Shown here piece after piece: positions 1 through 64,000 of a stretch of 64,000 nucleotides of DNA. Under the pieces are notes generated by a model. It was not told the DNA's origin, did not search any database, and saw only the letters and a list, made by a program, of their open reading frames with translations. The translations under genes were made by a program, and so were the position numbers. Numbering within the stretch: the stretch's first letter is position 1; each line of letters opens with the position of its first letter. Source of the stretch: an uncultured Bacilli bacterium (lineage in GTDB: Bacteria > Bacillota_I > Bacilli_A > RF39 > UBA660); contig CAKOLD010000001.1 in the NCBI GenBank assembly GCA_934096015.1, positions 27,069-91,068 on the forward strand, given 5' to 3'.

Positions 1-1926
1 TATCTTCATTATCTGTATTATTATACAATTCTTTCTTATTTATAATTGGTTTTTCTGCTAAATTTTCTTCCTCACTATCGATCAAATCTTTATCAATTTC
101 TGCTATAAATCTACTAGGTAAATTCATTTGATCTTTACCATAAAGCATTCTTCTTTTAGCATTTGTAATATATAATCTTTCTCTAGCTCTAGTTATTCCA
201 ACATAACATAATCTTCTCTCTTCTTCTAAATTATCTTCCATTAAAGACATATTATGTGGAAATATTCCTTCTTCCATTCCAATTAAAAAGACTACATCAA
301 ATTCCAAACCTTTAGCACTATGAATAGTCATCAAGGTTACTTCATCGTTATCTTCCTTATGACTACTTATATCACTAATTAAAGATATTTCTTCTAAAAA
401 ATCTCCTAAATTAACACACCCAGTTCTCTCTTCAAAAGAAGCTGTTATACTTTTAAATTCCAATAAATTATCTAAACGTAATTCATTTTCTAAGTTTTTT
501 TCTTCTTCTAAAGATTCCTTTAATCCTGTTTTTTCAAGCACAGCATCAATAAGTTCGGTTAAACTCATGTTATTACTACACTCAACTAAATCTAAAATAA
601 TTTTTTTAAATTCCAACTCCTTCTTTGTAGACAAAGCTTCAAACATACTAATACCTTCAATAGAACTAATATTTTCTAAATTTTTAATAGCACTATCTCC
701 AATACCTCTTTTTGGAACATTAATAATTCTTCTTAAACTAACCTCATCATTATTATTATAAATCAATCTTAAATATGAAATTAGATCCTTTATTTCTTTA
801 CGATTATAAAAATAGTAACTACCGACAACTTTATAAGGTATTCCCTTTTTTAAAAACATTTCTTCAACAACACGACTCTGAGCATTAGTTCTATATAAAA
901 CTCCAATTTCACTTTTTTTATAACCCTGTTCTAACAAAGATTGAATTTCACTTAAAACCAAAGTTATTTCATGTTTTTCATCATAACTTCTTAAATACTT
1001 TATTTTTACCCCTTCACCCTTTTCGCTCCACAGTTTTAAATCTTTTCTCTCTTTATTATTTTTTATTACACTATTAGCTGCATTCAAAATATTATTAGTA
1101 CTTCGATAATTTTCTTCTAGTTTTATAATTTTGGCATCAGGATAATCTTTTTCAAAATTAATAATATTTTTATAATCAGCTTGTCTAAAAGCATATATAC
1201 TTTGATTTACATCACCTACAACAAATAAATTTCGGTATTTTTCTGCAAGTAATTTACAAAGTTTATATTGAACAGGATTAGTATCTTGATACTCATCGAT
1301 TAAAATATATTTAAATTTATCTTGATAATGTTCTAAAACAGTTTTATCATTTCTAAAAAGTTCTACTGGTTTAACAAGCAAATCATCAAAATCAACACTA
1401 TTATTATTTTTCATCATAACCTGATATTTTGTATAAACATCAACAACAACTTTATCAATTGGAGTATTAAAAAATTTATCAAGTTCCATTTGACTTAACA
1501 TTTGATTTTTAATAAAACTAATTTTATTTCTTATATAGTATGGACTATACTGTTTAGTATCCAAATTTAAATTCTTTAATATTTTTTTTATTATACTAAG
1601 TACATCTTCTGAATCAATAATTGTAAAATTTTTATCTAAACCAACTAAAGCATAGTTTTCTCTAATTACTCTTAATCCAAATGAATGAAAAGTCCCAATA
1701 AAACTATTAATCGGTCCTAACATAGCACTTATTCTATCACGCATTTCTTTAGCCGCTTTGTTAGTAAATGTAATTGCTAATATATTATAATCATTAACAC
1801 CATTTTCAATAAGTTTAGTTATTCGGGTAGTTAAAACACTTGTTTTTCCACTACCAGCTCCAGCCATGACTAAACATGGACCTTCTTTGACATTTACCGC
1901 TTCTATTTGTTGTTTATTCAATTTTT
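1..1926 (-). CDS. pcrA: ATP-dependent DNA helicase PcrA/UvrD family; the 3' end runs off the window (about 640 aa visible)
   Basis: Minus-strand ATG at 1924-1926 is preceded by an AGAGGTAG RBS. The N-terminus MDTKKLNKQQIEAVNV...GPCLVMAGAGSGKTSVLTTRI carries a Walker A motif with UvrD-type helicase motifs. The open frame continues to position 1. It is absent from the ORF track only because there is no stop in the window. Confidence 0.8.
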
Positions 1927-2045
1927 TTGTATCCATAACTACCTCTATTTTTCCTAATTAATTATACCAAATATATTTTTTTTATTAAATAGTTTTAAAA
2001 ATTTTTGTACAAAAAAAGATGTATAAAAAATAATAAACATCTATT

Positions 2046-2351
2046 TTATATATTGTAATTAATTAAGTCATCAACAGAATTATTTAAAATATCAACTAAC
2101 ATATCTTCGTTTAACTTAGTAAAATTTTGTTTTATCAATTTTAAAGGTAAACAAAACAAATCAATTCTATTAAGTAATATATTCTCAATGTTATTTACAC
2201 CTAAATCATATAAATAGTTGATGACTTCTTTGACATTTTTTTTCATTAATTCCAAGTTTTTTATAATATTTAAATCATTAGACTTAAGAATATTTTCAAT
2301 TACTTCATCACTCAAGTCAAATTCTTTTAAATAATTAAGCATTACGCACAC
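2046..2351 (-). CDS. mTERF-like repeat protein, C-terminal portion (probably the 3' part of a frameshifted gene, see 2342..3376)
   Basis: The 101 aa ORF has about 30-aa helical repeats of the form LxxLGxxxxxIxxILxxxxxLFxLP (for example INYLYDLGVNNIENILLNRIDLFCLPLKLIKQNFTKL) that resemble mTERF motifs. It overlaps the upstream ORF by 10 nt in a different frame. Confidence 0.4.
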   Translation of the reverse strand: MCVMLNYLKEFDLSDEVIENILKSNDLNIIKNLELMKKNVKEVINYLYDLGVNNIENILLNRIDLFCLPLKLIKQNFTKLNEDMLVDILNNSVDDLINYNI

Positions 2352-3376
2352 CTCTTACGTCCCGCTTCTCTTGTCTTTCCATAATTTGTTATAAAAAATG
2401 CTCTAATATTATCCAAATATTTAGGATCATTTTTTGGGACTTCTCCATAATAACTCATTTTTTGGATAGTTTCAAGTCGTTTATCTAATTCAACATATCC
2501 TAAAACTTCATAGCCAAGTCCTTTACTTAAGTTTGTAACTTCAACCCCATGTGCTTTTAAAATTTCCACATTACTTTTTAGCAAGTCTTTATTTACCACA
2601 AAAACATTACCACAATATTCAATCATAGTTGGAACATCTAACCCAAAACTATGTATCTCATTTACTAATGATTCCAAATCACTAGTAAGAAGTATTACAG
2701 GTTTATTAATAATTACATTCCTAACATTAACATTATTTTCCTCTAATATTTTTAAATTTTTTAAAAACAAATCATAATTCCCCGGAATTTCTTCTGGAGT
2801 ATTTTTCATAAAAATAGCTGGAATAGACTCAATAGCTTTTCCAAGACACCTTCCATCAATCACTCCATCATTCCTAAAAACATCAACAATATCTCCTATC
2901 AATTTTTTGTTTGAAAACATTAAAATATTTAAAATAATATTAGGATCAGATAATCTATTAATTATTCTATTTTCAGGTTTCTTAGAATTCTTGATAAACT
3001 TAGCAGTTTGTTCAACTTCTTTCAAACTTTTAACATTTTTCATATAATTCAAATTTGTTTCACTTAAATCACCAGATTCAATACCAAGATAACTTAATAT
3101 ATCAGACCAAGTAATTTCATTTTTAGGAGAAACATTAGTTTTCTCAGTTACATAATGTTCTTGTAACCCTAAGAGTTTAACATTATATACAGCAATTTCA
3201 TACATTATTTGATATAAAAAAGAATCAATTTCATTTATTTCACTCTTTTTAGCCACTTGCTCAATACAATTTATATCGGAAGCATTAATTATTTCATTCG
3301 AGTTTACTTTATTAACCAAATAATTTATTTCTGGTGTATATAACTTAGATAATAAATTTAATAAATTCTCAGACAT
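2342..3376 (-). CDS. hypothetical protein with mTERF-like helical repeats (N-terminal portion)
   Basis: The 344 aa ORF has repeats such as NLKILEENNVNVRNVIINKPVILLTSDLESLVNEIHSFGLDVPTMIEY and LLKSNVEILKAHGVEVTNL. Its C-terminal tail ...TREAGRKRCA looks like out-of-frame read-through into the next ORF. Confidence 0.4.
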   Translation of the reverse strand: MSENLLNLLSKLYTPEINYLVNKVNSNEIINASDINCIEQVAKKSEINEIDSFLYQIMYEIAVYNVKLLGLQEHYVTEKTNVSPKNEITWSDILSYLGIESGDLSETNLNYMKNVKSLKEVEQTAKFIKNSKKPENRIINRLSDPNIILNILMFSNKKLIGDIVDVFRNDGVIDGRCLGKAIESIPAIFMKNTPEEIPGNYDLFLKNLKILEENNVNVRNVIINKPVILLTSDLESLVNEIHSFGLDVPTMIEYCGNVFVVNKDLLKSNVEILKAHGVEVTNLSKGLGYEVLGYVELDKRLETIQKMSYYGEVPKNDPKYLDNIRAFFITNYGKTREAGRKRCA

Positions 3377-3388
3377 AATAAACCTCCT

Positions 3389-4036
3389 TTACCATTTATT
3401 GTGGTTTTTTTTACCCAACAACACTAAATTTCTCTGGGTAATATATTTTAGTAACTGCCATTTTTCACTCATTATTAATCCACTTTTCTTTAAAACATCA
3501 TTAAATTCTTCTAAATTAGTAAGTGGAATAATAAGTTCATCATCTTTAAAATACTTTAAATATTTTTGATACAAATCATCTGCCATTTTTAAACTATCCA
3601 AATAACTTTCATTACTTTCTTTAAATTCTAAAACAAATTCTTTAATATGATTTGCTTGTTCATCCAACCAATGTTGTGCCTCATCTTTCTTTAATTCCAG
3701 GTTTTCATCAACTTTACCCTCTAAAATTAATTCAGTAAAATTCTTAGAAACTTCTGAATAATATTCAAAATTTTTCAAACATTCTTCTGGATTATTATAA
3801 TTCACTACCTCTATAATTTTACCAAAATCCTCCAAAGAAATTAAAGCCAAATCATCCCCATTTATATATAAAACATCTTTTAAAGTCTGCTTTTTCAAAA
3901 TATTAACTATATCATTTACTCTATTTACTTTATCCTCAAATTGTTTAATTTGAATCTGTAAAAAATCTATTTTTTTGTGTAATTCGGAAACAAAAGTCTT
4001 AACAACTATCATATGTAAGCCTCCTACTATCACCAA
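3389..4036 (-). CDS. hypothetical protein (acidic, predicted helical)
   Basis: 215 aa ORF with no recognisable family. It is co-oriented with the mTERF-like gene and pcrA. The true start may be the internal MIVVKTF. Confidence 0.35.
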   Translation of the reverse strand: MVIVGGLHMIVVKTFVSELHKKIDFLQIQIKQFEDKVNRVNDIVNILKKQTLKDVLYINGDDLALISLEDFGKIIEVVNYNNPEECLKNFEYYSEVSKNFTELILEGKVDENLELKKDEAQHWLDEQANHIKEFVLEFKESNESYLDSLKMADDLYQKYLKYFKDDELIIPLTNLEEFNDVLKKSGLIMSEKWQLLKYITQRNLVLLGKKNHNKW

Positions 4037-4149
4037 TTATACCATACTTATTAATATAATACAAACAAATATTCAATATACAAAAACTTTATAAAATTGT
4101 AAAATAAACAAATATGTGATATATTTAAAAAAAATAAAGAGGTGATTTT

Positions 4150-4362
4150 ATGGATAACAAAGAATACAACATCGATATTGAAAATACTAATATAATTCCA
4201 ATACCTGAAGAGGCCAGAAAATTACTTAATACAGAATCAAATAAAAGTAATAATTACGAAAAAAAATTAACAAAAAAGAATTGTATTATTTTAGTAGTTT
4301 TATTCATGGTATTAGTAGTTACAATAACTAGTGTTATTTATAAAATGATAATTGCTAAATGA
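4150..4362 (+). CDS. small membrane protein (70 aa, one C-terminal TM helix)
   Basis: Strong RBS AAAGAGGTGA lies 5 nt upstream of the ATG. It has a hydrophobic C-terminus ILVVLFMVLVVTITSVIY. Its stop overlaps the start of the next ORF (ATGA). Confidence 0.35.
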   Translation: MDNKEYNIDIENTNIIPIPEEARKLLNTESNKSNNYEKKLTKKNCIILVVLFMVLVVTITSVIYKMIIAK

Positions 4363-4613
4363 AAGAACTTGAATATTATGTAAAGAACATAAGTAAAGAC
4401 TATCAACTTAAAAAAGTCAACAAAAATCTTCTATTAACAAACTATGAAATAAATGTTTTAAAAAAATATAATATTAGTTACAACACATGTAATTCGTATA
4501 ATGAAATTTTATATTTAATTGATATCATTTTAAACAATGATTATTTAAAAGATTTAGAAGACATATCAATAAGTATTAGTGAAAGAAATTACTATCAAAA
4601 CACAAACAAATAG
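4359..4613 (+). CDS. hypothetical small protein (84 aa)
   Basis: Translationally coupled to 4150..4362 and followed by a terminator hairpin. Confidence 0.25.
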   Translation: MKELEYYVKNISKDYQLKKVNKNLLLTNYEINVLKKYNISYNTCNSYNEILYLIDIILNNDYLKDLEDISISISERNYYQNTNK

Positions 4614-4637
4614 GAATGCGCACACATTCCTATTTTT
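4613..4637 (+). terminator. rho-independent terminator hairpin, GGAATG-cgcaca-CATTCC then TATTTTT
   Basis: Perfect 6-bp stem followed by a T-run. It sits between the converging small ORFs and smpB. Confidence 0.5.
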
Positions 4638-5064
4638 AAATATTCCTGGATTGTTCCCTTTTTAAATCTCTCTCTTTTATAGTTTCTCTTTTATCGTAAA
4701 GTTTTTTGCCCTTACACAAGCCAAGCAAAATCTTAACGTAATTATTCTTAAAATATAATTTTAAAGGAACTAAACTATATCCTTCTTTTATAACACCTTC
4801 ACGTAGCTTTTGAATTTCATTTTTTTTAAGTAACAACTTTCTTTCTCTTCTTTCGGGAACATTATATCTGTTACCTTCAAAATAAGGAGCAATATACATA
4901 TTAATTACGTAAACCTCACCATTTTTTACCCGAGCATAAGTATCTTTTAAATCTGCGCTTCCCTTACGAATAGATTTTATTTCAGTCCCCGTTAAAACTA
5001 TACCAGCTTCTATTTCTTTTAAAATAAAATAATCAAAATAGGCTTTCTTATTTTTTATTTCCAT
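4636..5064 (-). CDS. smpB: SsrA-binding protein SmpB
   Basis: [35 protein letters not shown]...YIAPY matches the SmpB family. The start is taken at the internal Met, with a GGTGAT RBS. It sits immediately downstream of rnr, the classic rnr-smpB pair. Confidence 0.85.
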
Positions 5065-7162
5065 CTTTATCACCATCAACCAAAACAAAATCAATAGTAC
5101 GTGCTTCTTTACTAGCAGCGACACATTTAACAGTTACTTTATCACCAATTCTATAAGTTTTTTTTGTATTTTCCCCAACTAAACTTAATAAATTTTCCTC
5201 ATAATTATAATAATCGCCTTTCAGTGTGTTAACATGAACTAATCCTTCAACTAAATTATCAAGTTGTACAAAAAAGCCAAAATTAGTAACTGTGTCTATT
5301 ACACCATCATATATTTCGCCAATTTTATCTTCCATATATTCGGCCATCTTCATATCATCAACTTCTCTTTCGGCTTCAACACTTTTTTGCTCTCTTTCAC
5401 TAGCCTGTTCAGCAATTGTAACCAAATTTGTATCCCAATAATTTATCGTTTCTCTTGATAAATCGTGGTCAAAAAGATAAGTTCGTAGTAATCTATGCAC
5501 GATTAAATCAGGATATCTTCTGATTGGAGACGTAAAATGTGTATAACATGAACTAGCTAAACCAAAGTGACCTATATTTTCCTTTTGATAAATAGCCTTT
5601 TTCATACTACGTAAAAGCATACTGCTTAATATTTTATATTCTGGTTTATCACTTAACTCTTCTAATAGTCTTTGCATATCTTTAGGGCTTACTGAATTAT
5701 ATTTTCCTTTAATAGTATAGCCTAATAAACTAATTAATTTTAAAAACTGTTCTATTTTCTCACTACTTGGTTCTCCATGAGTCCTATAAATAAACGGTAA
5801 ATCCATATTAAAAATATGAGTAGCTACAGTTTCATTAGCAGCAATCATAAAATCTTCAATAAGTTTTTCTCCATCTTCTCTGACTCTTTTTTCAATAGCA
5901 ACAACTTTTTTATTCTTATCAACAATAATTTTTGGTTCATCCAAATCAAAATTAATGTATCCTTTTCTCTCTTTATGTTTTCTCAAAATATGAGCAAGTT
6001 CATTCATTTCTAATAAAGTATCCTTGTATTCTGTGTATTCAGGATCAACAATATTTCTCATCAATATATCATTTACTTTTGCATAAGTCATTTTAATTCT
6101 TGACTTAATAAATGAAGGAAAAATGTTATAATCAACGACGTCTCCCTTAGAATCTATTTTCATTTCACAACTTATAGTTAGTCTTACTTGATTTGGATTC
6201 AAAGAACATATCCCATTGGATAATTTATGTGGTAACATCGGAATAACACTATCAGCTAAATAACTGCTTGTTCCACGTGCTAAAGCATCTACATCCAGTG
6301 GACTATTCAAAGAAACATAATGGCTAACATCAGCAATATGAACCCCTAACCAATAAAAATCTTTTTCTTTTTTTATACTAATCGCATCATCTATATCTTT
6401 AGTATCAGCACCATCTATAGTAAATATCATTTCTTGAGTTAAATCTGTTCTTCCTACTTTTTCTTGTTCACTTACTTCATTAGGCATATCTTCTGCCTGT
6501 TGCATTGATTCTTTGCTAAACTCTTCAAATATTCCATATTTATACGCAACTGTTTTTATATCAACTCCAGGATCATCCTTGTGACCAATAACAGTAACTA
6601 CACGTCCATAATAACGATTTTTACTAAGTTCTTTAATCAAAGAAACTAAAACTTTAGTTCCATCAACTAAACCTCTAGAACTAACTTTATCTAAAACTAT
6701 TTCAAGATCCTTTTTTTCATCATCAAGTTTAATAAAAACATCATCATTTTTGTTAACAATTTCACCTATAATATTTTTTAAATTTCTATTTAAAATTCTA
6801 ACTACTCGACCTTCAGTTTTATTCTTTTTATTATTTAGTTCCACTAACACATAATCTTCATTTACTGCCCCATTCAAATCGTCTTTAGCAATATAAATAT
6901 CTTCTTCATCTGGTAAAACTAAAAAACCAAAACCTTTTTTATTAACATCTAGTTTTCCTAATTTAAAGTTAGGACAATTTTTATATAAAACATATTTTTC
7001 TTTATTAGTTTTATACATAACATTTTCTTTGTATAGTTCTTCCAAACTATTTTCTAAATCTTTTAATTCTTGAGGAGTTTTTAAGCCTAACAAATCATTT
7101 ATTTCAATCAAAGTCAAAGCTTCCTTTTCTTGTTCCATTACACTAATTATTTTATCCTTCAT
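5048..7162 (-). CDS. rnr: ribonuclease R
   Basis: 704 aa with an RNB catalytic region ([26 protein letters not shown]) and C-terminal S1-like and basic domains. Confidence 0.9.
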
Positions 7163-7232
7163 CTAAATTCCTCCATTTTTTTCATTATAACATAATATTT
7201 TTTTACAAATAAAAAAAGTGCTAAAGCACTCG

Positions 7233-7448
7233 TTAACTAATGTAAAGTATAAAAGCTATAATAATAAAAGCTGCACTCAAACACATTGTCAATCTTGTTA
7301 TAAAAAGTTCAGCGCCTCTTTCTTTTTGCCTTTGAAACAATTCTGTATTTCCACCTGTAATTATTTGTCCTCCAGCACTAGCTTTATTACTTTGTAACAA
7401 AACAAGAACAATTAAAATCACGGCAATTACTAATAATGCAGTCTCCAT
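7233..7448 (-). CDS. secG: preprotein translocase subunit SecG
   Basis: 71 aa with two TM segments and a central glycine-rich loop (ASAGGQIITGG). It is positioned upstream of rnr on the same strand, as in Bacilli. Confidence 0.7.
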   Translation of the reverse strand: METALLVIAVILIVLVLLQSNKASAGGQIITGGNTELFQRQKERGAELFITRLTMCLSAAFIIIAFILYIS

Positions 7449-7498
7449 AAACTCACCCTCCGTTTAAAAATCTACTTTATAATTTAACATAAAATTAA

Positions 7499-8710
7499 TT
7501 ATTTTTCAAGAAGTTCTTCAATTTCTAATAATCTATTATATTTAGCAACTCTTTCTCCTCTACAAAGTGATCCAGTTTTAATATATCCTAAATTTAAACC
7601 TACTGCCATATCTGCTATAAAAGTATCAAGAGTTTCACCACTTCTGTGACTTATAATAGTTTTAAAACCTGCGTTTTTAGCCATATCAATAGTTTCTAAC
7701 ATTTCACTAATAGTTCCAATTTGATTAGCTTTAAGTAATATTGAATTATTATAATGTTCGTGAATACCCTGATCTAATAATTTTTTATTAGTAACAAAAT
7801 AATCATCACCTACCAGCATAATTTTATTACCTGCCTTTTTTGTAAAGGATTTAATAGCATCTAAATCAAATTCAGAAAAAGCATCCTCAATACTACAAAT
7901 AGGATAATCATTTATTAAATCTAAATAATAATTTTCTAAATCCACATACTCTAAATACTTACCATCAATAAAATATTTTCCCTCTTTATAAAATTCGCTT
8001 GCTGCACAATCTAAAGCTATAAAAACATTTTCACCAGCTTTATAATTACTAACGTTAATCGCTTCAACTATTAAATCTAAAGCTTCTCTTGTAGATTTCA
8101 TTTTAGGAGCAAATCCCCCCTCGTCCCCTACATTAGTACTCATCCCTTTATTTTTTAAAATACCTTTTAAATTGTGAAAGATTTCAGCTCCAGCCTGTAG
8201 TGCAGACTTAAAAGAAGAAAATTTAGGAACTATCATAAATTCTTGAATAGACAAGCCACTTGCTGCATGAACACCACCATTAACAATATTCATCATAGGA
8301 ATAGGCATTGTAAAATCGTTCCCTAAACATTCAAAAAGTTCTCTGTGATTTTTTTGAGCTAATGCTTTCATAACACATAAAGAAACTCCTAAAATTGCAT
8401 TTGCCCCCAAATTTGATTTATTATCAGTTCCATCTAATTTTATTAAAATATCATCAATTTTTTTTTGGTCCAATTCTATTCCCTTTAAATTATCATTAAT
8501 TATTGTATTTACGTTATTAACAGCCTTTAAAACTCCTTTCCCATTATATCTATCTCCACCATCTCTTAATTCCAAAGCCTCATTAGATCCACAAGAAGCT
8601 CCAGAAGGAACACTTGAAACTACAAAGTTTCCATCATAAAATAATTTAACCTCAACAGTAGGATTACCTCTACTATCTAATATCTCTCTTGCATATACTT
8701 TTTCTATCAT
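7499..8710 (-). CDS. eno: enolase (phosphopyruvate hydratase)
   Basis: IEKVYAREILDSRGNPTVEV... is an enolase signature. The track ORF begins at an upstream TTG. The real ATG at 8708-8710 is preceded by an AGGAG RBS. Confidence 0.95.
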   Translation of the reverse strand: MIEKVYAREILDSRGNPTVEVKLFYDGNFVVSSVPSGASCGSNEALELRDGGDRYNGKGVLKAVNNVNTIINDNLKGIELDQKKIDDILIKLDGTDNKSNLGANAILGVSLCVMKALAQKNHRELFECLGNDFTMPIPMMNIVNGGVHAASGLSIQEFMIVPKFSSFKSALQAGAEIFHNLKGILKNKGMSTNVGDEGGFAPKMKSTREALDLIVEAINVSNYKAGENVFIALDCAASEFYKEGKYFIDGKYLEYVDLENYYLDLINDYPICSIEDAFSEFDLDAIKSFTKKAGNKIMLVGDDYFVTNKKLLDQGIHEHYNNSILLKANQIGTISEMLETIDMAKNAGFKTIISHRSGETLDTFIADMAVGLNLGYIKTGSLCRGERVAKYNRLLEIEELLEK

Positions 8711-8816
8711 TATATAATCTCCTAACAATAAAATTATAAATTATTTGTAAATTATTAGCAAGTTTTATAAAAAAAATATAAAATCATGCTATAATTGTAT
8801 AAAGGAAGGTGTGCAT

Positions 8817-10094
8817 ATGAGAATAATAGAATTAAAGATTGAAGAATTCGACGAATATTCATTAAATAGTAAACTAGGAAACTATTGCCAAACCTCTCTT
8901 TATGCTAAAGTAATGGGAGAATTGGGTTTTGATTATGATTATATAGCAATGATCGACGATACTAGAGAAATTGTCGCAGCCTCTTTAATACTTTACAAAA
9001 AAATTGGAATCTTCTATAAATATGCATACGCACCAAAAGGTTTTTTAATTGACTATGAAGATGAAGAATTATTAAAAACTTTTATTAAATTATTAAAAAG
9101 TTACTACAAAAAAAGAGGTTTTGTTTTAATAAAAATCAACCCAGAAATTATCATTGGAAACTTAAATAATCAAACTTTAAAAATTACCCAAAACGATAGC
9201 AATTATTTAATTGATACCCTTAAACAACTAGGATTTAAAAGAAGAAAAGAAGTAGACCCTTTTGATCTATTAATGCCAAGATTATCTGCATTCATAAATA
9301 TCAGAGATTTTAAATTAAATGATATAGACAAACGCATTAGAACAAAAATTAAAAATGCTCAAAATAAAGGATTAGTATTAGAAGTCGGAACAGTGGACAA
9401 CATTGAAACTTTTTATGGTTTTGTAAAAAATAAAGTAAATAGAAGTATTGATTACTATAGAAACTTTTACAATGTATATAAAAAAGACAATAATATTGAC
9501 CTCCTACTAGTAAAAATTGACTACGAAGCATATTTAGAAAATGCTAAAAATAAATACCAAGAAGAATTAAATAGAAATGCAGAATATAACGAAAAAATCA
9601 AAAATGATCCAAGCGACAAAAACATGAATGAAAAAATGAATTCTGATAAAAATGTCATTGAATATAAAAAAGATTTAGTAGAAGCAACTGAAGGACTAAA
9701 AAACAGAAAATTTGCTTATGTTGCTGGAGCTCTTGTAATAAAATATAAAGACAAGGTTAGTATTCTTGCTAGTGGCTACGACCCTAAATATAAAGATTCT
9801 AATGCAAATTATTTTCTACATAATGAAATAATTGAAAGATATAAAAGTGACTATGATTATTTAGATATGGGAGGAATTGGTGGAGACTTCTCAGAAGATA
9901 GTAGATACTATGGATTAGATAAATTTAAACTGAATTTTAATCCAGAAGTTGTAGAATATATTGGAGAATTTGATTTAATAACTAATAAATTTGCCTTTAA
10001 AAGTTTAGAAAGTAATAATACTTTAGAAGCTGAATTTTTAAAATCTAAACCCTCTGGAAAAATAACTAAAGAAGAAAAAAATGAAAATAGCTAA
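8817..10094 (+). CDS. FemAB/FemX-family aminoacyltransferase (peptidoglycan interpeptide bridge formation)
   Basis: About 425 aa with the FemABX acyltransferase fold pattern (N-terminal LYAKVMGELGFDY ... YAYAPKGF) and a central coiled-coil insert. AAGGAAGGTG RBS precedes the ATG at 8817. The track ORF begins at a GTG at 8811. Confidence 0.7.
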   Translation: MRIIELKIEEFDEYSLNSKLGNYCQTSLYAKVMGELGFDYDYIAMIDDTREIVAASLILYKKIGIFYKYAYAPKGFLIDYEDEELLKTFIKLLKSYYKKRGFVLIKINPEIIIGNLNNQTLKITQNDSNYLIDTLKQLGFKRRKEVDPFDLLMPRLSAFINIRDFKLNDIDKRIRTKIKNAQNKGLVLEVGTVDNIETFYGFVKNKVNRSIDYYRNFYNVYKKDNNIDLLLVKIDYEAYLENAKNKYQEELNRNAEYNEKIKNDPSDKNMNEKMNSDKNVIEYKKDLVEATEGLKNRKFAYVAGALVIKYKDKVSILASGYDPKYKDSNANYFLHNEIIERYKSDYDYLDMGGIGGDFSEDSRYYGLDKFKLNFNPEVVEYIGEFDLITNKFAFKSLESNNTLEAEFLKSKPSGKITKEEKNENS

Positions 10095-10154
10095 AATAAT
10101 AGCTATTTTTATTATATAAAAAAACTCTAATTAACAAAATTAGAGTTTATTAAA

Positions 10155-11960
10155 CTAATTACGATTCTCTCTATAACGATCTTTTGGGTCTAAAATTGCT
10201 TTTCTTATTCTGATATCATCAGGAGTAATTTCTACATACTCATCATCTTCTATAAATTCTAAAGCTTCTTCTAGTGAAAAAGTTTTTGGAGTAATTAATT
10301 GAATTGCATCGTCGCTACCACTAGCACGAGTGTTAGTTAATTGTTTATTTTTACATGGATTAACATTTAAATCATTTTCTCTATTATTTATACCAATTAC
10401 CATTCCAACATAAACATCAGTAGCTGGCCCAACAATCAATGTTCCTCTATCTTGAAGATTCCATAATGAATACCCTAAAGTTTTTCCATTTTCCATAGAA
10501 ACTAATACACCATTTTTTCTTGTAGTTAATGCACCAGCATATGGTTTATAATCTTCAAAACTTCTAACCATAACGCCTTCACCTTTAGTATTTGTTATAA
10601 AGGCACTTCTATATCCGATCAACCCTCTAGTAGGAACAGAAAATTCTAAATGAGTATAATTATCATCAGTTGTTTGCATACTTTGCAATAAACCTTTTCT
10701 TTCCTGTAAATCATTGATAATCGTACTAGCATAATCACTTGGACAATTTACAATAACTTTTTCAAATGGCTCATATTTTTTACCATCTATTTCTTTTATT
10801 AAAACTTGAGGTTTTGAAACTGATAGCTCATACCCTTCACGTCTCATATTTTCCAACAATACAGATAAATGAAGTTCTCCACGTCCACTAACTTTAAAAC
10901 CATCGCTGTTTTCTAGTTCTTCTACTTCAAGTCCAACATTCGTTTCTAACTCTTTATCCAATCTTTCTTTTATGTGCCTATTAGTTAAATATTTTCCACT
11001 TCTTCCAGCAAATGGACTATTATTAACTAAAAAATTCATAGAAAGTGTTGGTTTATCAATATGGATTGGAGGTAATGGATTTGGTTTACCTAAACTACAT
11101 ACAGTGTCTCCAATACTTATACTAGAACAACCAGCAATAGTAACAATATCTCCATAATAAGCTTCTTTTTTTTCAACACGATTTATTCCTTCATTAACAA
11201 ATAACTTACTTACTTTAAAAGAAGTTTCCTTACCATCATTACTTATTAATGTTACAGTTTGACCACTTACAATTTTACCCTTATTAATTCTTCCAATACC
11301 TAATCTTCCAATATAATCGTCATAATCTAAAGAACTTATTTGTAATTGTAAATCGTCATTTTCATCACCTTCAAAAGGTCTAACTTGTGTTAATACAGTA
11401 TCAAGCAAAGGTTGGATAGTATCCTCCATTTTATTCAGATCCAAAGTTGATTTACCTTCTTTAGCAATACCATAAACTATTGGAAAATCTAATTGTTCAT
11501 CAGTAGCATTTAAATCACAAAATAAATCAAAAGTCATATTAACAACTTCTTCAGGTCTAGCATCCTTTTTATCAATTTTATTAATAAATAATATTGGCTT
11601 TAAATTTTGTTCCAAAGCCTTATTCAAAACAAATCTAGTTTGAGGCATAGGACCTTCCGCACTATCAACAATTAAAATAACAGTATCAACAGTCTTAATA
11701 ACTCTTTCAACTTCACTTGAAAAATCAGCATGACCTGGAGTATCAACAATATTTATTTTATAATCTTTATAACGAATCGCACAATTTTTAGAATAAATAG
11801 TAATTCCTCTTTCTCTTTCCAAATCATTACTATCCATTACACAGTCAACAACTTCTTCATTTTCTCTAAAAACACCATTTTGTTCTAACAACGCATCAAC
11901 CAAAGTACTTTTACCAGCATCAACGTGTGCTACAACCGCAACATTTATAATTTTATCCAT
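10155..11960 (-). CDS. typA: translational GTPase TypA/BipA
   Basis: N-terminus IINVAVVAHVDAGKSTLVDALL...DTPGHADF carries G-domain motifs with EF-G-like domains. 601 aa. Confidence 0.9.
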   Translation of the reverse strand: MDKIINVAVVAHVDAGKSTLVDALLEQNGVFRENEEVVDCVMDSNDLERERGITIYSKNCAIRYKDYKINIVDTPGHADFSSEVERVIKTVDTVILIVDSAEGPMPQTRFVLNKALEQNLKPILFINKIDKKDARPEEVVNMTFDLFCDLNATDEQLDFPIVYGIAKEGKSTLDLNKMEDTIQPLLDTVLTQVRPFEGDENDDLQLQISSLDYDDYIGRLGIGRINKGKIVSGQTVTLISNDGKETSFKVSKLFVNEGINRVEKKEAYYGDIVTIAGCSSISIGDTVCSLGKPNPLPPIHIDKPTLSMNFLVNNSPFAGRSGKYLTNRHIKERLDKELETNVGLEVEELENSDGFKVSGRGELHLSVLLENMRREGYELSVSKPQVLIKEIDGKKYEPFEKVIVNCPSDYASTIINDLQERKGLLQSMQTTDDNYTHLEFSVPTRGLIGYRSAFITNTKGEGVMVRSFEDYKPYAGALTTRKNGVLVSMENGKTLGYSLWNLQDRGTLIVGPATDVYVGMVIGINNRENDLNVNPCKNKQLTNTRASGSDDAIQLITPKTFSLEEALEFIEDDEYVEITPDDIRIRKAILDPKDRYRENRN

Positions 11961-12197
11961 AGAAACACTTCCTTTTTAATAACCAGTTAATAATACTACA
12001 AAATATAAAACTTTGCAATATTTACACAAATATCTATTTAAATTAATGTTTTTAATTAGGCTATTATATTGCCGAAAAAATAAAAAGTCAAACAAAAAAA
12101 TTTTACCTTAATGTAAATGCAACATAATATCAGATATTTTTAATAAAATAAATTGAATTAAAATTTTAGGTAGTATATAATCAAATTAGGTGATACG

Positions 12198-14768
12198 ATG
12201 CTCAAAAAAATTGGTAATAATATTAAAAAAAATAAAGATATATATTTAACATTTCTAATTGGAATAGCTATTATTTCAATTATATATTTTTTACAAAAAA
12301 TTTCTCCATTCGGAGAAAATTCTACTTTAACAGTTGATTTTTATCATCAGTACGGCCCAATGTTAGCAGAATTATACAATAGAATAAATACAGGAAAAAA
12401 TCTCATATATTCCTTTACCATGTCTATGGGATTACCATTTTTTAGAAATTTTTTAAATTATTTGTCTAGTCCTTTCAACATTCTATTACTATTATTTAAA
12501 CATGAAAACTTGTTGACTGGATTTTCAATTATAATTGGTTTAAAAGCTGTAGTAGCTTCAACTACCATGAGCTACTTTTTAAAAAAGAAATTTAATTCAA
12601 AAACGCCAGTAATAATCGCTTTAGGTTTACTATATGGATTTAATGCATATTTTACTGCTTATTATTGGAATATAATGTGGCTTGATGGTTTAGTATTTCT
12701 ACCACTAATCACTAAAGGAATTGAAGATTTAATTGATGACGATAAAAATCTACTTTATATTTTAAGTCTAGCAACCATGATAATTGCTAATTATTTCATA
12801 GCATATATGATTTGTATATATAGTGTTATCTATTTTGCAATTTATTTATTTATTAACAAAAAAAATCTTAAGTATAAAAAAATAATAAAAAAAATATTTG
12901 TCTTTTGCCTTTCATCACTTTTAGCAGGTACTCTAACAGCTGTTTTAACACTACCACTTGCAAGTAGCTTAACCTCAACTAGTGCTACAAATGACACAAT
13001 GCCTTTTACAAGATATTATAATTTTAACTTACTAGAATTTTTAATCAGTCATTTATCTGGGTCCACAAAATCCGTATTTGCTTCTGATATTACAAATGCT
13101 CCTAATATATCTTGTGGAATAATTTGTTTAGCATTGCTAATTTTATTTTACACTAATCCAAAAATTCATATAAAAATTAAAATAGCTTACTTCATAATAC
13201 TAGGGATACTAATAGCAAGTTTTTTCTACGCACCTTTAGATTATATATGGCATGCTTTCCATGTCCCTAACGACTTACCCTATAGATTTTCATTTTTATA
13301 TTCTTTTACTTTACTAATTATATGTTCTTACTCACTTTTAAAAATTAAAGATAATAAAATTATTTTTGTATTTATTTCATATCTATTATGTTTAGGATTT
13401 TTAATATTTGTGAAAATTTTAGACACCGAACAAATAACTAATAATTTATTATTAATAAATATCATCCTAATTTCTATTTATTTTCTTATATACACAATTC
13501 ACCATTTTTATCCTAAAGTTCAAAAATTAATGTATATTATATTTATCCTAACAATATCACTGGAATGTATAATAAAAACTAATTCAAATTGGTCAATAGA
13601 TCAAAAAATAAGTGATTTTTATGATGATTATAATCAAACTCAAAATATTTTAAATTTTATAAAAGATAATAACAGTGATAACAATGAAAGTATATTCTAT
13701 AGAGTAGAAAAAACAAATATGTTAACCTTTAATGATTCTTCTTGGTACAACTATTATGGTATCACTTCATTTAGCTCAATGATCTATGAAAATTTGGCAA
13801 AAATGCAAAGAGATCTAGGAATGCCAGGGAATGAAATAAATAGTTTTTACTATAAACCAAATACGCCAATATATAATCTAATGTTTAATCTAAAATATAC
13901 ACTTGGAGATAATCACGATTACCTTCATTATAAAAACATTTTAATAAATAATAAAGAACCTATATATAAAACAAATTTTTATAACAATTTATTTTATGTT
14001 TCAAATCACAATATCAAAAACTGGAAATTAACTGAAAAAGATCCAATAAGAAATCAAAACAACTTTATAGAATATACAACAGGAATCAAAAACACATTCG
14101 AAAAAAAATCTGTAGAAAACAAAAATATAATAGAACAAAAAAATAATATAACATTAATAAAATATGAATTTGCTAACTCATTTACTAATAATTACATTTA
14201 TCTAAGTGATAATAATATTGATTTTTTCATAATTAATAATATTTTGTATACCACAAATGATAATCAAGAAAATTTAAATATTATTTTTCCACAATTATCT
14301 TACTATAACACCGTAGATTACACTGAAAAAAGACTTTTAACTTTTTACAGTGATGACGAAAATATAGAAGTTTACGTAGGATATAATTATTACCATAATA
14401 ATGATATAACACTTTATAACTTAAATGAATCTAAATTTTCTGATGCAGTAGCTAAATTATCTGACACAAAAATAAATATTATTAAATTTGCCGAATCAAA
14501 TATAATTTTAACTACAAACTTAAAAAAAGATGAAACAATATATTCATCAATACCATATGACAAAGGATGGGAAGTATACGTAAATTCTAAAAAAATAGAA
14601 ACTTATAAAATAGCAGATACATTATTAGGATTCGATATAAAACAAGGAAATCATACGATAGAATTAAAATATAAACCGCACAATTACAAATATGGTTTAA
14701 TAATAACATTAACATCAACAATTATTCTCTTTATCAGTCAATGGAAATGGAAAAGGAAATTGCAATAA
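12198..14768 (+). CDS. yfhO: YfhO-family polytopic membrane protein (putative glycosyltransferase of cell-envelope polymers)
   Basis: 856 aa with more than 10 TM helices. The N-terminus ...NSTLTVDFYHQYGPMLAEL is typical of YfhO. It has a large C-terminal extracytoplasmic domain. Confidence 0.7.
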   Translation: MLKKIGNNIKKNKDIYLTFLIGIAIISIIYFLQKISPFGENSTLTVDFYHQYGPMLAELYNRINTGKNLIYSFTMSMGLPFFRNFLNYLSSPFNILLLLFKHENLLTGFSIIIGLKAVVASTTMSYFLKKKFNSKTPVIIALGLLYGFNAYFTAYYWNIMWLDGLVFLPLITKGIEDLIDDDKNLLYILSLATMIIANYFIAYMICIYSVIYFAIYLFINKKNLKYKKIIKKIFVFCLSSLLAGTLTAVLTLPLASSLTSTSATNDTMPFTRYYNFNLLEFLISHLSGSTKSVFASDITNAPNISCGIICLALLILFYTNPKIHIKIKIAYFIILGILIASFFYAPLDYIWHAFHVPNDLPYRFSFLYSFTLLIICSYSLLKIKDNKIIFVFISYLLCLGFLIFVKILDTEQITNNLLLINIILISIYFLIYTIHHFYPKVQKLMYIIFILTISLECIIKTNSNWSIDQKISDFYDDYNQTQNILNFIKDNNSDNNESIFYRVEKTNMLTFNDSSWYNYYGITSFSSMIYENLAKMQRDLGMPGNEINSFYYKPNTPIYNLMFNLKYTLGDNHDYLHYKNILINNKEPIYKTNFYNNLFYVSNHNIKNWKLTEKDPIRNQNNFIEYTTGIKNTFEKKSVENKNIIEQKNNITLIKYEFANSFTNNYIYLSDNNIDFFIINNILYTTNDNQENLNIIFPQLSYYNTVDYTEKRLLTFYSDDENIEVYVGYNYYHNNDITLYNLNESKFSDAVAKLSDTKINIIKFAESNIILTTNLKKDETIYSSIPYDKGWEVYVNSKKIETYKIADTLLGFDIKQGNHTIELKYKPHNYKYGLIITLTSTIILFISQWKWKRKLQ

Positions 14769-15698
14769 TCAATTTCCTTCTTTTTTTACAAACAATTCAT
14801 CATTATATGTCGTCGGCATAAGAATTTCAAAATCATTAATAATAGAAACAGTATAATTTAACTTAGATCTATCCAATTTTTCACCATCTATACACCAACT
14901 TTTATCTGGATAATTAGCAAATTTTAATTTAATTTTATCAGTTTTATAAAATTCCAATCCAGAAACTTTATTAATATCATTTGTAGTTAATAATTTTAAA
15001 GTCCTAATAATATCAATTCTATTTCTAAAATTGCATAATAACACTTCAAATTCATTATCATCCAGTTTAACATCTTTATAAAAATTATTTATTCCAGCTA
15101 TTCTGTTAGCATTACTAATTAACATAAAAGAATAATAACCAGTTTTTTCAATTCCATTAATTTCATAAGTTAAATTATATAATTTTACCGGTTTAAAAAA
15201 ATCTTTTATACCCTCTATTAAATAAGCCAAATAGCCAATTTTCTTTTTTAAATATCTTGGAGTTTCATAAGCAACGGTTACAAATTTTCCCAATCCTGCA
15301 ACATATACAAATGGTCTATCATTTATAGAACATATATCAATTTTTTTAACTTCACCGTTTAAAGCAAGGAGTAAATTTTTTTGGAAATTTTTTGTATAAC
15401 CAAACATTTTTCCTACATCATTAGTAGTTCCAACGGGAATGTGGCATACAATTAATCTATCTTTTCTAAGCAAATTACCTGTTACAACTTCATTAAAAGT
15501 TCCATCTCCACCTATAGAAAAAACAACATCAACTTTATCTAAGTGACTTACTATTTCCTTAGCATGGCCAGCATATTTAGTAGGAATAAATTTTGGTAAA
15601 TAATTAAATTTACTCAAATATTTTTTACAAAGTTTTAAATTATCTTTATTTAAGGTGTGTCCGCTATTAGGGTTGTATATGACTACACATGTTTTCAT
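14769..15698 (-). CDS. dagK: diacylglycerol/lipid kinase (DagK/YegS family)
   Basis: MKTCVVIYNPNSG...GGDGTFNEVV is the DAGK catalytic motif. The start is taken at the internal Met with a GGTGAT RBS. Confidence 0.8.
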   Translation of the reverse strand: MKTCVVIYNPNSGHTLNKDNLKLCKKYLSKFNYLPKFIPTKYAGHAKEIVSHLDKVDVVFSIGGDGTFNEVVTGNLLRKDRLIVCHIPVGTTNDVGKMFGYTKNFQKNLLLALNGEVKKIDICSINDRPFVYVAGLGKFVTVAYETPRYLKKKIGYLAYLIEGIKDFFKPVKLYNLTYEINGIEKTGYYSFMLISNANRIAGINNFYKDVKLDDNEFEVLLCNFRNRIDIIRTLKLLTTNDINKVSGLEFYKTDKIKLKFANYPDKSWCIDGEKLDRSKLNYTVSIINDFEILMPTTYNDELFVKKEGN

Positions 15699-15775
15699 TT
15701 GTATCACCACGTAAATTATAAATTTCATTTTTTAATAAGTCAAACATTTTCGGTTAATAGCCGTAATCTTTTTAT

Positions 15776-16921
15776 TTGCAAAACATAAAATGTAAAGAAG
15801 GGAGTAAATCATTGAATAATTGTGATATAAGAAAAAATCCATCATGTTGTAATAATTTTCCTAATCCTCAAATAGGACCTACGGGACCTACAGGGCCTTT
15901 TGGACCAACAGGTCCTCAAGGTATTCAAGGCATTCAAGGTATTCCAGGAGAAACTGGACCTACGGGACCTCAAGGTATTCAAGGAATCCAGGGTATTCAA
16001 GGTATTCCGGGAGCTGTTGGAGCAACAGGACCTACGGGACCAACGGGACCTCAAGGAACTGCTGGAACTCAAGGAGTTACTGGTCCGACTGGACCTCAGG
16101 GAGAAACAGGACCTACGGGACCAACGGGACCTCAAGGAACTGCTGGAACTCAAGGAGCTACTGGTCCGACTGGACCTCAGGGAGAAACAGGACCAACGGG
16201 GCCAACAGGTCCTCAAGGAATAACCGGAACTCAAGGAGTCACCGGTCCGACTGGGCCTACGGGGCCAACGGGCCCAACAGGCCCTGCTGGAACTGCAGAT
16301 ACCATAAGTATAGGAAATGTAGAAACTGGAGACGCAGGAACTGCAGCACAAATAACAGACACTGGAAGTGGAACTAATCACATTTTAAATTTTGTGATTC
16401 CTAAAGGCACTACTGAAACTACACAACGTAATGCCTACCTGGTTACATTTAATGAAAACAATCAAAATCCAATAGATGTATTAAGCAACAACAAAATTCC
16501 ACTTACAAAAAAAGAAATAGATATAACAAATATAGTAACTCTAGACCCAACAGATAATACAATTCAATTTAATGTTCCGGGGTACTATCAAATCAATTTT
16601 ACTGCTTTTGCATATGCAAGTGATAATGGAAGAGATTTTGATCAAACAAAAGATTTTGTATCTATCGGATTAAGAACGGCTGGTACAGACGACATATATG
16701 TTGGTGCTAGTAAATGGACAAATTCAACAATAGCCACTGAAATAACGGGCCAAGGAATAATTTCAGTACCAGATATTTCTACTCCATTTGAATTAGTAAA
16801 CTTAAGCCCTAGTACTATTCACTTAACAAGTCCAGATATGAATTATATTAAATCAAGTTCATATTTTACAAACCCACTAGTAACTATTACAATTGAATAC
16901 TTAGGAAGACAAAATATATAA
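15776..16921 (+). CDS. BclA-like collagen-triple-helix repeat protein (exosporium/surface glycoprotein candidate)
   Basis: The N-terminal region is followed by about 150 residues of G-X-Y repeats dominated by GPT/GPQ/GIQ triplets. The C-terminal domain of about 200 aa is non-collagenous and beta-rich. The likely start is the TTG at 15812, downstream of a GAAGGGAG RBS. Confidence 0.7.
16028..16207 (+). repeat. tandem 90-nt direct duplication inside the collagen-like region (30-aa unit [16 protein letters not shown](V/A)[13 protein letters not shown])
   Basis: Two near-identical 90-nt units with 1-2 mismatches can be read directly at 16028-16117 and 16118-16207. Confidence 0.8.
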
Positions 16922-16965
16922 AAGAGTTTTTAACTCTTTTTTAAAATAAAGAAAGGAAATTTTAA

Positions 16966-18036
16966 ATGAAAATATGTGTTTACGCCATCGCTAAAAATGA
17001 AGAACAATTTGTTGATAGATGGTACAACTCAATGAAGGAAGCAGATGAAATATATGTACTTGATACAGGTTCCACAGATAATACGGTTAAATTATTAAAA
17101 GATAAAGGAGTAATTGTAAAAATTAAAGAAATAAATCCTTGGAGATTCGATACTGCCAGAATTGAATCTTTAAAAATGGTTCCTGAAAATACCGATTTAT
17201 GTGTATGTACTGATTTAGATGAAATATTTCGTCCTGGTTGGAGAAAAGAATTAGAAAAATTGTACACAGGAAAAACAAGAGTAAGATATAATTACAATTG
17301 GAGTTTAAAAAATAATAAACCATTAGTAAATTTTTATTTAGATAACATTCATGTAAGAAAAGGATATACATGGACTCACCCAGTTCACGAGGTATTAACA
17401 AACACGGCCGACAATGAAACATTTGACACAATTCCAACTATAATATTAGATCATTACCCTGATTCAAAAAAATCAAGAAAATCATATTTAAAATTACTTG
17501 AATTATCCGTTAAAGAAGATCCTGAAGATGACAGAAATATGCATTACTTGGGAAGAGAATACATGTATTATCAAAAATATGATAAATGTATTAAAACTTT
17601 AAAAAAACATTTAAACCTTGAAAGTTCTAAGTGGAAAGATGAAAGAAGTGCTTCGATGAGATTTATTGCTAGAAGTTATATAGCTAAAAATAAAAACAAT
17701 CTAGCTATAAAATGGTACCAAAAAGCAATCAACGAAACACCATACTTAAGAGAGCCATTAATTGAACTAGCAATGTTATATTATAATGAAAAAAAATATT
17801 ATGAGATGCTAGATCTACTAATCAAAGCCAAAACAATTAAAAATAAAAACAAAACTTATATTAATGAACCATTTGCTTGGGATTCCACTTTAGATGATTT
17901 ATTAAGTCTAGCATATTATTACTTAGGACTATATGAAGAAAGCATTTTTTATATAAATAAAGCCTTAAAAATCGATCCTAATAATGAAAGACTTAAAGAA
18001 AATAAAAAAATATTTTTAAACTCTCAAAATCAATAA
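16966..18036 (+). CDS. family-2 glycosyltransferase with C-terminal TPR repeats
   Basis: N-terminus ICVYAIAKNEEQFVDRWYNSMKEADEIYVLDTGSTDNTV is a GT2 (GT-A fold) motif. C-terminal TPR-like repeats include YLGREYMYYQKYDKCIKTL and AIKWYQKAIN. It lies directly downstream of the collagen-like gene. Confidence 0.7.
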   Translation: MKICVYAIAKNEEQFVDRWYNSMKEADEIYVLDTGSTDNTVKLLKDKGVIVKIKEINPWRFDTARIESLKMVPENTDLCVCTDLDEIFRPGWRKELEKLYTGKTRVRYNYNWSLKNNKPLVNFYLDNIHVRKGYTWTHPVHEVLTNTADNETFDTIPTIILDHYPDSKKSRKSYLKLLELSVKEDPEDDRNMHYLGREYMYYQKYDKCIKTLKKHLNLESSKWKDERSASMRFIARSYIAKNKNNLAIKWYQKAINETPYLREPLIELAMLYYNEKKYYEMLDLLIKAKTIKNKNKTYINEPFAWDSTLDDLLSLAYYYLGLYEESIFYINKALKIDPNNERLKENKKIFLNSQNQ

Positions 18037-18192
18037 TTTATTATTACTTACAACCGTATTATTAAAAAAGTAGATTCAAAGTTTCTGCTTTTTTTATTTA
18101 TAAATAATAATTTTTTAGTAGCATATTAAAAATATTTTTAACATAAAATACAAAGTAATAACATATTTCTTCAATCATTTAAAGTATTTGAA

Positions 18193-18221
18193 TTGACAAA
18201 AATAACATCTTAGTGTAAAAT
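18193..18221 (+). promoter_or_regulatory. candidate sigma-A promoter for tRNA-Cys (TTGACA, 17 nt spacer, TAAAAT)
   Basis: -35 TTGACA at 18193-18198 and -10 TAAAAT at 18216-18221 are separated by 17 nt. They sit about 25 nt upstream of the tRNA 5' end. Confidence 0.35.
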
Positions 18222-18246
18222 TAATTTACATGGATTAATTAGAAAT

Positions 18247-18321
18247 GGGTCTATAGCCAAGTGGTAAGGCATGGGACTGCAACTCCCTGATTCGTTGGTT
18301 CAAATCCGACTAGGCCCTCCA
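18247..18321 (+). tRNA. tRNA-Cys (anticodon GCA)
   Basis: Acceptor stem GGGTCTA/TAGGCCC, discriminator T and encoded CCA. D-loop AGCCAAGTGGTAAGGC. Anticodon loop CTGCAAC. T-arm GGTTCAAATCC. Confidence 0.85.
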
Positions 18322-18332
18322 TAAATAAATTA

Positions 18333-18360
18333 AACTCGAATACTCGAGTTTTTTTTATTA
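18333..18360 (+). terminator. hairpin plus T-run downstream of tRNA-Cys
   Basis: aaactcgaatactcgag followed by tttttttt. Confidence 0.4.
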
Positions 18361-18397
18361 TTATAAATTATAGTAAAATAAAAAACCCTAAGAGGGG

Positions 18398-19984
18398 TTA
18401 TTTTAATTTATAAACATATTTTACATTTCTAGTATTAATTACAAACTCAACTGATTCAGCATTTTCTAATTCTTTAGGAATTTCAATTAATAAAACATTT
18501 TGAGATTCTAAATTTTTTCTTACTGAAACATTAATGCTTTTACTTTTACCATCGATATAATAAAATAAAGAAATAAATTTATTAAAAAACTGTTCTGAAT
18601 TTTGAATATAATTATAAATTGAACTGTTTTGGTCAATTGAAAAATTATATTCAATTTTTAATAATGTATTTTTTATGTTGTCATCTGCATTAATAACACC
18701 TGTTTTTTGTGAACAATTATCTGAAATACACACTTCATAATTATATTCATAAAAACTTACAAGATCATAATTTAAAAGACTAAAATCAGTACTTCCAAAC
18801 TGTTCTTCTAAAACTCCTAAAGAACTACCAAGATTAACATTAATAATATCTTTATCTTTATCAAGTTTTTCTGGACTTAAATTAATATTAATATATTTTG
18901 CTTTATTTGTTTTATTATCAACAGAATCATAAATTTTTAATTTTAAACCAGACAAAGATTTATTAATATCTAATTCATACACTAATATAAAATAATAATC
19001 ATCTTGATTATTTAATAAATTACCTTCGTAAGTTTTTCCTAAATCACTAAAATCTGAACTTTTAGGATTAAAAGGATAATAGTAATTTTCTCCATCGGTT
19101 AATCGAAACTTTTTAGTATCGAACAAAACACTTTCATAATTAATATTTTTAATTTTTAAATCTACTACTATATACTTTTTATCATTATTAATAATATTAC
19201 CAAAAACATTTTTTTCAGTCACATAAGATTTATTAACAGTAATTAAATAGTTCCCAGCAGAAACAGAAGTTTTCTCTCCATAATTATTATTTACAAATTT
19301 GTAATTCACAAAAAAATATATTACAAAAAAAATCGGAATTGCCACAATAATGGCTGTAAGCAAAAATTTATTTTCATAATAATAATATTTAAATTCTCTA
19401 GCTTTTTTTCTAAAAAATCGTATATATTTATATAAATTATTAGTTACTTCTAATTCAACTTCTTCACTGTCTCCTTCGTTTATTTCTAAATCTTTAATAT
19501 CTTTAGAAAAATTAAACTGTTTTACATTAAATCCAATAGCTCTAAGAATAGAAACTATTAAAAAATAATATTGTGGCAATGGTAATAAAAAGGAAATATC
19601 TCTATATGCTCTTAAAGATTCATTAGTCATAGAGGTTTCTTCCACTATAGATAATGCTGATTTTGCAAAAAACAAATAGAACATAAACACTAAAAAATAT
19701 AATATCAAAAATATATAAAATTTTCTTGGCTTATTCTTATTTTTCATCAATATCCAAATAAATAAACCAAACAGTATAATAACAATTATAAATAAATAGA
19801 TTAATCCTGGAATATATTTACCACTAAGTCCTAAAGTATTTGCTGTTTGATTTTGAGCAAGATTATTAAATAATTTTGTTAATAGATAAGATTTATAAAC
19901 TACATAAATTATTAAAACACTTAATATTAAATGAAATAATTTAAAATGTTTAATCATAAAAGCATAAGGCTTTTTAAATACCAT
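18398..19984 (-). CDS. polytopic membrane protein with a C-terminal extracytoplasmic DUF4352-like beta domain
   Basis: 528 aa with about 5 N-terminal TM helices, an acidic cytoplasmic loop and one further TM. The roughly 300 aa external domain has the pattern KYIVVDLKIKNINYESVLFDTKKFRLTDGENYYYP. Confidence 0.45.
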   Translation of the reverse strand: MVFKKPYAFMIKHFKLFHLILSVLIIYVVYKSYLLTKLFNNLAQNQTANTLGLSGKYIPGLIYLFIIVIILFGLFIWILMKNKNKPRKFYIFLILYFLVFMFYLFFAKSALSIVEETSMTNESLRAYRDISFLLPLPQYYFLIVSILRAIGFNVKQFNFSKDIKDLEINEGDSEEVELEVTNNLYKYIRFFRKKAREFKYYYYENKFLLTAIIVAIPIFFVIYFFVNYKFVNNNYGEKTSVSAGNYLITVNKSYVTEKNVFGNIINNDKKYIVVDLKIKNINYESVLFDTKKFRLTDGENYYYPFNPKSSDFSDLGKTYEGNLLNNQDDYYFILVYELDINKSLSGLKLKIYDSVDNKTNKAKYININLSPEKLDKDKDIINVNLGSSLGVLEEQFGSTDFSLLNYDLVSFYEYNYEVCISDNCSQKTGVINADDNIKNTLLKIEYNFSIDQNSSIYNYIQNSEQFFNKFISLFYYIDGKSKSINVSVRKNLESQNVLLIEIPKELENAESVEFVINTRNVKYVYKLK

Positions 19985-20038
19985 ATATATTCACCTACTA
20001 TATACTTAGTATATAACAAAAAAAAAGAAAAATATATA

Positions 20039-20383
20039 CTAATTTTTCTTAACTAAAAGCTGTCCATCTAAAAGATAAATAACTCTATTATCATTTAATA
20101 ATTGGGAAACCGAACTATCAAAAGTATTAGCAACAGTATCTAAAGTATCACCAGATTTTGTTAAGTAATAACTAAAACCACTTTTAGGTATCATTAATAC
20201 TTGACCAGGATATATATAATCTGTCAAATTAAGTCCATTTAAAGCTGATAATAACTCTGGATTTATATTGTATTTTTTTGAAATCTGATACAAATTATCT
20301 CCAGATTTTATTGTGTAATATTCGTAATATTCATTTTCCAATCTATTATCTTTCTCTCCATTTATATTAAAAGTATTATACAT
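20039..20383 (-). CDS. tandem LysM-domain protein (peptidoglycan-binding)
   Basis: Two LysM repeats: YYTIKSGDNLYQISKKYNINPELLSALNGL...PGQVLMIP and YYLTKSGDTLDTVANTF...LLNDN. Confidence 0.75.
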   Translation of the reverse strand: MYNTFNINGEKDNRLENEYYEYYTIKSGDNLYQISKKYNINPELLSALNGLNLTDYIYPGQVLMIPKSGFSYYLTKSGDTLDTVANTFDSSVSQLLNDNRVIYLLDGQLLVKKN

Positions 20384-20444
20384 TTAAATCACTCCTAATA
20401 TAAAATATGGTATTTTTTTCAAAGTGTTAAAAAAAATATGTTAA

Positions 20445-20894
20445 TTAATCTTGATGATTAACAACATATTTTTTCTTTTCTTCAATCATAAATTTAGTAA
20501 CAGTTTTTTGAATTTCCGGTAAGGATTTTTTAGAAACATTTGATAAATAAATAACTTCTTTTACTGTATCAATTGTAACTGAACCCCATAATAACCCAGA
20601 TATAATTTGTAAATCATTAAATAAATCTGGAGTTATAGAATTCACTGAATAACCAACTAACAAATGTTTCTGAGCAACTACCAATCTTTCACTGGTTAAA
20701 ACCACAACAAATGTATTAAAAAATCCAAAATGATTGTTATCCTTTTGACCACCAAAAGCATACAAAACTTCCTCATTATCATGTAAATTTGCCTCAATTA
20801 CTTTTGCATGTGCAGGCAAACGCCACATTACAGTAAAAGGATATTTTTTCTTATATTCATTTAATTTATTTAACACAATTGCCAAACTACTCAC
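20445..20894 (-). CDS. hypothetical protein (possible bacterial PH-like domain)
   Basis: 149 aa ORF with no confident family. Co-directional with the LysM and thioredoxin-like genes. Confidence 0.35.
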   Translation of the reverse strand: MSSLAIVLNKLNEYKKKYPFTVMWRLPAHAKVIEANLHDNEEVLYAFGGQKDNNHFGFFNTFVVVLTSERLVVAQKHLLVGYSVNSITPDLFNDLQIISGLLWGSVTIDTVKEVIYLSNVSKKSLPEIQKTVTKFMIEEKKKYVVNHQD

Positions 20895-21725
20895 CTACTT
20901 TATTAAATCATGACTTTGTAATTTTGTAATTAGAGAAGATCTGTCTGTATAACCACTTATACAATCAATTGTCTTACCCTTTTGCGTTATTATAGTTAAT
21001 GGAGTTCCAAAACCATCAGATAACAATGACTCTTTTCCTGAAGAATTACATTGAGCAGGAATTTTTAATCCAAGATCCATTATCTTCTTATATTCAGAAG
21101 CATCATAACTATCAGAATCAAAATAATAAATATCTAAATTATATTTTTCTGCAACTGCATTGTAAACTGGTTTAAATATATTACAATAATAACATGTATC
21201 TCTACCAAAAACAGCAACAGTAATATTTTTACTCTTGACTAACTTACTATATTCATCAGCTGTATTTAAAACTTTATAAGATTTATTATCATCATTAAAA
21301 GTTGCATTATAGTATGCATCAACAGAATTTATCAAAGTTTTTTCTTTAGAATCTTCAGCTAAAACTTTTTGATTATCTCCTGCTACTAAAAATACATATC
21401 CATTATCAGTACCAATTTTGTTTAATTCTTCTTTAGTTAAATCTGAACTACTTATACTGTAAATACTATAATCTGAAGCATAGTCACTCTTAATACCTTT
21501 TTTTTCAACATTTTTTAAAGTACTTGCTACATCCTGTTTAAAAGAATCATTATCCAAATCTCCAACATATACTAATGCATTTTCTCCATTCTTAACAATA
21601 TCTAAATACTTATCGTAAGTAATTTTTTCAATTTTTACTGAACCAAAATAATCAATCATTATTGGTAACATTACAATCAAAACAATTACTAATACAATAA
21701 TCCATGTTTTACTCTTGTTTTTCAT
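20895..21725 (-). CDS. membrane-anchored thioredoxin-like protein (CxxC = CYYC)
   Basis: N-terminal TM anchor. C-terminal segment VAVFGRDTCYYCNIFKPVYNAV has thioredoxin-fold CXXC context. 276 aa. Confidence 0.55.
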   Translation of the reverse strand: MKNKSKTWIIVLVIVLIVMLPIMIDYFGSVKIEKITYDKYLDIVKNGENALVYVGDLDNDSFKQDVASTLKNVEKKGIKSDYASDYSIYSISSSDLTKEELNKIGTDNGYVFLVAGDNQKVLAEDSKEKTLINSVDAYYNATFNDDNKSYKVLNTADEYSKLVKSKNITVAVFGRDTCYYCNIFKPVYNAVAEKYNLDIYYFDSDSYDASEYKKIMDLGLKIPAQCNSSGKESLLSDGFGTPLTIITQKGKTIDCISGYTDRSSLITKLQSHDLIK

Positions 21726-21920
21726 TTATATAACCTCCTTATTTACATTTTAAACTTTTTTTTATAAATAATCAACAATTTATAAAGCTTTTTTCAGAAT
21801 AAAAAAGTAAACGTTTTATTAGCGAATAAAATACTATTCACATTACTTCATTTACTTTCTTTACTAATCATCTAAAATAAAATGTTATATATATTCGAAA
21901 TCTCGAGTTAAATATCAATT

Positions 21921-22273
21921 TGGTGGAGCCGAGCGGAATCGAACCGCTGTCCAAAATAACTTCAAAATAACGTCTACAGGTTTAGTTAGAATTAAAATTT
22001 CATTAATAAAAAAGTATCTAACAAACTATTTATTAACTAAGTTTATAAATTATTCATTTTTTAATCTAAACAAATTAAAAAATATATCTTGTATATATGA
22101 ACCAAATATTAATCTACAAGAAAACCAATATTCAGCGCCAAAATTGCTAAATTAAGCAAATGCTAAGGCAGTATTATAATTATTGTCAGTTAATTTAAAC
22201 TGTGCTACTTAGGATTAGCTACCACCTGCAATTAAATCAAAACATTATTCTGTCGAAACCAATAAACGGCCCC
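21921..22273 (-). ncRNA. ssrA: tmRNA (ssrA), about 353 nt
   Basis: Minus strand 5' end is GGGGCCGUUUAUUGGUUUCGACAG. The 3' end GGUUCGAUUCCGCUCGGCUCCACCA gives a tRNA-Ala-like acceptor/T-arm. The internal tag reading frame GCA CAG UUU AAA UUA ACU GAC AAU AAU UAU AAU ACU GCC UUA GCA UUU GCU UAA gives the tag AQFKLTDNNYNTALAFA. Confidence 0.85.
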
Positions 22274-22303
22274 ATGCACAAAATTCTAGCACAATAACTA
22301 TTT

Positions 22304-22633
22304 TTATTCAACTATCTTAATAATATACTCCCCATCTTTTGAATATAAATACTTTTCTCTGGCATATTTTGCAATATAATCTGGATCTTGAAGCTTACTT
22401 ACTTCTTTTTCAAGTAGATCTTTTTTCTCCACTAAAGCAGCATATTTATTCTCTAATTCTTTTTTTTCTTTATACTTATCTAAAATTTTTCCCCAATAAA
22501 TAATTGTAACATAACCACTATAAATTAAAAAAGCACAAAAAGCCAAGAATAATAAAGACATTCTTCTAATAGCACCTTTGTTAGTTCTTTTTTTCATAAT
22601 CCTATGCTCCTCATTATTATGATAATAACACAA
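22304..22633 (-). CDS. divIC: septum formation initiator FtsB/DivIC family
   Basis: Single TM segment followed by a coiled-coil KELENKYAALVEKKDLLEKEVSKLQDPDYIAKYAREK. It sits downstream of the yabP and yabQ homologs, as in the B. subtilis yabP-yabQ-divIC operon. Confidence 0.6.
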   Translation of the reverse strand: MCYYHNNEEHRIMKKRTNKGAIRRMSLLFLAFCAFLIYSGYVTIIYWGKILDKYKEKKELENKYAALVEKKDLLEKEVSKLQDPDYIAKYAREKYLYSKDGEYIIKIVE

Positions 22634-22645
22634 TAATTATAATAT

Positions 22646-22900
22646 TCAATTATTTTTGTTGAATTTTACAGAAAATTTTACATAAGATTCTCCAAATACA
22701 AAACCTATTATTAACAAAATTTTATTATAAATATGAATATCAGCATAATTAAATTTATAAAAACAAAAAACAAATAATAAAGTAATTACCAAAAAATAAC
22801 CAATTTTTAAAAAAATTTTTTTTCTTCTCAGAAGACGATATATTATTCCGCAAACAAGGCCATAAAAAAATGAAAATAATAAATAAGCAAATTGCGTCAT
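22646..22900 (-). CDS. yabQ: YabQ-like small membrane protein (spore cortex biogenesis)
   Basis: 84 aa with about 3 TM helices. Positioned between the yabP and divIC homologs. Confidence 0.45.
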   Translation of the reverse strand: MTQFAYLLFSFFYGLVCGIIYRLLRRKKIFLKIGYFLVITLLFVFCFYKFNYADIHIYNKILLIIGFVFGESYVKFSVKFNKNN

Positions 22901-23184
22901 TATTTAAATAATTTACTAAATACAGATGATTCTTTTATACTATCTGAATCTAAATAATTTATCATATTAATTTTACCTTTTATTGAAACATTTCCTTCTA
23001 AAGTATCTAATTTTATCATTTCTAATGATTCTCCTTTTATTATCATCAATCCCATAGTTGTATCTAAAGAAAATTCTTTATCATCAAAATTATTAATTTT
23101 TTTTACTCCAGATAAAACTATATTTTTTCTTTCATTTATTTTTACAACATGATTAAAGTTTCCTACATCCATTATTTTATCCAT
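22900..23184 (-). CDS. yabP: sporulation protein YabP
   Basis: The motif VLSGVKKINNFDDKEFSLDTTMGLMIIKGESLEMIKLDTLEGNVSIKG resembles the YabP family. Its start overlaps the yabQ stop. Confidence 0.65.
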   Translation of the reverse strand: MDKIMDVGNFNHVVKINERKNIVLSGVKKINNFDDKEFSLDTTMGLMIIKGESLEMIKLDTLEGNVSIKGKINMINYLDSDSIKESSVFSKLFK

Positions 23185-23249
23185 AAATAGTCCTCCTATT
23201 AAAGTATATTATTATATAAAAAAAAAATTCGTTAATTATAACGAATAAT

Positions 23250-23531
23250 TTATTCAGAATCTTTTTTATTATATTCTTCAAATATTGCATCTTCAAACAT
23301 TTTACGTGCATCTGGATTTATAGGATGAACGATATCTCTATATTCTCCAACTGGTGTTTTCTTGCTTGGCATTGCAATAAATAAACCATTATCTCCTTCA
23401 ATAATTCTAATATCATGTACTGCAAAAGATTCATCTAAAACTACAGATGCAATCCCTTTCATACGTGATCCTTCCTTGTCATACTTACGAACAATTACAG
23501 ATGTAATTTTCATAACACTCACTCCTCTCAA
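23250..23531 (-). CDS. spoVG: septation/stage V sporulation protein G
   Basis: MKITSVIVRKYDKEGSRMKGIASVVLDESFAVHDIRIIEGDNGLFIAMPS is a classic SpoVG sequence. Confidence 0.9.
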   Translation of the reverse strand: MRGVSVMKITSVIVRKYDKEGSRMKGIASVVLDESFAVHDIRIIEGDNGLFIAMPSKKTPVGEYRDIVHPINPDARKMFEDAIFEEYNKKDSE

Positions 23532-23577
23532 GTTTATCTAAATTAATTTTACATAAAATATAATTAAAAATCAAGTG

Positions 23578-23787
23578 TTAAATATAATATAGTGAAATAT
23601 CTTTAATTAACACTTCTGAAAAAGAAAAACTTTTAGTTTCTACTCCATCAGATACAGTAAATATATTGGGATATATACCATTAATTATCCCAACAAAAAC
23701 ATCAGATTTATTTCGACAACATTTGGTTACTACTTTTACTCTTTTACCAAGATTTTCTTTCATATCATTTCTTATATCTTCTATCAT
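23578..23787 (-). CDS. veg: Veg protein (biofilm/stationary-phase small protein)
   Basis: IEDIRNDMKENLGKRVKVV...GRNKS..VGII.G.YPNIF.V resembles the Veg family. 69 aa. Confidence 0.75.
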   Translation of the reverse strand: MIEDIRNDMKENLGKRVKVVTKCCRNKSDVFVGIINGIYPNIFTVSDGVETKSFSFSEVLIKDISLYYI

Positions 23788-24554
23788 GATCTCGGATAGC
23801 CCACATACATCATTCCATTAGATTTTAAGCCACCCATACCATCCTTTCCATATTTAGTTTTTTCTAACATTTCAATTAAATTAACTTCCTTATTTTTTTC
23901 AGTTAATGCAACTGTAACTGCAATAATTGCAGGATCTAATGCATGAATATTAATCCTTTTAGGACTTGAAGCATAATTAGCACCACTTTTTATCAATTCT
24001 TCATAATCACTCTGGCAAGCTCCTGCTATAACTACTAACTTTTCATGACTCTTCTCATAAATTCTGGCATTTTTTACAGACTTAACAAAATTTAAACTAT
24101 TTTTATAATTTGTAATGTCATCCACATCACCTTTTTTTCTATAATATGCATCATGACCAGTAATAATAACTATATCAGGGTGATATTGTTCTAAATAATT
24201 TATTATTTTACTAGGTAGCTCAGACTCCTTAATTGCTTTGCCAACAGCCATAACACCTGCCTTTTTATAAAATTCTAAGCACCTATTCAAATATTCTTTA
24301 TCACCATCAAAATGTAAAATTTTAGCTGGCAAATAAAAATAATCGTCCCTTTCAGAATATAAATCAACTATTTCAAACTCATCTTCTTTTCTTTCATAAT
24401 CTACAAGCTCCAAATCAGTTAAAAAACTATCTGCAAATAAGCGAACATCTACACCTTTTAAATAATAAATATTATTTTTTATATTAATTACTTTAAATAC
24501 AGTATCATTATTGTAACTATTTCTAGTTACGTAATCTCCCTTTTTTATTTCCAT
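23784..24554 (-). CDS. yabG: sporulation-specific protease YabG (peptidase U57)
   Basis: IKKGDYVTRNSYNNDTVFKVINI...YHPDIVIITGHDAYY matches YabG. Conserved position ksgA-yabG-veg. Confidence 0.75.
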   Translation of the reverse strand: MEIKKGDYVTRNSYNNDTVFKVINIKNNIYYLKGVDVRLFADSFLTDLELVDYERKEDEFEIVDLYSERDDYFYLPAKILHFDGDKEYLNRCLEFYKKAGVMAVGKAIKESELPSKIINYLEQYHPDIVIITGHDAYYRKKGDVDDITNYKNSLNFVKSVKNARIYEKSHEKLVVIAGACQSDYEELIKSGANYASSPKRINIHALDPAIIAVTVALTEKNKEVNLIEMLEKTKYGKDGMGGLKSNGMMYVGYPRS

Positions 24555-24598
24555 TTACCCACCACTTAATTTTATTACACTTAAAAAAAAAAATTCCT

Positions 24599-25375
24599 CT
24601 ATAAGGAATTTGTTAAATCTACAAAAAATTCTAACGGTAACATTTCAGCACGATCATTTAAAGAAAATCCATAATTGTGTAATACTTTTTCTACTATATT
24701 TAAATCATAATCAAATAAATTATTTTTTAAATTTTTTCTTTTAAAACGAAAAGAATCATAAATTACTTTCTTTAATTTTTCTACATTAGTATCAGCTAAG
24801 TTTGTTTTTCTGTCTAATTTTACAACCGCACTATCAACACCAGGAACTGGATAAAAACTATTTTTGTTAACAAAAAATAAATATTCTCTTTCAAAAAAAT
24901 AATCTAATAATACGGTAAAAGCTGCGTAATCTTTATTTCCTGGTTGACTACATAATCTTCTAGCCACCTCATCCTGAACCATAACAACAACTTTTGAAAA
25001 TATATTTAAACTCATAACTTTTTCTAAAATTGGAGTTGTAATATAATAAGGCAAATTAGCAACCATTATTAATTCATCATAACTATAGCCTCCTATATCA
25101 TGCAATACATCAGCTTTCATAAAATCATTAATAACATAGTTAAAATTATCATTTTTAATTAAATTTAATTTAGATTTTAAAGTTTCATCCACTTCATAGG
25201 AAAAAACCTGAAAATTTTTCTCTAATAACTTTTTAGTTAAAGCTCCATCTCCTGCTCCAACTTCAATAACCAGATAATTTCTATCGTTTTCAATACTATT
25301 AACTATATTATCAAGCACTTTTTCATCTCTTAAAAAATTTTGACCATATTTCTTTTTAAATCTAAAATTTTCCAT
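24599..25375 (-). CDS. rsmA: 16S rRNA (adenine1518/1519-N6)-dimethyltransferase RsmA/KsgA
   Basis: FRFKKKYGQNFLRDEKVLDNIV...VIEVGAGDGALT is the KsgA signature. Confidence 0.9.
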   Translation of the reverse strand: MENFRFKKKYGQNFLRDEKVLDNIVNSIENDRNYLVIEVGAGDGALTKKLLEKNFQVFSYEVDETLKSKLNLIKNDNFNYVINDFMKADVLHDIGGYSYDELIMVANLPYYITTPILEKVMSLNIFSKVVVMVQDEVARRLCSQPGNKDYAAFTVLLDYFFEREYLFFVNKNSFYPVPGVDSAVVKLDRKTNLADTNVEKLKKVIYDSFRFKRKNLKNNLFDYDLNIVEKVLHNYGFSLNDRAEMLPLEFFVDLTNSL

Positions 25376-25400
25376 ATTTATAAAATAGAAACAAGCTAGC

Positions 25401-25955
25401 TTAACTTGTTTCTATATTCCTTTCCCATCCATATCTTAAAATATCATATGTTATTTGACGTCTTCCAATCGAATAAGCTTCATTAGAACTACCAACTAAT
25501 AAATCAATAGCGTTTCCAACAACACCTCTATCAAGTACAATCGCTACTTGTTTTTCAGAAAAAACATCAGTTTGAAATTGAATAATTGATCCACAAGGCA
25601 AATTACTACTTGATGCCACTATTTTTACTGTTCCGTAGCTCTTATCAACATAAGTTGTTGTTCCATCCAAAACATTTTGTCCAGTACAACCTAAAGTACC
25701 ACCACATAACGGACAATTTGCTAAATATCCTGTTAAATCTCCAACATACGTATCAAGCACATAAAATTTATCATTCATTTGAATCTCATTAATTTTAATA
25801 GCCATAGCATGTAAATCTAAAGTTTTATTTAAATTAACATTAGTAGCCATTTTATTTTCTTTTGTTATACTAACTTTAGAAAGAGTTAATACTAAACAGA
25901 ATATACAAAAAAATTTACTAAATTTTAATATTTTTTTCATTATCTTTGTTATCAT
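25401..25955 (-). CDS. 3D-domain (RlpA-like double-psi beta-barrel) secreted protein, YabE/YocH-like
   Basis: N-terminal signal/TM. C-terminal LPCGSIIQF...VLDRGVVGNAIDL is a 3D-domain motif. Confidence 0.55.
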   Translation of the reverse strand: MITKIMKKILKFSKFFCIFCLVLTLSKVSITKENKMATNVNLNKTLDLHAMAIKINEIQMNDKFYVLDTYVGDLTGYLANCPLCGGTLGCTGQNVLDGTTTYVDKSYGTVKIVASSSNLPCGSIIQFQTDVFSEKQVAIVLDRGVVGNAIDLLVGSSNEAYSIGRRQITYDILRYGWERNIETS

Positions 25956-25978
25956 TAAACATCACTAAAGTAATAATA

Positions 25979-26761
25979 TCATAACCCAATTTCTATGTCA
26001 AAAATTTCCTTAACATTTTTATTAGTAATTCTTGCTATTTCATCTAAAGAAACGTCAAATAAATTCGCTAAAAATAAAGCAATTATTTTTATGTTTTTTG
26101 GACTATTTTGAGAACCACGATAAGGAACTGGTGCTAAAAAAGGTGAATCAGTTTCTAACACCAAGTGTTCTAAACCTACTTTCTTTATAACATCTTTAAG
26201 ATTACAGTTTTTAAAAGTTATTACTCCATTAATTCCAAGTTTATAACCCATTTTTACGTACAACATAGCTGTTTCGTAACTGCCATTAAAACAATGAATA
26301 ACTCCTTTAAGATTATATTTTTTTAATATATTTATAGTATCCTGTGTTGCTTCTCTAGAATGTATTACCACAGGATAATTATATTTTTGAGCCAAGTCTA
26401 ATTGATACTCAAATAACTTTATTTGTTCTTTTTTATTATTTTTATCATGATAATAATCTAAACCAATTTCACCTATAGCAATTATTTTACTAGTACTTAT
26501 ATTTTTAATAATGTTGTCTAAAACACTATAATCTTCAAAAACATTATCAGGATGAATTCCAAGACACCCATATATATTTTCATAAGTTTCTGATAATTTT
26601 AAAACTTCTCCAATAGAACTTATATTATCTGATGCAACAAAAAATTTATTAACATCATTTTTAAAAGCTTCAAACAAAACCGGTTCTAAATTATTATAAT
26701 ATTCATTATATAGATGACAATGAGTATCAATAAATTTATAATTCATACTATTCATTTTCAA
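25979..26761 (-). CDS. tatD: TatD-family metal-dependent DNase/hydrolase
   Basis: FIDTHCHLY...GEIGLDY...VIHSR... are TatD motifs. Immediately downstream of metG, as with B. subtilis yabD. Confidence 0.85.
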   Translation of the reverse strand: MKMNSMNYKFIDTHCHLYNEYYNNLEPVLFEAFKNDVNKFFVASDNISSIGEVLKLSETYENIYGCLGIHPDNVFEDYSVLDNIIKNISTSKIIAIGEIGLDYYHDKNNKKEQIKLFEYQLDLAQKYNYPVVIHSREATQDTINILKKYNLKGVIHCFNGSYETAMLYVKMGYKLGINGVITFKNCNLKDVIKKVGLEHLVLETDSPFLAPVPYRGSQNSPKNIKIIALFLANLFDVSLDEIARITNKNVKEIFDIEIGL

Positions 26762-27080
26762 TTCTCTGAAATAAAATTTCTGGCTTTTTCAAAAGTGTAC
26801 CTGATTTATAATTACCAAATTCTTTTGCACTATCGTATGTTTTTAAATTACAATTTATTAAATCAAAAATTTTCTCAGCAGTATCTGGCAAAAAAGGTTG
26901 TAAATATACCGTACATATTCTAATTGATTCAATAAGATTGTACAATACAGTTTTTAATCTATCCGCCATATTTTCATCTTTTGCCAACAGCCAAGGAGTT
27001 GTTTCATCTATATATTTATTACAGCTTCTTAAGCAAAAAAATACTTCATCAATTGCTTCAGAAATTTTTAATTTATCCAT
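26748..27080 (-). CDS. metG: methionyl-tRNA synthetase, C-terminal anticodon-binding fragment (separated from the catalytic part by an in-frame TAA)
   Basis: SCNKYIDETTPWLLAKDEN aligns to the MetRS anticodon-binding helix bundle. It is in the same frame as 27126..28280. Confidence 0.65.
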   Translation of the reverse strand: MDKLKISEAIDEVFFCLRSCNKYIDETTPWLLAKDENMADRLKTVLYNLIESIRICTVYLQPFLPDTAEKIFDLINCNLKTYDSAKEFGNYKSGTLLKKPEILFQRIENE

Positions 27081-27125
27081 TTTGTTTTTAAAATGATTAG
27101 GTAACTCTAAAATTTTACATTTTAA

Positions 27126-28280
27126 TTATTCATCAATAGGTAAAGAAACATTTTTATTTTCTACAATCCCATCAAAATATTTATAACTCATTGAGATAGT
27201 TCTATTAACCAAATTTCCCAATATATTTGCTAAATCAGAATTATTTCTTTCTATTATCAAATCTTCTGTAATAACTCCATCATCTGCAAAAGGAATTTCA
27301 TGAAGTACAAAATATCTTATAGTATCTACCCCATATTTATTAACCAACTCATCAGCATACAAAATATTTCCTTTACTTTTGCTCATTTTGTCACCACCAG
27401 AAAGTAACCACGGATGTCCAAAAACTTGTTTAGGTAAAGGTAAATCCAAAGCCATTAAAATTATTGGCCAATAAATAGTATGAAATCTAATAATATCTTT
27501 ACCAATTAAATGTAAATCCGCAGGCCATAATTTTTTGAATTCATCAGTAATAGAATCAGTATCATATCCAATATTAGTAATATAATTAGTAAGCGCATCT
27601 AACCAAACATAGATAATATGTTTTTTATCAAAAGTTACTGGGATCCCCCATTTAAAAGAAGTTCTAGATACACATAAATCTTGCAAACCAGGTTTTAAAA
27701 AATTATTAATCATTTCGTTCTTTCTTGATTCTGGTTGTATAAATTCATTGTGATTTTCAATATATTCAATTAACCTGTCTTGATACTTTGATAATTTAAA
27801 AAAATAAGCTTCTTCACTCTTTTTACTTACATCACGTCCACAATCAGGGCATTTACCATTAATTAATTGAGTTTCTGTAAAAAATGATTCACAAGGAACA
27901 CAATACCATCCTTCATATTTTGATAAATAAATATCTCCTTGTTCATATAATTTATTAAATATTTTTTGAACTTTTTCTTCATGTTGTTTATCAGTAGTCC
28001 TAACAAAACGATTATAAGTTGTATTCATTAAATCCCAAATATTCTTAATTTCATCAGCAACTTTATCCACATATGTTTGTGGTGTTACACCAGCTTCTTT
28101 TGCTTTTAATTCAATTTTTTCTCCATGTTCATCAGTACCAGTCTGAAAATAAACGTCATATCCTTCTAATCTCTTATTTCTTGCTATAGCATCTGCCAAA
28201 ACTATTTCATATGTATTACCAATATGTGGTTTACTAGATGTATAAGCTATTGCAGTAGAAATATAATATTTTTCTTTCAT
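27126..28280 (-). CDS. metG: methionyl-tRNA synthetase, catalytic N-terminal portion (HIGH and KMSKS motifs)
   Basis: PHIGNTYEIVLADAIAR is the HIGH region. Zn knuckle CPDCG. KMSKSKGN. It ends with TAA at 27126-27128, 15 codons before the in-frame downstream fragment. Confidence 0.85.
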   Translation of the reverse strand: MKEKYYISTAIAYTSSKPHIGNTYEIVLADAIARNKRLEGYDVYFQTGTDEHGEKIELKAKEAGVTPQTYVDKVADEIKNIWDLMNTTYNRFVRTTDKQHEEKVQKIFNKLYEQGDIYLSKYEGWYCVPCESFFTETQLINGKCPDCGRDVSKKSEEAYFFKLSKYQDRLIEYIENHNEFIQPESRKNEMINNFLKPGLQDLCVSRTSFKWGIPVTFDKKHIIYVWLDALTNYITNIGYDTDSITDEFKKLWPADLHLIGKDIIRFHTIYWPIILMALDLPLPKQVFGHPWLLSGGDKMSKSKGNILYADELVNKYGVDTIRYFVLHEIPFADDGVITEDLIIERNNSDLANILGNLVNRTISMSYKYFDGIVENKNVSLPIDE

Positions 28281-28283
28281 TTA

Positions 28284-28530
28284 AATTTCTCCTTCCATAA
28301 TAAAAAACATGAACAAAAGGACGAAAAAATTCCGCGATACCACCTTTATTCATGTTTTAGCATGCTCTCAAATTTTTAACGCAATTAACGATTTAAACTC
28401 CAGAACCATGTTCATTGTTTTTTTATAATTCTCTTTCACCATTTAAGAACTCTCTAAATATAAAGCCACAATTACTCTTTCCTTCTTCGTCTAACAAGTG
28501 TATTCTAACATAATATTATTTTTTATACAA
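28284..28530 (-). promoter_or_regulatory. T-box riboswitch leader (Met specifier) upstream of metG
   Basis: Minus-strand T-box sequence AAAGGUGGUAUCGCGGAA (plus 28330-28348). Intrinsic terminator ACAUGAAUAAAGG...CCUUUUGUUCAUGU plus U-run overlaps the antiterminator. AG-box GAAAGAGUA. Candidate specifier AUG-A in CAAUGAACAUGG. Confidence 0.7.
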
Positions 28531-28532
28531 CA

Positions 28533-29039
28533 TTAATTTACTAACAAATTTAATACATTCGACAATAACAAATGAACATCAGTTGTTAAAATTTCTTTTA
28601 CCCTAATCATTATTAAACCTAACACACAACCGTCATCAATAACGCATTTAACATACACTTTACCACTTAAAAAATAATCTTCACAAATATCTATACCACT
28701 AGGATAATCCTCAGACTTATATTCCTTTGCCAATTCAATTAACACATTTGAAACTTTTTTATTAATAATTGATTTATCAATTCCGTCACTGCAAGCTACA
28801 ATTTTCTCTTCACTTACAAATATTAAATCATAATCTGATATATGCTCAAATAAATCTATTAACTCTCTCATTTTATTTATATCTAATAAATTCTTACTTT
28901 TAGTTATAATTAAATTGCCATTTTCCAGTTTCATATCTAAAAGTTCGCCAGAGTTAAAATTTAATTTATTTCTAAATTCTTTAGGAATAACTATTCTACC
29001 TAAATCATCTATATGACGTCTAAAACTAAAATGCATCAT
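28533..29039 (-). CDS. spoVT: SpoVT/AbrB-family transcriptional regulator (stage V sporulation protein T-like)
   Basis: N-terminus RRHIDDLGRIVIPKEFRNKLNFNSGELLDMKLENGNLIITK is a swapped-hairpin AbrB domain. A roughly 120 aa GAF-like C-terminal domain follows. It lies next to mfd, as in B. subtilis. Confidence 0.75.
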   Translation of the reverse strand: MMHFSFRRHIDDLGRIVIPKEFRNKLNFNSGELLDMKLENGNLIITKSKNLLDINKMRELIDLFEHISDYDLIFVSEEKIVACSDGIDKSIINKKVSNVLIELAKEYKSEDYPSGIDICEDYFLSGKVYVKCVIDDGCVLGLIMIRVKEILTTDVHLLLSNVLNLLVN

Positions 29040-29078
29040 TCACTCCATTCATATTTAGTTTAAATAGTTTTAGCTTTT

Positions 29079-32000
29079 TTATACATTACCTATATTACTT
29101 ATTAACATTTCTATTAATTTAATTAAATAAACTAAAAAATGATTTTCCAAATTTGTTGTCTTTAATGATATATAAATTTTTTTATTGAAATATCTTATTT
29201 TAAAATTCCTATTAATTTGATACAATTCCAAAAATAATTTATCACCATGAACTTTTGAAGAAATATCAGAAGGTATCTCTATTTCAACAAAATTACCAGT
29301 TTGTTTAACATTACTAACTCCTATTTTTTTTGCTAAATGATCAAACCATTCCTCATACATGTATATTATAATTTTTTCATCAAGCTTCCCAAAACGATCC
29401 TCTAATTCACTTTTAATTTCATTAAAAGATTTCTCATCCACTACACTATTTATTAATTTATGAATTTCTATAATTAAATTTTCATCACTAGACATTGAAG
29501 TTGCAACATGAGTATCTACCTCAATAAGATTATTATCATCCGTTTCTTCTTCAATTTTTTCTCCTTTTAATTTTTTTACTTCTTCTTCAAGCATTTTCAT
29601 ATAAAGTTCAATACCTATAGAATCTACAAAACCTGCTTGTTCACTACCTAAAAGTTCTCCAGCACCTCTTATTGCCATATCGCGCATTGCAATTTTATAT
29701 CCACTTCCTAATTCTGTAAAATCTTTTATGGACTTCAAACGCTTAATAGCAGTTTCTGTTAATACCTTTGATGGCTTATACATTAAATACGCATAAGCAA
29801 TTCTGTCACTTCTGCCAACTCTTCCTCTAATTTGATAGAGTTGACTTAAACCGAAATTATCAGCATCAACAATAATAAGAGTATTAACGTTTGGAATATC
29901 AATACCAGTTTCAATTATAGTAGTACATACCAAAATATTAAATTCATTATTAATAAACTTTTCAACTATACTCTCAAGCTCACCTTTATCCATTCTGCCA
30001 TGTGCAAAAATAACACTTGCTTCCGGAATTAACTGAGAAATTTTGGATGCAAATAAATCTATATCAGTCACTTTGTTATATAATATATATACTTGACCAT
30101 TTCTTGATAATTCTTTATAAATAGCATCTTTCATAATAACTTCATTTTCTTCTATTACATAAGTTTGCACAGGATACCTATTTACTGGAGCCGTATCAAT
30201 TACAGACATATCCTTAAGTCCACTCATCGCCATTTTTAAAGTTCTAGGAATTGGAGTTGCAGACAAAGTTAAAACATTAATAGTATTTTTTAATTCCTTT
30301 ATTTTTTCTTTATGAGTCACACCAAATCTTTGTTCCTCATCAATTATCAATAAGCCTAAATTTTTATAAACTATTTCTTTATTAAATAATTTATGGGTTC
30401 CAAATACAACATCTATTGTTCCATCCTTTAAACCACTAATGATTTTCTTAAAATCTTTTTGAGATGTAAAACGATTTAAAAGAGCAATATTAACTGGAAA
30501 ATGACGAAAACGTTCCATAGCATTATTATATTGTTGCCTAGATAATAAAGTAGTTGGACATAGATATGCAACTTGATCTCCATTTATAATTGCTTTAAAA
30601 ATTGCTCTAAAAGCAACTTCAGTTTTTCCAAATCCTACATCTCCACACAATAATCTTTCCATAGGCTTTTCTTTTCGTAAATCCTCATAAATATCATTAA
30701 TACATTTAATTTGATCACTAGTTTCATCATAAGGAAAATCAAGTTCAAATGTTTTTTCATCCGGAAAATCACTATACTTTTTCCCTTTAATAGCCAATCT
30801 ATTAGCATACAATTTTATTAACTCTTCACTAATATCTTTAATCCTATTTCTAACTCTTAATTTAGTTTTAGCCCAAGAAGTAGAATTTAATTTATCTATT
30901 TTAGGTTTTATTCCATCTTTATCACTATATTTATAAATTAAGTCTATTTTTTCAACAGGAACATATATTTTATCGTTTTTAGCATAATTAATTAATATAT
31001 AATCTTTTTGTAAACCACTTTTAGTTAGTGTAACAAGTCCTCCATAAATACCAACACCATGACTATTATGAACTACAAAATCACCAACTGATAAATCATT
31101 ATAATTCTTAATTTTTTTACCAAATTTATAATTATTCTTATATTTTATAGATCTTTTTACATTTTCAATGTCATATTCTCCAATTACTACATAATTATTA
31201 ATTTGAAAGCCATTATTAATTTTATAATCTAAAATACAAATATTATCTCTAAATGCAATATTATCAATTTCTTTTATTAAATTCTCAATATTATTTTTCT
31301 CTGCTTTATTAGATAAACAAAAAATAACTTTATTATTTTTAGATTTATTAATTACAAAATCTTTTAATTTTTCAAAATCAGAATTAAAGTTTTCAATAGT
31401 CCCACTTTTAAAATTTAAAGAACTACTTGATATAGTATCAACATTTTTATCTATATAAATATAATTTAAAACCTCTATTTGATCAAAGTCAAACATATAT
31501 TTAAAATCTGATTGTACACCTTTGCTTACATTATAATCAAAAATCTCCTTTTGCATCTTTTTATATGCAGAAATAATTAAATTGTAATCATAATAAAACA
31601 CCATAGGCTTTTCTAAATAATCATACAAAGAACTATATACTTCTCCAATTTTTTCATTTGCAGTAGTTAAAGTAAAATTATTTATGTTTTCAATTGATCT
31701 TTGTGTATCTACATCAAAAAAACGCAACGATTCAATATCTGAACCAAACATTTCCATTCTTATAGGATTATTTTCATTAAAAAGAAAAATATCAATAATA
31801 TAACCTCTTACAGAATACTCTCCAGTAGTATTAACAATACTAGTTTTTACATAACCATATTCTTCTAATTTATTTATTAAATTCTCTCTTGAAACTGTGT
31901 CTCCTACTTTTATTTCAAAATTACTTTTTTTAAAAGATTCAAACAAAGTCAAATATTTTAAATAACCTGTCAAATGAGTAACCACAATAAAATGATCATT

Positions 32001-32288
32001 ACTCTTTATTTTTTCTAATGTTTCAATACGCTTTAATTTTAAATCAGGAGAAGCAGCCAATGCTACACTAGTTAAAAAATCGTCCATAGGAAAAAGTAAA
32101 GTTTTAGAAGTATATGTAGTTAATAACTGATAAACTTTATTAGCTTCATATAAACTAGAAGTAACCACTAAAACATTTTTTTTATATTTTTTATAATAGT
32201 TATAAATATATAAAACATCTAATTCTTCAGTCAATCCAGAAATTGTTTTAAAATCTTCATAAGTAAATATTTCGTCTAAAAATTCCAT
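29079..32288 (-). CDS. mfd: transcription-repair coupling factor Mfd
   Basis: 1069 aa with an RNAP-interaction region and superfamily-2 helicase motifs (LLCGDVGFGKTEVA, DEEQRFGV, TATPIPRT). Confidence 0.95.
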   Translation of the reverse strand: MEFLDEIFTYEDFKTISGLTEELDVLYIYNYYKKYKKNVLVVTSSLYEANKVYQLLTTYTSKTLLFPMDDFLTSVALAASPDLKLKRIETLEKIKSNDHFIVVTHLTGYLKYLTLFESFKKSNFEIKVGDTVSRENLINKLEEYGYVKTSIVNTTGEYSVRGYIIDIFLFNENNPIRMEMFGSDIESLRFFDVDTQRSIENINNFTLTTANEKIGEVYSSLYDYLEKPMVFYYDYNLIISAYKKMQKEIFDYNVSKGVQSDFKYMFDFDQIEVLNYIYIDKNVDTISSSSLNFKSGTIENFNSDFEKLKDFVINKSKNNKVIFCLSNKAEKNNIENLIKEIDNIAFRDNICILDYKINNGFQINNYVVIGEYDIENVKRSIKYKNNYKFGKKIKNYNDLSVGDFVVHNSHGVGIYGGLVTLTKSGLQKDYILINYAKNDKIYVPVEKIDLIYKYSDKDGIKPKIDKLNSTSWAKTKLRVRNRIKDISEELIKLYANRLAIKGKKYSDFPDEKTFELDFPYDETSDQIKCINDIYEDLRKEKPMERLLCGDVGFGKTEVAFRAIFKAIINGDQVAYLCPTTLLSRQQYNNAMERFRHFPVNIALLNRFTSQKDFKKIISGLKDGTIDVVFGTHKLFNKEIVYKNLGLLIIDEEQRFGVTHKEKIKELKNTINVLTLSATPIPRTLKMAMSGLKDMSVIDTAPVNRYPVQTYVIEENEVIMKDAIYKELSRNGQVYILYNKVTDIDLFASKISQLIPEASVIFAHGRMDKGELESIVEKFINNEFNILVCTTIIETGIDIPNVNTLIIVDADNFGLSQLYQIRGRVGRSDRIAYAYLMYKPSKVLTETAIKRLKSIKDFTELGSGYKIAMRDMAIRGAGELLGSEQAGFVDSIGIELYMKMLEEEVKKLKGEKIEEETDDNNLIEVDTHVATSMSSDENLIIEIHKLINSVVDEKSFNEIKSELEDRFGKLDEKIIIYMYEEWFDHLAKKIGVSNVKQTGNFVEIEIPSDISSKVHGDKLFLELYQINRNFKIRYFNKKIYISLKTTNLENHFLVYLIKLIEMLISNIGNV

Positions 32289-32830
32289 TAATTATATTTA
32301 TTCATTAAAGTAAAAATATCCATATTTTCATAATCATTTAAAATATCCCTAAAAACATCTAAATTTTTACCAATAATGTCCTGTTCCTTTCTAGAAAATT
32401 TTGATAAAACAAAGTCAATTACATTTTCACTTTTTCCTATACCAACTTTTAATCTTCCAAATTTTTGTGAATTTAACATATTTATAATAGATTTAATGCC
32501 ATTATGCCCACCAGAACTACTATCAAATTTTAATTTATATTTACCAATTTCCAAATCTAAATCATCGTGTATAACTAATACATTTTCCACATCAATTTTA
32601 TAATAACTAACAAATTTTTTAACAACTTCTCCACTCAAATTCATAAAACTTAATGGCTTTAAAAATATAATCTTATCATAACCATTATTTTTAATATAAT
32701 ACATTCCATTAAATTTCGTCATCCATTTTACATCTTTTAAATAAAAATCTAATATCATAAAACCAACATTATGTCTTGTATTTAAATACTCTTTTCCTGG
32801 ATTTCCTAATCCTACAACCAATTTTATCAT
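32288..32830 (-). CDS. pth: peptidyl-tRNA hydrolase
   Basis: MIKLVVGLGNPGKEYLNTRHNVGFM is the Pth signature. Confidence 0.9.
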   Translation of the reverse strand: MIKLVVGLGNPGKEYLNTRHNVGFMILDFYLKDVKWMTKFNGMYYIKNNGYDKIIFLKPLSFMNLSGEVVKKFVSYYKIDVENVLVIHDDLDLEIGKYKLKFDSSSGGHNGIKSIINMLNSQKFGRLKVGIGKSENVIDFVLSKFSRKEQDIIGKNLDVFRDILNDYENMDIFTLMNKYN

Positions 32831-33546
32831 TAAACATCACCTTTTTCTAAATAATTGTTAATAAACAAAGGTTTATCAACATAAGTTTGAGTTTTTCCAT
32901 CTTTAACACACTCAAATAAAACACAACATGCACTACTGTTCTTAGATTCATAAACAAATTTTAAAGTTTTTATACTAAAATTATTTTTTGCTAATATATC
33001 AATAATTTCAATTAGCCTATCAGTTCTGTGAACAAAATAGAAATAACCATGTACTTTCAATAGTTTATAAGCAAGATTCACTATTTCTTCAAAATTAATA
33101 CAGATTTCATGTCTTGCCACAGCTTTAATATAATTATCGTTTACTACATTTTTTTCATTGCATTTAAAATATGGCGGATTACAAGTAATTATATCAAGTG
33201 AACCTTCTGGAAAATATTTTAAACAGTTTTTTACGTCATCATTTATTAATGAAATATCCAAATTATTATCTAAAACACTCTGAAGTGCTAAATCATAAAT
33301 ATTTTTTTGTAACTCCATTCCATATAAAGTTAAATTACTTTTCTTTTTTAAAATTAACAACAGAGGTGCATTTCCACAACAAAAATCCAAAAGAGTTTTA
33401 TCTTTCAGTTTAACATTTACAAATTCGGCTAATAAAACAGAATCAATAGAAAACTTAAAATAATCAGTATCTTGATATATTTTTAAACCGTAATCTAATA
33501 AATCATTTTTTACTCTCACCATAGCTAATTTCCTTTTTCTCACCAT
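32830..33546 (-). CDS. N6-adenine-specific RNA/tRNA methyltransferase (YabB/TrmN6-like, NPPY motif)
   Basis: LDFCCGNAPL (SAM motif I) and DIITCNPPYFK. The 5' end overlaps yaaT, so the start may be the internal Met. Confidence 0.6.
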   Translation of the reverse strand: MVRKRKLAMVRVKNDLLDYGLKIYQDTDYFKFSIDSVLLAEFVNVKLKDKTLLDFCCGNAPLLLILKKKSNLTLYGMELQKNIYDLALQSVLDNNLDISLINDDVKNCLKYFPEGSLDIITCNPPYFKCNEKNVVNDNYIKAVARHEICINFEEIVNLAYKLLKVHGYFYFVHRTDRLIEIIDILAKNNFSIKTLKFVYESKNSSACCVLFECVKDGKTQTYVDKPLFINNYLEKGDV

Positions 33547-34303
33547 TTACAAGAACGGTACAACTTCTATTTAAAATATTTAAATCAACAACCTCTCCTT
33601 GTCCAAATTCAGTTTTTACTTTATCGCCAATACTAGGTAATCCTTTACGTAACTCACAATAAACATCATCTTCGTACTGCAAACAACATAATAATCTCCC
33701 ACATAGACCATTAATTTTTGAAGGATTTAAAGCAATATTTTGATTCTTAGCCATATTTATAGAAATTGCATCAATTTTATTTAAAAATTTATGACAACAT
33801 AATTCTCTACCACAACATCCTATTCCACCAAACATTTTTGCCTTATCTCTTACACCTAATTGATGAAGCTCTATTCTTGTTTTATAAGTTGAAGCTAAAA
33901 ATTTTACCAATTCTCTAAAATCTATTCTTTCATCAGCAATAAAATTCAAAGTAAGCTGTTTTCTGTCAAAAGTAAAAGTTGCATCTACAAAATTCATATC
34001 AAGATTAAGTTTTAAAGCACGTTTTCTTGCTAAATCCAAAGCTTTCTTTGAATCTTTTAAATTTTTTAAATATTTATCATAATCGTTTTCAGTAGCAATT
34101 CTTATAATTGGTTTCATATTAGATAAAATATCTTTATTTTTTACATCAACATTTAATTCTACTACTTTACCATATTGCAATCCTTTTTCAGTTTCAACAA
34201 TTACACATATATTCTCTACTAATGATAATTCTTTAGAATAAAAATAATATGTTTTTCCAGCTGCACTAAATGAAATTCCATATATGTCCTTCACTACTTC
34301 CAC
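33503..34303 (-). CDS. ricT: PSP1-domain protein YaaT/RicT (stage 0 sporulation / RNase Y regulator)
   Basis: Cys-rich motifs GGIGCCGRELCC and GLCGRLLCCLQYE match the PSP1/YaaT family. Confidence 0.8.
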   Translation of the reverse strand: MEVVKDIYGISFSAAGKTYYFYSKELSLVENICVIVETEKGLQYGKVVELNVDVKNKDILSNMKPIIRIATENDYDKYLKNLKDSKKALDLARKRALKLNLDMNFVDATFTFDRKQLTLNFIADERIDFRELVKFLASTYKTRIELHQLGVRDKAKMFGGIGCCGRELCCHKFLNKIDAISINMAKNQNIALNPSKINGLCGRLLCCLQYEDDVYCELRKGLPSIGDKVKTEFGQGEVVDLNILNRSCTVLVNGEKKEISYGESKK

Positions 34304-35004
34304 TTCCTAACTAAATTTAAAATTACTAAATCTTGATTCCCATTTTTTCTTAAAATCTTAATACACTTTTCTAACAATTTAATATTCAAAATATTATCAA
34401 TTAAATAATAGCTAATTAAATATTGTTCAAGAGAACTTAACTCTTTAATTAAAGTAGGACGATCACTCGAAAAATAATTACTAACATATTCTAATTTATC
34501 AAATTTAGTCATCTTACCCATTTGATCAATAAAATCTTTATAATCTTTCTCTTCCCCTTTTATAATATAATCATTAAGTTTTAAAAATTGACATCTACTA
34601 ACAATAGTATTTATAACAGCAACTCTATTTGAAGTAACAAAAAAACCAATAACATCATTTTGAGGTTCTTCTAAAAACTTTAATAAAACATTAGCAGCTG
34701 CTAAATTCATAGTTTCACTATTAACAATAATGTAATATTTATGTTTTAATAATACAGGAAAAGTTTGAAAATCTAATATTATATTACTAATTTGATTTTT
34801 TTTTATTTCTTTTCCATCAGGAAATACAATTTTAACATCAGCACAATTTTCTAATTTAGTATTATCAATAGAATTAATTTGACCAATCAATCTTAAAATA
34901 TCTTGCAAAGCTGCCTTTTGATTATTAGATTCTATCAAAAAAGCATGAGAATTTGTATTCTCATTAAAAGTCAAAAGAATATTATTTAAGACTTCGCTAC
35001 ACAT
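34294..35004 (-). CDS. holB: DNA polymerase III delta-prime subunit (HolB), short form
   Basis: NVLLKFLEEPQNDVIGFFVTSN...IVSRCQ is the clamp-loader sensor-1/box VII pattern. Position between yaaT and recR-side genes. Confidence 0.65.
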   Translation of the reverse strand: MCSEVLNNILLTFNENTNSHAFLIESNNQKAALQDILRLIGQINSIDNTKLENCADVKIVFPDGKEIKKNQISNIILDFQTFPVLLKHKYYIIVNSETMNLAAANVLLKFLEEPQNDVIGFFVTSNRVAVINTIVSRCQFLKLNDYIIKGEEKDYKDFIDQMGKMTKFDKLEYVSNYFSSDRPTLIKELSSLEQYLISYYLIDNILNIKLLEKCIKILRKNGNQDLVILNLVRKWK

Positions 35005-35015
35005 AACACCAATCC

Positions 35016-35204
35016 TTACAATAAAAACACATATATCATTATTACAGAAATTATTCCTGGAAATCCTAATATAGAACTCACAGATAATGAAAACAAATTA
35101 ATTGGTATATGAATATTTAAAAGCGTTAATACAAGACTAATTGCATATAATGAACAAAATGCAAAAATCAATTTTTTTAAAACTACTTTAAACAAACTAA
35201 TCAT
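35016..35204 (-). CDS. bofA: BofA-like pro-sigma-K processing inhibitor (small 2-TM membrane protein)
   Basis: C-terminus HIPINLFSLSVSSILGFPGIISVIMI closely matches the B. subtilis BofA motif HVPINLVTTAISGILGIPGIAALVVI. Located just downstream of recR, as in B. subtilis. Confidence 0.6.
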   Translation of the reverse strand: MISLFKVVLKKLIFAFCSLYAISLVLTLLNIHIPINLFSLSVSSILGFPGIISVIMIYVFLL

Positions 35205-35243
35205 AAAATAATCACCAATAAATTATATAAATTAACACAAAAT

Positions 35244-35849
35244 TTATGAAATTTGTTTTCTATCTCTAAGTGCTCTTTCTAAAGTCATAGAATCTAAATA
35301 ATCAATTTCAACACCCATTGGTATCCCATATGATAATCTAGAAACTTTAACATTATATTTTTCTAGCAATTTGCTTATATAAAGAGTTGTTGTTTCTCCC
35401 TCAATACTCGGTTTTAAAGCTAAAATAACCTCATACTTTTCATTAGGATCTTCTTTTACCTTTGCTATCAAAGAAGAAATGTTAATATCATCAGGAGTAA
35501 CGCCATCAATTGGAGAAATCAATCCATCTAAAACATGATAAACACCTTTATAAGAACCAACTCTTTCAAACATAAACACACTCTTATAATCTTCTACTAC
35601 ACATATAACATTTTTACTACGAGTTTCACTTTCACAAATACTACAGATTTTTTTATCAGTGATATGTCCACAAATAGAACACTTCTTTAACTCAACTGAT
35701 AAATTTTTTAAAATTAAAGATAACTGATCTAGTTCATCCTTTTTTAAATTCATTAAAGATAAAGCTAATCTTTCTGCAGTTTTTTCTCCAACACCAGATA
35801 ATTTTTTTAAATAATTAATGAGTTCCTCTAAAATACTCGGATAAATCAT
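35244..35849 (-). CDS. recR: recombination protein RecR
   Basis: N-terminus LINYLKKLSGVGEKTAERLA (HhH). C4 zinc finger CSICGHITDKKICSIC. Toprim region. Confidence 0.9.
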   Translation of the reverse strand: MIYPSILEELINYLKKLSGVGEKTAERLALSLMNLKKDELDQLSLILKNLSVELKKCSICGHITDKKICSICESETRSKNVICVVEDYKSVFMFERVGSYKGVYHVLDGLISPIDGVTPDDINISSLIAKVKEDPNEKYEVILALKPSIEGETTTLYISKLLEKYNVKVSRLSYGIPMGVEIDYLDSMTLERALRDRKQIS

Positions 35850-35850
35850 A

Positions 35851-36147
35851 TTACATCAATCCATTAGCGTATTTGCTATAAGCACCCAATTTTTTTTCAT
35901 ATTCTGAATCTATTTTTTCAAGTGCGTTACTAAATGCAATTTTTATCATATCTTCAAGCATCTCTAAATCATCAGACTGCAAATCTTTATAATCAATTTT
36001 TACACTTATCACTTCTCTTTTTCCATTAAGAGTTATTTTTACCCATTCACTATTTCCTTCAAACTCCATTTGTTCTACTTCATTTTGTTTTTTTTGAATG
36101 TCCTTTTGCATTTTTTGCATCTGGCTCATTAAATTTTGCATATTCAT
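35851..36147 (-). CDS. ebfC: nucleoid-associated protein YbaB/EbfC
   Basis: MNMQNLMSQMQKMQKDIQKKQNEVEQMEFEG...VKITLNGKREV matches the YbaB family. Confidence 0.85.
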   Translation of the reverse strand: MNMQNLMSQMQKMQKDIQKKQNEVEQMEFEGNSEWVKITLNGKREVISVKIDYKDLQSDDLEMLEDMIKIAFSNALEKIDSEYEKKLGAYSKYANGLM

Positions 36148-36163
36148 AATATATTCCTTCTTT

Positions 36164-37732
36164 CTAATTAATTTCTATTATATCACCAAAAACTTCTTTT
36201 GCATCTTGTTCTACAGAATCTAACGTGCCATCCTGTTTTTGCTCGTCTTCTTCAATATAATGATCATATTTATTTTTATTGACAATATAATCTTTTTTTA
36301 TTTTATTACATTCTTCAGTAAATAAACAAATAAATTTATATGTCTTATTTTCAATTTTCTCAAATTCTCGTTCTAACAAATTTAAATTATTATTAAAAAT
36401 AATGCTATCACTTTGTATATCGGTGGAAAAAATAACATTACTATCACTAACTACTTCCACAGTAGCAGAATTAACATAACCAAGCAAATTATAATTATTA
36501 TATTCGCCTAATTTATAAATGAAATCTTTCCAATATTCACAAAATTGTTGTTTTAAAGATTTTTGAGCTCCATAAAAAGCATTATTAATTCTTATAAATA
36601 AAAAATTATCATCAATTTTATTAGTTTTTATTTCCCGGGAAATATTTTTTTCTACTTTTTTTTGGGAAATATTTTCTTTTTTTGCTATTTTAGGCTGATT
36701 TCCTTGAAAATATGTTAAAAATGAAATCAATAATAAATTATAAGCATTTTCCACTAATTTCAACTTTGTCTCTATATCAAATAAATCATCTATTATTTTT
36801 TTACAAAAATCAAAATCGTAATCAACATCATCATTACCTTTTTTTATACTTATACTCTGATCAATCAAATATGACAACATTTCATCAACTAAAGAATTAA
36901 TATCAATTCCTTGAATTTGTATTTCTTGAAAAATTTTTAAAAATTCTTCTATATCATTTTCATAAATAGCCTTAATTATTTTATCAATATACTGATTAGA
37001 AACTAATCCAAATGTTTCATTAATAATTTCTACTGTTATATTATTTGTAATTTTTGACAATTGATCAAGATAACTTAAACAATCACGTAAACAACCATCT
37101 GACATTGTAGCTAACAAATCTACAGAAGCATCATCAATGTCTATATTCTCTTTTTCAGCAATAAATAAAAGATGTTCTCTTATTTCTGAATTAGTCAATT
37201 TTTTAAAATCAAAACGTTGACAACGCGATAGCACAGTTATAGGTACCTTTTGAATATCAGTAGTAGCAAAAATAAAAATAACGTGCGCTGGAGGTTCCTC
37301 TAAGGTCTTCAAAAATGCATTCCAAGCACTATTAGACAACATATGAACTTCATCAATAATATAAATCTTATATTTAGACATAGATGGCACTAACTTTACA
37401 TTATTTCTGATTTCTCTTATTTCATCAACACCATTATTGCTGGCCGCATCAATTTCAATAATATCTGGATTTTCAGAAAAATTTAAACAATTCTTACATT
37501 TGCCACAACTATCCCCATTAACTGGAGAAAGACAATTCAAAACCTTAGCAAATATTTTTGCAGTACTTGTTTTACCAGTTCCTCTTGGACCAGTAAATAT
37601 ATATGCATGTGCAATTTTATCTTTTACAATAGAACCAATAAGAGTCTCTTTTACAAATTCTTGACCCACTAATTCCCTAAAATTTTGTGGTCTATATTTT
37701 CTATATAAAACTTTATAACCCATTCTAACCAC
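36164..37732 (-). CDS. dnaX: DNA polymerase III subunit gamma/tau
   Basis: YRKYRPQNFRELVGQE...HAYIFTGPRGTGKTSTAKIFAK are AAA+ clamp-loader motifs. 522 aa. Confidence 0.9.
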   Translation of the reverse strand: MVRMGYKVLYRKYRPQNFRELVGQEFVKETLIGSIVKDKIAHAYIFTGPRGTGKTSTAKIFAKVLNCLSPVNGDSCGKCKNCLNFSENPDIIEIDAASNNGVDEIREIRNNVKLVPSMSKYKIYIIDEVHMLSNSAWNAFLKTLEEPPAHVIFIFATTDIQKVPITVLSRCQRFDFKKLTNSEIREHLLFIAEKENIDIDDASVDLLATMSDGCLRDCLSYLDQLSKITNNITVEIINETFGLVSNQYIDKIIKAIYENDIEEFLKIFQEIQIQGIDINSLVDEMLSYLIDQSISIKKGNDDVDYDFDFCKKIIDDLFDIETKLKLVENAYNLLLISFLTYFQGNQPKIAKKENISQKKVEKNISREIKTNKIDDNFLFIRINNAFYGAQKSLKQQFCEYWKDFIYKLGEYNNYNLLGYVNSATVEVVSDSNVIFSTDIQSDSIIFNNNLNLLEREFEKIENKTYKFICLFTEECNKIKKDYIVNKNKYDHYIEEDEQKQDGTLDSVEQDAKEVFGDIIEIN

Positions 37733-37768
37733 ACCTCATAAAAAAATTATATCATAAACCCCGGTTAT

Positions 37769-38191
37769 TTATCTCCTTTTTTTAAAAAAATCAGTTAAAA
37801 TTTGCTTAAATTTTTGTTCCCAAATATCTTTATTTTGTAATTTTTCAAAATTTGTCTTTTGGTAACCTAATTTATTATCATCCCTTTTTACCAAATAATA
37901 AACATTTTTTAATCTAGCCTCTTTTATTACAGTTTTACACATTTCACATGGTTCCAAAGTCACCAGTAAAGAATATTCTGACAAATACTTGCTTTTCAAA
38001 CATTTGTTCGCTTTAATTATTGCTAATATTTCTGCATGATACAATATATTATTAGATTTTTCGCGTTTATTATAAGCCTTTGAAATTATCTTTCCACTTG
38101 ATTCATCATAAACAATTGCTGCAACAGGAACCTCTTTATTTTTCGACGCCCTATTACACAATTTATATAAATAATTAAAATACCTTTCCAT
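37769..38191 (-). CDS. tadA: tRNA-specific adenosine deaminase TadA
   Basis: HAEILAI ... PCEMC are the zinc ligands. The start is taken at MERYFNY, since the upstream Met would overlap the SRP RNA. Confidence 0.8.
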   Translation of the reverse strand: MERYFNYLYKLCNRASKNKEVPVAAIVYDESSGKIISKAYNKREKSNNILYHAEILAIIKANKCLKSKYLSEYSLLVTLEPCEMCKTVIKEARLKNVYYLVKRDDNKLGYQKTNFEKLQNKDIWEQKFKQILTDFFKKRR

Positions 38192-38212
38192 TATAAACAT
38201 CCTTTTACTAAT

Positions 38213-38292
38213 AAAAAAAGCGCACATCAACAGAGGTTGTTATGGCTGCTGTCTTCCGACTCTGACCAGGTTTCAACTTATCAATTGCGCAA
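38213..38292 (-). ncRNA. ffs: small SRP RNA (4.5S/scRNA-type, ffs)
   Basis: Minus-strand ACCUGGUCAGAGUCGGAAGACAGCAGCC matches conserved domain IV, including the GGAA tetraloop. It is closed by the GCGCA/UGCGC helix and followed by a U-tract. The tadA-scr-dnaX position is conserved with B. subtilis. Confidence 0.6.
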
Positions 38293-38333
38293 ATAAATTA
38301 TAACAAATTTAAAGTTAGTTAACAACCCTATGG

Positions 38334-38591
38334 TTATCCACAATGTTTCACGTGAAACATAAAAAAATCTTCACTTGTTTTTTTCACAATAAATTAATGT
38401 TTTTACACATATAGATGCATTTTAACTAGTTTCAATTATTATTTTATAATTTATATATAGTTATTCACCAACTATATTAATTTATATTTATATTTATATT
38501 TATTAAAACCATTAAAAAGTTTTCCACAATGTTTCACGTGAAACATTGTAATTTTGGTTTGCTATTAATTATATTGTTTCACGTGAAACAT
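38334..38591 (+). repeat. non-coding module downstream of gyrA: DnaA-box-like 9-mers, (TTTATA)x4 tandem hexamers and three copies of an 18-bp palindrome ATGTTTCACGTGAAACAT
   Basis: TTATCCACA at 38334-38342 abuts palindrome copy 1 (38343-38360). TTTTCCACA at 38520-38528 abuts copy 2 (38529-38546). Copy 3 lies at 38574-38591 and is 17/18 palindromic. Degenerate boxes TTTTTCACA, TTTTACACA and TTATTCACC lie between. (TTTATA)4 is at 38481-38504. Confidence 0.6.
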
Positions 38592-38604
38592 AAAAAAAGA
38601 AGAA

Positions 38605-41055
38605 TTACTCTTCTTCTTGATCGCTATTATCAGTAGTTTCTTCGTAATGCGATACAACACTTATTGCTGATACACTTTGTGAATCTTTTAAATTTATTAA
38701 TTTAACACCTTGAGTTACTCTGCCAAGTTGAGATATTTGATCAATTGGCAAACGAATAACTATTCCTGAATCAGTAATAATCATTAAATCCTGATCATCA
38801 TCTACAATCTTGAATGCAATTAAATTACCATTCTTTTCAGTAATACTTAAAGCCTTAACACCTTTACTTCCGCGTTTAGTCTTTCTATATTCTGATAATA
38901 CTGTTTTTTTACCATATCCATTTTTTGTAACAATTAAAATGTTATTAGAATCATCTGCTACATCTAATCCTATACATAAAGATGAATCTAAATTAATTCC
39001 TTTAACTCCAGAAGCTGTTCTTCCCATAACACGAATTTCATCTTCGTTAAATATTACCATTCTTCCTTCACTAGAAGCTAAAATAATGTTATTATCACCA
39101 GTCGTTTTTCTAACACCAATTAATTCATCATTATCTTTCAACGAAATTGCTATTTTTCCTGAAGTTCTTATATTATCAAAATCTTCTATTCTTGTTTTCT
39201 TTACCAAACCTCGCTTCGTTGCAAATAGTAAATATTTATAAGAATCATCATTATTTGTTAATTTTACCATAGAATTGATAGTCTCATCTTTTTCTATTTG
39301 TAATAAATTGATTATAGGTAATCCTTTTGATTGTCTAGAATATTCAGGGACTTCATATCCTTTCAATCTATATACTTTACCCTTATTAGTAAAGAACAAT
39401 AAGTAATCATGTGTTGATAAGTTTATCATTTGTTCAGCAAAATCTTCATCATTGGTTGACATTCCCTTTACACCGACTCCACCTCTATTTTGCGATTTAA
39501 ATGTATCAACAGTTGTTCTTTTTATATATCCTTTATTTGTTAGAACAATCATAACGCTTTCTTCAGGAATCAAAGATTCATCTTCAATATAATCAATTGC
39601 TGTCATATCAATCTCTGTTTTTCTATCATCTCCAAATTTGTCTTTAATTTCTAACATTTCTTGTTTAATTATTGCTAAAACCTTATTATCATCACTTAAA
39701 ATACCTCTTAAACGATCAATTTCTTTTAATAAAGCTTCTAATTCTTCCTCAATTTTAGCTCTTTCCAAACCAGTTAAACGCCTTAGTTTTAACTCTAATA
39801 TTGCATTACATTGAATATCATCTAGATTGAAACGTTCCATTAATTTAGTTTTAGCATCAACATCTGCTTCAGCTTCCCTAATAATACTAATAACCTCATC
39901 TAAGTTATCTAATGCGATTTTATATCCATTCAAAACGTGGACTCTATTTTCAGCTTTATTAAGTTCAAACTTTGTCCTTCTGATAATTACGCTTTTTTGA
40001 TAATCAATATATTTAGCAATGATATCTTTTAATCCTAAAGTCTTTGGTTGCCCATCATCAAGCATTAATAAATTAATACCATAACTTGTTTGTAACTGAG
40101 TATGTTTATATAAATTATTTAAAACAACATTGGCATTAGCTTCTCTTTTTAAAGTAATTACTACTTTAACACCATTTTTTTGATTAGACTCATCATGTAA
40201 ATCAGCAATACCATCTATTTGTTTTTCACGTACTAACTCACCAATACGTTCAATAAACATTTTTTTATTAACTTGATAAGGAATTTCTCTTACAATTAAT
40301 CTATTTTTCCCATTATGTTCTTCAACATCAACCTTTCCTCTAATTGTAATTGAACCTTTACCAGTTTCATATGCTTTCTTAATTCCTGAATTTCCTAAAA
40401 TTTTTGCACCTGTAGGAAAATCTGGACCTTTAATATATTGCATTAATCCTAATGTATCAATTTCCGGATTATCAATATACGCAACACAACCATCAATAAC
40501 CTCTTCTAGATTATGAGGAGGAATATTTGTAGCCATACCCACAGCGATTCCCATAGTTCCGTTTACTAAAATATTAGGAAATTTACAAGGCAAAACAACA
40601 GGTTCTTCTCTAACATTATCAAAATTAGGTCTAAAATCAACAGTATCTTTATTAATATCTCTTAAAAGTTCTAAAGAAATTTTAGATAATCTTGCTTCTG
40701 TATAACGATATGCCGCTGCTGAGTCACCATCTATTGAACCAAAATTACCATGTCCATCTATCAAAACATATCTATAACTAAAATCCTGCGCCATTCTAAC
40801 CATAGCATCATAAACCGAAGAATCTCCATGTGGATGATATTTACCTAAAACGGCTCCGACAGTAGTTGCACTTTTTCTGAAAGGTTTATCAGGTGTTAAA
40901 CCATCCTCATACATGGTATAAAGTATTCTTCTATGAACTGGTTTTAAGCCATCTCGTAAATCAGGTAATGCTCTAGCTACAATTACACTCATCGAATAAT
41001 ACAAAAAAGAATTTTCTATTTCATCTACAATATTTTTCTGTCTTAATTTATCCAT
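38605..41055 (-). CDS. gyrA: DNA gyrase subunit A
   Basis: [26 protein letters not shown] ... YHPHGD. 816 aa. Confidence 0.97.
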
Positions 41056-41064
41056 AAAACCCTC

Positions 41065-42975
41065 CTATATATCCAAATCATCTGCATAAACTGCATTTTC
41101 TTCAATAAATTTCTTTCTTGGTTCTACATCTTCACCCATTAATATTTCAAAAGCTTTATCCGCTGCTATAGCATCCTCAATGGTTATTTGAACTAAAGTT
41201 CTATGCTCAATATTCATCGTAGTGTCACATAACTCTTCTGGGTTCATTTCTCCTAACCCTTTGTTTCTACTTACTTCTACCTTTGTAGTTTCTGGTAAAG
41301 AAGCTAAATATTCGTCTCGTTCTTCATCTGTTAAAACATATTTAGTAGTCTTTCCATGTTTAATATTATACAAAGGAGGTTGTGCAGCATATACATAACC
41401 ACCTTCAACAATAGGTTTAAAAAATCTATAAAATAATGTTAAAAGTAAAGTTCTAATATGTCCACCATCGACATCGGCATCGGTCATGATTATAATTTTA
41501 TGATATCTTAATTTAGTAATATCAAACTCATCACCTATACCAGTTCCAAAAGCAGTAATCATACTCCTAATTTCTGCATTTGCCAAAGCTCTATCTAAAC
41601 GAGCCTTTTCAACATTTAATATTTTTCCTCTTAAAGGCAGAATAGCTTGAGTTTTAGGATCTCTACCACCTTTTGCAGATCCACCAGCTGAATCACCCTC
41701 GACTATAAAAAGTTCAGATATACTTGCATCTTTACTAGAACAGTCAGTTAATTTTCCCCAAGTATTTGGTAAATCTAATCCACCTTTTCTACGAGTTAAT
41801 TCACGAATTTTTTTTGCAGCTACCCTTGCTCTAGATGCTGTCATACATTTTTCAATAATAACCCTTGCTGCATCAGGATTTTCCATTAAATATCTCTCAA
41901 ATCCTTTAGAAAAAACATCTGAAGCTATCTTTTTTACTTCACTATTACCTAATTTTGTTTTAGTTTGACCTTCAAATTGAGGATTAGGATGCTTACAAGA
42001 AATTATCATCGTTAAACCTTCTCTTGTATCTTCTCCTGTTAAATTATCATCATTATCTTTTAAAAATTTATTTGTTCTTGCATAATTATTAATAATTCTA
42101 GTTAATGCCTGTTTTACACCATCTTCGTGCGTTCCACCTTCTGTAGTATGAATATTATTTGTAAAAGAATAAATGTTGGGATTATAAGAATCATTATATT
42201 GCATTGCAACTTCTATTAAAATATCATTTTCAGTTCCTTCAACAAATACTATGTCATCATGAAGTGGTTTCTTATCTTTATTAAGCATTTGAACATATTC
42301 AATAATACCACCATTATAATGGAAAATATCCTTCTTTTCATCATCTCTCAAATCAATAAGAGTAATCCTTATTCCTTTATTCAAAAAAGCCATTTCTTGC
42401 AATCTTTTTGCTAAAATTGAATAACTATATATAGTTGTTTCAAAAATTTCAGGATCAGCTTTAAAACTAACAGTAGTTCCTGTTCTATCAGGATCACATT
42501 CACCAATAACCTTCAAACTTTCAACAGGTTTTCCACCATTTTCAAACCTTTGAAAAAATACTTTTCCTTCCCTATATACCTTTACTTCCAACCAATCACT
42601 AAGTGCGTTAACAACGCTGGCTCCAACTCCGTGTAATCCACCACTAACTTTGTAGCCTCCGCCACCAAATTTTCCTCCAGCATGTAAAACAGTAAAAATT
42701 GTTTCAATTGTTGAAAGGCCAGTTTTCTGATTCATACCTGTTGGCATTCCTCTACCGTCATCTTTTACTGTAATAACGTTATTTTTACCAATTTCAACTT
42801 CAATATCATCACAATAACCAGCTAAAGCTTCATCAACTGCATTATCAACAATTTCCCAAACCAAATGATGTAATCCCATTTCATTTGTATTTCCTATGTA
42901 CATACCAGGTCTTTTTCTTACTGCTTCTAAGCCCTCCAAAACCTGTATGGCATTATCAGAATAATTATCTTTCAT
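41065..42975 (-). CDS. gyrB: DNA gyrase subunit B
   Basis: [16 protein letters not shown]...[16 protein letters not shown] is the GHKL ATPase signature. Toprim region [10 protein letters not shown]. Confidence 0.97.
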
Positions 42976-44060
42976 ATTTTTTCCTCCACTATACCATTAT
43001 CAACAATAAATACTTTACTATCTCTAACTATTTTTCTTTTAACTTTACTTAATTCTGTAGTCGTTATAAACGTCTGAACATCATCACTTATATAACTTAA
43101 AATATTATTTATTTTTTCTCTATCTAATTCACTAAATAAATCATCCAAAATAAGTATAGGATAATTACCTCTTATATTTTTAAACATTTCTAATTCCGCC
43201 AATTTAAAAGCAATTATAGCATTTTTTTGTTCTCCTTCACTACCATAATCTTTTAAATTAGTATCATCTTTAAAAAATATAAAATCATCATGGTGAACTC
43301 CAAAATGAGTTTTACCAAAATTAATATCTTTTTCTTCATATTTGATATATTTTTCCTTTATTTGTTCCCTACTCAGATCATAATCACTTACATATTTTAC
43401 AAATAACGAATCAGATTTACTTATTTTAAAATATATATCTTTTATTAAACAATTAATATCATTTATAAATTTCTTTCTAAATTCAAATATTTTGATTCCA
43501 TAATCTATAATATTATTAGTTAAAACTTCTAAATATTGTTTTGAAGCATAACCATTATACATTAATGTTTTCAAATAAGAATTACGTTGCTTTACTAACT
43601 TATTATAATTGTTTAACAAGCACAAATATTCATTGTCAAGTTGAGATAATTCCATATTTATTAGTTTTCTTCTAGTACTAGGAGTATCTTTTATTAACTT
43701 TAAATCATCAATACTAAAAAGTATTACATTAATTTTAGAAACATATTCAGATAGTTTTTTTACTCTATTATTATTAATATTTACTCTTTTATCGTCATTT
43801 GATATCACAATTTTATAATTATCAATAAATGTTGATTTTATATCAGCATCAACTTTCAAAAAATCGCAATCTTTTTTAATTAATATACCATCTGTTTGGC
43901 CTCTAAAAGATTTAGTAAAAGCTAAAACAAATAAAGCTTCCACTATATTTGTTTTACCCATCCCATTTTTTCCTATAATTATGTTTTTTTTAGGTGAAAA
44001 ATCTAAGTTCAATTTGTCATAATTTCTAAAATTTACTAAATTCAAATTATTAACTTGCAT
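42972..44060 (-). CDS. recF: DNA replication and repair protein RecF
   Basis: [18 protein letters not shown] is Walker A. Signature region DDLFSELD. Canonical gyrB-recF position. Confidence 0.9.
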
Positions 44061-44163
44061 CTAAAACCATATTTTCACCCCAAAATTAAATTTTTAGTAT
44101 TTTTACATACTCCTATACCCGCTATAATTATAGCACAAATTAGACTAACAAAAAAGAGAAAAC

Positions 44164-44625
44164 TCATTTTTCTCCTCTTCTTTTTCTTAAAACATATTCC
44201 AATCTATTAGCTTTTAATATTTGATTATTTAAAACATTGTAACTTAAAGAAAATTCCAAACTTTCTTCATTTAAAAACTGTACAATACTTTTATTTTGGT
44301 CTTTATCAAAATAATATTTATCTATATTATTCAAACTTATCCAAGCACACTGTTTTAAACGAGGAGAAGTTGTTGGAAAAAAGACAATAGGATTATTTTC
44401 CTCTACTATTATGGGAGCTTTATAACTAATTCCAATTAAAGAATCTGTTCCTTTTATTCTTCCATTCATAGAACTTCCATAATATTTACAATTAAAATCC
44501 ATTATCTTATTTGGTTTACTATCAACCAAAAAGCAATCATCCTCTTCATATACTAAAGACTTTTTTTCTCCACATGGAATTATAGCCAATGTTTTTTTTG
44601 AAATAGAATAATTTTTCATATTCAC
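44164..44625 (-). CDS. comK: ComK-family protein (competence transcription factor homolog)
   Basis: LAIIPCGEKKSLVYEEDDCFLVDSKPNKIMDFNCKYYGSSMNGRIKGTDSLIGISYKAPIIVEENNPIVFFPTTSPRLKQCAWISLNNI aligns along its length with B. subtilis ComK (AVLPEEIDGK..CSKIIEKDCVFYV...SCRFFGSSYAGRKAGTYEVTKISHKPPIMVDPSNQIFLFPTLSSTRPQCGWISHVHV). Confidence 0.7.
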   Translation of the reverse strand: MNMKNYSISKKTLAIIPCGEKKSLVYEEDDCFLVDSKPNKIMDFNCKYYGSSMNGRIKGTDSLIGISYKAPIIVEENNPIVFFPTTSPRLKQCAWISLNNIDKYYFDKDQNKSIVQFLNEESLEFSLSYNVLNNQILKANRLEYVLRKRRGEK

Positions 44626-44716
44626 CCCCTAACCCATAATTCTTATAACACTATAGAGATGTCCATAAATGTCATAATTTGTCATAAAAAAAGAAAAATA
44701 CATTTTTTGCATTTTT

Positions 44717-45835
44717 CTAATAAGTTTTAATAGGCAGAATTAATTGAATTAGAGTTTCATCACTTAATGATTTTAATATAATTGGACTACTATCATTATT
44801 TAAAAGAATCAAAAGTTCTTCTTCATTAAAAGTTCTTAAAGCTTCCATCATATATTTAGCACTAAAAGAAATAGCCATCTCATTTTCTGTATTTTTTGTA
44901 GCTTTAACTTGATCTTCTACTTTACCAATTTCAGACGAATAAGAACTAATGAAAAGCATATCTTTTTTTGTTTCCATTCTAACTATATTTTTATCTTTAC
45001 TTTGTGTTAATAACGCTGCTCTATCAATTGAAGAATAATAATCATTTAAATTAGTATTTATAATCATATCAAATTCATTTGGAATTAAATTATTAACATT
45101 TGGATAAGTTCCACTTAAAAGATTTGTTTGAAAAATCAAATTTTTATACTTAAATAAAACTTTATTACTAAATAAATGAACTTCTAAACTATCTTCTTCT
45201 GTTAAAATTTTATCTAATTCAGTAATATTTTTTCCTGGAATTACAATATCAACAGTTTCTGGATAATCATTTTCAAGAACAATTGTTTTTTTTGCTAAAC
45301 GATATGAGTCTGTTGCTACACATTCCATAACATTTCCATTAATCTTTATATTAATTCCTGTTAAAAGAGGTCTAGATTCTTGCATAGATACAGCAAAAAT
45401 AGTTTGCTTAATCATTTTTTTAATAACTTCACTATCAATTACAATTGGAGTTTTAGCATCTTCTAAAATAATTTGTGGATAATCCTCACTATTTAAACAA
45501 TTTAAATTATATTGACTTGTTTCTGTATAAATTCTAATTTTTAATCCATCTATAACTTCAATATTAATAGCATCACTAGGCATTTTCCTAATAATATCAA
45601 TAATGTATTTACTTTGAATAATTATAGTACCTGTTTGCTCTATATTTATTATATCTTCCTTTTTTATAAAAGTTTTTATAGTTAAATCACTATCACTAGC
45701 TAGTAAGTATAAACCTTCATCTGTTAATTGAAACATTATTCCATTCAAAATAGGTATAATATTTTTTGGACTAATTGCTTTTACTACGTTACTTAAATTT
45801 TCTAATAAAATATTTTTATCAATTGTTAATTTCAT
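44717..45835 (-). CDS. dnaN: DNA polymerase III beta sliding clamp
   Basis: 372 aa in the dnaA-dnaN operon position. The three-domain clamp pattern begins MKLTIDKNILLENLSNVVKAI. Confidence 0.9.
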   Translation of the reverse strand: MKLTIDKNILLENLSNVVKAISPKNIIPILNGIMFQLTDEGLYLLASDSDLTIKTFIKKEDIINIEQTGTIIIQSKYIIDIIRKMPSDAINIEVIDGLKIRIYTETSQYNLNCLNSEDYPQIILEDAKTPIVIDSEVIKKMIKQTIFAVSMQESRPLLTGINIKINGNVMECVATDSYRLAKKTIVLENDYPETVDIVIPGKNITELDKILTEEDSLEVHLFSNKVLFKYKNLIFQTNLLSGTYPNVNNLIPNEFDMIINTNLNDYYSSIDRAALLTQSKDKNIVRMETKKDMLFISSYSSEIGKVEDQVKATKNTENEMAISFSAKYMMEALRTFNEEELLILLNNDSSPIILKSLSDETLIQLILPIKTY

Positions 45836-45957
45836 TTTTATTCCTTCTTTCTTATATAAGTATTATCTTTATTATTAGCGTGTAAAATGTTGAAAAATGT
45901 ATTAATTACCTAAAACAAAAGTAAAAGTGTTTGTTAATAAATATTTAATTATCCACA

Positions 45958-47316
45958 TTATCCAATTTTTTCTTTAATTTGTTTAATCTGTTCATTCAAT
46001 TCTTCATTAGTTTTTAATTCTTCTGTTACCTTTTCTATAGCATGTAGAACGGTTGAATGATCTCTATTTCCAAACTCTAATCCGATCCTAGAAACTGTTT
46101 CTTCAGTAGTCATTCTGCAAATATACATTGCGATTTGTCTAGCATTATTAATATCCGCAGTTCTTTTTTTACTTTTTAAATTATCAACAGTTAAATTAAA
46201 ATATTCTGCAACTCCCTTTTGTATCTTAATTATATTATTAGTTCCATAATAGGATTTTCCTAAATAATCTTTTAAAGCTTCAGTTGCAAATTCTAAATTT
46301 ATGCATTGTGGAGACATTATTGCCGCATAAGCATATAATCTTGTTATTGCACCTTCTAAGTGTCTAACATCACTTTCACAATTATTCGCAATATATTCAA
46401 TAACTTCATTTTGAACTAATTTTGCTACTTCGTGCCCTGCCATCTTATCCCGTAATATTTTACATCTTAATTCAAAATCTGGTGGAAATATATTGACCGT
46501 TAAGCCCCATCTAAATCTCGTTCGTAGTCTATCTTCAAGCAATTTTAAATCATCAGGAGATCTATCACTACTAATAATAATTTGTTTATTAGAGTCATAT
46601 AAAGTATTAAATGTGTGAAAAAATTCTTGCTGTGTTTTTTCAGCTCCACCTAAAAATTGAATATCATCAATTATTAAAACATCTATATTTCTGTATTTTT
46701 CTTTAAAATGATCAACAATATCATAATTATCAGTATTTTTTTTGTTAATTCCAATAAAATCAGAAATAAATTCTTCACTTGTAACATATAAAACATTTAA
46801 ATCTGAATGGTCAACAATATAATTTCCTACAGCGTGCATTAAATGAGTTTTCCCCAGCCCACTCTTTCCGTGGATAAAAAGAGGATTGTATATTTTTCCA
46901 GGCTGTTCAGCAACCGCAACAGCTGCTGTTTGTGCAAATCTATTAGAATCCCCTATTACAAAATTTTCAAATTTATATTTAGGATTTAAGTTAGAATTAA
47001 AATTTCTTTCTTTATTTGAAATATCATCTAAAGATCTTGTTACTTGCTTTTTTTCATCTATTTCCTCATGAATTAAAAACTCCAAATCATAAGTATTTCC
47101 AGTCAAACTAGTAATAATCTCTTCAATTAAGTCATAATATGTAGTAGACAAAAATGTTTTATGAAATGACATTGGAACTTCGATAACTAATTTATCATCT
47201 TCCATAGAATACAATTTAGTATCTTTAAACCAAGTATCATAAGAAACACTCATCAATTTGTTCTTTATAACCTTTAAAAAATTATTCCAAAGTGTATCTT
47301 TGTCCAAAAAAACCAC
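45958..47316 (-). CDS. dnaA: chromosomal replication initiator protein DnaA
   Basis: NPLFIHGKSGLGKTHLMHAVGN is the AAA+ Walker A. The C-terminal DnaA-box binding domain includes VDNLKSKKRTADINNARQIAMYICR. Confidence 0.97.
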   Translation of the reverse strand: MVFLDKDTLWNNFLKVIKNKLMSVSYDTWFKDTKLYSMEDDKLVIEVPMSFHKTFLSTTYYDLIEEIITSLTGNTYDLEFLIHEEIDEKKQVTRSLDDISNKERNFNSNLNPKYKFENFVIGDSNRFAQTAAVAVAEQPGKIYNPLFIHGKSGLGKTHLMHAVGNYIVDHSDLNVLYVTSEEFISDFIGINKKNTDNYDIVDHFKEKYRNIDVLIIDDIQFLGGAEKTQQEFFHTFNTLYDSNKQIIISSDRSPDDLKLLEDRLRTRFRWGLTVNIFPPDFELRCKILRDKMAGHEVAKLVQNEVIEYIANNCESDVRHLEGAITRLYAYAAIMSPQCINLEFATEALKDYLGKSYYGTNNIIKIQKGVAEYFNLTVDNLKSKKRTADINNARQIAMYICRMTTEETVSRIGLEFGNRDHSTVLHAIEKVTEELKTNEELNEQIKQIKEKIG

Positions 47317-47616
47317 CCCGCATTCATGACACCTTTTTCTACAGATAATTTTAAACTACTTTTTCACAAAATAAAAGACAAAATTTTTAAAATTTGCAAA
47401 ATCCACAAAATATCAACATAATTTTCAACACACAACATCACTAAATAAGCTAAAAAACAAACTTTTCAACATTTTCCACAAATTGAAATTCACATCAATA
47501 TTAAAATTTCCACAATTAACGTTTAAAAATAAATTAAAATAAAAATCAAAATAAAATTGACATCTAAAGAGTAATGTTGTAGAATAAAGTAGCTAAAAAG
47601 AGGTGGAGGTGTCAAA
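47317..47616 (+). promoter_or_regulatory. dnaA-rpmH intergenic region: oriC-type cluster of co-oriented DnaA-box-like 9-mers (TTNTCCACA variants) plus dnaA/rpmH promoters
   Basis: AAATCCACA at 47399-47407, TTTTCCACA at 47472-47480, ATTTCCACA at 47506-47514 and TTTTTCACA at about 47360. The background is very AT-rich. A perfect TTATCCACA also sits at 45949-45957 in the dnaA-dnaN spacer. Confidence 0.5.
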
Positions 47617-47739
47617 ATGAAAAGAACTTATCAACCAAATAATCGTAAAAAGAGTAAAAAACATGGTTTTTTTGCTAGAAAAGTAACGAATATTTTAAAA
47701 AATAGAAGAAAAAAAGGACGTAAACGTTTATGCAAATAA
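47617..47739 (+). CDS. rpmH: 50S ribosomal protein L34
   Basis: [54 protein letters not shown]. Below the ORF-track length cut-off. Confidence 0.9.
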
Positions 47740-47740
47740 T

Positions 47741-47762
47741 ACCACATTTATGTGGTTTTTTC
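47741..47762 (+). terminator. hairpin ACCACA-ttta-TGTGGT plus TTTTTT between rpmH and rnpA (attenuator/terminator)
   Basis: Perfect 6-bp stem immediately followed by a T6 run. The rnpA RBS GGAGG follows at 47768. Confidence 0.5.
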
Positions 47763-47779
47763 TTCATTTGGAGGCAAAA

Positions 47780-48097
47780 ATGAAAAAAGAAGAAAGAGTG
47801 AAGGATAATATTTTATTTAATGACATTATCAAAAAAGGCCTAAAATTACAAAATAAATATTTTATTATATATTATAAGGATAATAATTTAGAGAAAAGTC
47901 GTTTTGGTATTGCAGCTGGAAAAAAATTAGGAAATGCAGTTACAAGAAACAAACAAAAAAGAAGAATTAGGATGTTATTAGGTGAAAATAAAAAATTATT
48001 TGAAAAAAATAGAGATTATATTATAATAATAAAAGAAGCATGTCTTAAAGCCAAATTTGATATTCTTCAACAAGAAATAAAAAATATAATGAAATAG
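47780..48097 (+). CDS. rnpA: ribonuclease P protein component
   Basis: MKKEERVKDNILFNDIIKKG...RFGIAAGKKLGNAVTRNKQKRRIR is the RnpA RNR motif region. Start is taken at the ATG at 47780 after GGAGG. Confidence 0.85.
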   Translation: MKKEERVKDNILFNDIIKKGLKLQNKYFIIYYKDNNLEKSRFGIAAGKKLGNAVTRNKQKRRIRMLLGENKKLFEKNRDYIIIIKEACLKAKFDILQQEIKNIMK

Positions 48098-48104
48098 GTG
48101 GAAA

Positions 48105-49055
48105 ATGAACAAAAAAAATTTAAAAAAAATAGTAATACTTATTGCAGCAGTGCTTTTATTAACAACAGGTTGTACACAATATGTTACCGATAACAAAAAT
48201 AAAAGAATCACAAACGAGGAAACAGGTCAAAGTTTAACAAGTAATTTGTTATGTAAGCCAACTGGCAGTTTGTACAATATCTATGAAAAATATGAAAAGT
48301 ATATGACCGTAAAACTAAAAGACTTACCAGAATGTAAAAATATTAAACCATTTAATACAAAAAATTATAGTGGTTTATGGGAAAGTATTTTTGTTTCTCC
48401 AATAGCTTGGTCAATAGTAAATCTTGGAAAATTAGTTAAAAATTATGGTATTTCCGTAATGCTAATAGGAATATTTATCAGATTATTATTGATGCCTTTA
48501 AGCATTAAGCCATTAAAACAGTCAGAAAACTTAAAGAAAGCTCAGCCAGAAATAGAAAAAATAGAGAAAAAATATAAAGACAAAACTGATTCTGATTCAA
48601 TGATGAAAAAGAGCCAAGAAACTATGTTAGTATACAAAAAATACAACATTAATCCACTAGGAAGTTGTTTATTATCATTTATTCAATTTCCATTATTCTT
48701 TGCTTTTCTAGAAGCTATCAATAGAGTACCAGCAATATTCGAGGGAAATTTATGGTCACTTCAATTAGGTACTACACCAATGATTGGAATTAAATCAGGA
48801 AATTATGTATATTTAATACTTATCCTTATTATTATATTAACCACGTACTTCTCATTTAAATTAAGTATGAATAATGGCATTAACTCAGAACAACAAAAAC
48901 AAATGCAATTTATGACAACATTTATGTTAATCTTTATCTCAATTGCATCATTTAGCTTGCCAACCGCAATTGCACTTTATTGGTGCGCAACAAACGGATT
49001 AAACGTTTTACAAACTGTGATATTTAAAAAAATGAAAGATAGAAAAGGAAATTAG
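48105..49055 (+). CDS. yidC: membrane protein insertase YidC/Oxa1 family (lipoprotein form)
   Basis: Lipobox LLLTTGC. Five-TM core. Canonical rnpA-yidC-jag order. Confidence 0.85.
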   Translation: MNKKNLKKIVILIAAVLLLTTGCTQYVTDNKNKRITNEETGQSLTSNLLCKPTGSLYNIYEKYEKYMTVKLKDLPECKNIKPFNTKNYSGLWESIFVSPIAWSIVNLGKLVKNYGISVMLIGIFIRLLLMPLSIKPLKQSENLKKAQPEIEKIEKKYKDKTDSDSMMKKSQETMLVYKKYNINPLGSCLLSFIQFPLFFAFLEAINRVPAIFEGNLWSLQLGTTPMIGIKSGNYVYLILILIIILTTYFSFKLSMNNGINSEQQKQMQFMTTFMLIFISIASFSLPTAIALYWCATNGLNVLQTVIFKKMKDRKGN

Positions 49056-49059
49056 TAAT

Positions 49060-49671
49060 ATGGAAGTAAAAGTATATGAAGGAAAAACAAAAGAAGAGAT
49101 TATTGAAAATATAAATAATGAATTAAATTTAGAAGAAAAAGATTATGTTTATACTGTAGAAACGACTAAAGGGTCTCTATTGAAAAAAAGTATGACTAAA
49201 ATGAATGTCTATTTGTTAACAGATCTTGCAGAATATTCAAAAAGTATTTTAGATGATATTCTCCAAAAAATGGGAATTGAAACAAAATATGAAACAAAGA
49301 TAAGAGATAATCAAATAGAAATAAAAATGTTTTCTGATAATAATTCACTTTTAATTGGAAGTGAAGGAAGAACATTAAAATCATTGAATTTGATTTTACG
49401 TCAAGCCATTGCCAATGAAATAAATGTTTATCCAAACATATACTTAGACGTTGAAAATTATAAAGAAAAACAACAAAAAAGATTAGAAAGACTAGCTAAT
49501 AACTTAGCTAAAGATGTAATAAGAACTAAAATAGAAATTAAGATGGATAATATGAACGCTTTTGAAAGAAGGATTGTTCATAATGCACTATCAACAAATA
49601 GTAAAGTAACCACTGTTAGTGAGGGTGTAGAACCCAATAGACATGTAATAATAAAATTAAAAGAAGACTAG
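49060..49671 (+). CDS. khpB: Jag/KhpB RNA-binding protein (KH + R3H domains)
   Basis: C-terminal R3H motif ...MNAFERRIVHNALS.... Position after yidC. Confidence 0.8.
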   Translation: MEVKVYEGKTKEEIIENINNELNLEEKDYVYTVETTKGSLLKKSMTKMNVYLLTDLAEYSKSILDDILQKMGIETKYETKIRDNQIEIKMFSDNNSLLIGSEGRTLKSLNLILRQAIANEINVYPNIYLDVENYKEKQQKRLERLANNLAKDVIRTKIEIKMDNMNAFERRIVHNALSTNSKVTTVSEGVEPNRHVIIKLKED

Positions 49672-49747
49672 TTCTTCTTTTTTACATGTCAAATTATTTC
49701 CCGGGAAATAATTATGTGCTATAATACATTAACGAAAGGAAAAAAAT

Positions 49748-51097
49748 ATGGAAACTGATACGATATGTGCTGTGTCAACTGCATTAGGTGTAGGAGCAAT
49801 TTCAATAATAAGATGTAGTGGACAAGATAGTATAAAAATTGTCAACAAAATGTTTGATGGAAAAAATCTAGAAGAAGTACCTTCACACACAATTCATTAT
49901 GGATTCATAAAAGACGAAAATGGCGAAAAAATAGACGAAGTTCTAATTAGTGTAATGAAATCTCCAAAAACATTTACAACAGAAGATGTAGTAGAAATCA
50001 ATTGTCATGGAGGAATTAGTACAACAAATAAGGTCCTAGAGTTACTTTTAACAAATGGATGCCGTTTAGCAACAAGAGGAGAATTTACTAAAAGAGCATT
50101 TTTAAATGGAAGAATTGATTTGTTAGAAGCAGAAGCAATAGGGGACTTAATAAATTCAGAAACAGAATCATCTAGAAAAATGGCAATAAATCAAATTACT
50201 GGTAATTTATCATTATTAATAGAAAATGCCAGAAAAGACATATTAGATTTATTAGCAAACATAGCAGTAAATATTGATTATCCAGAATATGAAGATGCAG
50301 AAATAATAACTCATGATTTGCTAAAACAAAAGTTGATACCTATTAAGAAAAAATTAGAAAATTTATTAGAAGAATCTAAAAACGGAAAAATTATAAAAGA
50401 AGGTATAAATGTATCAATAATTGGAAGACCAAATGTTGGAAAAAGCAGCATTTTGAACCATCTTTTAAATGAAAATAAAGCAATTGTCACTAACGTTGCA
50501 GGAACTACAAGAGATATAGTTGAAGGTGAAATAATTTTAAAAGGAATCAAATTAAATTTAACAGACACAGCTGGTATTAGAAAAACAGATAACATAGTTG
50601 AGCAAATTGGGGTAGAAAAAAGTAAAGAAATATTAAAGAATACTGATTTAGTAATTTTAGTATTAAATAGTAGTGAAAATTTAACGGAAGAAGACGAATA
50701 TTTATTGAATTTAACAAAAAACAAAAAAAGAATAATTTTATTAAATAAAACCGATTTACCAACAAAACTAGAAATAAAAGAGGAATATATTTTAGGTAAT
50801 ACAACTTCACCCAATGGATTAGATTTACTAAAAAATAAAATTTGTGAAATGTTTAATTTAGAGGAAATTAATTCTAAAAATTTAACTTTTTTATCAAACG
50901 CCAGACAGATTTCTCTTGTCAAACAATGCGTAAATTTAATCGATAATATATTAATCACAATTGATACAGAAATTCCAATTGATATGTTGGAAATTGATAT
51001 TAAATCAACTTTTGATTTACTTGGAGAAATTATTGGAAAAACATACAAGGAAGAACTAATTGATGAATTATTTTCAAAATATTGTTTAGGAAAGTGA
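49748..51097 (+). CDS. mnmE: tRNA modification GTPase MnmE
   Basis: [23 protein letters not shown]-domain [16 protein letters not shown]-terminal CxGK. Confidence 0.9.
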
Positions 51098-51105
51098 GGA
51101 TAAAC

Positions 51106-52968
51106 ATGAAATATGATGTAATAGTAGTAGGAGGCGGACATGCTGGATGCGAAGCAGCACATGCCACTAGTAAAATGGGATTAAAAACCGCTTTAATAAC
51201 TGCAAATAAAAAAAATATAGCTGATATGCCATGTAATCCTTCAATAGGGGGTACTGCAAAAGGTATAGTTGTTCGAGAAATTGACGCACTTGGCGGTTTA
51301 ATGGGAAAAATAGCTGACAGAAGCCATATTCAAATAAAAATGTTAAATAACAGTAAAGGACCAGCAGTAAGATCATTAAGAGCCCAAGCAGATAAAATTA
51401 CTTATCCAAAATTAATGTTTGAAGCTTTAGAACAAACAAAGAATTTAGATATTATAGAATCTATGGTAGAAAATTTAATTATAGAAAATGGAAAAATAGT
51501 TGGAATAAAAACGGAGAATAATATTGAATATTTGTGCAAATCTTTAATTTTAACAACAGGGACTTATTTACGCAGTAAAATACTAATAGGAGATTATTCT
51601 AAAGAAGAAGGGCCCCATGGTGAAAGAAGAAGTAATAATTTAAGTAATAATTTAAAAGAGTTAGGTTTTGAAATTCAAAGACTAAAAACTGGTACTCCGC
51701 AAAGACTTGATAAAAATAGTATTAATTTTAAACTATTAAAAGAAGAAAAAGGAGACTCTCAATACTGGACCTATAGTTTTGATGATAAACCAACATATGA
51801 TATAGATAAACAAGAAAGCTGTTATTTAGTTTACACTAATGAAAAAACTCATAAAATAATTAATGAAAATTTATCTAGATCAGCTATGTACGGTGGTTAT
51901 GCTGAAGGAATAGGCCCTCGATATTGTCCTTCAATAGAAGATAAAATAGTAAGATTTAAAGACAAAGAAAGACATCAACTTTTTTTAGAACCTGAGAGTA
52001 GATACTATGATGACATATACCTTCAAGGTTTTTCAACAAGTATGCCAATAGACGTTCAAGAACAAATGGTTCATAGTATAAAAGGTTTAGAATCAGCAAA
52101 AATATTAAAATATGCCTATGCAATTGAGTATGATGCCATTAATCCCCTTCAATTAAAACCTACACTTGAAACAAAAATAATAGATGGCCTTTTTACCGCT
52201 GGGCAAATAAATGGTACAAGTGGATATGAAGAAGCTGCTGGACAAGGATTAATAGCGGGAATTAATGCCGGTTTAAAACTATTAAACAAAAAGCAATTAG
52301 TATTAAAGAGAAATGAATCATATATAGGAGTCTTAATAGATGATTTAGTAACCAAAGGAACGAAGGAACCTTATAGATTACTTACATCTCGCGCAGAATT
52401 TAGATTAGTTTTACGTCACGATAATGCCGATTTAAGATTAAGAAAATATGGTTACTACGCTGGATTAATTGATGAAAATCAAATGAAACGTTTAACTGAA
52501 AAAGAAAGTAATATAGAAAAAATTATTTCAGAATTAAAACAAACAAGAATTAAGCCAAGTAATGTTCCAGAATTAATAAAATCAAAAATAGAACCTTTAA
52601 AAGTAGGTACAAGTTTATTTGATTTTTTAAAAAGACCAGAAATAAAAATAATTGATTTTGTTTCCACAAATCTAATAAAACCATATGATGAAGAAATCCT
52701 AGAACAAGCTGAAATAATAGATAAATATGAAGGTTATATTGATAAAACTTATAAAGAAATAGACAAAATGTTAAAGTTGGAAGAAAAACAGATACCTGAT
52801 GATATAGATTATACAAAGATTACTAACTTGGCAAGTGAAGCAAAACAAAAATTACAAGCTGTCAGGCCTATAACAATAGCCCAAGCAACAAGAATTAGTG
52901 GAGTTAATCCATCAGATATATCAATATTAGCAATCTATTTAAAAAAGGAATATGGAAAGAATGAATAA
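51106..52968 (+). CDS. mnmG: tRNA uridine 5-carboxymethylaminomethyl modification enzyme MnmG (GidA)
   Basis: [18 protein letters not shown] is the FAD-binding motif. Start is taken at the ATG at 51106 after a GTGAGGA RBS. The track ORF starts upstream. Confidence 0.95.
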
Positions 52969-53665
52969 AGATGAATTTTTAAAAGAATTAAATAAAAAGA
53001 ATATAAATTTGAAAGAAAATCAAATTAATCAATTTGAAGTATTCTGTAAAGAATTATTAAATTACAATCAACATACAAATTTAACTGCAATTACTGAAAC
53101 TTCTGAAGTTTATTTAAAACACTTCTTTGATTCATCATTATTAGCGACTTCTATTAACTTTAATGAAATATCCACAATGTTAGATATTGGTTGTGGAGCA
53201 GGATTTCCTGGTATTGTAATAAAAATATTATATCCTCATTTAAAACTTACACTTTTAGATTCCAATAATAAAAAAACAAAATTTTGTCAATATATAGTAA
53301 ATAAATTAAATTTAAAAGATGTAGAAATAATAAATGAAAGAGCTGAGATATACATTGATAAAAAAAGAGAATATTATGATTTAGTAACAGCACGTGCTGT
53401 AAAAGATCTCCAAATATTAACAGAATTATCTATTCCATATGTTAAAATAAATGGCTTTTTTATAGCGATGAAATCGGATTGTAAAATAGAATTAGAAAAC
53501 AGCTTAAGAGGAATAACATTACTAGGTGGAAAATATATAGAAACAAAAAAAATAGAAAACTATATTAATTTAGGACAAAGAGAATTTATAATTATCAAAA
53601 AAATTAATAAAACCTCAATTAAGTATCCAAGAAATTATAGTAAAATAGTAAAACAACCATTGTAA
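52952..53665 (+). CDS. rsmG: 16S rRNA (guanine527-N7)-methyltransferase RsmG (GidB)
   Basis: [13 protein letters not shown] is the SAM motif. Position after mnmG. Confidence 0.85.
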
Positions 53666-53736
53666 TATTCTTTTAATCTTGAAAAAATCTTTAAAATAAA
53701 GTAATATTAATATAGAATAGAAAAGGGGCAGTAGAA

Positions 53737-54762
53737 ATGAAAGTTGAACCTCAAATACAATTTATAAATGTAATGGACATTATTCCAAATAGATTTCAAC
53801 CAAGACTAACTTTTGACGAAAAGGCACTTCAAGAATTAGCATCTTCAATAAAAGAACATGGTATAATTCAACCACTTGTTTTAAGAAGATTAGGCGATAA
53901 ATATGAGATAATTGCTGGAGAAAGAAGATATAAAGCATCCCAAATAGCTGGATTAAACCAAGTCCCTGCAATAATTACTCAAATGGATGATAACAAAAGT
54001 GCAGAAGTTGCCATAGTTGAAAATTTACAAAGAAAAAATTTATCAGCAATAGAAGAAGCTAAATCTTATAAAAAATTATTAGATAGAGGTTATCTAACTC
54101 AAGAAGAGTTAGCAAAAAAGATGGGAATATCTCAATCAGCTATTGCTAATAAAGTTAGATTATTGAATTTAACCAACGAAGTTCAAAATGCATTAATAGA
54201 AGAAAAAATAAGTGAAAGACATGCCAGAAGTTTACTTCAAATAAGTGATCCAGAAAAACAAAAAGAAATGCTAAACAAAATAATAAATGGTAGATGGACA
54301 GTAAGACAATTAGATGAAGAAATTAAAAAGATAAAACCAGTTGTTGAAAAACAACTACCTCCAGAGCCAGCTTTTGTACCATTAAAAGAAGAAAAATCTA
54401 ATAATATATCTACATTGATCCAAGAAGATGATGATATGAAAGAATTGGCAAGACAGATAGAAGCCTTAAATAAATCAATAGGAATAACGTCAGATACTAA
54501 CTATGAAACATTCAATATTCCAACGGCTGAAGAATTAAATAAACCAGCTACTGAAATACCAACACTTCCTAAAAAAGAACCAATAATCGCACCATCACCA
54601 GAGCCAGTAAAGCCAAAGAAAATAGAAGTTGGAAATATAGAAAGTGCAGTTAAATCAATAAGAGAAATAGCAAAAGAAATAGAAGAAGCAAAATTTAAAA
54701 TTGAAACTGAAGAATTTGATTTTGAAGATCTTTATCAAATAATAATTAAAATTGAAAAATAG
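53737..54762 (+). CDS. parB: ParB/Spo0J/Noc-family DNA-binding protein with an atypical proline-rich C-terminal extension
   Basis: ParB-box IIAGERRYKAS. HTH LTQEELAKKMGISQSAIANKVRLL. The C-terminal 140 aa (KPVVEKQLPPEPAFVPL...EPIIAPSPEPVKPKK) is unlike the canonical Spo0J dimerisation domain. No ParA/Soj gene is adjacent. Confidence 0.75.
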   Translation: MKVEPQIQFINVMDIIPNRFQPRLTFDEKALQELASSIKEHGIIQPLVLRRLGDKYEIIAGERRYKASQIAGLNQVPAIITQMDDNKSAEVAIVENLQRKNLSAIEEAKSYKKLLDRGYLTQEELAKKMGISQSAIANKVRLLNLTNEVQNALIEEKISERHARSLLQISDPEKQKEMLNKIINGRWTVRQLDEEIKKIKPVVEKQLPPEPAFVPLKEEKSNNISTLIQEDDDMKELARQIEALNKSIGITSDTNYETFNIPTAEELNKPATEIPTLPKKEPIIAPSPEPVKPKKIEVGNIESAVKSIREIAKEIEEAKFKIETEEFDFEDLYQIIIKIEK

Positions 54763-54781
54763 ACTAATTATTAGTCTATTT

Positions 54782-56716
54782 TTATTGTGGTTCTGTTCCT
54801 TTAAGAAAATAGAAAACTGCACTTTTATTTCCGTCATTTGCTTGTTCACCGGTCACGGAATCTAAAATAGTGCTAACAACATTTTGTGGAATCTCGTACC
54901 AATCTTCATCACTAGTAATATTTTTATTTGCTAAATAATTTTCCATAGTATCAACCCAAATATTTTTTGTGATTTTAGAATATTTACTATTTAAGTTTTC
55001 ATTATTATCATTTCCAGTCCAAACCAAAGTTAAGGCTTTTTTATTATACCCAACCGTCCAATAGTCATTATCAGTTGTTCCAGTTTTAATCGCATATTTG
55101 TGAGTGATTTTTGGAGAAATTGATAAAACAGTAGGAGCATTGTAACTTATAAAAGACCTGTTATACGTATTAGTCATCATTTCATTTAATATATAAACAT
55201 AATTAGTATTTAATATAATTTCCTTCTCATTCTTTTTTTCATATATTACATTTCCATTAGAATTTTCTATTTTACGAATTAAATAAAGATCTTTTTTTTC
55301 TCCTCCACTAGCTAAAGTAGTATAAGCTTCAGCATAATCAAACATATTTAATTCTGTAGCTCCCAATGCTAAACTTGGAACCGCACTTACTTTTTCATTT
55401 AAACCACATTGCTTTAATGTGTTTACTAGAGTTTCTTCTCCTAAAAACAAATGAGTTTTAACTGCATAAATATTATCTGAATAAGCAAGAGCAGCAGCCA
55501 TTGTAATATCACTATTGGCATAACTATTTGCAAAATTTGTTGGAGAGTACGTTTTATTATCGGAAAAAACAAAAGTAGTTTCTTCACTTTTAAAAGTACT
55601 AGCAGAAGTCATGTTTTGTTCCAATGCTGAATAATATAAAAAAGGTTTAATAGTGGAACCAACCTGTCTTTTACTTGATGTAACTCTGTTATATTGACTG
55701 ATAGAATAATCTCTACCGCCAGCTAAGGCAATAACTTTTCCACTTTCGGGTTCTATCATTATACTTGCAACTTGTGTGTCATCATCCAACATATTATTGT
55801 CAATAGCATTTTCTAAATTAGTTTGAGCTTCTAAATCCAAGTTAGTATATATTTTTAATCCTCCAGAATCTATTAAAGATTTAGAAATAGTTTTAATATC
55901 ATTTAATTCTTTCATAACAGCATCTTGATAATATAATAAAGTTTTTAAATTATTGGAATCTCTTTTACCATAAATTTCTAATTTATTAGTAAATAAACTT
56001 TTAACTTCATTTTCTTGTAACATATCGTTATTAACCATGCTTGCGGCTACAATTTTTGCTCGCTTTACTGCATTATCATAGTTTGTTACTGGATTAAAAT
56101 TACTAGGATTTTTTGGAATTCCAGCCAACATTATTGCTTCTTCTAAACTTAAATCTTTAGCGTGTTTATTAAAGTAAAAATTACTTGCGGATTCAATTCC
56201 ATAATTTCCTTGACCAAAGTTAATAGTATTTAAATAACCTTCCAATATCTCATCTTTTGTATAATGCATTTCTAATTCTAAAGTTAAAAATGCCTCTTCA
56301 ATTTTTCTATTCCAATTTTGATCAAAATCTAAAAATAAATTTTTAACATATTGTTGACTAATCGTAGAAGCACCTTGAACAATAGATTTATTTTTTATAT
56401 TTAAAGCCATCGCTTTTACAATTCTCAAATAATCAAACCCTAAATGTTTATAAAAATATTTATCTTCAGTAGCAATAACAGCATTTTTTACATCATCACT
56501 AATTTCATCCAAATTAACCCATTTATTTGAACTAGATCCTTGATAAACAATACTATCATTATTATCAAGGATTTGTATAGCGTTTCCACTTTTAATATTA
56601 ATAGAAGGTGTAAAATATGCATAAATATATAAACTAGACATAATTACTATTCCAATTATAAATAACCACAAACAAATTTTAATAAAAGTTTTAAAAAATT
56701 TCAAAGATATCACCAA
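54782..56716 (-). CDS. class A penicillin-binding protein (bifunctional glycosyltransferase/transpeptidase)
   Basis: N-terminal TM. GT51 motifs ATEDKYFYKHLGFD and QGASTISQQ. Transpeptidase region with SxxK context (VGSTIKP) and KTGTT. Confidence 0.85.
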   Translation of the reverse strand: MVISLKFFKTFIKICLWLFIIGIVIMSSLYIYAYFTPSINIKSGNAIQILDNNDSIVYQGSSSNKWVNLDEISDDVKNAVIATEDKYFYKHLGFDYLRIVKAMALNIKNKSIVQGASTISQQYVKNLFLDFDQNWNRKIEEAFLTLELEMHYTKDEILEGYLNTINFGQGNYGIESASNFYFNKHAKDLSLEEAIMLAGIPKNPSNFNPVTNYDNAVKRAKIVAASMVNNDMLQENEVKSLFTNKLEIYGKRDSNNLKTLLYYQDAVMKELNDIKTISKSLIDSGGLKIYTNLDLEAQTNLENAIDNNMLDDDTQVASIMIEPESGKVIALAGGRDYSISQYNRVTSSKRQVGSTIKPFLYYSALEQNMTSASTFKSEETTFVFSDNKTYSPTNFANSYANSDITMAAALAYSDNIYAVKTHLFLGEETLVNTLKQCGLNEKVSAVPSLALGATELNMFDYAEAYTTLASGGEKKDLYLIRKIENSNGNVIYEKKNEKEIILNTNYVYILNEMMTNTYNRSFISYNAPTVLSISPKITHKYAIKTGTTDNDYWTVGYNKKALTLVWTGNDNNENLNSKYSKITKNIWVDTMENYLANKNITSDEDWYEIPQNVVSTILDSVTGEQANDGNKSAVFYFLKGTEPQ

Positions 56717-56723
56717 AATTATT

Positions 56724-57137
56724 ATGTATAAAAAAAATATAATTATAAGTGAAAAACAAAAGAAGTTATGTTATTATATCTCTGGTGATTGTATGTCTAA
56801 AATAGATTTAATTGTTTACAACAATGAAAAAAAAGAACTTCAAATATTACAAAAGGAATATAAAGTATTAGCAAATAATATATATTTTGAACACGAAAAC
56901 ACAAAATATCATTATAATAAAGAAAAACAAAAATTAAAATATAGAACTTTAAATGAACAAATAATATTAGATTTTAAAAATAAACAGTGTAAAATCACTT
57001 TACTTAATCCAAGTAATGAATTAGTAGTAAATTTAGAAAATGTAAACATTAATATTAAAGATAATGTACACACTATAGAATACCAAAATGAATATGAAGA
57101 AAATACTAAAAGAAAAATAAAAATTACTTTATATTGA
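56724..57137 (+). CDS. hypothetical protein
   Basis: 137 aa ORF, Lys/Asn-rich, no recognisable family. Confidence 0.3.
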   Translation: MYKKNIIISEKQKKLCYYISGDCMSKIDLIVYNNEKKELQILQKEYKVLANNIYFEHENTKYHYNKEKQKLKYRTLNEQIILDFKNKQCKITLLNPSNELVVNLENVNINIKDNVHTIEYQNEYEENTKRKIKITLY

Positions 57138-57235
57138 CAAACTAAAAACATATGATAAAATTATACTTGTTTAAAAAGTGTGTATCATACCAAATATGAG
57201 ATTCATATAATGTTTTAGATATTTAGGAGGATATT

Positions 57236-57664
57236 ATGAAATTAGATATAGATAAAGAAAAATTAGAACAAATGTCATATGATGACGTTGCCTATTTAAT
57301 ATTAAAAAACAAGAAAGATAAAATGAAAATTCAAGACTTGTTTAAAACAGTTATAGAAGTTATGGAACTTCCTCAATCAAATTTTGAAAACCATATAGGT
57401 GATTTTTTTGAGATGCTTTCAACAGACCAAAGATTTTTAATGTTAGAACAAGGTTATTGGGATTTAAAAGAAAATCATAAAACAAAACTAGTTATCGACG
57501 AAGATGAAGATTTAGAAGAAGAAGTAAAAGAAGAAATAGAGGAAGCTGAAATCGAAGAAGATATAAACTATGATGATGAATTAGTAGACGACGATGATGC
57601 AGAAGATGATTTAAAAGATTTGGTAGTCATAGATGATGATACAGAAGAAACAGATAATATGTAG
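57236..57664 (+). CDS. rpoE: DNA-directed RNA polymerase delta subunit
   Basis: N-terminal HARE-HTH-like domain followed by a long, highly acidic Asp/Glu C-terminal tail (EDEDLEEEVKEEIEEAEIEEDINYDDELVDDDDAEDD). This matches Firmicute RpoE architecture. Confidence 0.7.
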   Translation: MKLDIDKEKLEQMSYDDVAYLILKNKKDKMKIQDLFKTVIEVMELPQSNFENHIGDFFEMLSTDQRFLMLEQGYWDLKENHKTKLVIDEDEDLEEEVKEEIEEAEIEEDINYDDELVDDDDAEDDLKDLVVIDDDTEETDNM

Positions 57665-57692
57665 CATCTGTTTTTTTAAATAAGGAGGAACT

Positions 57693-58748
57693 ATGAGAGA
57701 AAGGTTAGAAATTATTGAAAATCGTTTTAAAGAACTGAATGAAGAATTAATGGATCCAGAGGTTTTAAATAATTATCAAAAAATGAAAAAATTATCTAAA
57801 GAACGCAGTGATTTAGAAGAAATTATAAAGGAATACAACGAATTAAAAAAATTAGATCAAGATATAAAAGAATTAAAAGAAATGCAAAATGATCCAGAAA
57901 TGGCAGATATGGTAGGAGAAGAATTAGCATCCTCTCTCGAAAAACAAAAAGATTTAGAAAAATCATTAGAAATTTTATTAATTCCAAAAGATGAAAATGA
58001 TGGTAAAAATATAATAATGGAAATAAGAGGAGCTGCTGGCGGAGATGAAGCAAACATTTTTGCTGGAGACTTATTTAGAATGTATTCAAAGTATGCAGAA
58101 AGAAATAATTGGAAAATTGAAATTACAAATTCTGTAGAAGGATCTAGTGGAGGATATTCACAAATCGAATTTTCTATCAAAGGTGATAACGTTTACTCTA
58201 AATTAAAATTTGAAAGTGGTTCTCATAGAGTTCAACGTGTACCAGAAACAGAAACTCAAGGAAGAATCCACACATCAACAGCAACAGTGTTAGTTATGCC
58301 AGAAGCAGAAGATATAGATTTTGAACTTGATATGAGTGAGATCAGAATAGACATTACAAGAAGTAGTGGATGTGGAGGTCAAGGAGTAAATACAACGGAC
58401 TCAGCTGTAAGATTAACTCATATACCAACAGGAATCATAGTATATTCTCAAACAGAACGTAGTCAAATAAAAAATAAAGAAAAAGCAATTCAGATTATGA
58501 AAACAAGACTTTATAATAAAAAATTAGAGGAGCAACAAGAAAAGGAAGGCGCAGAAAGAAAAATTAAAATAGGAACAGGCGATCGTTCTGAAAAAATTAG
58601 AACATATAATTATCCTCAAAATCGTGTTACGGACCATCGAATAAATTTTAGCGTGATGGAACTTGATAGAGTAATGGAAGGACATTTAGAAGCTATAATA
58701 GAAGCCTTAATAACAGAAGATCAAAGGATTAAATTAGAAGGAAAATAA
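57693..58748 (+). CDS. prfA: peptide chain release factor 1
   Basis: GGQ motif SGCGGQGVNTTDSAVRLTHIPTGI. AGGAGG RBS. Confidence 0.95.
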   Translation: MRERLEIIENRFKELNEELMDPEVLNNYQKMKKLSKERSDLEEIIKEYNELKKLDQDIKELKEMQNDPEMADMVGEELASSLEKQKDLEKSLEILLIPKDENDGKNIIMEIRGAAGGDEANIFAGDLFRMYSKYAERNNWKIEITNSVEGSSGGYSQIEFSIKGDNVYSKLKFESGSHRVQRVPETETQGRIHTSTATVLVMPEAEDIDFELDMSEIRIDITRSSGCGGQGVNTTDSAVRLTHIPTGIIVYSQTERSQIKNKEKAIQIMKTRLYNKKLEEQQEKEGAERKIKIGTGDRSEKIRTYNYPQNRVTDHRINFSVMELDRVMEGHLEAIIEALITEDQRIKLEGK

Positions 58749-59458
58749 TGGATGCTACTGAAAAAGTAATAATAGAAAAATATGGAGAAAAAGCTTTAGA
58801 AAAATATAAAAAGAAAAATTATCCACTTCAATACGTTTTAGGAAATGTAAACTTTTATGGATATGATTTCTTAGTGAATAAAAATGTTTTAATACCAAGA
58901 TTTGAAACAGAATTATTAATAGAAAAAACAATAAATTATTTAAAAAAATATAACATATTAAATCCAAATATCTTAGAAGTTGGAACAGGATCAGGTTGTA
59001 TAGCAATTACACTAAAAAAATATTTTCCAACATCCACCATTGATGCCATAGATATCAGTAAAAAAGCTCTAAAAGTAGCAACCAAAAATGCTGATCTTAA
59101 TAACGTAAATATAAATTTTTATAAAAAAGACATAAATAAATTTTCTAATAATCAAAAATATGATCTGATAATTAGTAATCCCCCATATTTAAAAAAAAGT
59201 GATGAAGTTTCTAAAAATACTAAATATGAACCAAAAAAAGCCCTATACGCTAAAGATAAAGGATTACAATTTTATAAAATAATAATAAATAAACTTAAAC
59301 ATAATTTAAATAATAAATTTATAATTGCTTTTGAAATAGGAATTGATCAAGGAGAATATCTTAAAGAATATGCCAAAAATCAGTTTCCATATTCTACAAT
59401 CTTAGTTGAAAAAGACTATTCAAATAGAGATAGATATCTTTTCATTATAAATGAATAA
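58748..59458 (+). CDS. prmC: release factor glutamine methyltransferase PrmC (HemK)
   Basis: VGTGSGCIAI and NPPYL motifs. Start is coupled to the prfA stop (TAATG). Confidence 0.85.
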   Translation: MDATEKVIIEKYGEKALEKYKKKNYPLQYVLGNVNFYGYDFLVNKNVLIPRFETELLIEKTINYLKKYNILNPNILEVGTGSGCIAITLKKYFPTSTIDAIDISKKALKVATKNADLNNVNINFYKKDINKFSNNQKYDLIISNPPYLKKSDEVSKNTKYEPKKALYAKDKGLQFYKIIINKLKHNLNNKFIIAFEIGIDQGEYLKEYAKNQFPYSTILVEKDYSNRDRYLFIINE

Positions 59459-59506
59459 AATTTTTAAATACTACCCAATATTAATTTAGAAAGGTAGTGT
59501 TTTTTT

Positions 59507-60028
59507 ATAAAAAAAATAATAATAATTACTTCCATAATAATATCATTTTTAGTAATCACAAAAAAAGAAACTGAAATTAAAATACCAATAGAATCAATAA
59601 GAATCAGGATAATAGCCAATAGTAATAGTGTTGACGATCAAAATATAAAATTAAAAGTCAAAAATAGCATAGAAAAATATTTATATTCATTAACACAAAA
59701 TAGCAATTCATTAGAAGAAACAAGAGAAATTATAAAAAGTAATATAAATAATATAGATGAATTAACAAGAAAAACTTTAAAAGAAAATAATTTTAAAACA
59801 AATTACACAATAAAATATGGATTAAATTATTTTCCCAAAAAGGAATATAAAGGAGTTAATTATTCTGAAGGAAATTATGAATCACTAGTAATAATTCTTG
59901 GAGAAGGAAATGGAGAAAATTGGTGGTGTGTTTTATTTCCTCCACTTTGTATGATAGATGCAGAAGAAAATCAAAGTGAAGTTGAATATAAATTTATTGT
60001 TGAAAAAATAATTAAGCATTTTATGTGA
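59507..60028 (+). CDS. spoIIR: stage II sporulation protein R homolog (SpoIIR), with no canonical start codon in frame
   Basis: The open frame from 59498 encodes signal-like KKIIIITSIIISFLVIT, then SIRIRIIANSNSVDDQNIKLK and ...NYESLVIILGEGNGENWWCVLFPPLC. These match the SpoIIR signatures AIRLRILANSDS...DQ and GANWWCVLFPPLC. No in-frame ATG/GTG/TTG follows the TAG at 59495-59497. The start at ATA 59507 is a guess. Confidence 0.55.
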   Translation: MKKIIIITSIIISFLVITKKETEIKIPIESIRIRIIANSNSVDDQNIKLKVKNSIEKYLYSLTQNSNSLEETREIIKSNINNIDELTRKTLKENNFKTNYTIKYGLNYFPKKEYKGVNYSEGNYESLVIILGEGNGENWWCVLFPPLCMIDAEENQSEVEYKFIVEKIIKHFM

Positions 60029-60059
60029 AAATCATAATAGAATTAAATAGGAGGAATAC

Positions 60060-60599
60060 ATGAAAGAATTTTTTCTTCTATTTTTAATTGCTATTGGATT
60101 AAGCATGGATGCTTTTTCTCTTTCTTTAGGATTTGGTACCTTAAATATGAATAGCAAACAAATCATAAGAGCAAGCATCTCAGTAGGAATTTTTCATTTT
60201 TTAATGCCGCTAATTGGATTAAGTATTGGGAGTTATTTAATAGAAATCTTAAAATTAAATTCCAATTTTATAATGGGTATCATTTTATTATTCATATCTT
60301 TAGAAATGTTAATTGAACTTTTTCAAAAAAAAGAATCAAAATTAACCAAATCTTTTATGGGAGTAATTCTTTTTTCTTTTAGTGTTAGTTTAGATGCTTT
60401 TTCTATAGGAATAGGATTAGAAGCAATAACTAACAATTATATTTTATCTTCATTTATATTTTCTATCGTTAGTTTTTCTTTCACGTTCCTAGGTTTACTG
60501 CTAGGAAAATATTCCATAAAATATCTTGGAAAATATGCTCAAATTATTGGAATAATTCTCTTATTTGCAATAGCCATTGTAAATTTATGTCAAATTTAA
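60060..60599 (+). CDS. MntP/YtaF-family membrane protein (DUF204 repeats; putative Mn2+ efflux or sporulation membrane protein)
   Basis: Two DUF204 repeats carry the SMDAFS/SLDAFS motif (GLSMDAFSLSLG and SVSLDAFSIGIG). About 6 TM helices. Confidence 0.65.
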   Translation: MKEFFLLFLIAIGLSMDAFSLSLGFGTLNMNSKQIIRASISVGIFHFLMPLIGLSIGSYLIEILKLNSNFIMGIILLFISLEMLIELFQKKESKLTKSFMGVILFSFSVSLDAFSIGIGLEAITNNYILSSFIFSIVSFSFTFLGLLLGKYSIKYLGKYAQIIGIILLFAIAIVNLCQI

Positions 60600-60671
60600 A
60601 CATGTTTAATACTATTTTTTAATTATTTATTTTATAATAAAATCAAATAAAACCTTGAAAGGAGGCATTTG

Positions 60672-61925
60672 ATGAAAAAACTAATTATTGAAGGCCAACA
60701 CATTTTAGAAGGAACAATAAAAATAGGAGGAGCCAAAAATTCAGTAGTAGCTTTAATTCCAGCAGCTATGTTAACTAATGATATTGTTGAAATTGTCAAT
60801 GTTCCTAATATAAGTGATGTCAAGAAATTAATTGAAATGATCAAAATTTTAGGGGCAGAAGTAACTTATAGCAATGAAACGTTAATCATAAATAACAAAC
60901 ATGCAAGAAATGCTGAAATTCCAGCAGAATATGCCAATAGTATAAGAGCATCATATTATTTTATGGGAGTACTTTTATCAAAATATAAAAAAGCCAAAAT
61001 TTCTTACCCTGGAGGCTGCGTAATTGGAAGTAGACCAATCGATTTTCATATTAATGGGTTTAAAAAAATGGGCGCTAAAGTTACAATAGAAAATAACACA
61101 TATACAATTGAAGCTGAAAAATTAAAAGGAGCCAACATCTTTTTAGATTTTGCAAGTGTAGGAGCTACTATAAATTTAATGTTTGCCGCCATATATGCAG
61201 AAGGAATTACTAGAATATTTAATGCAGCTAAAGAACCAGAAATAGTTAATATAGCATCACTTTTAAACAGTATGGGAGCCAAAGTAGAAGGAGCTGGAAC
61301 TAGCGAAATCAAAATAACAGGTGTTATTTCCTTATCTAGAGGAATTGTAGAAGTAATTCCAGATAGAATTGAAGCAGGAACCTATATTATGATTGGAACA
61401 CTTTTAGGTAAAAACTTAAAAATTCAAGGTGTAATCAAAGAACATTTAGAATCTGTTTTAACTAAATTGGCCGAAACAGGAGCGAATTTTAAAATAGAAG
61501 GTGACACCATCGAAGTTAATAAAGTAGAACATTTAAAACCAGTAAATGTAAAAACTTTAGTATATCCTGGATTTCCTACAGACTTAGGGCAACCAATGAG
61601 TACTCTTTTAACTCAATGTGAAGGTGAATCACTTTTTGAAGAAACAATCTATGAAAATAGAATGAGACACATAAAACACTTAAATGATATGGGAGCAAAT
61701 ATAAAATTATTTAACAATCAGGCAGCCATTAAAGGAAAAACTCCGTTAACTGGAACAACAGTAGTCGCAACTGATTTACGTGCCGGAGCCGCAATGATGG
61801 TAGCCGGAATGATTGCTTCAGGAACAACAACAATTTCCAATATAGAACATATTTTAAGAGGATATGAAAATATAGTAGAAAAAATAAATAAAGTGGGAGG
61901 AAAGATTGAATTAATTGATGATTAA
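60672..61925 (+). CDS. murA: UDP-N-acetylglucosamine 1-carboxyvinyltransferase
   Basis: N-terminus KKLIIEGQHILEGTIKIGGAKNSVVALIPAAMLT. Active-site Cys context PGGCVIGSRPID. About 417 aa. Confidence 0.9.
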   Translation: MKKLIIEGQHILEGTIKIGGAKNSVVALIPAAMLTNDIVEIVNVPNISDVKKLIEMIKILGAEVTYSNETLIINNKHARNAEIPAEYANSIRASYYFMGVLLSKYKKAKISYPGGCVIGSRPIDFHINGFKKMGAKVTIENNTYTIEAEKLKGANIFLDFASVGATINLMFAAIYAEGITRIFNAAKEPEIVNIASLLNSMGAKVEGAGTSEIKITGVISLSRGIVEVIPDRIEAGTYIMIGTLLGKNLKIQGVIKEHLESVLTKLAETGANFKIEGDTIEVNKVEHLKPVNVKTLVYPGFPTDLGQPMSTLLTQCEGESLFEETIYENRMRHIKHLNDMGANIKLFNNQAAIKGKTPLTGTTVVATDLRAGAAMMVAGMIASGTTTISNIEHILRGYENIVEKINKVGGKIELIDD

Positions 61926-62020
61926 TTTAATTATTACTTGCAATAAATAAAAATTATGATATACTATCTAAGTAATTATTTATCTATAACTATTACTAGT
62001 TATGGCGGAAGGAGTGTATT

Positions 62021-62230
62021 ATGAAAGCAAATATACATCCAGAACAAAAAGAATGTGTTATTACTTGCGCATGTGGTGCAACTTTTACAACAAAATCAAA
62101 TAAAGATAGTCATAAAGTAGAAGTTTGTAGTGAATGTCATCCATTCTATACAGGAGCACAAGGAAAACATAAGAGAACTGGAAACGTAGAAAAATTTAGA
62201 AGAAAATACAATTTAGAAGATGCTGCATAA
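62021..62230 (+). CDS. rpmE: 50S ribosomal protein L31 (Zn-ribbon type)
   Basis: [24 protein letters not shown]...[10 protein letters not shown] has a CxxC...CxxC zinc ribbon. A GGAAGGAG RBS precedes it. Confidence 0.9.
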
Positions 62231-62280
62231 GCATCTTTTTTGTTTTATTATAACATGCTATAATTATATTAGGTGATAAA

Positions 62281-63276
62281 ATGAGTAAAGTAAAATATCT
62301 ATGCACAAGAATATTAAAAATGGATTATAAATCATTTTTTAAAACCATTAACGATGTTCATCAAAAAAGTCAAAAATCGAAAATTATAATATTTTTTGAC
62401 ATCATTCATTGTGGAATAAAATATGAAGCTGGATATGTAGATTACAAATTATTTGAAATGTACAATTTATCCGAAAAAGAACGTGCAACAATAGTAACAA
62501 GAGGAAAAAATAATAAGTTAATAAAAAAATATAACAATCCAAAAGAAACTTATAAATTTGAAGATAAAGCTTTATTTAATAAACTATATAATAAATATTT
62601 AAATAGAGAATGGTTACTATTAGATGATAATTTAGATGAATTCACAAAATTTATAGAAAATAAAAAAGAAATAATCGTCAAACCTTTATCATTATCTTGT
62701 GGAAAAGGAGTAGAAAAAATAGAATTAAAAAATAAGAATCCTAAATCTCTTTTTCAAACTCTAAAAAAGAATGGCCAATTATTAGTAGAAGAAGTAGCCA
62801 TTCAACACGATGTAATAAATAAAGTTTACCCATATTCTATAAATACTGTACGTATAGTAACATTAAATAAGCAAGTTGTAGCAGCATTTATTCGTTTTGG
62901 AAACAACAAAAATGTAGTAGATAATTTTAATCATGGAGGAATGGTAACAACAATTAATATAGAAACTGGAATTGTGGAATATCCTGCAATAGATAAAAGT
63001 GGAAACGTTTATAAAAAACATCCACTCACAAAAGAACCTATCATTGGATTACAAATTCCTATGTGGGATAAAGTAAAAAAACTATGTATAGATGCTTGTG
63101 ATGTAACAGAAGAAATTGGATATATTGGATGGGATGTATGCGTTGGAAAAAATCAACCATCCCTTATAGAAGGAAATGATTTTCCAGGTCATGATTTATA
63201 CCAACTTCCAGTCCACAGAAAAGACGGAAATGGTTTAATGCCAATTTTAGAAAAGGCAATGAGAGGTGAAAAATGA
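62281..63276 (+). CDS. ATP-grasp domain protein (TupA-like, sugar-transfer-associated family)
   Basis: IIVKPLSLSCGKGVEKIE is a central ATP-grasp-like segment. About 330 aa, adjacent to cell-envelope genes. The assignment is tentative. Confidence 0.4.
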   Translation: MSKVKYLCTRILKMDYKSFFKTINDVHQKSQKSKIIIFFDIIHCGIKYEAGYVDYKLFEMYNLSEKERATIVTRGKNNKLIKKYNNPKETYKFEDKALFNKLYNKYLNREWLLLDDNLDEFTKFIENKKEIIVKPLSLSCGKGVEKIELKNKNPKSLFQTLKKNGQLLVEEVAIQHDVINKVYPYSINTVRIVTLNKQVVAAFIRFGNNKNVVDNFNHGGMVTTINIETGIVEYPAIDKSGNVYKKHPLTKEPIIGLQIPMWDKVKKLCIDACDVTEEIGYIGWDVCVGKNQPSLIEGNDFPGHDLYQLPVHRKDGNGLMPILEKAMRGEK

Positions 63277-63722
63277 AAATAGCTATAGCAACAGATCACA
63301 ATGGAGTAAAAGAAAAACAAGAACTAATTAAATATTTAGAAGAAAAAAATTATCAAGTTTTTGATATGAGCACTAATAATACCCCTACAGATGACTATCC
63401 AGACTTTGCATTCAAAGTTGCAACAAGTGTTGCAAAAGGTGAAGTAGATTACGGTATATTATTATGTGGAACCGGAATTGGTATGTCGATTGCCGCTAAT
63501 AAAGTAAAAGGAATAAGATGTGCTCATGTTTCGAGCAAAGAAGATGCAGTTCATACAAGAAATGATAATGATGCTAATATAATAGCATTGAGTTATAAAA
63601 ACAATTTAGATGATCTAAAAAGTATAATAATCACTTTTTTAGAAACTCCATTTTCAAAAGAGGAAAGACATCAACGTAGAATAGATAAAATAAAACAATA
63701 CGAGGATTCAAATGTCAATTAA
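63273..63722 (+). CDS. rpiB: ribose-5-phosphate isomerase B (RpiB/LacAB family)
   Basis: MKIAIATDHNGVKEKQELIKYLEEKNY...GILLCGTGIGMSIAANKVKGIRCA is the RpiB signature. Confidence 0.85.
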   Translation: MKIAIATDHNGVKEKQELIKYLEEKNYQVFDMSTNNTPTDDYPDFAFKVATSVAKGEVDYGILLCGTGIGMSIAANKVKGIRCAHVSSKEDAVHTRNDNDANIIALSYKNNLDDLKSIIITFLETPFSKEERHQRRIDKIKQYEDSNVN

Positions 63723-63909
63723 AGCTCTCTTATATGTTTTATTTTCATTAATAAGTGCATATATATTATCGAGTATTAATTACAATAACTTTTTTAAAAA
63801 AAATAAAATTATTGAATCCAGAATATTTATTATACTACTTAGTTTTATAATGAGTTACTTAATTACTAATTTTATTGTTGATTTTTTATCATCAAGTCAA
63901 ATACTATAG
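63712..63909 (+). CDS. small hydrophobic protein (2 TM), hypothetical
   Basis: 65 aa ORF overlapping the rpiB stop. Membrane-like composition. Confidence 0.25.
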   Translation: MSIKALLYVLFSLISAYILSSINYNNFFKKNKIIESRIFIILLSFIMSYLITNFIVDFLSSSQIL

Positions 63910-64000
63910 AAGGGAAAAATATGAATAAAAATAAAATATTAATATTTATTATTCTTTTTTTAATACCAATATCTGTAATAAGTTTTTTAGTAAAATCAAA

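Follow-up and report, generated by a model that had tools for sequence, protein, structure and literature searches.

A short-form ComK-family gene between dnaN and recF at the replication origin of uncultured gut Bacilli

Why does a gene of the ComK family lie between dnaN and recF at a bacterial replication origin, and how might such a gene be controlled? The comK gene of B. subtilis is remote from the origin, and the one considered here differs from it by occupying the dnaN-recF slot at oriC. The usual occupant of this slot in Bacillus, Staphylococcus and Streptococcus is YaaA (RlbA). ComK itself was once called exclusive to Bacillales (PMC1524751). We analysed the gene within a 64-kb stretch of DNA from an uncultured bacterium, referred to here as the window, and compared it with related loci from other genomes. 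The host of the window still falls within the class Bacilli.

The genes around the origin follow each other on the minus strand in the order dnaA, dnaN, comK, recF, gyrB and gyrA. This gene order confirms the preliminary description, in which comK shares its strand with the replication genes and fills the slot between dnaN and recF:

45958-47316, minus strand: dnaA (ORF; Bac_DnaA domains on the orthologues)
44717-45835, minus strand: dnaN, the sliding clamp gene and upstream neighbour of comK (ORF; Pfam DNA_pol3_beta domains on the orthologues)
42972-44060, minus strand: recF, the downstream neighbour of comK (ORF; SMC_N/AAA_23 domains on the orthologues)
41065-42975, minus strand: gyrB (ORF)
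38605-41055, minus strand: gyrA (ORF)
47317-47616, no strand assigned: oriC DnaA-box cluster between dnaA and rpmH, with boxes of the TGTGGAAAT, TGTGGAAAA and TGTGGATTT types
45949-45957: perfect DnaA box TGTGGATAA in the dnaA-dnaN spacer (motif scan)

Beyond dnaA, the plus strand carries rpmH, rnpA, yidC, jag, mnmE, mnmG, rsmG and parB. The spacers that flank comK are 97 and 103 bp long, and neither contains an ORF. Cumulative GC skew is lowest at about 47-48 kb, and clusters of TGTGGA-type DnaA boxes are found both in front of dnaA and between dnaA and dnaN; in the related loci, these two spacers contain 4.5-6.7 DnaA-box-like motifs per kb. The skew minimum and the box clusters together identify a true chromosomal origin region, in which comK is separated by about 1.2 kb from the dnaA-dnaN spacer and by about 2.7 kb from the main cluster of DnaA boxes. 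The G+C content of the window is 26%. The neighbouring gene metS carries an in-frame TAA; genetic code 4, considered because of this in-frame stop, was rejected, as the stop is TAA and TGA is used as a stop codon that ends nine genes.

YaaA and the window ComK are alike in slot and strand, and both are small proteins of similar size. A different position, between recF and gyrB, is taken by yaaB (remB); in the window, recF and gyrB overlap by 4 nt, which leaves no room for a yaaB/remB slot. Judged by eye, no S4-domain or DUF370-like small ORF is present among the small ORFs of the window, and an S4 RNA-binding domain is absent from the slot occupant, for which a Pfam search at E ≤ 10 returned ComK only. 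YaaA is an S4-domain protein encoded between dnaN and recF, a ribosome-associated RNA-binding protein (PMC7196914), and has no sequence relation to the window ComK. The preliminary description had stated that "yaaA (remB)" is absent. Neither gene is present and this part stands, but the name merges two genes: RemB is YaaB, a different gene from YaaA, as mentioned in PMC8481266 with reference to Winkelman 2009.

The coding sequence and its ribosome-binding site are located as follows:

44164-44619, minus strand: comK-family coding sequence of 151 aa (ORF, Pfam ComK match, identity to Bacillus ComK, homologues)
44623-44631, minus strand: predicted comK ribosome-binding site TAGGGGGTG, read from the sequence, 3 nt before the ATG

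The ORF finder had returned a longer form of 153 aa (44164-44625, minus strand) that starts with a GTG at 44625 and ends, like the shorter one, with the TGA at 44164-44166. This GTG falls inside the Shine-Dalgarno sequence GGGGGTG, and the ATG at 44619, two codons further on, is the likely start of a product of 151 aa. The database protein P0001, which is 99% identical, also has a length of 151 aa, and a search for the exact sequence of the 153-aa form returned no entry, the database form being the 151-aa one with the ATG start. Among 77 related spacers, GGAGGTG and GGGGGTG occur at the same position in 36 and 22, respectively, with less than one expected.

The ORF had been described as a ComK homologue that aligns over its full length with B. 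subtilis ComK, and both points are borne out. The profile search with Pfam ComK (PF06338) was significant over nearly the full profile (E = 3.4e-40; score 137.7 bits, cut-off 22.3; positions 2-151 of the 152 in the profile). Families other than ComK were not matched in the Pfam search, even at E ≤ 10; the NCBIfam search of the product gave no match and is uninformative, the Pfam result being decisive. By BLASTP, the product is 33% identical to ComK of the Bacillus subtilis group (P0121) over residues 1-148 (E = 5e-28). In an alignment of five Bacillus-type and seven origin-linked ComK sequences, 22 invariant columns are common to both, including C..GS..GR, K.PI, T.S and C.W.S. The window protein and B. 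subtilis ComK are therefore members of one family that resemble each other over the whole core and share its invariant residues. All 150 homologues of about 150 aa contain PF06338, and a profile of the origin-linked clade retrieved 1806 clusters (50% identity) at E ≤ 0.001, with proteins of about 190 aa, the length of Bacillus ComK, joining the same continuous ranking from about E = 1e-39. The homologue is a stand-alone small protein without a second domain. In NCBI naming, P0121 is a "competence transcription factor ComK", and NCBI pipelines already label the proteins of these metagenome-assembled genomes (MAGs) ComK.

B. subtilis ComK has 192 aa and carries a degron, whereas the window ComK has 151 aa and lacks it. 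The alignment identifies the window product as a short form, devoid of the first approximately 8 and the last approximately 35 residues of Bacillus ComK. The C-terminal FMLYPK MecA/ClpCP degron is absent from the window protein and from all origin-linked homologues in the alignment; in Bacillus, this is the C-terminal signal by which MecA targets ComK to ClpCP, as described in PMC8138137 with reference to Prepiak and Dubnau 2007. Since the degron is missing, Bacillus-type proteolytic control of the window ComK is unlikely. The short form may also differ from Bacillus ComK in its oligomeric mode. Susanna et al. 2006 reportedly found that the C-terminus of B. subtilis ComK is dispensable for DNA binding, and it is said to be needed for transcription activation and probably for tetramer formation. 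A form of ComK without the C-terminal part may thus behave differently from the B. subtilis protein.

An AlphaFold2 model of the product reached a pLDDT of 94 and contains an extra C-terminal helix (residues 127-147). In a fold comparison, the model resembles LytTR DNA-binding domains at 9-14% identity; a sequence-level match of the product to the LytTR Pfam family was not obtained, and a sequence search of the PDB found no ComK structure. Compared with LytTR proteins such as AgrA and ComE, the window ComK has no receiver domain and has the additional C-terminal helix. The model suggests that the gene product is a short-form DNA-binding transcription factor of the ComK family, in which a LytTR-like beta fold is followed by a long C-terminal helix.

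The placement of comK is not restricted to the window. In all six metagenome homologues checked, which are 74-44% identical, the order is dnaA-dnaN-ComK-recF-gyrB. A scan that used one genome per GTDB species identified 266 species with a relative, and the best 80 were examined. In 73 of these best 80 species, dnaN lies directly upstream and recF directly downstream of comK; in four others the locus stops at a contig end and is consistent with dnaN-comK-recF. In the remaining three, comK has another location: ligA and cca-dnaD-nth flank it in two species, and the third has it in an unrelated context. The 80 genomes are without exception MAGs of uncultured bacteria, for the most part from the guts of animals and humans, with record titles that read Bacilli, Tenericutes, Mollicutes or Erysipelotrichaceae. 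The lineage with an origin-linked comK probably corresponds to one or more orders of the RF39/RFN20/ML615J-28 type described in PMC10868615.

Across all 84 loci the comK ORF is intact, with a length of 147-162 aa. On average, ComK is 53% identical to its counterpart in the window, a value between those of recF (49%) and dnaN (62%), and loci with a more similar ComK also tend to have a more similar DnaA and DnaN (rho 0.64-0.67). The conservation of comK is thus close to that of recF, and the gene has diverged in step with dnaA and dnaN. The narrow range of ORF lengths, the level of identity and the tracking of DnaA and DnaN point to purifying selection and to vertical inheritance together with the origin block, and comK is fixed in the dnaN-recF slot in an order-level lineage of uncultured gut Bacilli. 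Two loci, L074 and L024, have long dnaN-comK spacers, in which a hidden yaaA was considered and rejected, as these spacers hold unrelated ORFs. The dnaA-dnaN-(yaaA)-recF-gyrBA block is syntenic in Bacillota regardless of function, and the conserved position alone is therefore no proof of a functional tie to replication. We found no description of comK at dnaN/recF in the literature, including that on RF39/RFN20, on Mollicutes and on LytTR contexts.

How comK is transcribed depends on the signals in its two flanking spacers:

44686-44718, minus strand: terminator-like hairpin AGAAAAATGCA-AAAAA-TGTATTTTTCT followed by T6, directly after the dnaN stop (dG -8.9 kcal/mol)
44642-44650, minus strand: extended -10-like element TGTTATAAG of the predicted comK promoter (sequence inference)
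44150-44175, minus strand: terminator-like hairpin GGAGAAAA-ATGAG-TTTTCTCT followed by T5, spanning the comK stop (dG -5.8 kcal/mol)
44127-44135, minus strand: predicted recF-gyrB-gyrA promoter with the extended -10 TGCTATAAT (conserved motif)
44075-44122, minus strand: conserved element past the recF promoter, with GGTATAGGAGTA (44108-44119) in an inverted repeat/hairpin and then a U-rich stretch

The standard promoter and terminator scan requires at least three G-C pairs and is ill-suited to a genome with 26% G+C; from dnaA to recF it returned no terminators, and promoters were no more frequent than expected by chance. The same demand for G-C pairs explains why it missed the hairpin after dnaN. 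A custom scan therefore accepted any stable hairpin followed by a T-run and included 160 intragenic control windows. In 78 unique related loci, it detected a hairpin with a T-run after dnaN in 60 and around the comK stop in 30, against 0 of the 160 controls.

Good matches to TGnTATAA(G), with a score of at least 8 of 10, occupy the same place in 62 of 77 unique related spacers, and in most of them this extended -10 lies 22-34 nt before the ATG. Its last base is usually G and not the consensus T, and no -35 element is recognisable at 17-18 bp from the comK -10. With these features, the comK promoter looks deliberately weak and activator-dependent. On the other side of comK, TGnTATAAT is present in 75 of 76 unique comK-recF spacers, which indicates that recF-gyrBA has its own strong promoter, as predicted from the motif. 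The element further downstream contains GTATAGG in 57 of 76 spacers (0.6 expected), and its stem displays some compensatory changes, one pair being AU in 15, CG in 5 and GC in 2 cases. Rfam gave no match for this element and nothing credible in either comK spacer. The hairpins, the -10 and boxes of comK itself and the recF promoter suggest that comK is a separate unit rather than an internal operon gene.

The boxes upstream of the comK -10 form a phased array:

44660-44687, minus strand: three direct repeats in exact 10-bp phase, which read on the plus strand TGTCCATAA at 44660, TGTCATAA at 44670 and TGTCATAA at 44680

In the window, 12, 22 and 32 bp separate these boxes from the -10 hexamer downstream. 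In the relatives, TTCGACA is the top enriched 7-mer of the dnaN-comK spacers besides T-runs and the ribosome-binding site; it is found in 36 of 77 spacers (0.8 expected), often in 2-4 tandem copies, and the distance from box end to -10 hexamer is almost always 11, 21 or 31 bp. It has a density of 4.2 per kb in the dnaN-comK spacer, where 42 copies share one orientation and a single copy has the opposite one, versus 0.26 per kb or less elsewhere (upstream of dnaA, in other spacers and in coding sequence). The DnaA-box-like motif TGTGGAWWW has the opposite pattern and is concentrated at oriC. A reading of the boxes as DnaA-box-like sites was rejected, because oriC uses the TGTGGA type and TTCGACA is confined to the comK spacer. 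TCGACA was also discarded as a -35 element, as its spacings are 11, 21 and 31 bp and never 17 bp.

What would bind these boxes? Each of the window boxes (TGTCCATAA, TGTCATAA) has two mismatches in seven positions to the Spo0A box TGTCGAA, a tolerance that is also used for B. subtilis Spo0A boxes, and those of L001, the nearest relative of the window locus, are weaker still. As sequence matches, the variant boxes of the window are weaker evidence for Spo0A than the exact boxes of the relatives. TTCGACA is complementary to TGTCGAA, the consensus of the Spo0A box (PMC5295017). At B. subtilis PcomK, Spo0A~P binds five boxes, activating first and then repressing (PMC3297582); the several Spo0A-type boxes of the origin-linked comK promoter are candidate counterparts of these. 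Based on the exact consensus in the relatives and the gating of B. subtilis PcomK by Spo0A~P, the array would most likely be bound by Spo0A~P.

A ComK-type competence pathway outside the Bacillaceae/Listeria/Staphylococcus group, which the preliminary description had deduced, is possible. Within the 64-kb window, no late competence genes (comG, comE, comF, dprA, ssbB) were found, and a search of the window for paired K-boxes with spacings of 8 and 18 and up to one mismatch gave none. B. subtilis ComK has K-boxes at its own promoter, whereas the promoter of the window comK has none. An enrichment of A4N5T4 in the spacers was rejected as a sign of K-boxes, as the matches lie mostly in the terminator hairpin and T-run after dnaN. 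A literature search for competence in this lineage found no description.

Taken together, we lean slightly towards a transcription factor gated by Spo0A, and perhaps responsive to origin dosage, with a competence or DNA-repair regulon under its control. According to this model, comK would be a separate regulated unit wedged between the dnaA-dnaN and recF-gyrBA operons, as its sequence context suggests. Its weak extended -10 (TGnTATAAG, no -35) lies beyond the terminator-like hairpin after dnaN, and Spo0A~P would bind the 10-bp-phased TGTC boxes at the comK promoter, as family knowledge leads one to expect. Without the FMLYPK degron, and again by analogy to the family, control of comK would probably be transcriptional and not by MecA/ClpCP proteolysis, and origin-proximal gene dosage may add to it. 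The ComK product would then switch on a competence or DNA-repair ("K-state"-like) regulon elsewhere, which is the least secure step.

Several other explanations have to be weighed against this model. A spurious reading frame or decaying pseudogene within an AT-rich spacer has practically no probability and is refuted by the conservation of comK: although a G+C content of 26% yields many chance ORFs and the neighbouring metS is interrupted by a TAA, the match to PF06338 at E = 3.4e-40, the strong Shine-Dalgarno sequence, the intact frames in 84 loci, the relatives in 266 species and the confidently modelled fold all oppose it. The preliminary description had also suggested that comK might be co-transcribed with dnaN and/or recF; its level would then follow the replication genes. 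This is now disfavoured and appears distinctly improbable. The common strand, the short spacers of 97 and 103 bp and the empty standard terminator scan between dnaA and recF would fit a shared transcript, and read-through from dnaN or into recF is plausible, since the hairpins are weak and A/T-rich and 48 of 78 loci lack one after comK. However, hairpins with T-runs follow dnaN in 60 and surround the comK stop in 30 of 78 loci, with none in 160 controls, promoter-like elements are conserved in both spacers, in the case of recF in 75 of 76, and an array of phased boxes found specifically in the dnaN-comK spacer would be hard to explain within an operon.

More weight is due to two explanations that accept comK as a regulator, although both are unlikely. 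Direct repeats spaced by about 20-21 bp are typical targets of LytTR-type regulators, and the phased TTCGACA/TGTC boxes might be bound not by Spo0A but by the ComK homologue itself, the model of which is LytTR-like. The boxes are direct repeats in one orientation, pairs separated by 20 bp (distances 31 and 11) are common, and the variant boxes of the window could reflect co-evolution with its own protein; canonical ComK moreover activates its own promoter (PMC3297582). Such autoregulation is doubtful, however, because canonical ComK recognises A4-N5-T4 and not TTCGACA, and because one box maintained across proteins that are 44-60% identical better fits a highly conserved regulator such as Spo0A; the commonest box is the exact Spo0A consensus including its flank, TTCGACAAA being the complement of TTTGTCGAA (PMC5295017). 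The main rival, and of these the one with the best though still modest prospects, assumes a ComK-fold protein repurposed for local chromosome replication or repair rather than DNA uptake, which might, for example, regulate the recF-gyrBA or dnaA-dnaN promoters or bind near oriC, switched by Spo0A like SirA. The strict and deep synteny with replication genes, the relocation of comK in two of three cases to a site between ligA and cca-dnaD-nth, again DNA-metabolism genes, the missing canonical C-terminal region, the lack of K-boxes and com genes within the window and the conserved inverted repeat at the recF promoter, which could be an operator, agree with this. On the other hand, conservation with canonical ComK along the whole core suggests the same DNA-binding mode, the comK-recF spacer has no TTCGACA or K-box-like motif, nothing ties the ComK homologue to DnaA, and the synteny of yaaA is equally kept in the block without a known role in replication (PMC7196914). 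SirA, a small DnaA inhibitor induced by Spo0A~P in B. subtilis (PMC5295017), is a parallel for this speculative replication reading only.

Returning to the Spo0A-gated model, a precedent for its dosage component comes from Streptococcus pneumoniae, in which origin-proximal competence genes are under dosage control, as related in PMC5636887 with reference to Slager 2014. There, comCDE, comAB and comX are competence regulators kept near oriC, as is comK in 77 of 80 species of the present lineage. By analogy, and as pure inference, an oriC-adjacent comK could couple its dose to stalled replication. The S. pneumoniae regulators belong to a different protein family from the window ComK, although ComE has the LytTR fold that the window ComK model resembles, and neither two-component nor peptide-signal genes were found near the window comK. 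The most far-reaching version of the argument would be that the lineage has hard-wired a degron-less ComK by oriC under a phased Spo0A-box array, where it reads both Spo0A~P and origin copy number and drives competence or DNA repair or acts on recF-gyrBA or oriC; we consider this combination rather improbable. If the oriC-coupled reading were true, it would represent a second, independent origin-coupled control of competence, via ComK and not ComCDE, in organisms never shown to be transformable.

The protein is an ordinary member of a known family, and the new element is its conserved context together with the promoter architecture, both of which are apparently undescribed. ComK is here conserved and vertically inherited in reduced-genome gut Bacilli that were formerly binned with the Tenericutes/Mollicutes. 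To our knowledge, the reduced-genome gut Bacilli of this lineage have no cultured representatives and no genetics. If ComK drives DNA uptake, abundant gut bacteria would be naturally transformable, and the fixed site of comK at oriC beneath Spo0A-type boxes would provide a testable link of competence with replication status and the sporulation phosphorelay. Otherwise, the locus would illustrate cleanly how a master regulator can be repurposed following genome reduction.

The window also contains genes for two other cellular processes. Peptidoglycan genes are represented by FemAB and a class A PBP, and sporulation genes by yabP, yabG, spoVG and a SpoVT-like gene, the latter group having been counted in favour of the Spo0A-gated explanation.

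Among solved structures, the only strong matches of the confident model of ComK (44164-44619) were LytTR DNA-binding domains, as present in ComE and AgrA, and no structure of ComK itself is available in the PDB. Because LytTR domains are the model's only strong structural matches, Bacillus ComK and pneumococcal ComE, which are both master regulators of competence, may share a common DNA-binding fold.

Three species carry their ComK homologue away from the origin (L064, 5001-5447; L089, 2401-2847; L087, 575-1024), either as a relocated orthologue or as a possible second copy. Two of these homologues are flanked by ligA, which lies 3' of pcrA, and by cca-dnaD-nth, while the remaining one adjoins a polysaccharide-deacetylase-like gene 5' of valS. 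The interval between dnaN and comK contains an additional ORF in two further loci from different species, encoding a 340 amino acid long protein of unassigned function (L074, 3879-4901) and a repetitive sequence of 100 amino acids (L024, 3317-3619), respectively; neither corresponds to yaaA.

The spacer between comK and recF contains a promoter and a conserved element, which occupy an equivalent position in the related loci:

44075-44135, minus strand: promoter and conserved downstream element (equivalent position in L001-L090)

A TGnTATAAT promoter is present in 75 of 76 comK-recF spacers of related loci, and the strongly conserved sequence GTATAGGAGTA follows approx. 8 nt 3' of it. This sequence is enclosed by an inverted repeat, AATAGGTAT...ATACCTATT, which is followed by a U-rich tract, and no Rfam family matching the spacer element was found. 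The inverted-repeat element could form a hairpin or attenuator in the 5' leader of recF-gyrBA, act as a stabiliser with a Shine-Dalgarno-like AGGAG loop, or serve as a DNA operator.

On the other side of comK, the dnaN-comK spacer contains 1.1 DnaA-box-like motifs per kb, compared to 0.39 per kb in coding regions. In some relatives (L019, L020 and L075), this spacer has a perfect DnaA box, TGTGGATAA, directly 3' of the dnaN terminator and 5' of the comK promoter boxes.

Two further genes of the window deserve mention:

26748-28280, minus strand: methionyl-tRNA synthetase gene with an in-frame stop codon at 27126-27128
15776-16921, plus strand: ORF for a protein with collagen triple-helix repeats (Pfam Collagen, E=1.3e-22)

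The methionyl-tRNA synthetase gene is preceded by a T-box leader (28314-28496) and interrupted by a single in-frame TAA (...PIDE*LKCK...). This stop codon could be an artefact of sequencing or assembly; alternatively, the gene could be a pseudogene or truly split in two. A code-4 reading is ruled out, since the codon is TAA and not TGA. The collagen-repeat protein recalls exosporium proteins of the BclA type, and the same genome carries yabP, yabG, spoVG and a SpoVT-like gene.

Across most of the window, the gene order matches that of the B. subtilis origin region. Three small minus-strand ORFs, 35016-35204, 23578-23787 and 22646-22900, are found at the B. subtilis positions of bofA (after recR), veg and yabQ, respectively.

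Follow-up and report, generated by a model that had tools for sequence, protein, structure and literature searches.

How translation of a sporulation gene can begin when its reading frame holds no canonical initiation codon is the question raised by spoIIR in the 64-kb stretch of DNA analysed here (hereafter the window). The window has about 25% G+C and contains the origin region, with dnaA-dnaN-recF-gyrB-gyrA on the minus side and rnpA...mnmE-mnmG-rsmG on the plus side. GC skew switches sign near 48 kb of the window, and spoIIR lies about 12 kb from oriC. An origin-proximal spoIIR is a property of Bacillus subtilis also, in which the timing, dose and compartment of SpoIIR are all critical.

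Identity of the gene

The open frame 59498-60025 translates directly to CFFIKKIIIITSIIISFLVITKKETEIKIPIESIRIRIIANSNSVDDQ...GENWWCVLFPPLC and, judged by its sequence, is clearly spoIIR. An earlier note on this DNA had claimed a SpoIIR homolog 3' of prmC, and profile searches bear this out. The product matches Pfam PF09551 (Spore_II_R) at 143.3 bits (cut-off 25), with residues 33-156 corresponding to positions 4-127 of the 128 in the model, and the TIGR02837 equivalog at 150.5 bits, 1.4 below the cut-off of 151.9, with model positions 11-166 of 168 aligned. The N terminus consists of a basic and a hydrophobic (signal or anchor) segment, (I)KKIIIITSIIISFLVITKKE, which aligns with the MKK and hydrophobic segment of relatives. 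Domain, hydrophobic N terminus, IRxRxIANS and NWWCVLFPPLC motifs, and the prfA-prmC-spoIIR neighbourhood (Table 1) are all as in canonical SpoIIR of Bacillus and Clostridia, whereas the window gene differs from these in lacking a canonical start and in its host, which belongs to a reduced, very AT-rich uncultured gut Bacilli lineage. Besides spoIIR, the sporulation genes seen in the window are yabP, yabG and spoVG; spoIIGA and sigE lie outside it. Both yabP and yabG, which are sporulation-specific, are intact and score above their equivalog cut-offs.

Table 1 Features of the spoIIR locus (positions of the window)
Feature	Position	Strand	Remarks
prfA	57693-58748		Gene 5' of prmC; prfA (PCRF/RF-1) is also upstream in syntenic loci
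prmC	58748-59458	+	Release-factor glutamine methyltransferase; ORF with methyltransferase Pfam matches; TAA stop 59456-59458
GAATA, -35-like	59453-59457	+	Overlaps prmC stop; forespore-type (sigma-F/G-like) function suggested by the motif
Hairpin 5' arm AAATACTACCC	59466-59476	+	MFE fold; covariation in the 23-leader alignment (A5); double change in L079
CAATATT, -10-like	59476-59482	+	Putative; in hairpin loop; predicted transcription start near 59488-59491
Extended Shine-Dalgarno (SD) AGAAAGGTAGTG	59488-59499	+	10 of 12 positions as in the ideal AGAAAGGAGGTG; 3' two-thirds (59492-59499) in hairpin 3' arm
GTG	59497-59499	+	One base out of frame here; part of SD and stem; start chosen by gene callers ('MFFIKK') in T6 relatives
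T7 run	59500-59506	+	Terminator-like U-tract of hairpin; proposed untranslated spacer from SD to initiation codon; sister lineages have T5 or T6
ATA, proposed initiation codon	59507-59509	+	Homologous to ATG/TTG start of relatives; SD spacing 9 nt
spoIIR CDS	59507-60028	+	173 codons, then TGA 60026-60028; N-terminal KK and hydrophobic segment, then Spore_II_R domain
mntP-like gene	60060-60599	+	3' neighbour; own AGGAGG SD; murA next

Absence of a canonical start codon

The spoIIR frame opens 3' of a TAG at 59495-59497, and its first ATG, GTG or TTG is codon 152 of 176, so that 151 codons pass without one; the earlier note was thus right that the N terminus offers no such codon. An ORF listing has no plus-strand entry at spoIIR, and no other real gene behaves in this way among the window's 68 stop-to-stop ORFs of 100 codons or more. 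A canonical start further downstream is ruled out, since none occurs before codon 152. Read-through or recoding of the TAG from ATG 59451, an idea prompted by two database proteins of 191 amino acids (P0004 and P0011), was also ruled out; neither product is obtained from its own DNA under code 11, and in the window ATG 59451 lies in another frame that ends at TAA. The earlier note overlooked the GTG that directly precedes the T-run, a GTG that only a T6 run would bring into frame.

The T7 run is no assembly error

Exact look-up of the window's PrmC found four contigs (L093-L096) from four metagenome samples, one of them a Hadza gut, that are 100% identical to window positions 59401-60100, T7 included; on these contigs no gene is called between prmC and mntP. 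The T7 allele occurs in at least five samples from different cohorts. A protein search returned a 99%-identical SpoIIR annotated 'MFFIKK...' (P0001), whose source DNA (L001) is the sole T6 copy of the window's species. This contig has 857 bp at 1.3x coverage, is 99.6% identical to the window, carries GTG in frame and has two other singleton mismatches. Because the four independent contigs are identical, T7 included, T7 is the normal sequence of the window's species and L001 is an outlier. The earlier note had looked to a close strain in which a one-base change brings a start into frame as the case against its reading. L001, with T6 and GTG, is formally such a strain, but T7 stands in five assemblies (the window and four contigs) and the GTG is too near the SD for a good start.

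An assembly or sequencing error, behind which the true run would be T6 and the start an ordinary GTG, is exceedingly improbable. The near-identical T6 contig speaks for it, as does a nonsense TAA in metG that is private to the window's assembly, other samples having GAA. Against it, four assemblies made independently of one another, from different samples and with different assemblers, all show T7 and are 100% identical over 700 bp, and L001 combines low coverage with its two further singleton differences. Because the metG nonsense codon is private, either the window's assembly is imperfect or the strain is decaying; exact look-ups of the truncated MetRS found nothing on record.

Run length varies between species and the ORF stays intact

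Sister species keep the leader ...TTAGAA(A/G)GGTAGTG-Tn-AT(A/T)-AAAAA(A/G), in which n varies. T6 is found in L002-L005 (four samples), L091, L092, L079, L051 and L059, and by inference in the DNA of all 'MFFIKK' proteins; T5 is found in L006, L087, L088 and L089/L090 (the last two from two samples and two assemblers); and T7 is found in the window and L093-L096. GTG is in frame with T6 only and is out of frame with T5 as with T7. Run length is species-specific and fixed within species (T6 throughout L002-L005, T5 in both L089 and L090, T7 in the window and L093-L096), so there is no sign of phase variation. T6 with an in-frame GTG is the majority state and occurs on three deep branches, namely the main clade, L079 and L051/L059, and the T5 lineages are scattered among T6 lineages in a neighbour-joining tree. 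A genome-contig scan gave relatives of at most 57% identity among the matches listed, and these were used as outgroups. A DNA-pattern scan of metagenome contigs with GAARGGTWGTGTTTTT gave, among the at least 120 matches listed, none upstream of a spoIIR.

All sister ORFs are intact, with pairwise dN/dS of 0.09-0.22. The same holds for pairs in which both members have T5, with dN/dS of 0.18 at dS 0.62 for L088/L089 and 0.15 for L087/L006. In a neutral simulation, 10% divergence closed this AT-rich ORF in 98% of cases. ORF integrity says little on function if T5 and T7 are very recent. Indels are confined to the T-run upstream of ATA, and the A8, A7 and A6 runs within the ORF are never shifted. 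Taken together, the T5/T6/T7 variation, the intact ORFs, the dN/dS values and the absence of indels inside the ORF suggest that the T-run behaves as untranslated sequence. One of the two options in the earlier note, a start-codon-loss pseudogene marking erosion of sigma-E activation, finds no support in these data: the ORF is intact, T5 lineages have stayed open over dS of about 0.6, and yabP and yabG are intact.

ATA as the proposed initiation codon

When the proteins are aligned, the 'MKK...' of more distant relatives has its Met opposite the Ile of '(MFF)IKK...'. At the DNA level, the site that is ATA or ATT in the clade of the window is ATG in about 46 and TTG in about 12 of these more distant sequences (about 58 in total), and there too it comes right after a stem and a T-rich run. 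The ATA/ATT state is present in at least 11 sequenced lineages, with ORFs under purifying selection. Aligned SD spacing to ATA is 9 with T7, 8 with T6 and 7 with T5; the value for GTG is -1. Most genes of the window that have an SD show spacings of 5-9, with a mode of 7. Of the window ORFs whose SD run is 4 or longer, few have a start at a spacing of 2 or less, and all such starts are SD-embedded GTGs or other non-genuine calls. Two examples of an SD-embedded in-frame GTG ahead of the true ATG are dnaX at 36164 (GAGGT-GTG-GTT-AGA-ATG) and the gene start at 8811 (AAGGT-GTG-CAT-ATG); such a GTG is a common 'longest ORF' artefact in the window.

The start is placed at ATA 59507 because this codon is homologous to the ATG or TTG of relatives, stands at a good distance from an extended SD and has no canonical alternative. 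From its being the only possible start, and a well-placed one, we infer that it is used. The other option of the earlier note, a rare non-canonical start, thereby gains support from the ATG and TTG codons at the homologous site, from the extended SD and from the many lineages (at least 11) that share ATA/ATT with ORFs under purifying selection. Because GTG is in frame only by accident of T6, database N termini of the 'MFFIKK' type are probably three residues too long.

Starts of this kind have been reported. In Staphylococcus aureus, AUA initiates infC, ccpN and citZ, and AUU initiates cvfC1; extended SDs are reported for infC, cvfC1 and ccpN, start choice follows aligned spacing, and the non-canonical start of ccpN is conserved in B. 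subtilis also (bioRxiv preprint 10.1101/2025.06.19.660503). In Escherichia coli, AUA and AUU are weak, with about 1-2% of AUG initiation (10.1101/063800). The proposed spoIIR start resembles the S. aureus AUA/AUU genes, and E. coli infC and pcnB (AUU), in having an odd codon at the start that is conserved across related species, and shares with the S. aureus genes unusually long SD complementarity at a proper aligned spacing. Damped translation of a regulatory protein would be expected in all of them. Unlike the S. aureus cases, the spoIIR start is proposed on comparative grounds, its SD forms half of a hairpin and an upstream GTG misleads gene callers; unlike both the S. aureus and E. coli cases, the product is a secreted sporulation signal protein. 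A literature search found no listing of SpoIIR among reported non-canonical-start genes.

A covarying hairpin contains the Shine-Dalgarno sequence

ACTACC at 59470-59475 pairs with GGTAGT at 59493-59498, and A-U and G-U pairs extend the helix to 59466-59476/59492-59502. The fold has a minimum free energy of -10.3 kcal/mol (z = -2.5 against shuffles). Among 43 non-redundant leaders, 25 form a hairpin here that is more stable than in dinucleotide shuffles (z < -2), and the arm sequences vary by lineage, for example AATGTTACC/GGTAACATT, AAACCTCAC/GTGAGGTTT, AATCGTTCC/GGAACGATT and CACAACC/GGTTGTG. L079 carries a compensatory T>A/A>T double change in the stem.

A covariance model built on ten clade leaders recovered 23 leaders (E <= 0.004), every one of them on the plus strand and at a spoIIR leader, which in the genome loci lies directly upstream of the protein match. 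In the alignment of these 23 leaders (A5), pairing occurs in 92.9% of cells, compared with 82.6% after shuffling, and both sides have changed in 7 of 11 pairs, where 3.0 +/- 0.9 would be expected; 0 of 500 shuffles reached either value. Since A5 was fitted to the structure these counts lean towards it, and the per-sequence z-scores are independent of the model. Slid partner columns, used as a control, were 44-55% paired. A MAFFT-only alignment of the leaders (A2), in which the 3' arms were misaligned, was dropped in favour of the covariance-model alignment. Because its arms covary across 23 lineages, the hairpin is judged to be real, and fold and covariation alike uphold the view in the earlier note that the SD-like element sits within an ACTACC...GGTAGT hairpin.

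Leaders in which a co-directional prmC ends no more than 70 nt away have the hairpin more often than the others (14/23 versus 4/18, Fisher p = 0.025). Like Rho-independent terminators, it has a stem flanked by an A-run and a U-run and comes right after a stop codon; unlike them, it has across lineages a loop of 13-18 nt with conserved sequence and a stem of only 6-9 strong pairs. In the window it departs from an intrinsic terminator, which has a G+C-rich stem and a loop of 3-8 nt, in that its loop has 15 nt, although both a U-tract and an A-tract are present. A terminator scan of 59200-60200 called no terminator, and no Rfam family matched the leader, either at gathering thresholds or at E <= 1. 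The earlier suggestion that the hairpin looks like the prmC terminator is therefore strengthened in part, by the covariation and the enrichment where prmC abuts, but it had missed the -10-like motif in the loop.

A promoter-like motif extends into the hairpin

The loop sequence CA[AT]TAT[TA] is kept while the stem arms vary, and G(A/T)ATA stands 17-19 nt 5' of it. In about 38 of 43 leaders, G[AT]ATA is found 43-54 nt ahead of the start. A bipartite score of 5/6 or more is reached by 58% of leaders compared with 1.7% of random 75-nt windows, and the motif is retained in L091 despite different upstream sequence. It was not found upstream of other genes of the window, including a spoVT-like gene, and a simple sigma-70 scan of the leader was uninformative. 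Forespore consensus sequences are GHATR-N18-CATXHTA for sigma-G and GCATR-N15-GGHRARHTX for sigma-F. G[AT]ATA-N17-19-CAxTATT resembles these, and we take it to be a candidate promoter for forespore sigma-G or sigma-F.

The hairpin probably stops or silences read-through from prfA-prmC, and the gene's own transcript probably starts in the loop. In prfA-prmC read-through RNA, the hairpin would end transcription at the U-run, hide the SD, or both. A forespore-type promoter would place its -35 over the stop codon of prmC and its -10 within the loop, and the gene's own mRNA, as motif conservation suggests, would begin downstream of the 5' arm. The SD would be free in this mRNA because the predicted start (near 59488-59491) lies 3' of that arm. 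In B. subtilis, the hairpin of the sigG leader cannot form in transcripts from its own forespore promoter, and a weak start codon keeps expression low (PMC5942855). Like sigG (spoIIIG), spoIIR would be a forespore-expressed sporulation regulator, and it stands behind a co-directional operon, with a conserved helix that includes the SD. Unlike sigG, it has its putative -10 in the hairpin loop, a U-run after the stem and, as proposed, AUA rather than GUG.

Proposed mechanism and alternatives

We consider it reasonably probable that all these parts act together, that is, that spoIIR is functional in a spore-forming gut lineage, starts at AUA 59507 behind an extended SD, is guarded by the hairpin against read-through and has its own promoter in the loop. 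The ancestral ATG would have become ATA (ATT in some sister species), at which the initiator tRNA would start translation, directed by the extended SD AGAAAGGUAGUG 9 nt upstream in the aligned register. Output would be a modest fraction of the AUG level. The T-run would be an untranslated spacer between SD and ATA, and T5, T6 and T7 would be tolerated across species for that reason; the upstream GTG would merely be the 3' end of SD and stem, brought into frame by the accident of T6.

The opposite view is that GTG 59497 is the true start, that the T-run encodes Phe-Phe and that T7 is a recent frameshift which silences spoIIR, in which case the species would have lost sporulation recently or would have a SpoIIR-independent way to activate sigma-E. 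In its favour, T6 with an in-frame GTG is commonest and occupies three deep branches, callers give MFFIKK and call no gene on the T7 contigs, and metG of the window's assembly contains a nonsense codon. As the T7 copies are all identical, decay would not yet be visible, and the explanation could hold for the T7 species alone. We find it improbable, however, since GTG begins 2 nt after AAAGG, at an aligned spacing (-1) that is unworkable, and since four separate T5 lineages would have to be pseudogenes too, yet their ORFs remain open at dS 0.6-1.3 and show dN/dS of about 0.15-0.18, whereas neutral drift would close the ORF within a few percent divergence. It is also opposed by the restriction of indels to the run upstream of ATA with the internal A8, A7 and A6 unshifted, by the intact yabP and yabG, and by the T7 allele being in at least five samples of different cohorts. 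Initiation at GTG could be reconciled with T7 if slippage occurred on the U/T run, either as RNA-polymerase stuttering that yields T6 transcripts or as +1 ribosomal frameshifting, with SpoIIR then made at a low, programmed level. GTG and the ORF are indeed separated by nothing but a homopolymer, which differs in length from lineage to lineage. Such slippage is nonetheless very unlikely, as T5 would need a shift opposite in sign to that of T7, the GTG frame with T5 ends after three codons (GTG TTT TTA TAA), the GTG would still be used at an unworkable SD spacing, and neither a conserved out-of-frame ORF nor a stimulatory structure is found downstream. Homopolymer runs of 5-7 are, moreover, short for efficient slippage.

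A compromise, which we also regard as unlikely, is that T6 species use GTG together with ATA/ATT, or mostly GTG, and that T5 and T7 species use ATA/ATT only, so that a change in run length would tune or switch SpoIIR output between species. Conservation of both codons, the predominance of T6 and the shift in spacing to ATA from 7 to 9 with run length are in keeping with it, but GTG would be conserved in any case, since it pairs with CAC of the 5' arm and contributes to SD complementarity, and run length is fixed within species.

Implications for sporulation genes in gut lineages

Extended to the whole clade, the mechanism would make spoIIR a compact module in which a forespore promoter has its spacer and -10 within a covarying hairpin, read-through from prfA-prmC is terminated or silenced at translation, translation starts at AUA/AUU with an extended SD and the U-tract has a dual role, serving as terminator tail and as an evolvable T5/T6/T7 spacer that sets the dose of a forespore signal protein. 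We put this forward as possible rather than probable. Were it true, every 'MFFIKK' N terminus in the clade would be a gene-caller artefact, and SpoIIR would be, after infC and ccpN, another Bacilli gene with a conserved non-canonical start. Both mechanisms, the AUA/AUU start with extended SD and the insulating hairpin, have experimental precedents in Bacilli. A conserved AUA/AUU start behind a read-through-proof leader would show that strict damping and insulation of this signal are selected even in reduced uncultured gut lineages. Very few bacterial genes have conserved non-canonical starts, and a sporulation gene would then be one of them.

Annotation is affected as well. Standard callers miss spoIIR (T7, T5), truncate it, extend it through the TAG or add three false residues (T6). 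Among T5 and T7 gene calls, the protein is truncated in P0006 and P0015, and the TAG is passed as Gln in P0004 and P0011. Because callers mishandle the spoIIR start, calls of sporulation capacity for these gut metagenome-assembled genomes can be wrong.

Promoter-like motif, hairpin and start codons of spoIIR

The hairpin, a helix whose 3' arm includes the SD, is absent from about 40% of related spoIIR leaders (the L007-L086 set of contigs and loci). These hairpin-less leaders form an 'AGGTGATAAn-ATG/TTG' class, have prmC directly upstream less often and retain the promoter-like motif G[AT]ATA...CAxTATT. Retention of the motif without the hairpin, combined with the rarer prmC adjacency, argues from the leader sequences that the motif is general among spoIIR leaders and that the hairpin would be an add-on tied to context.

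In at least two other window genes, including dnaX, the first start after the stop is a GTG that forms part of an extended SD and lies in frame 3-6 nt upstream of the real ATG. Longest-ORF calling at such sites would append 2-3 false residues, as with the 'MFFIKK' N-terminus of the database SpoIIR, called from an SD-embedded GTG. Two further database SpoIIR proteins, P0004 and P0011 (191 amino acids each), start at an ATG within the end of prmC and render the spoIIR leader TAG as Gln. In a database look-up, translation of their own loci with code 11 failed to yield either protein, and both look like gene-calling artefacts from an alternative genetic code.

Genomic context

The window includes a replication origin region, and GC skew flips near 48 kb. 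This region is flanked on one side by dnaA, dnaN, recF, gyrB and gyrA and on the other by rnpA, yidC-like, jag-like, mnmE, mnmG and rsmG. spoIIR lies ~12 kb away, a proximity shared with Bacillus subtilis, in which origin-proximal position matters for spoIIR function. The window's gene order also resembles the origin-proximal order of B. subtilis (metG-tatD-...-ksgA-yabG-...-spoVG-...-pth-mfd-spoVT). Intact yabP, yabG and spoVG are present, the first two exceeding NCBIfam equivalog cut-offs, and an AbrB-domain protein has no more than a weak resemblance to SpoVT (41.7 bits versus a cut-off of 235.9).

metG, encoding MetRS, is broken by an in-frame TAA into a 384-amino-acid catalytic part and a 110-amino-acid anticodon-binding part that share one frame. 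The truncated 384-amino-acid product occurs in a single NCBI/ENA contig (96.6 kb), probably the window's own source, whereas full-length 510-amino-acid MetRS from three other contigs (99% identical) has GAA (Glu) at this codon; the change is thus a private G>T. It is either a base error of the window's assembly or a nonsense mutation peculiar to this strain, and metG is an essential gene.

Coordinates of features in the window and at two database SpoIIR loci
Feature	Position	Strand	Remarks
smpB	4636-5124		
SD-embedded GTG	8811-8819	+	AAGGT-GTG-CAT-ATG
Collagen-like protein gene	15776-16921	+	Gly-X-Y repeat; weak matches to Scl/Lcl collagen-like adhesins
tRNA (one)	18247-18318	+	Rfam, gathering threshold
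tmRNA	21921-22273	-	Rfam, gathering threshold
yabP, yabG, spoVG and AbrB-domain genes (four intervals jointly, ascending by position)	22900-23184, 23250-23531, 23784-24554, 28533-29039	- (all)	
metG	26748-28280	-	TAA at 27126-27128
T-box leader	28314-28496		Precedes metG
SD-embedded GTG, dnaX	37724-37732	-	GAGGT-GTG-GTT-AGA-ATG
Small SRP RNA	38204-38301	-	Rfam, gathering threshold
Replication origin region	45958-48100		
P0004, P0011 loci	L006 36-611; L088 28-603		ENA contigs

Long spurious ORFs in other frames overlap the collagen-like gene, as is typical of repeat DNA.
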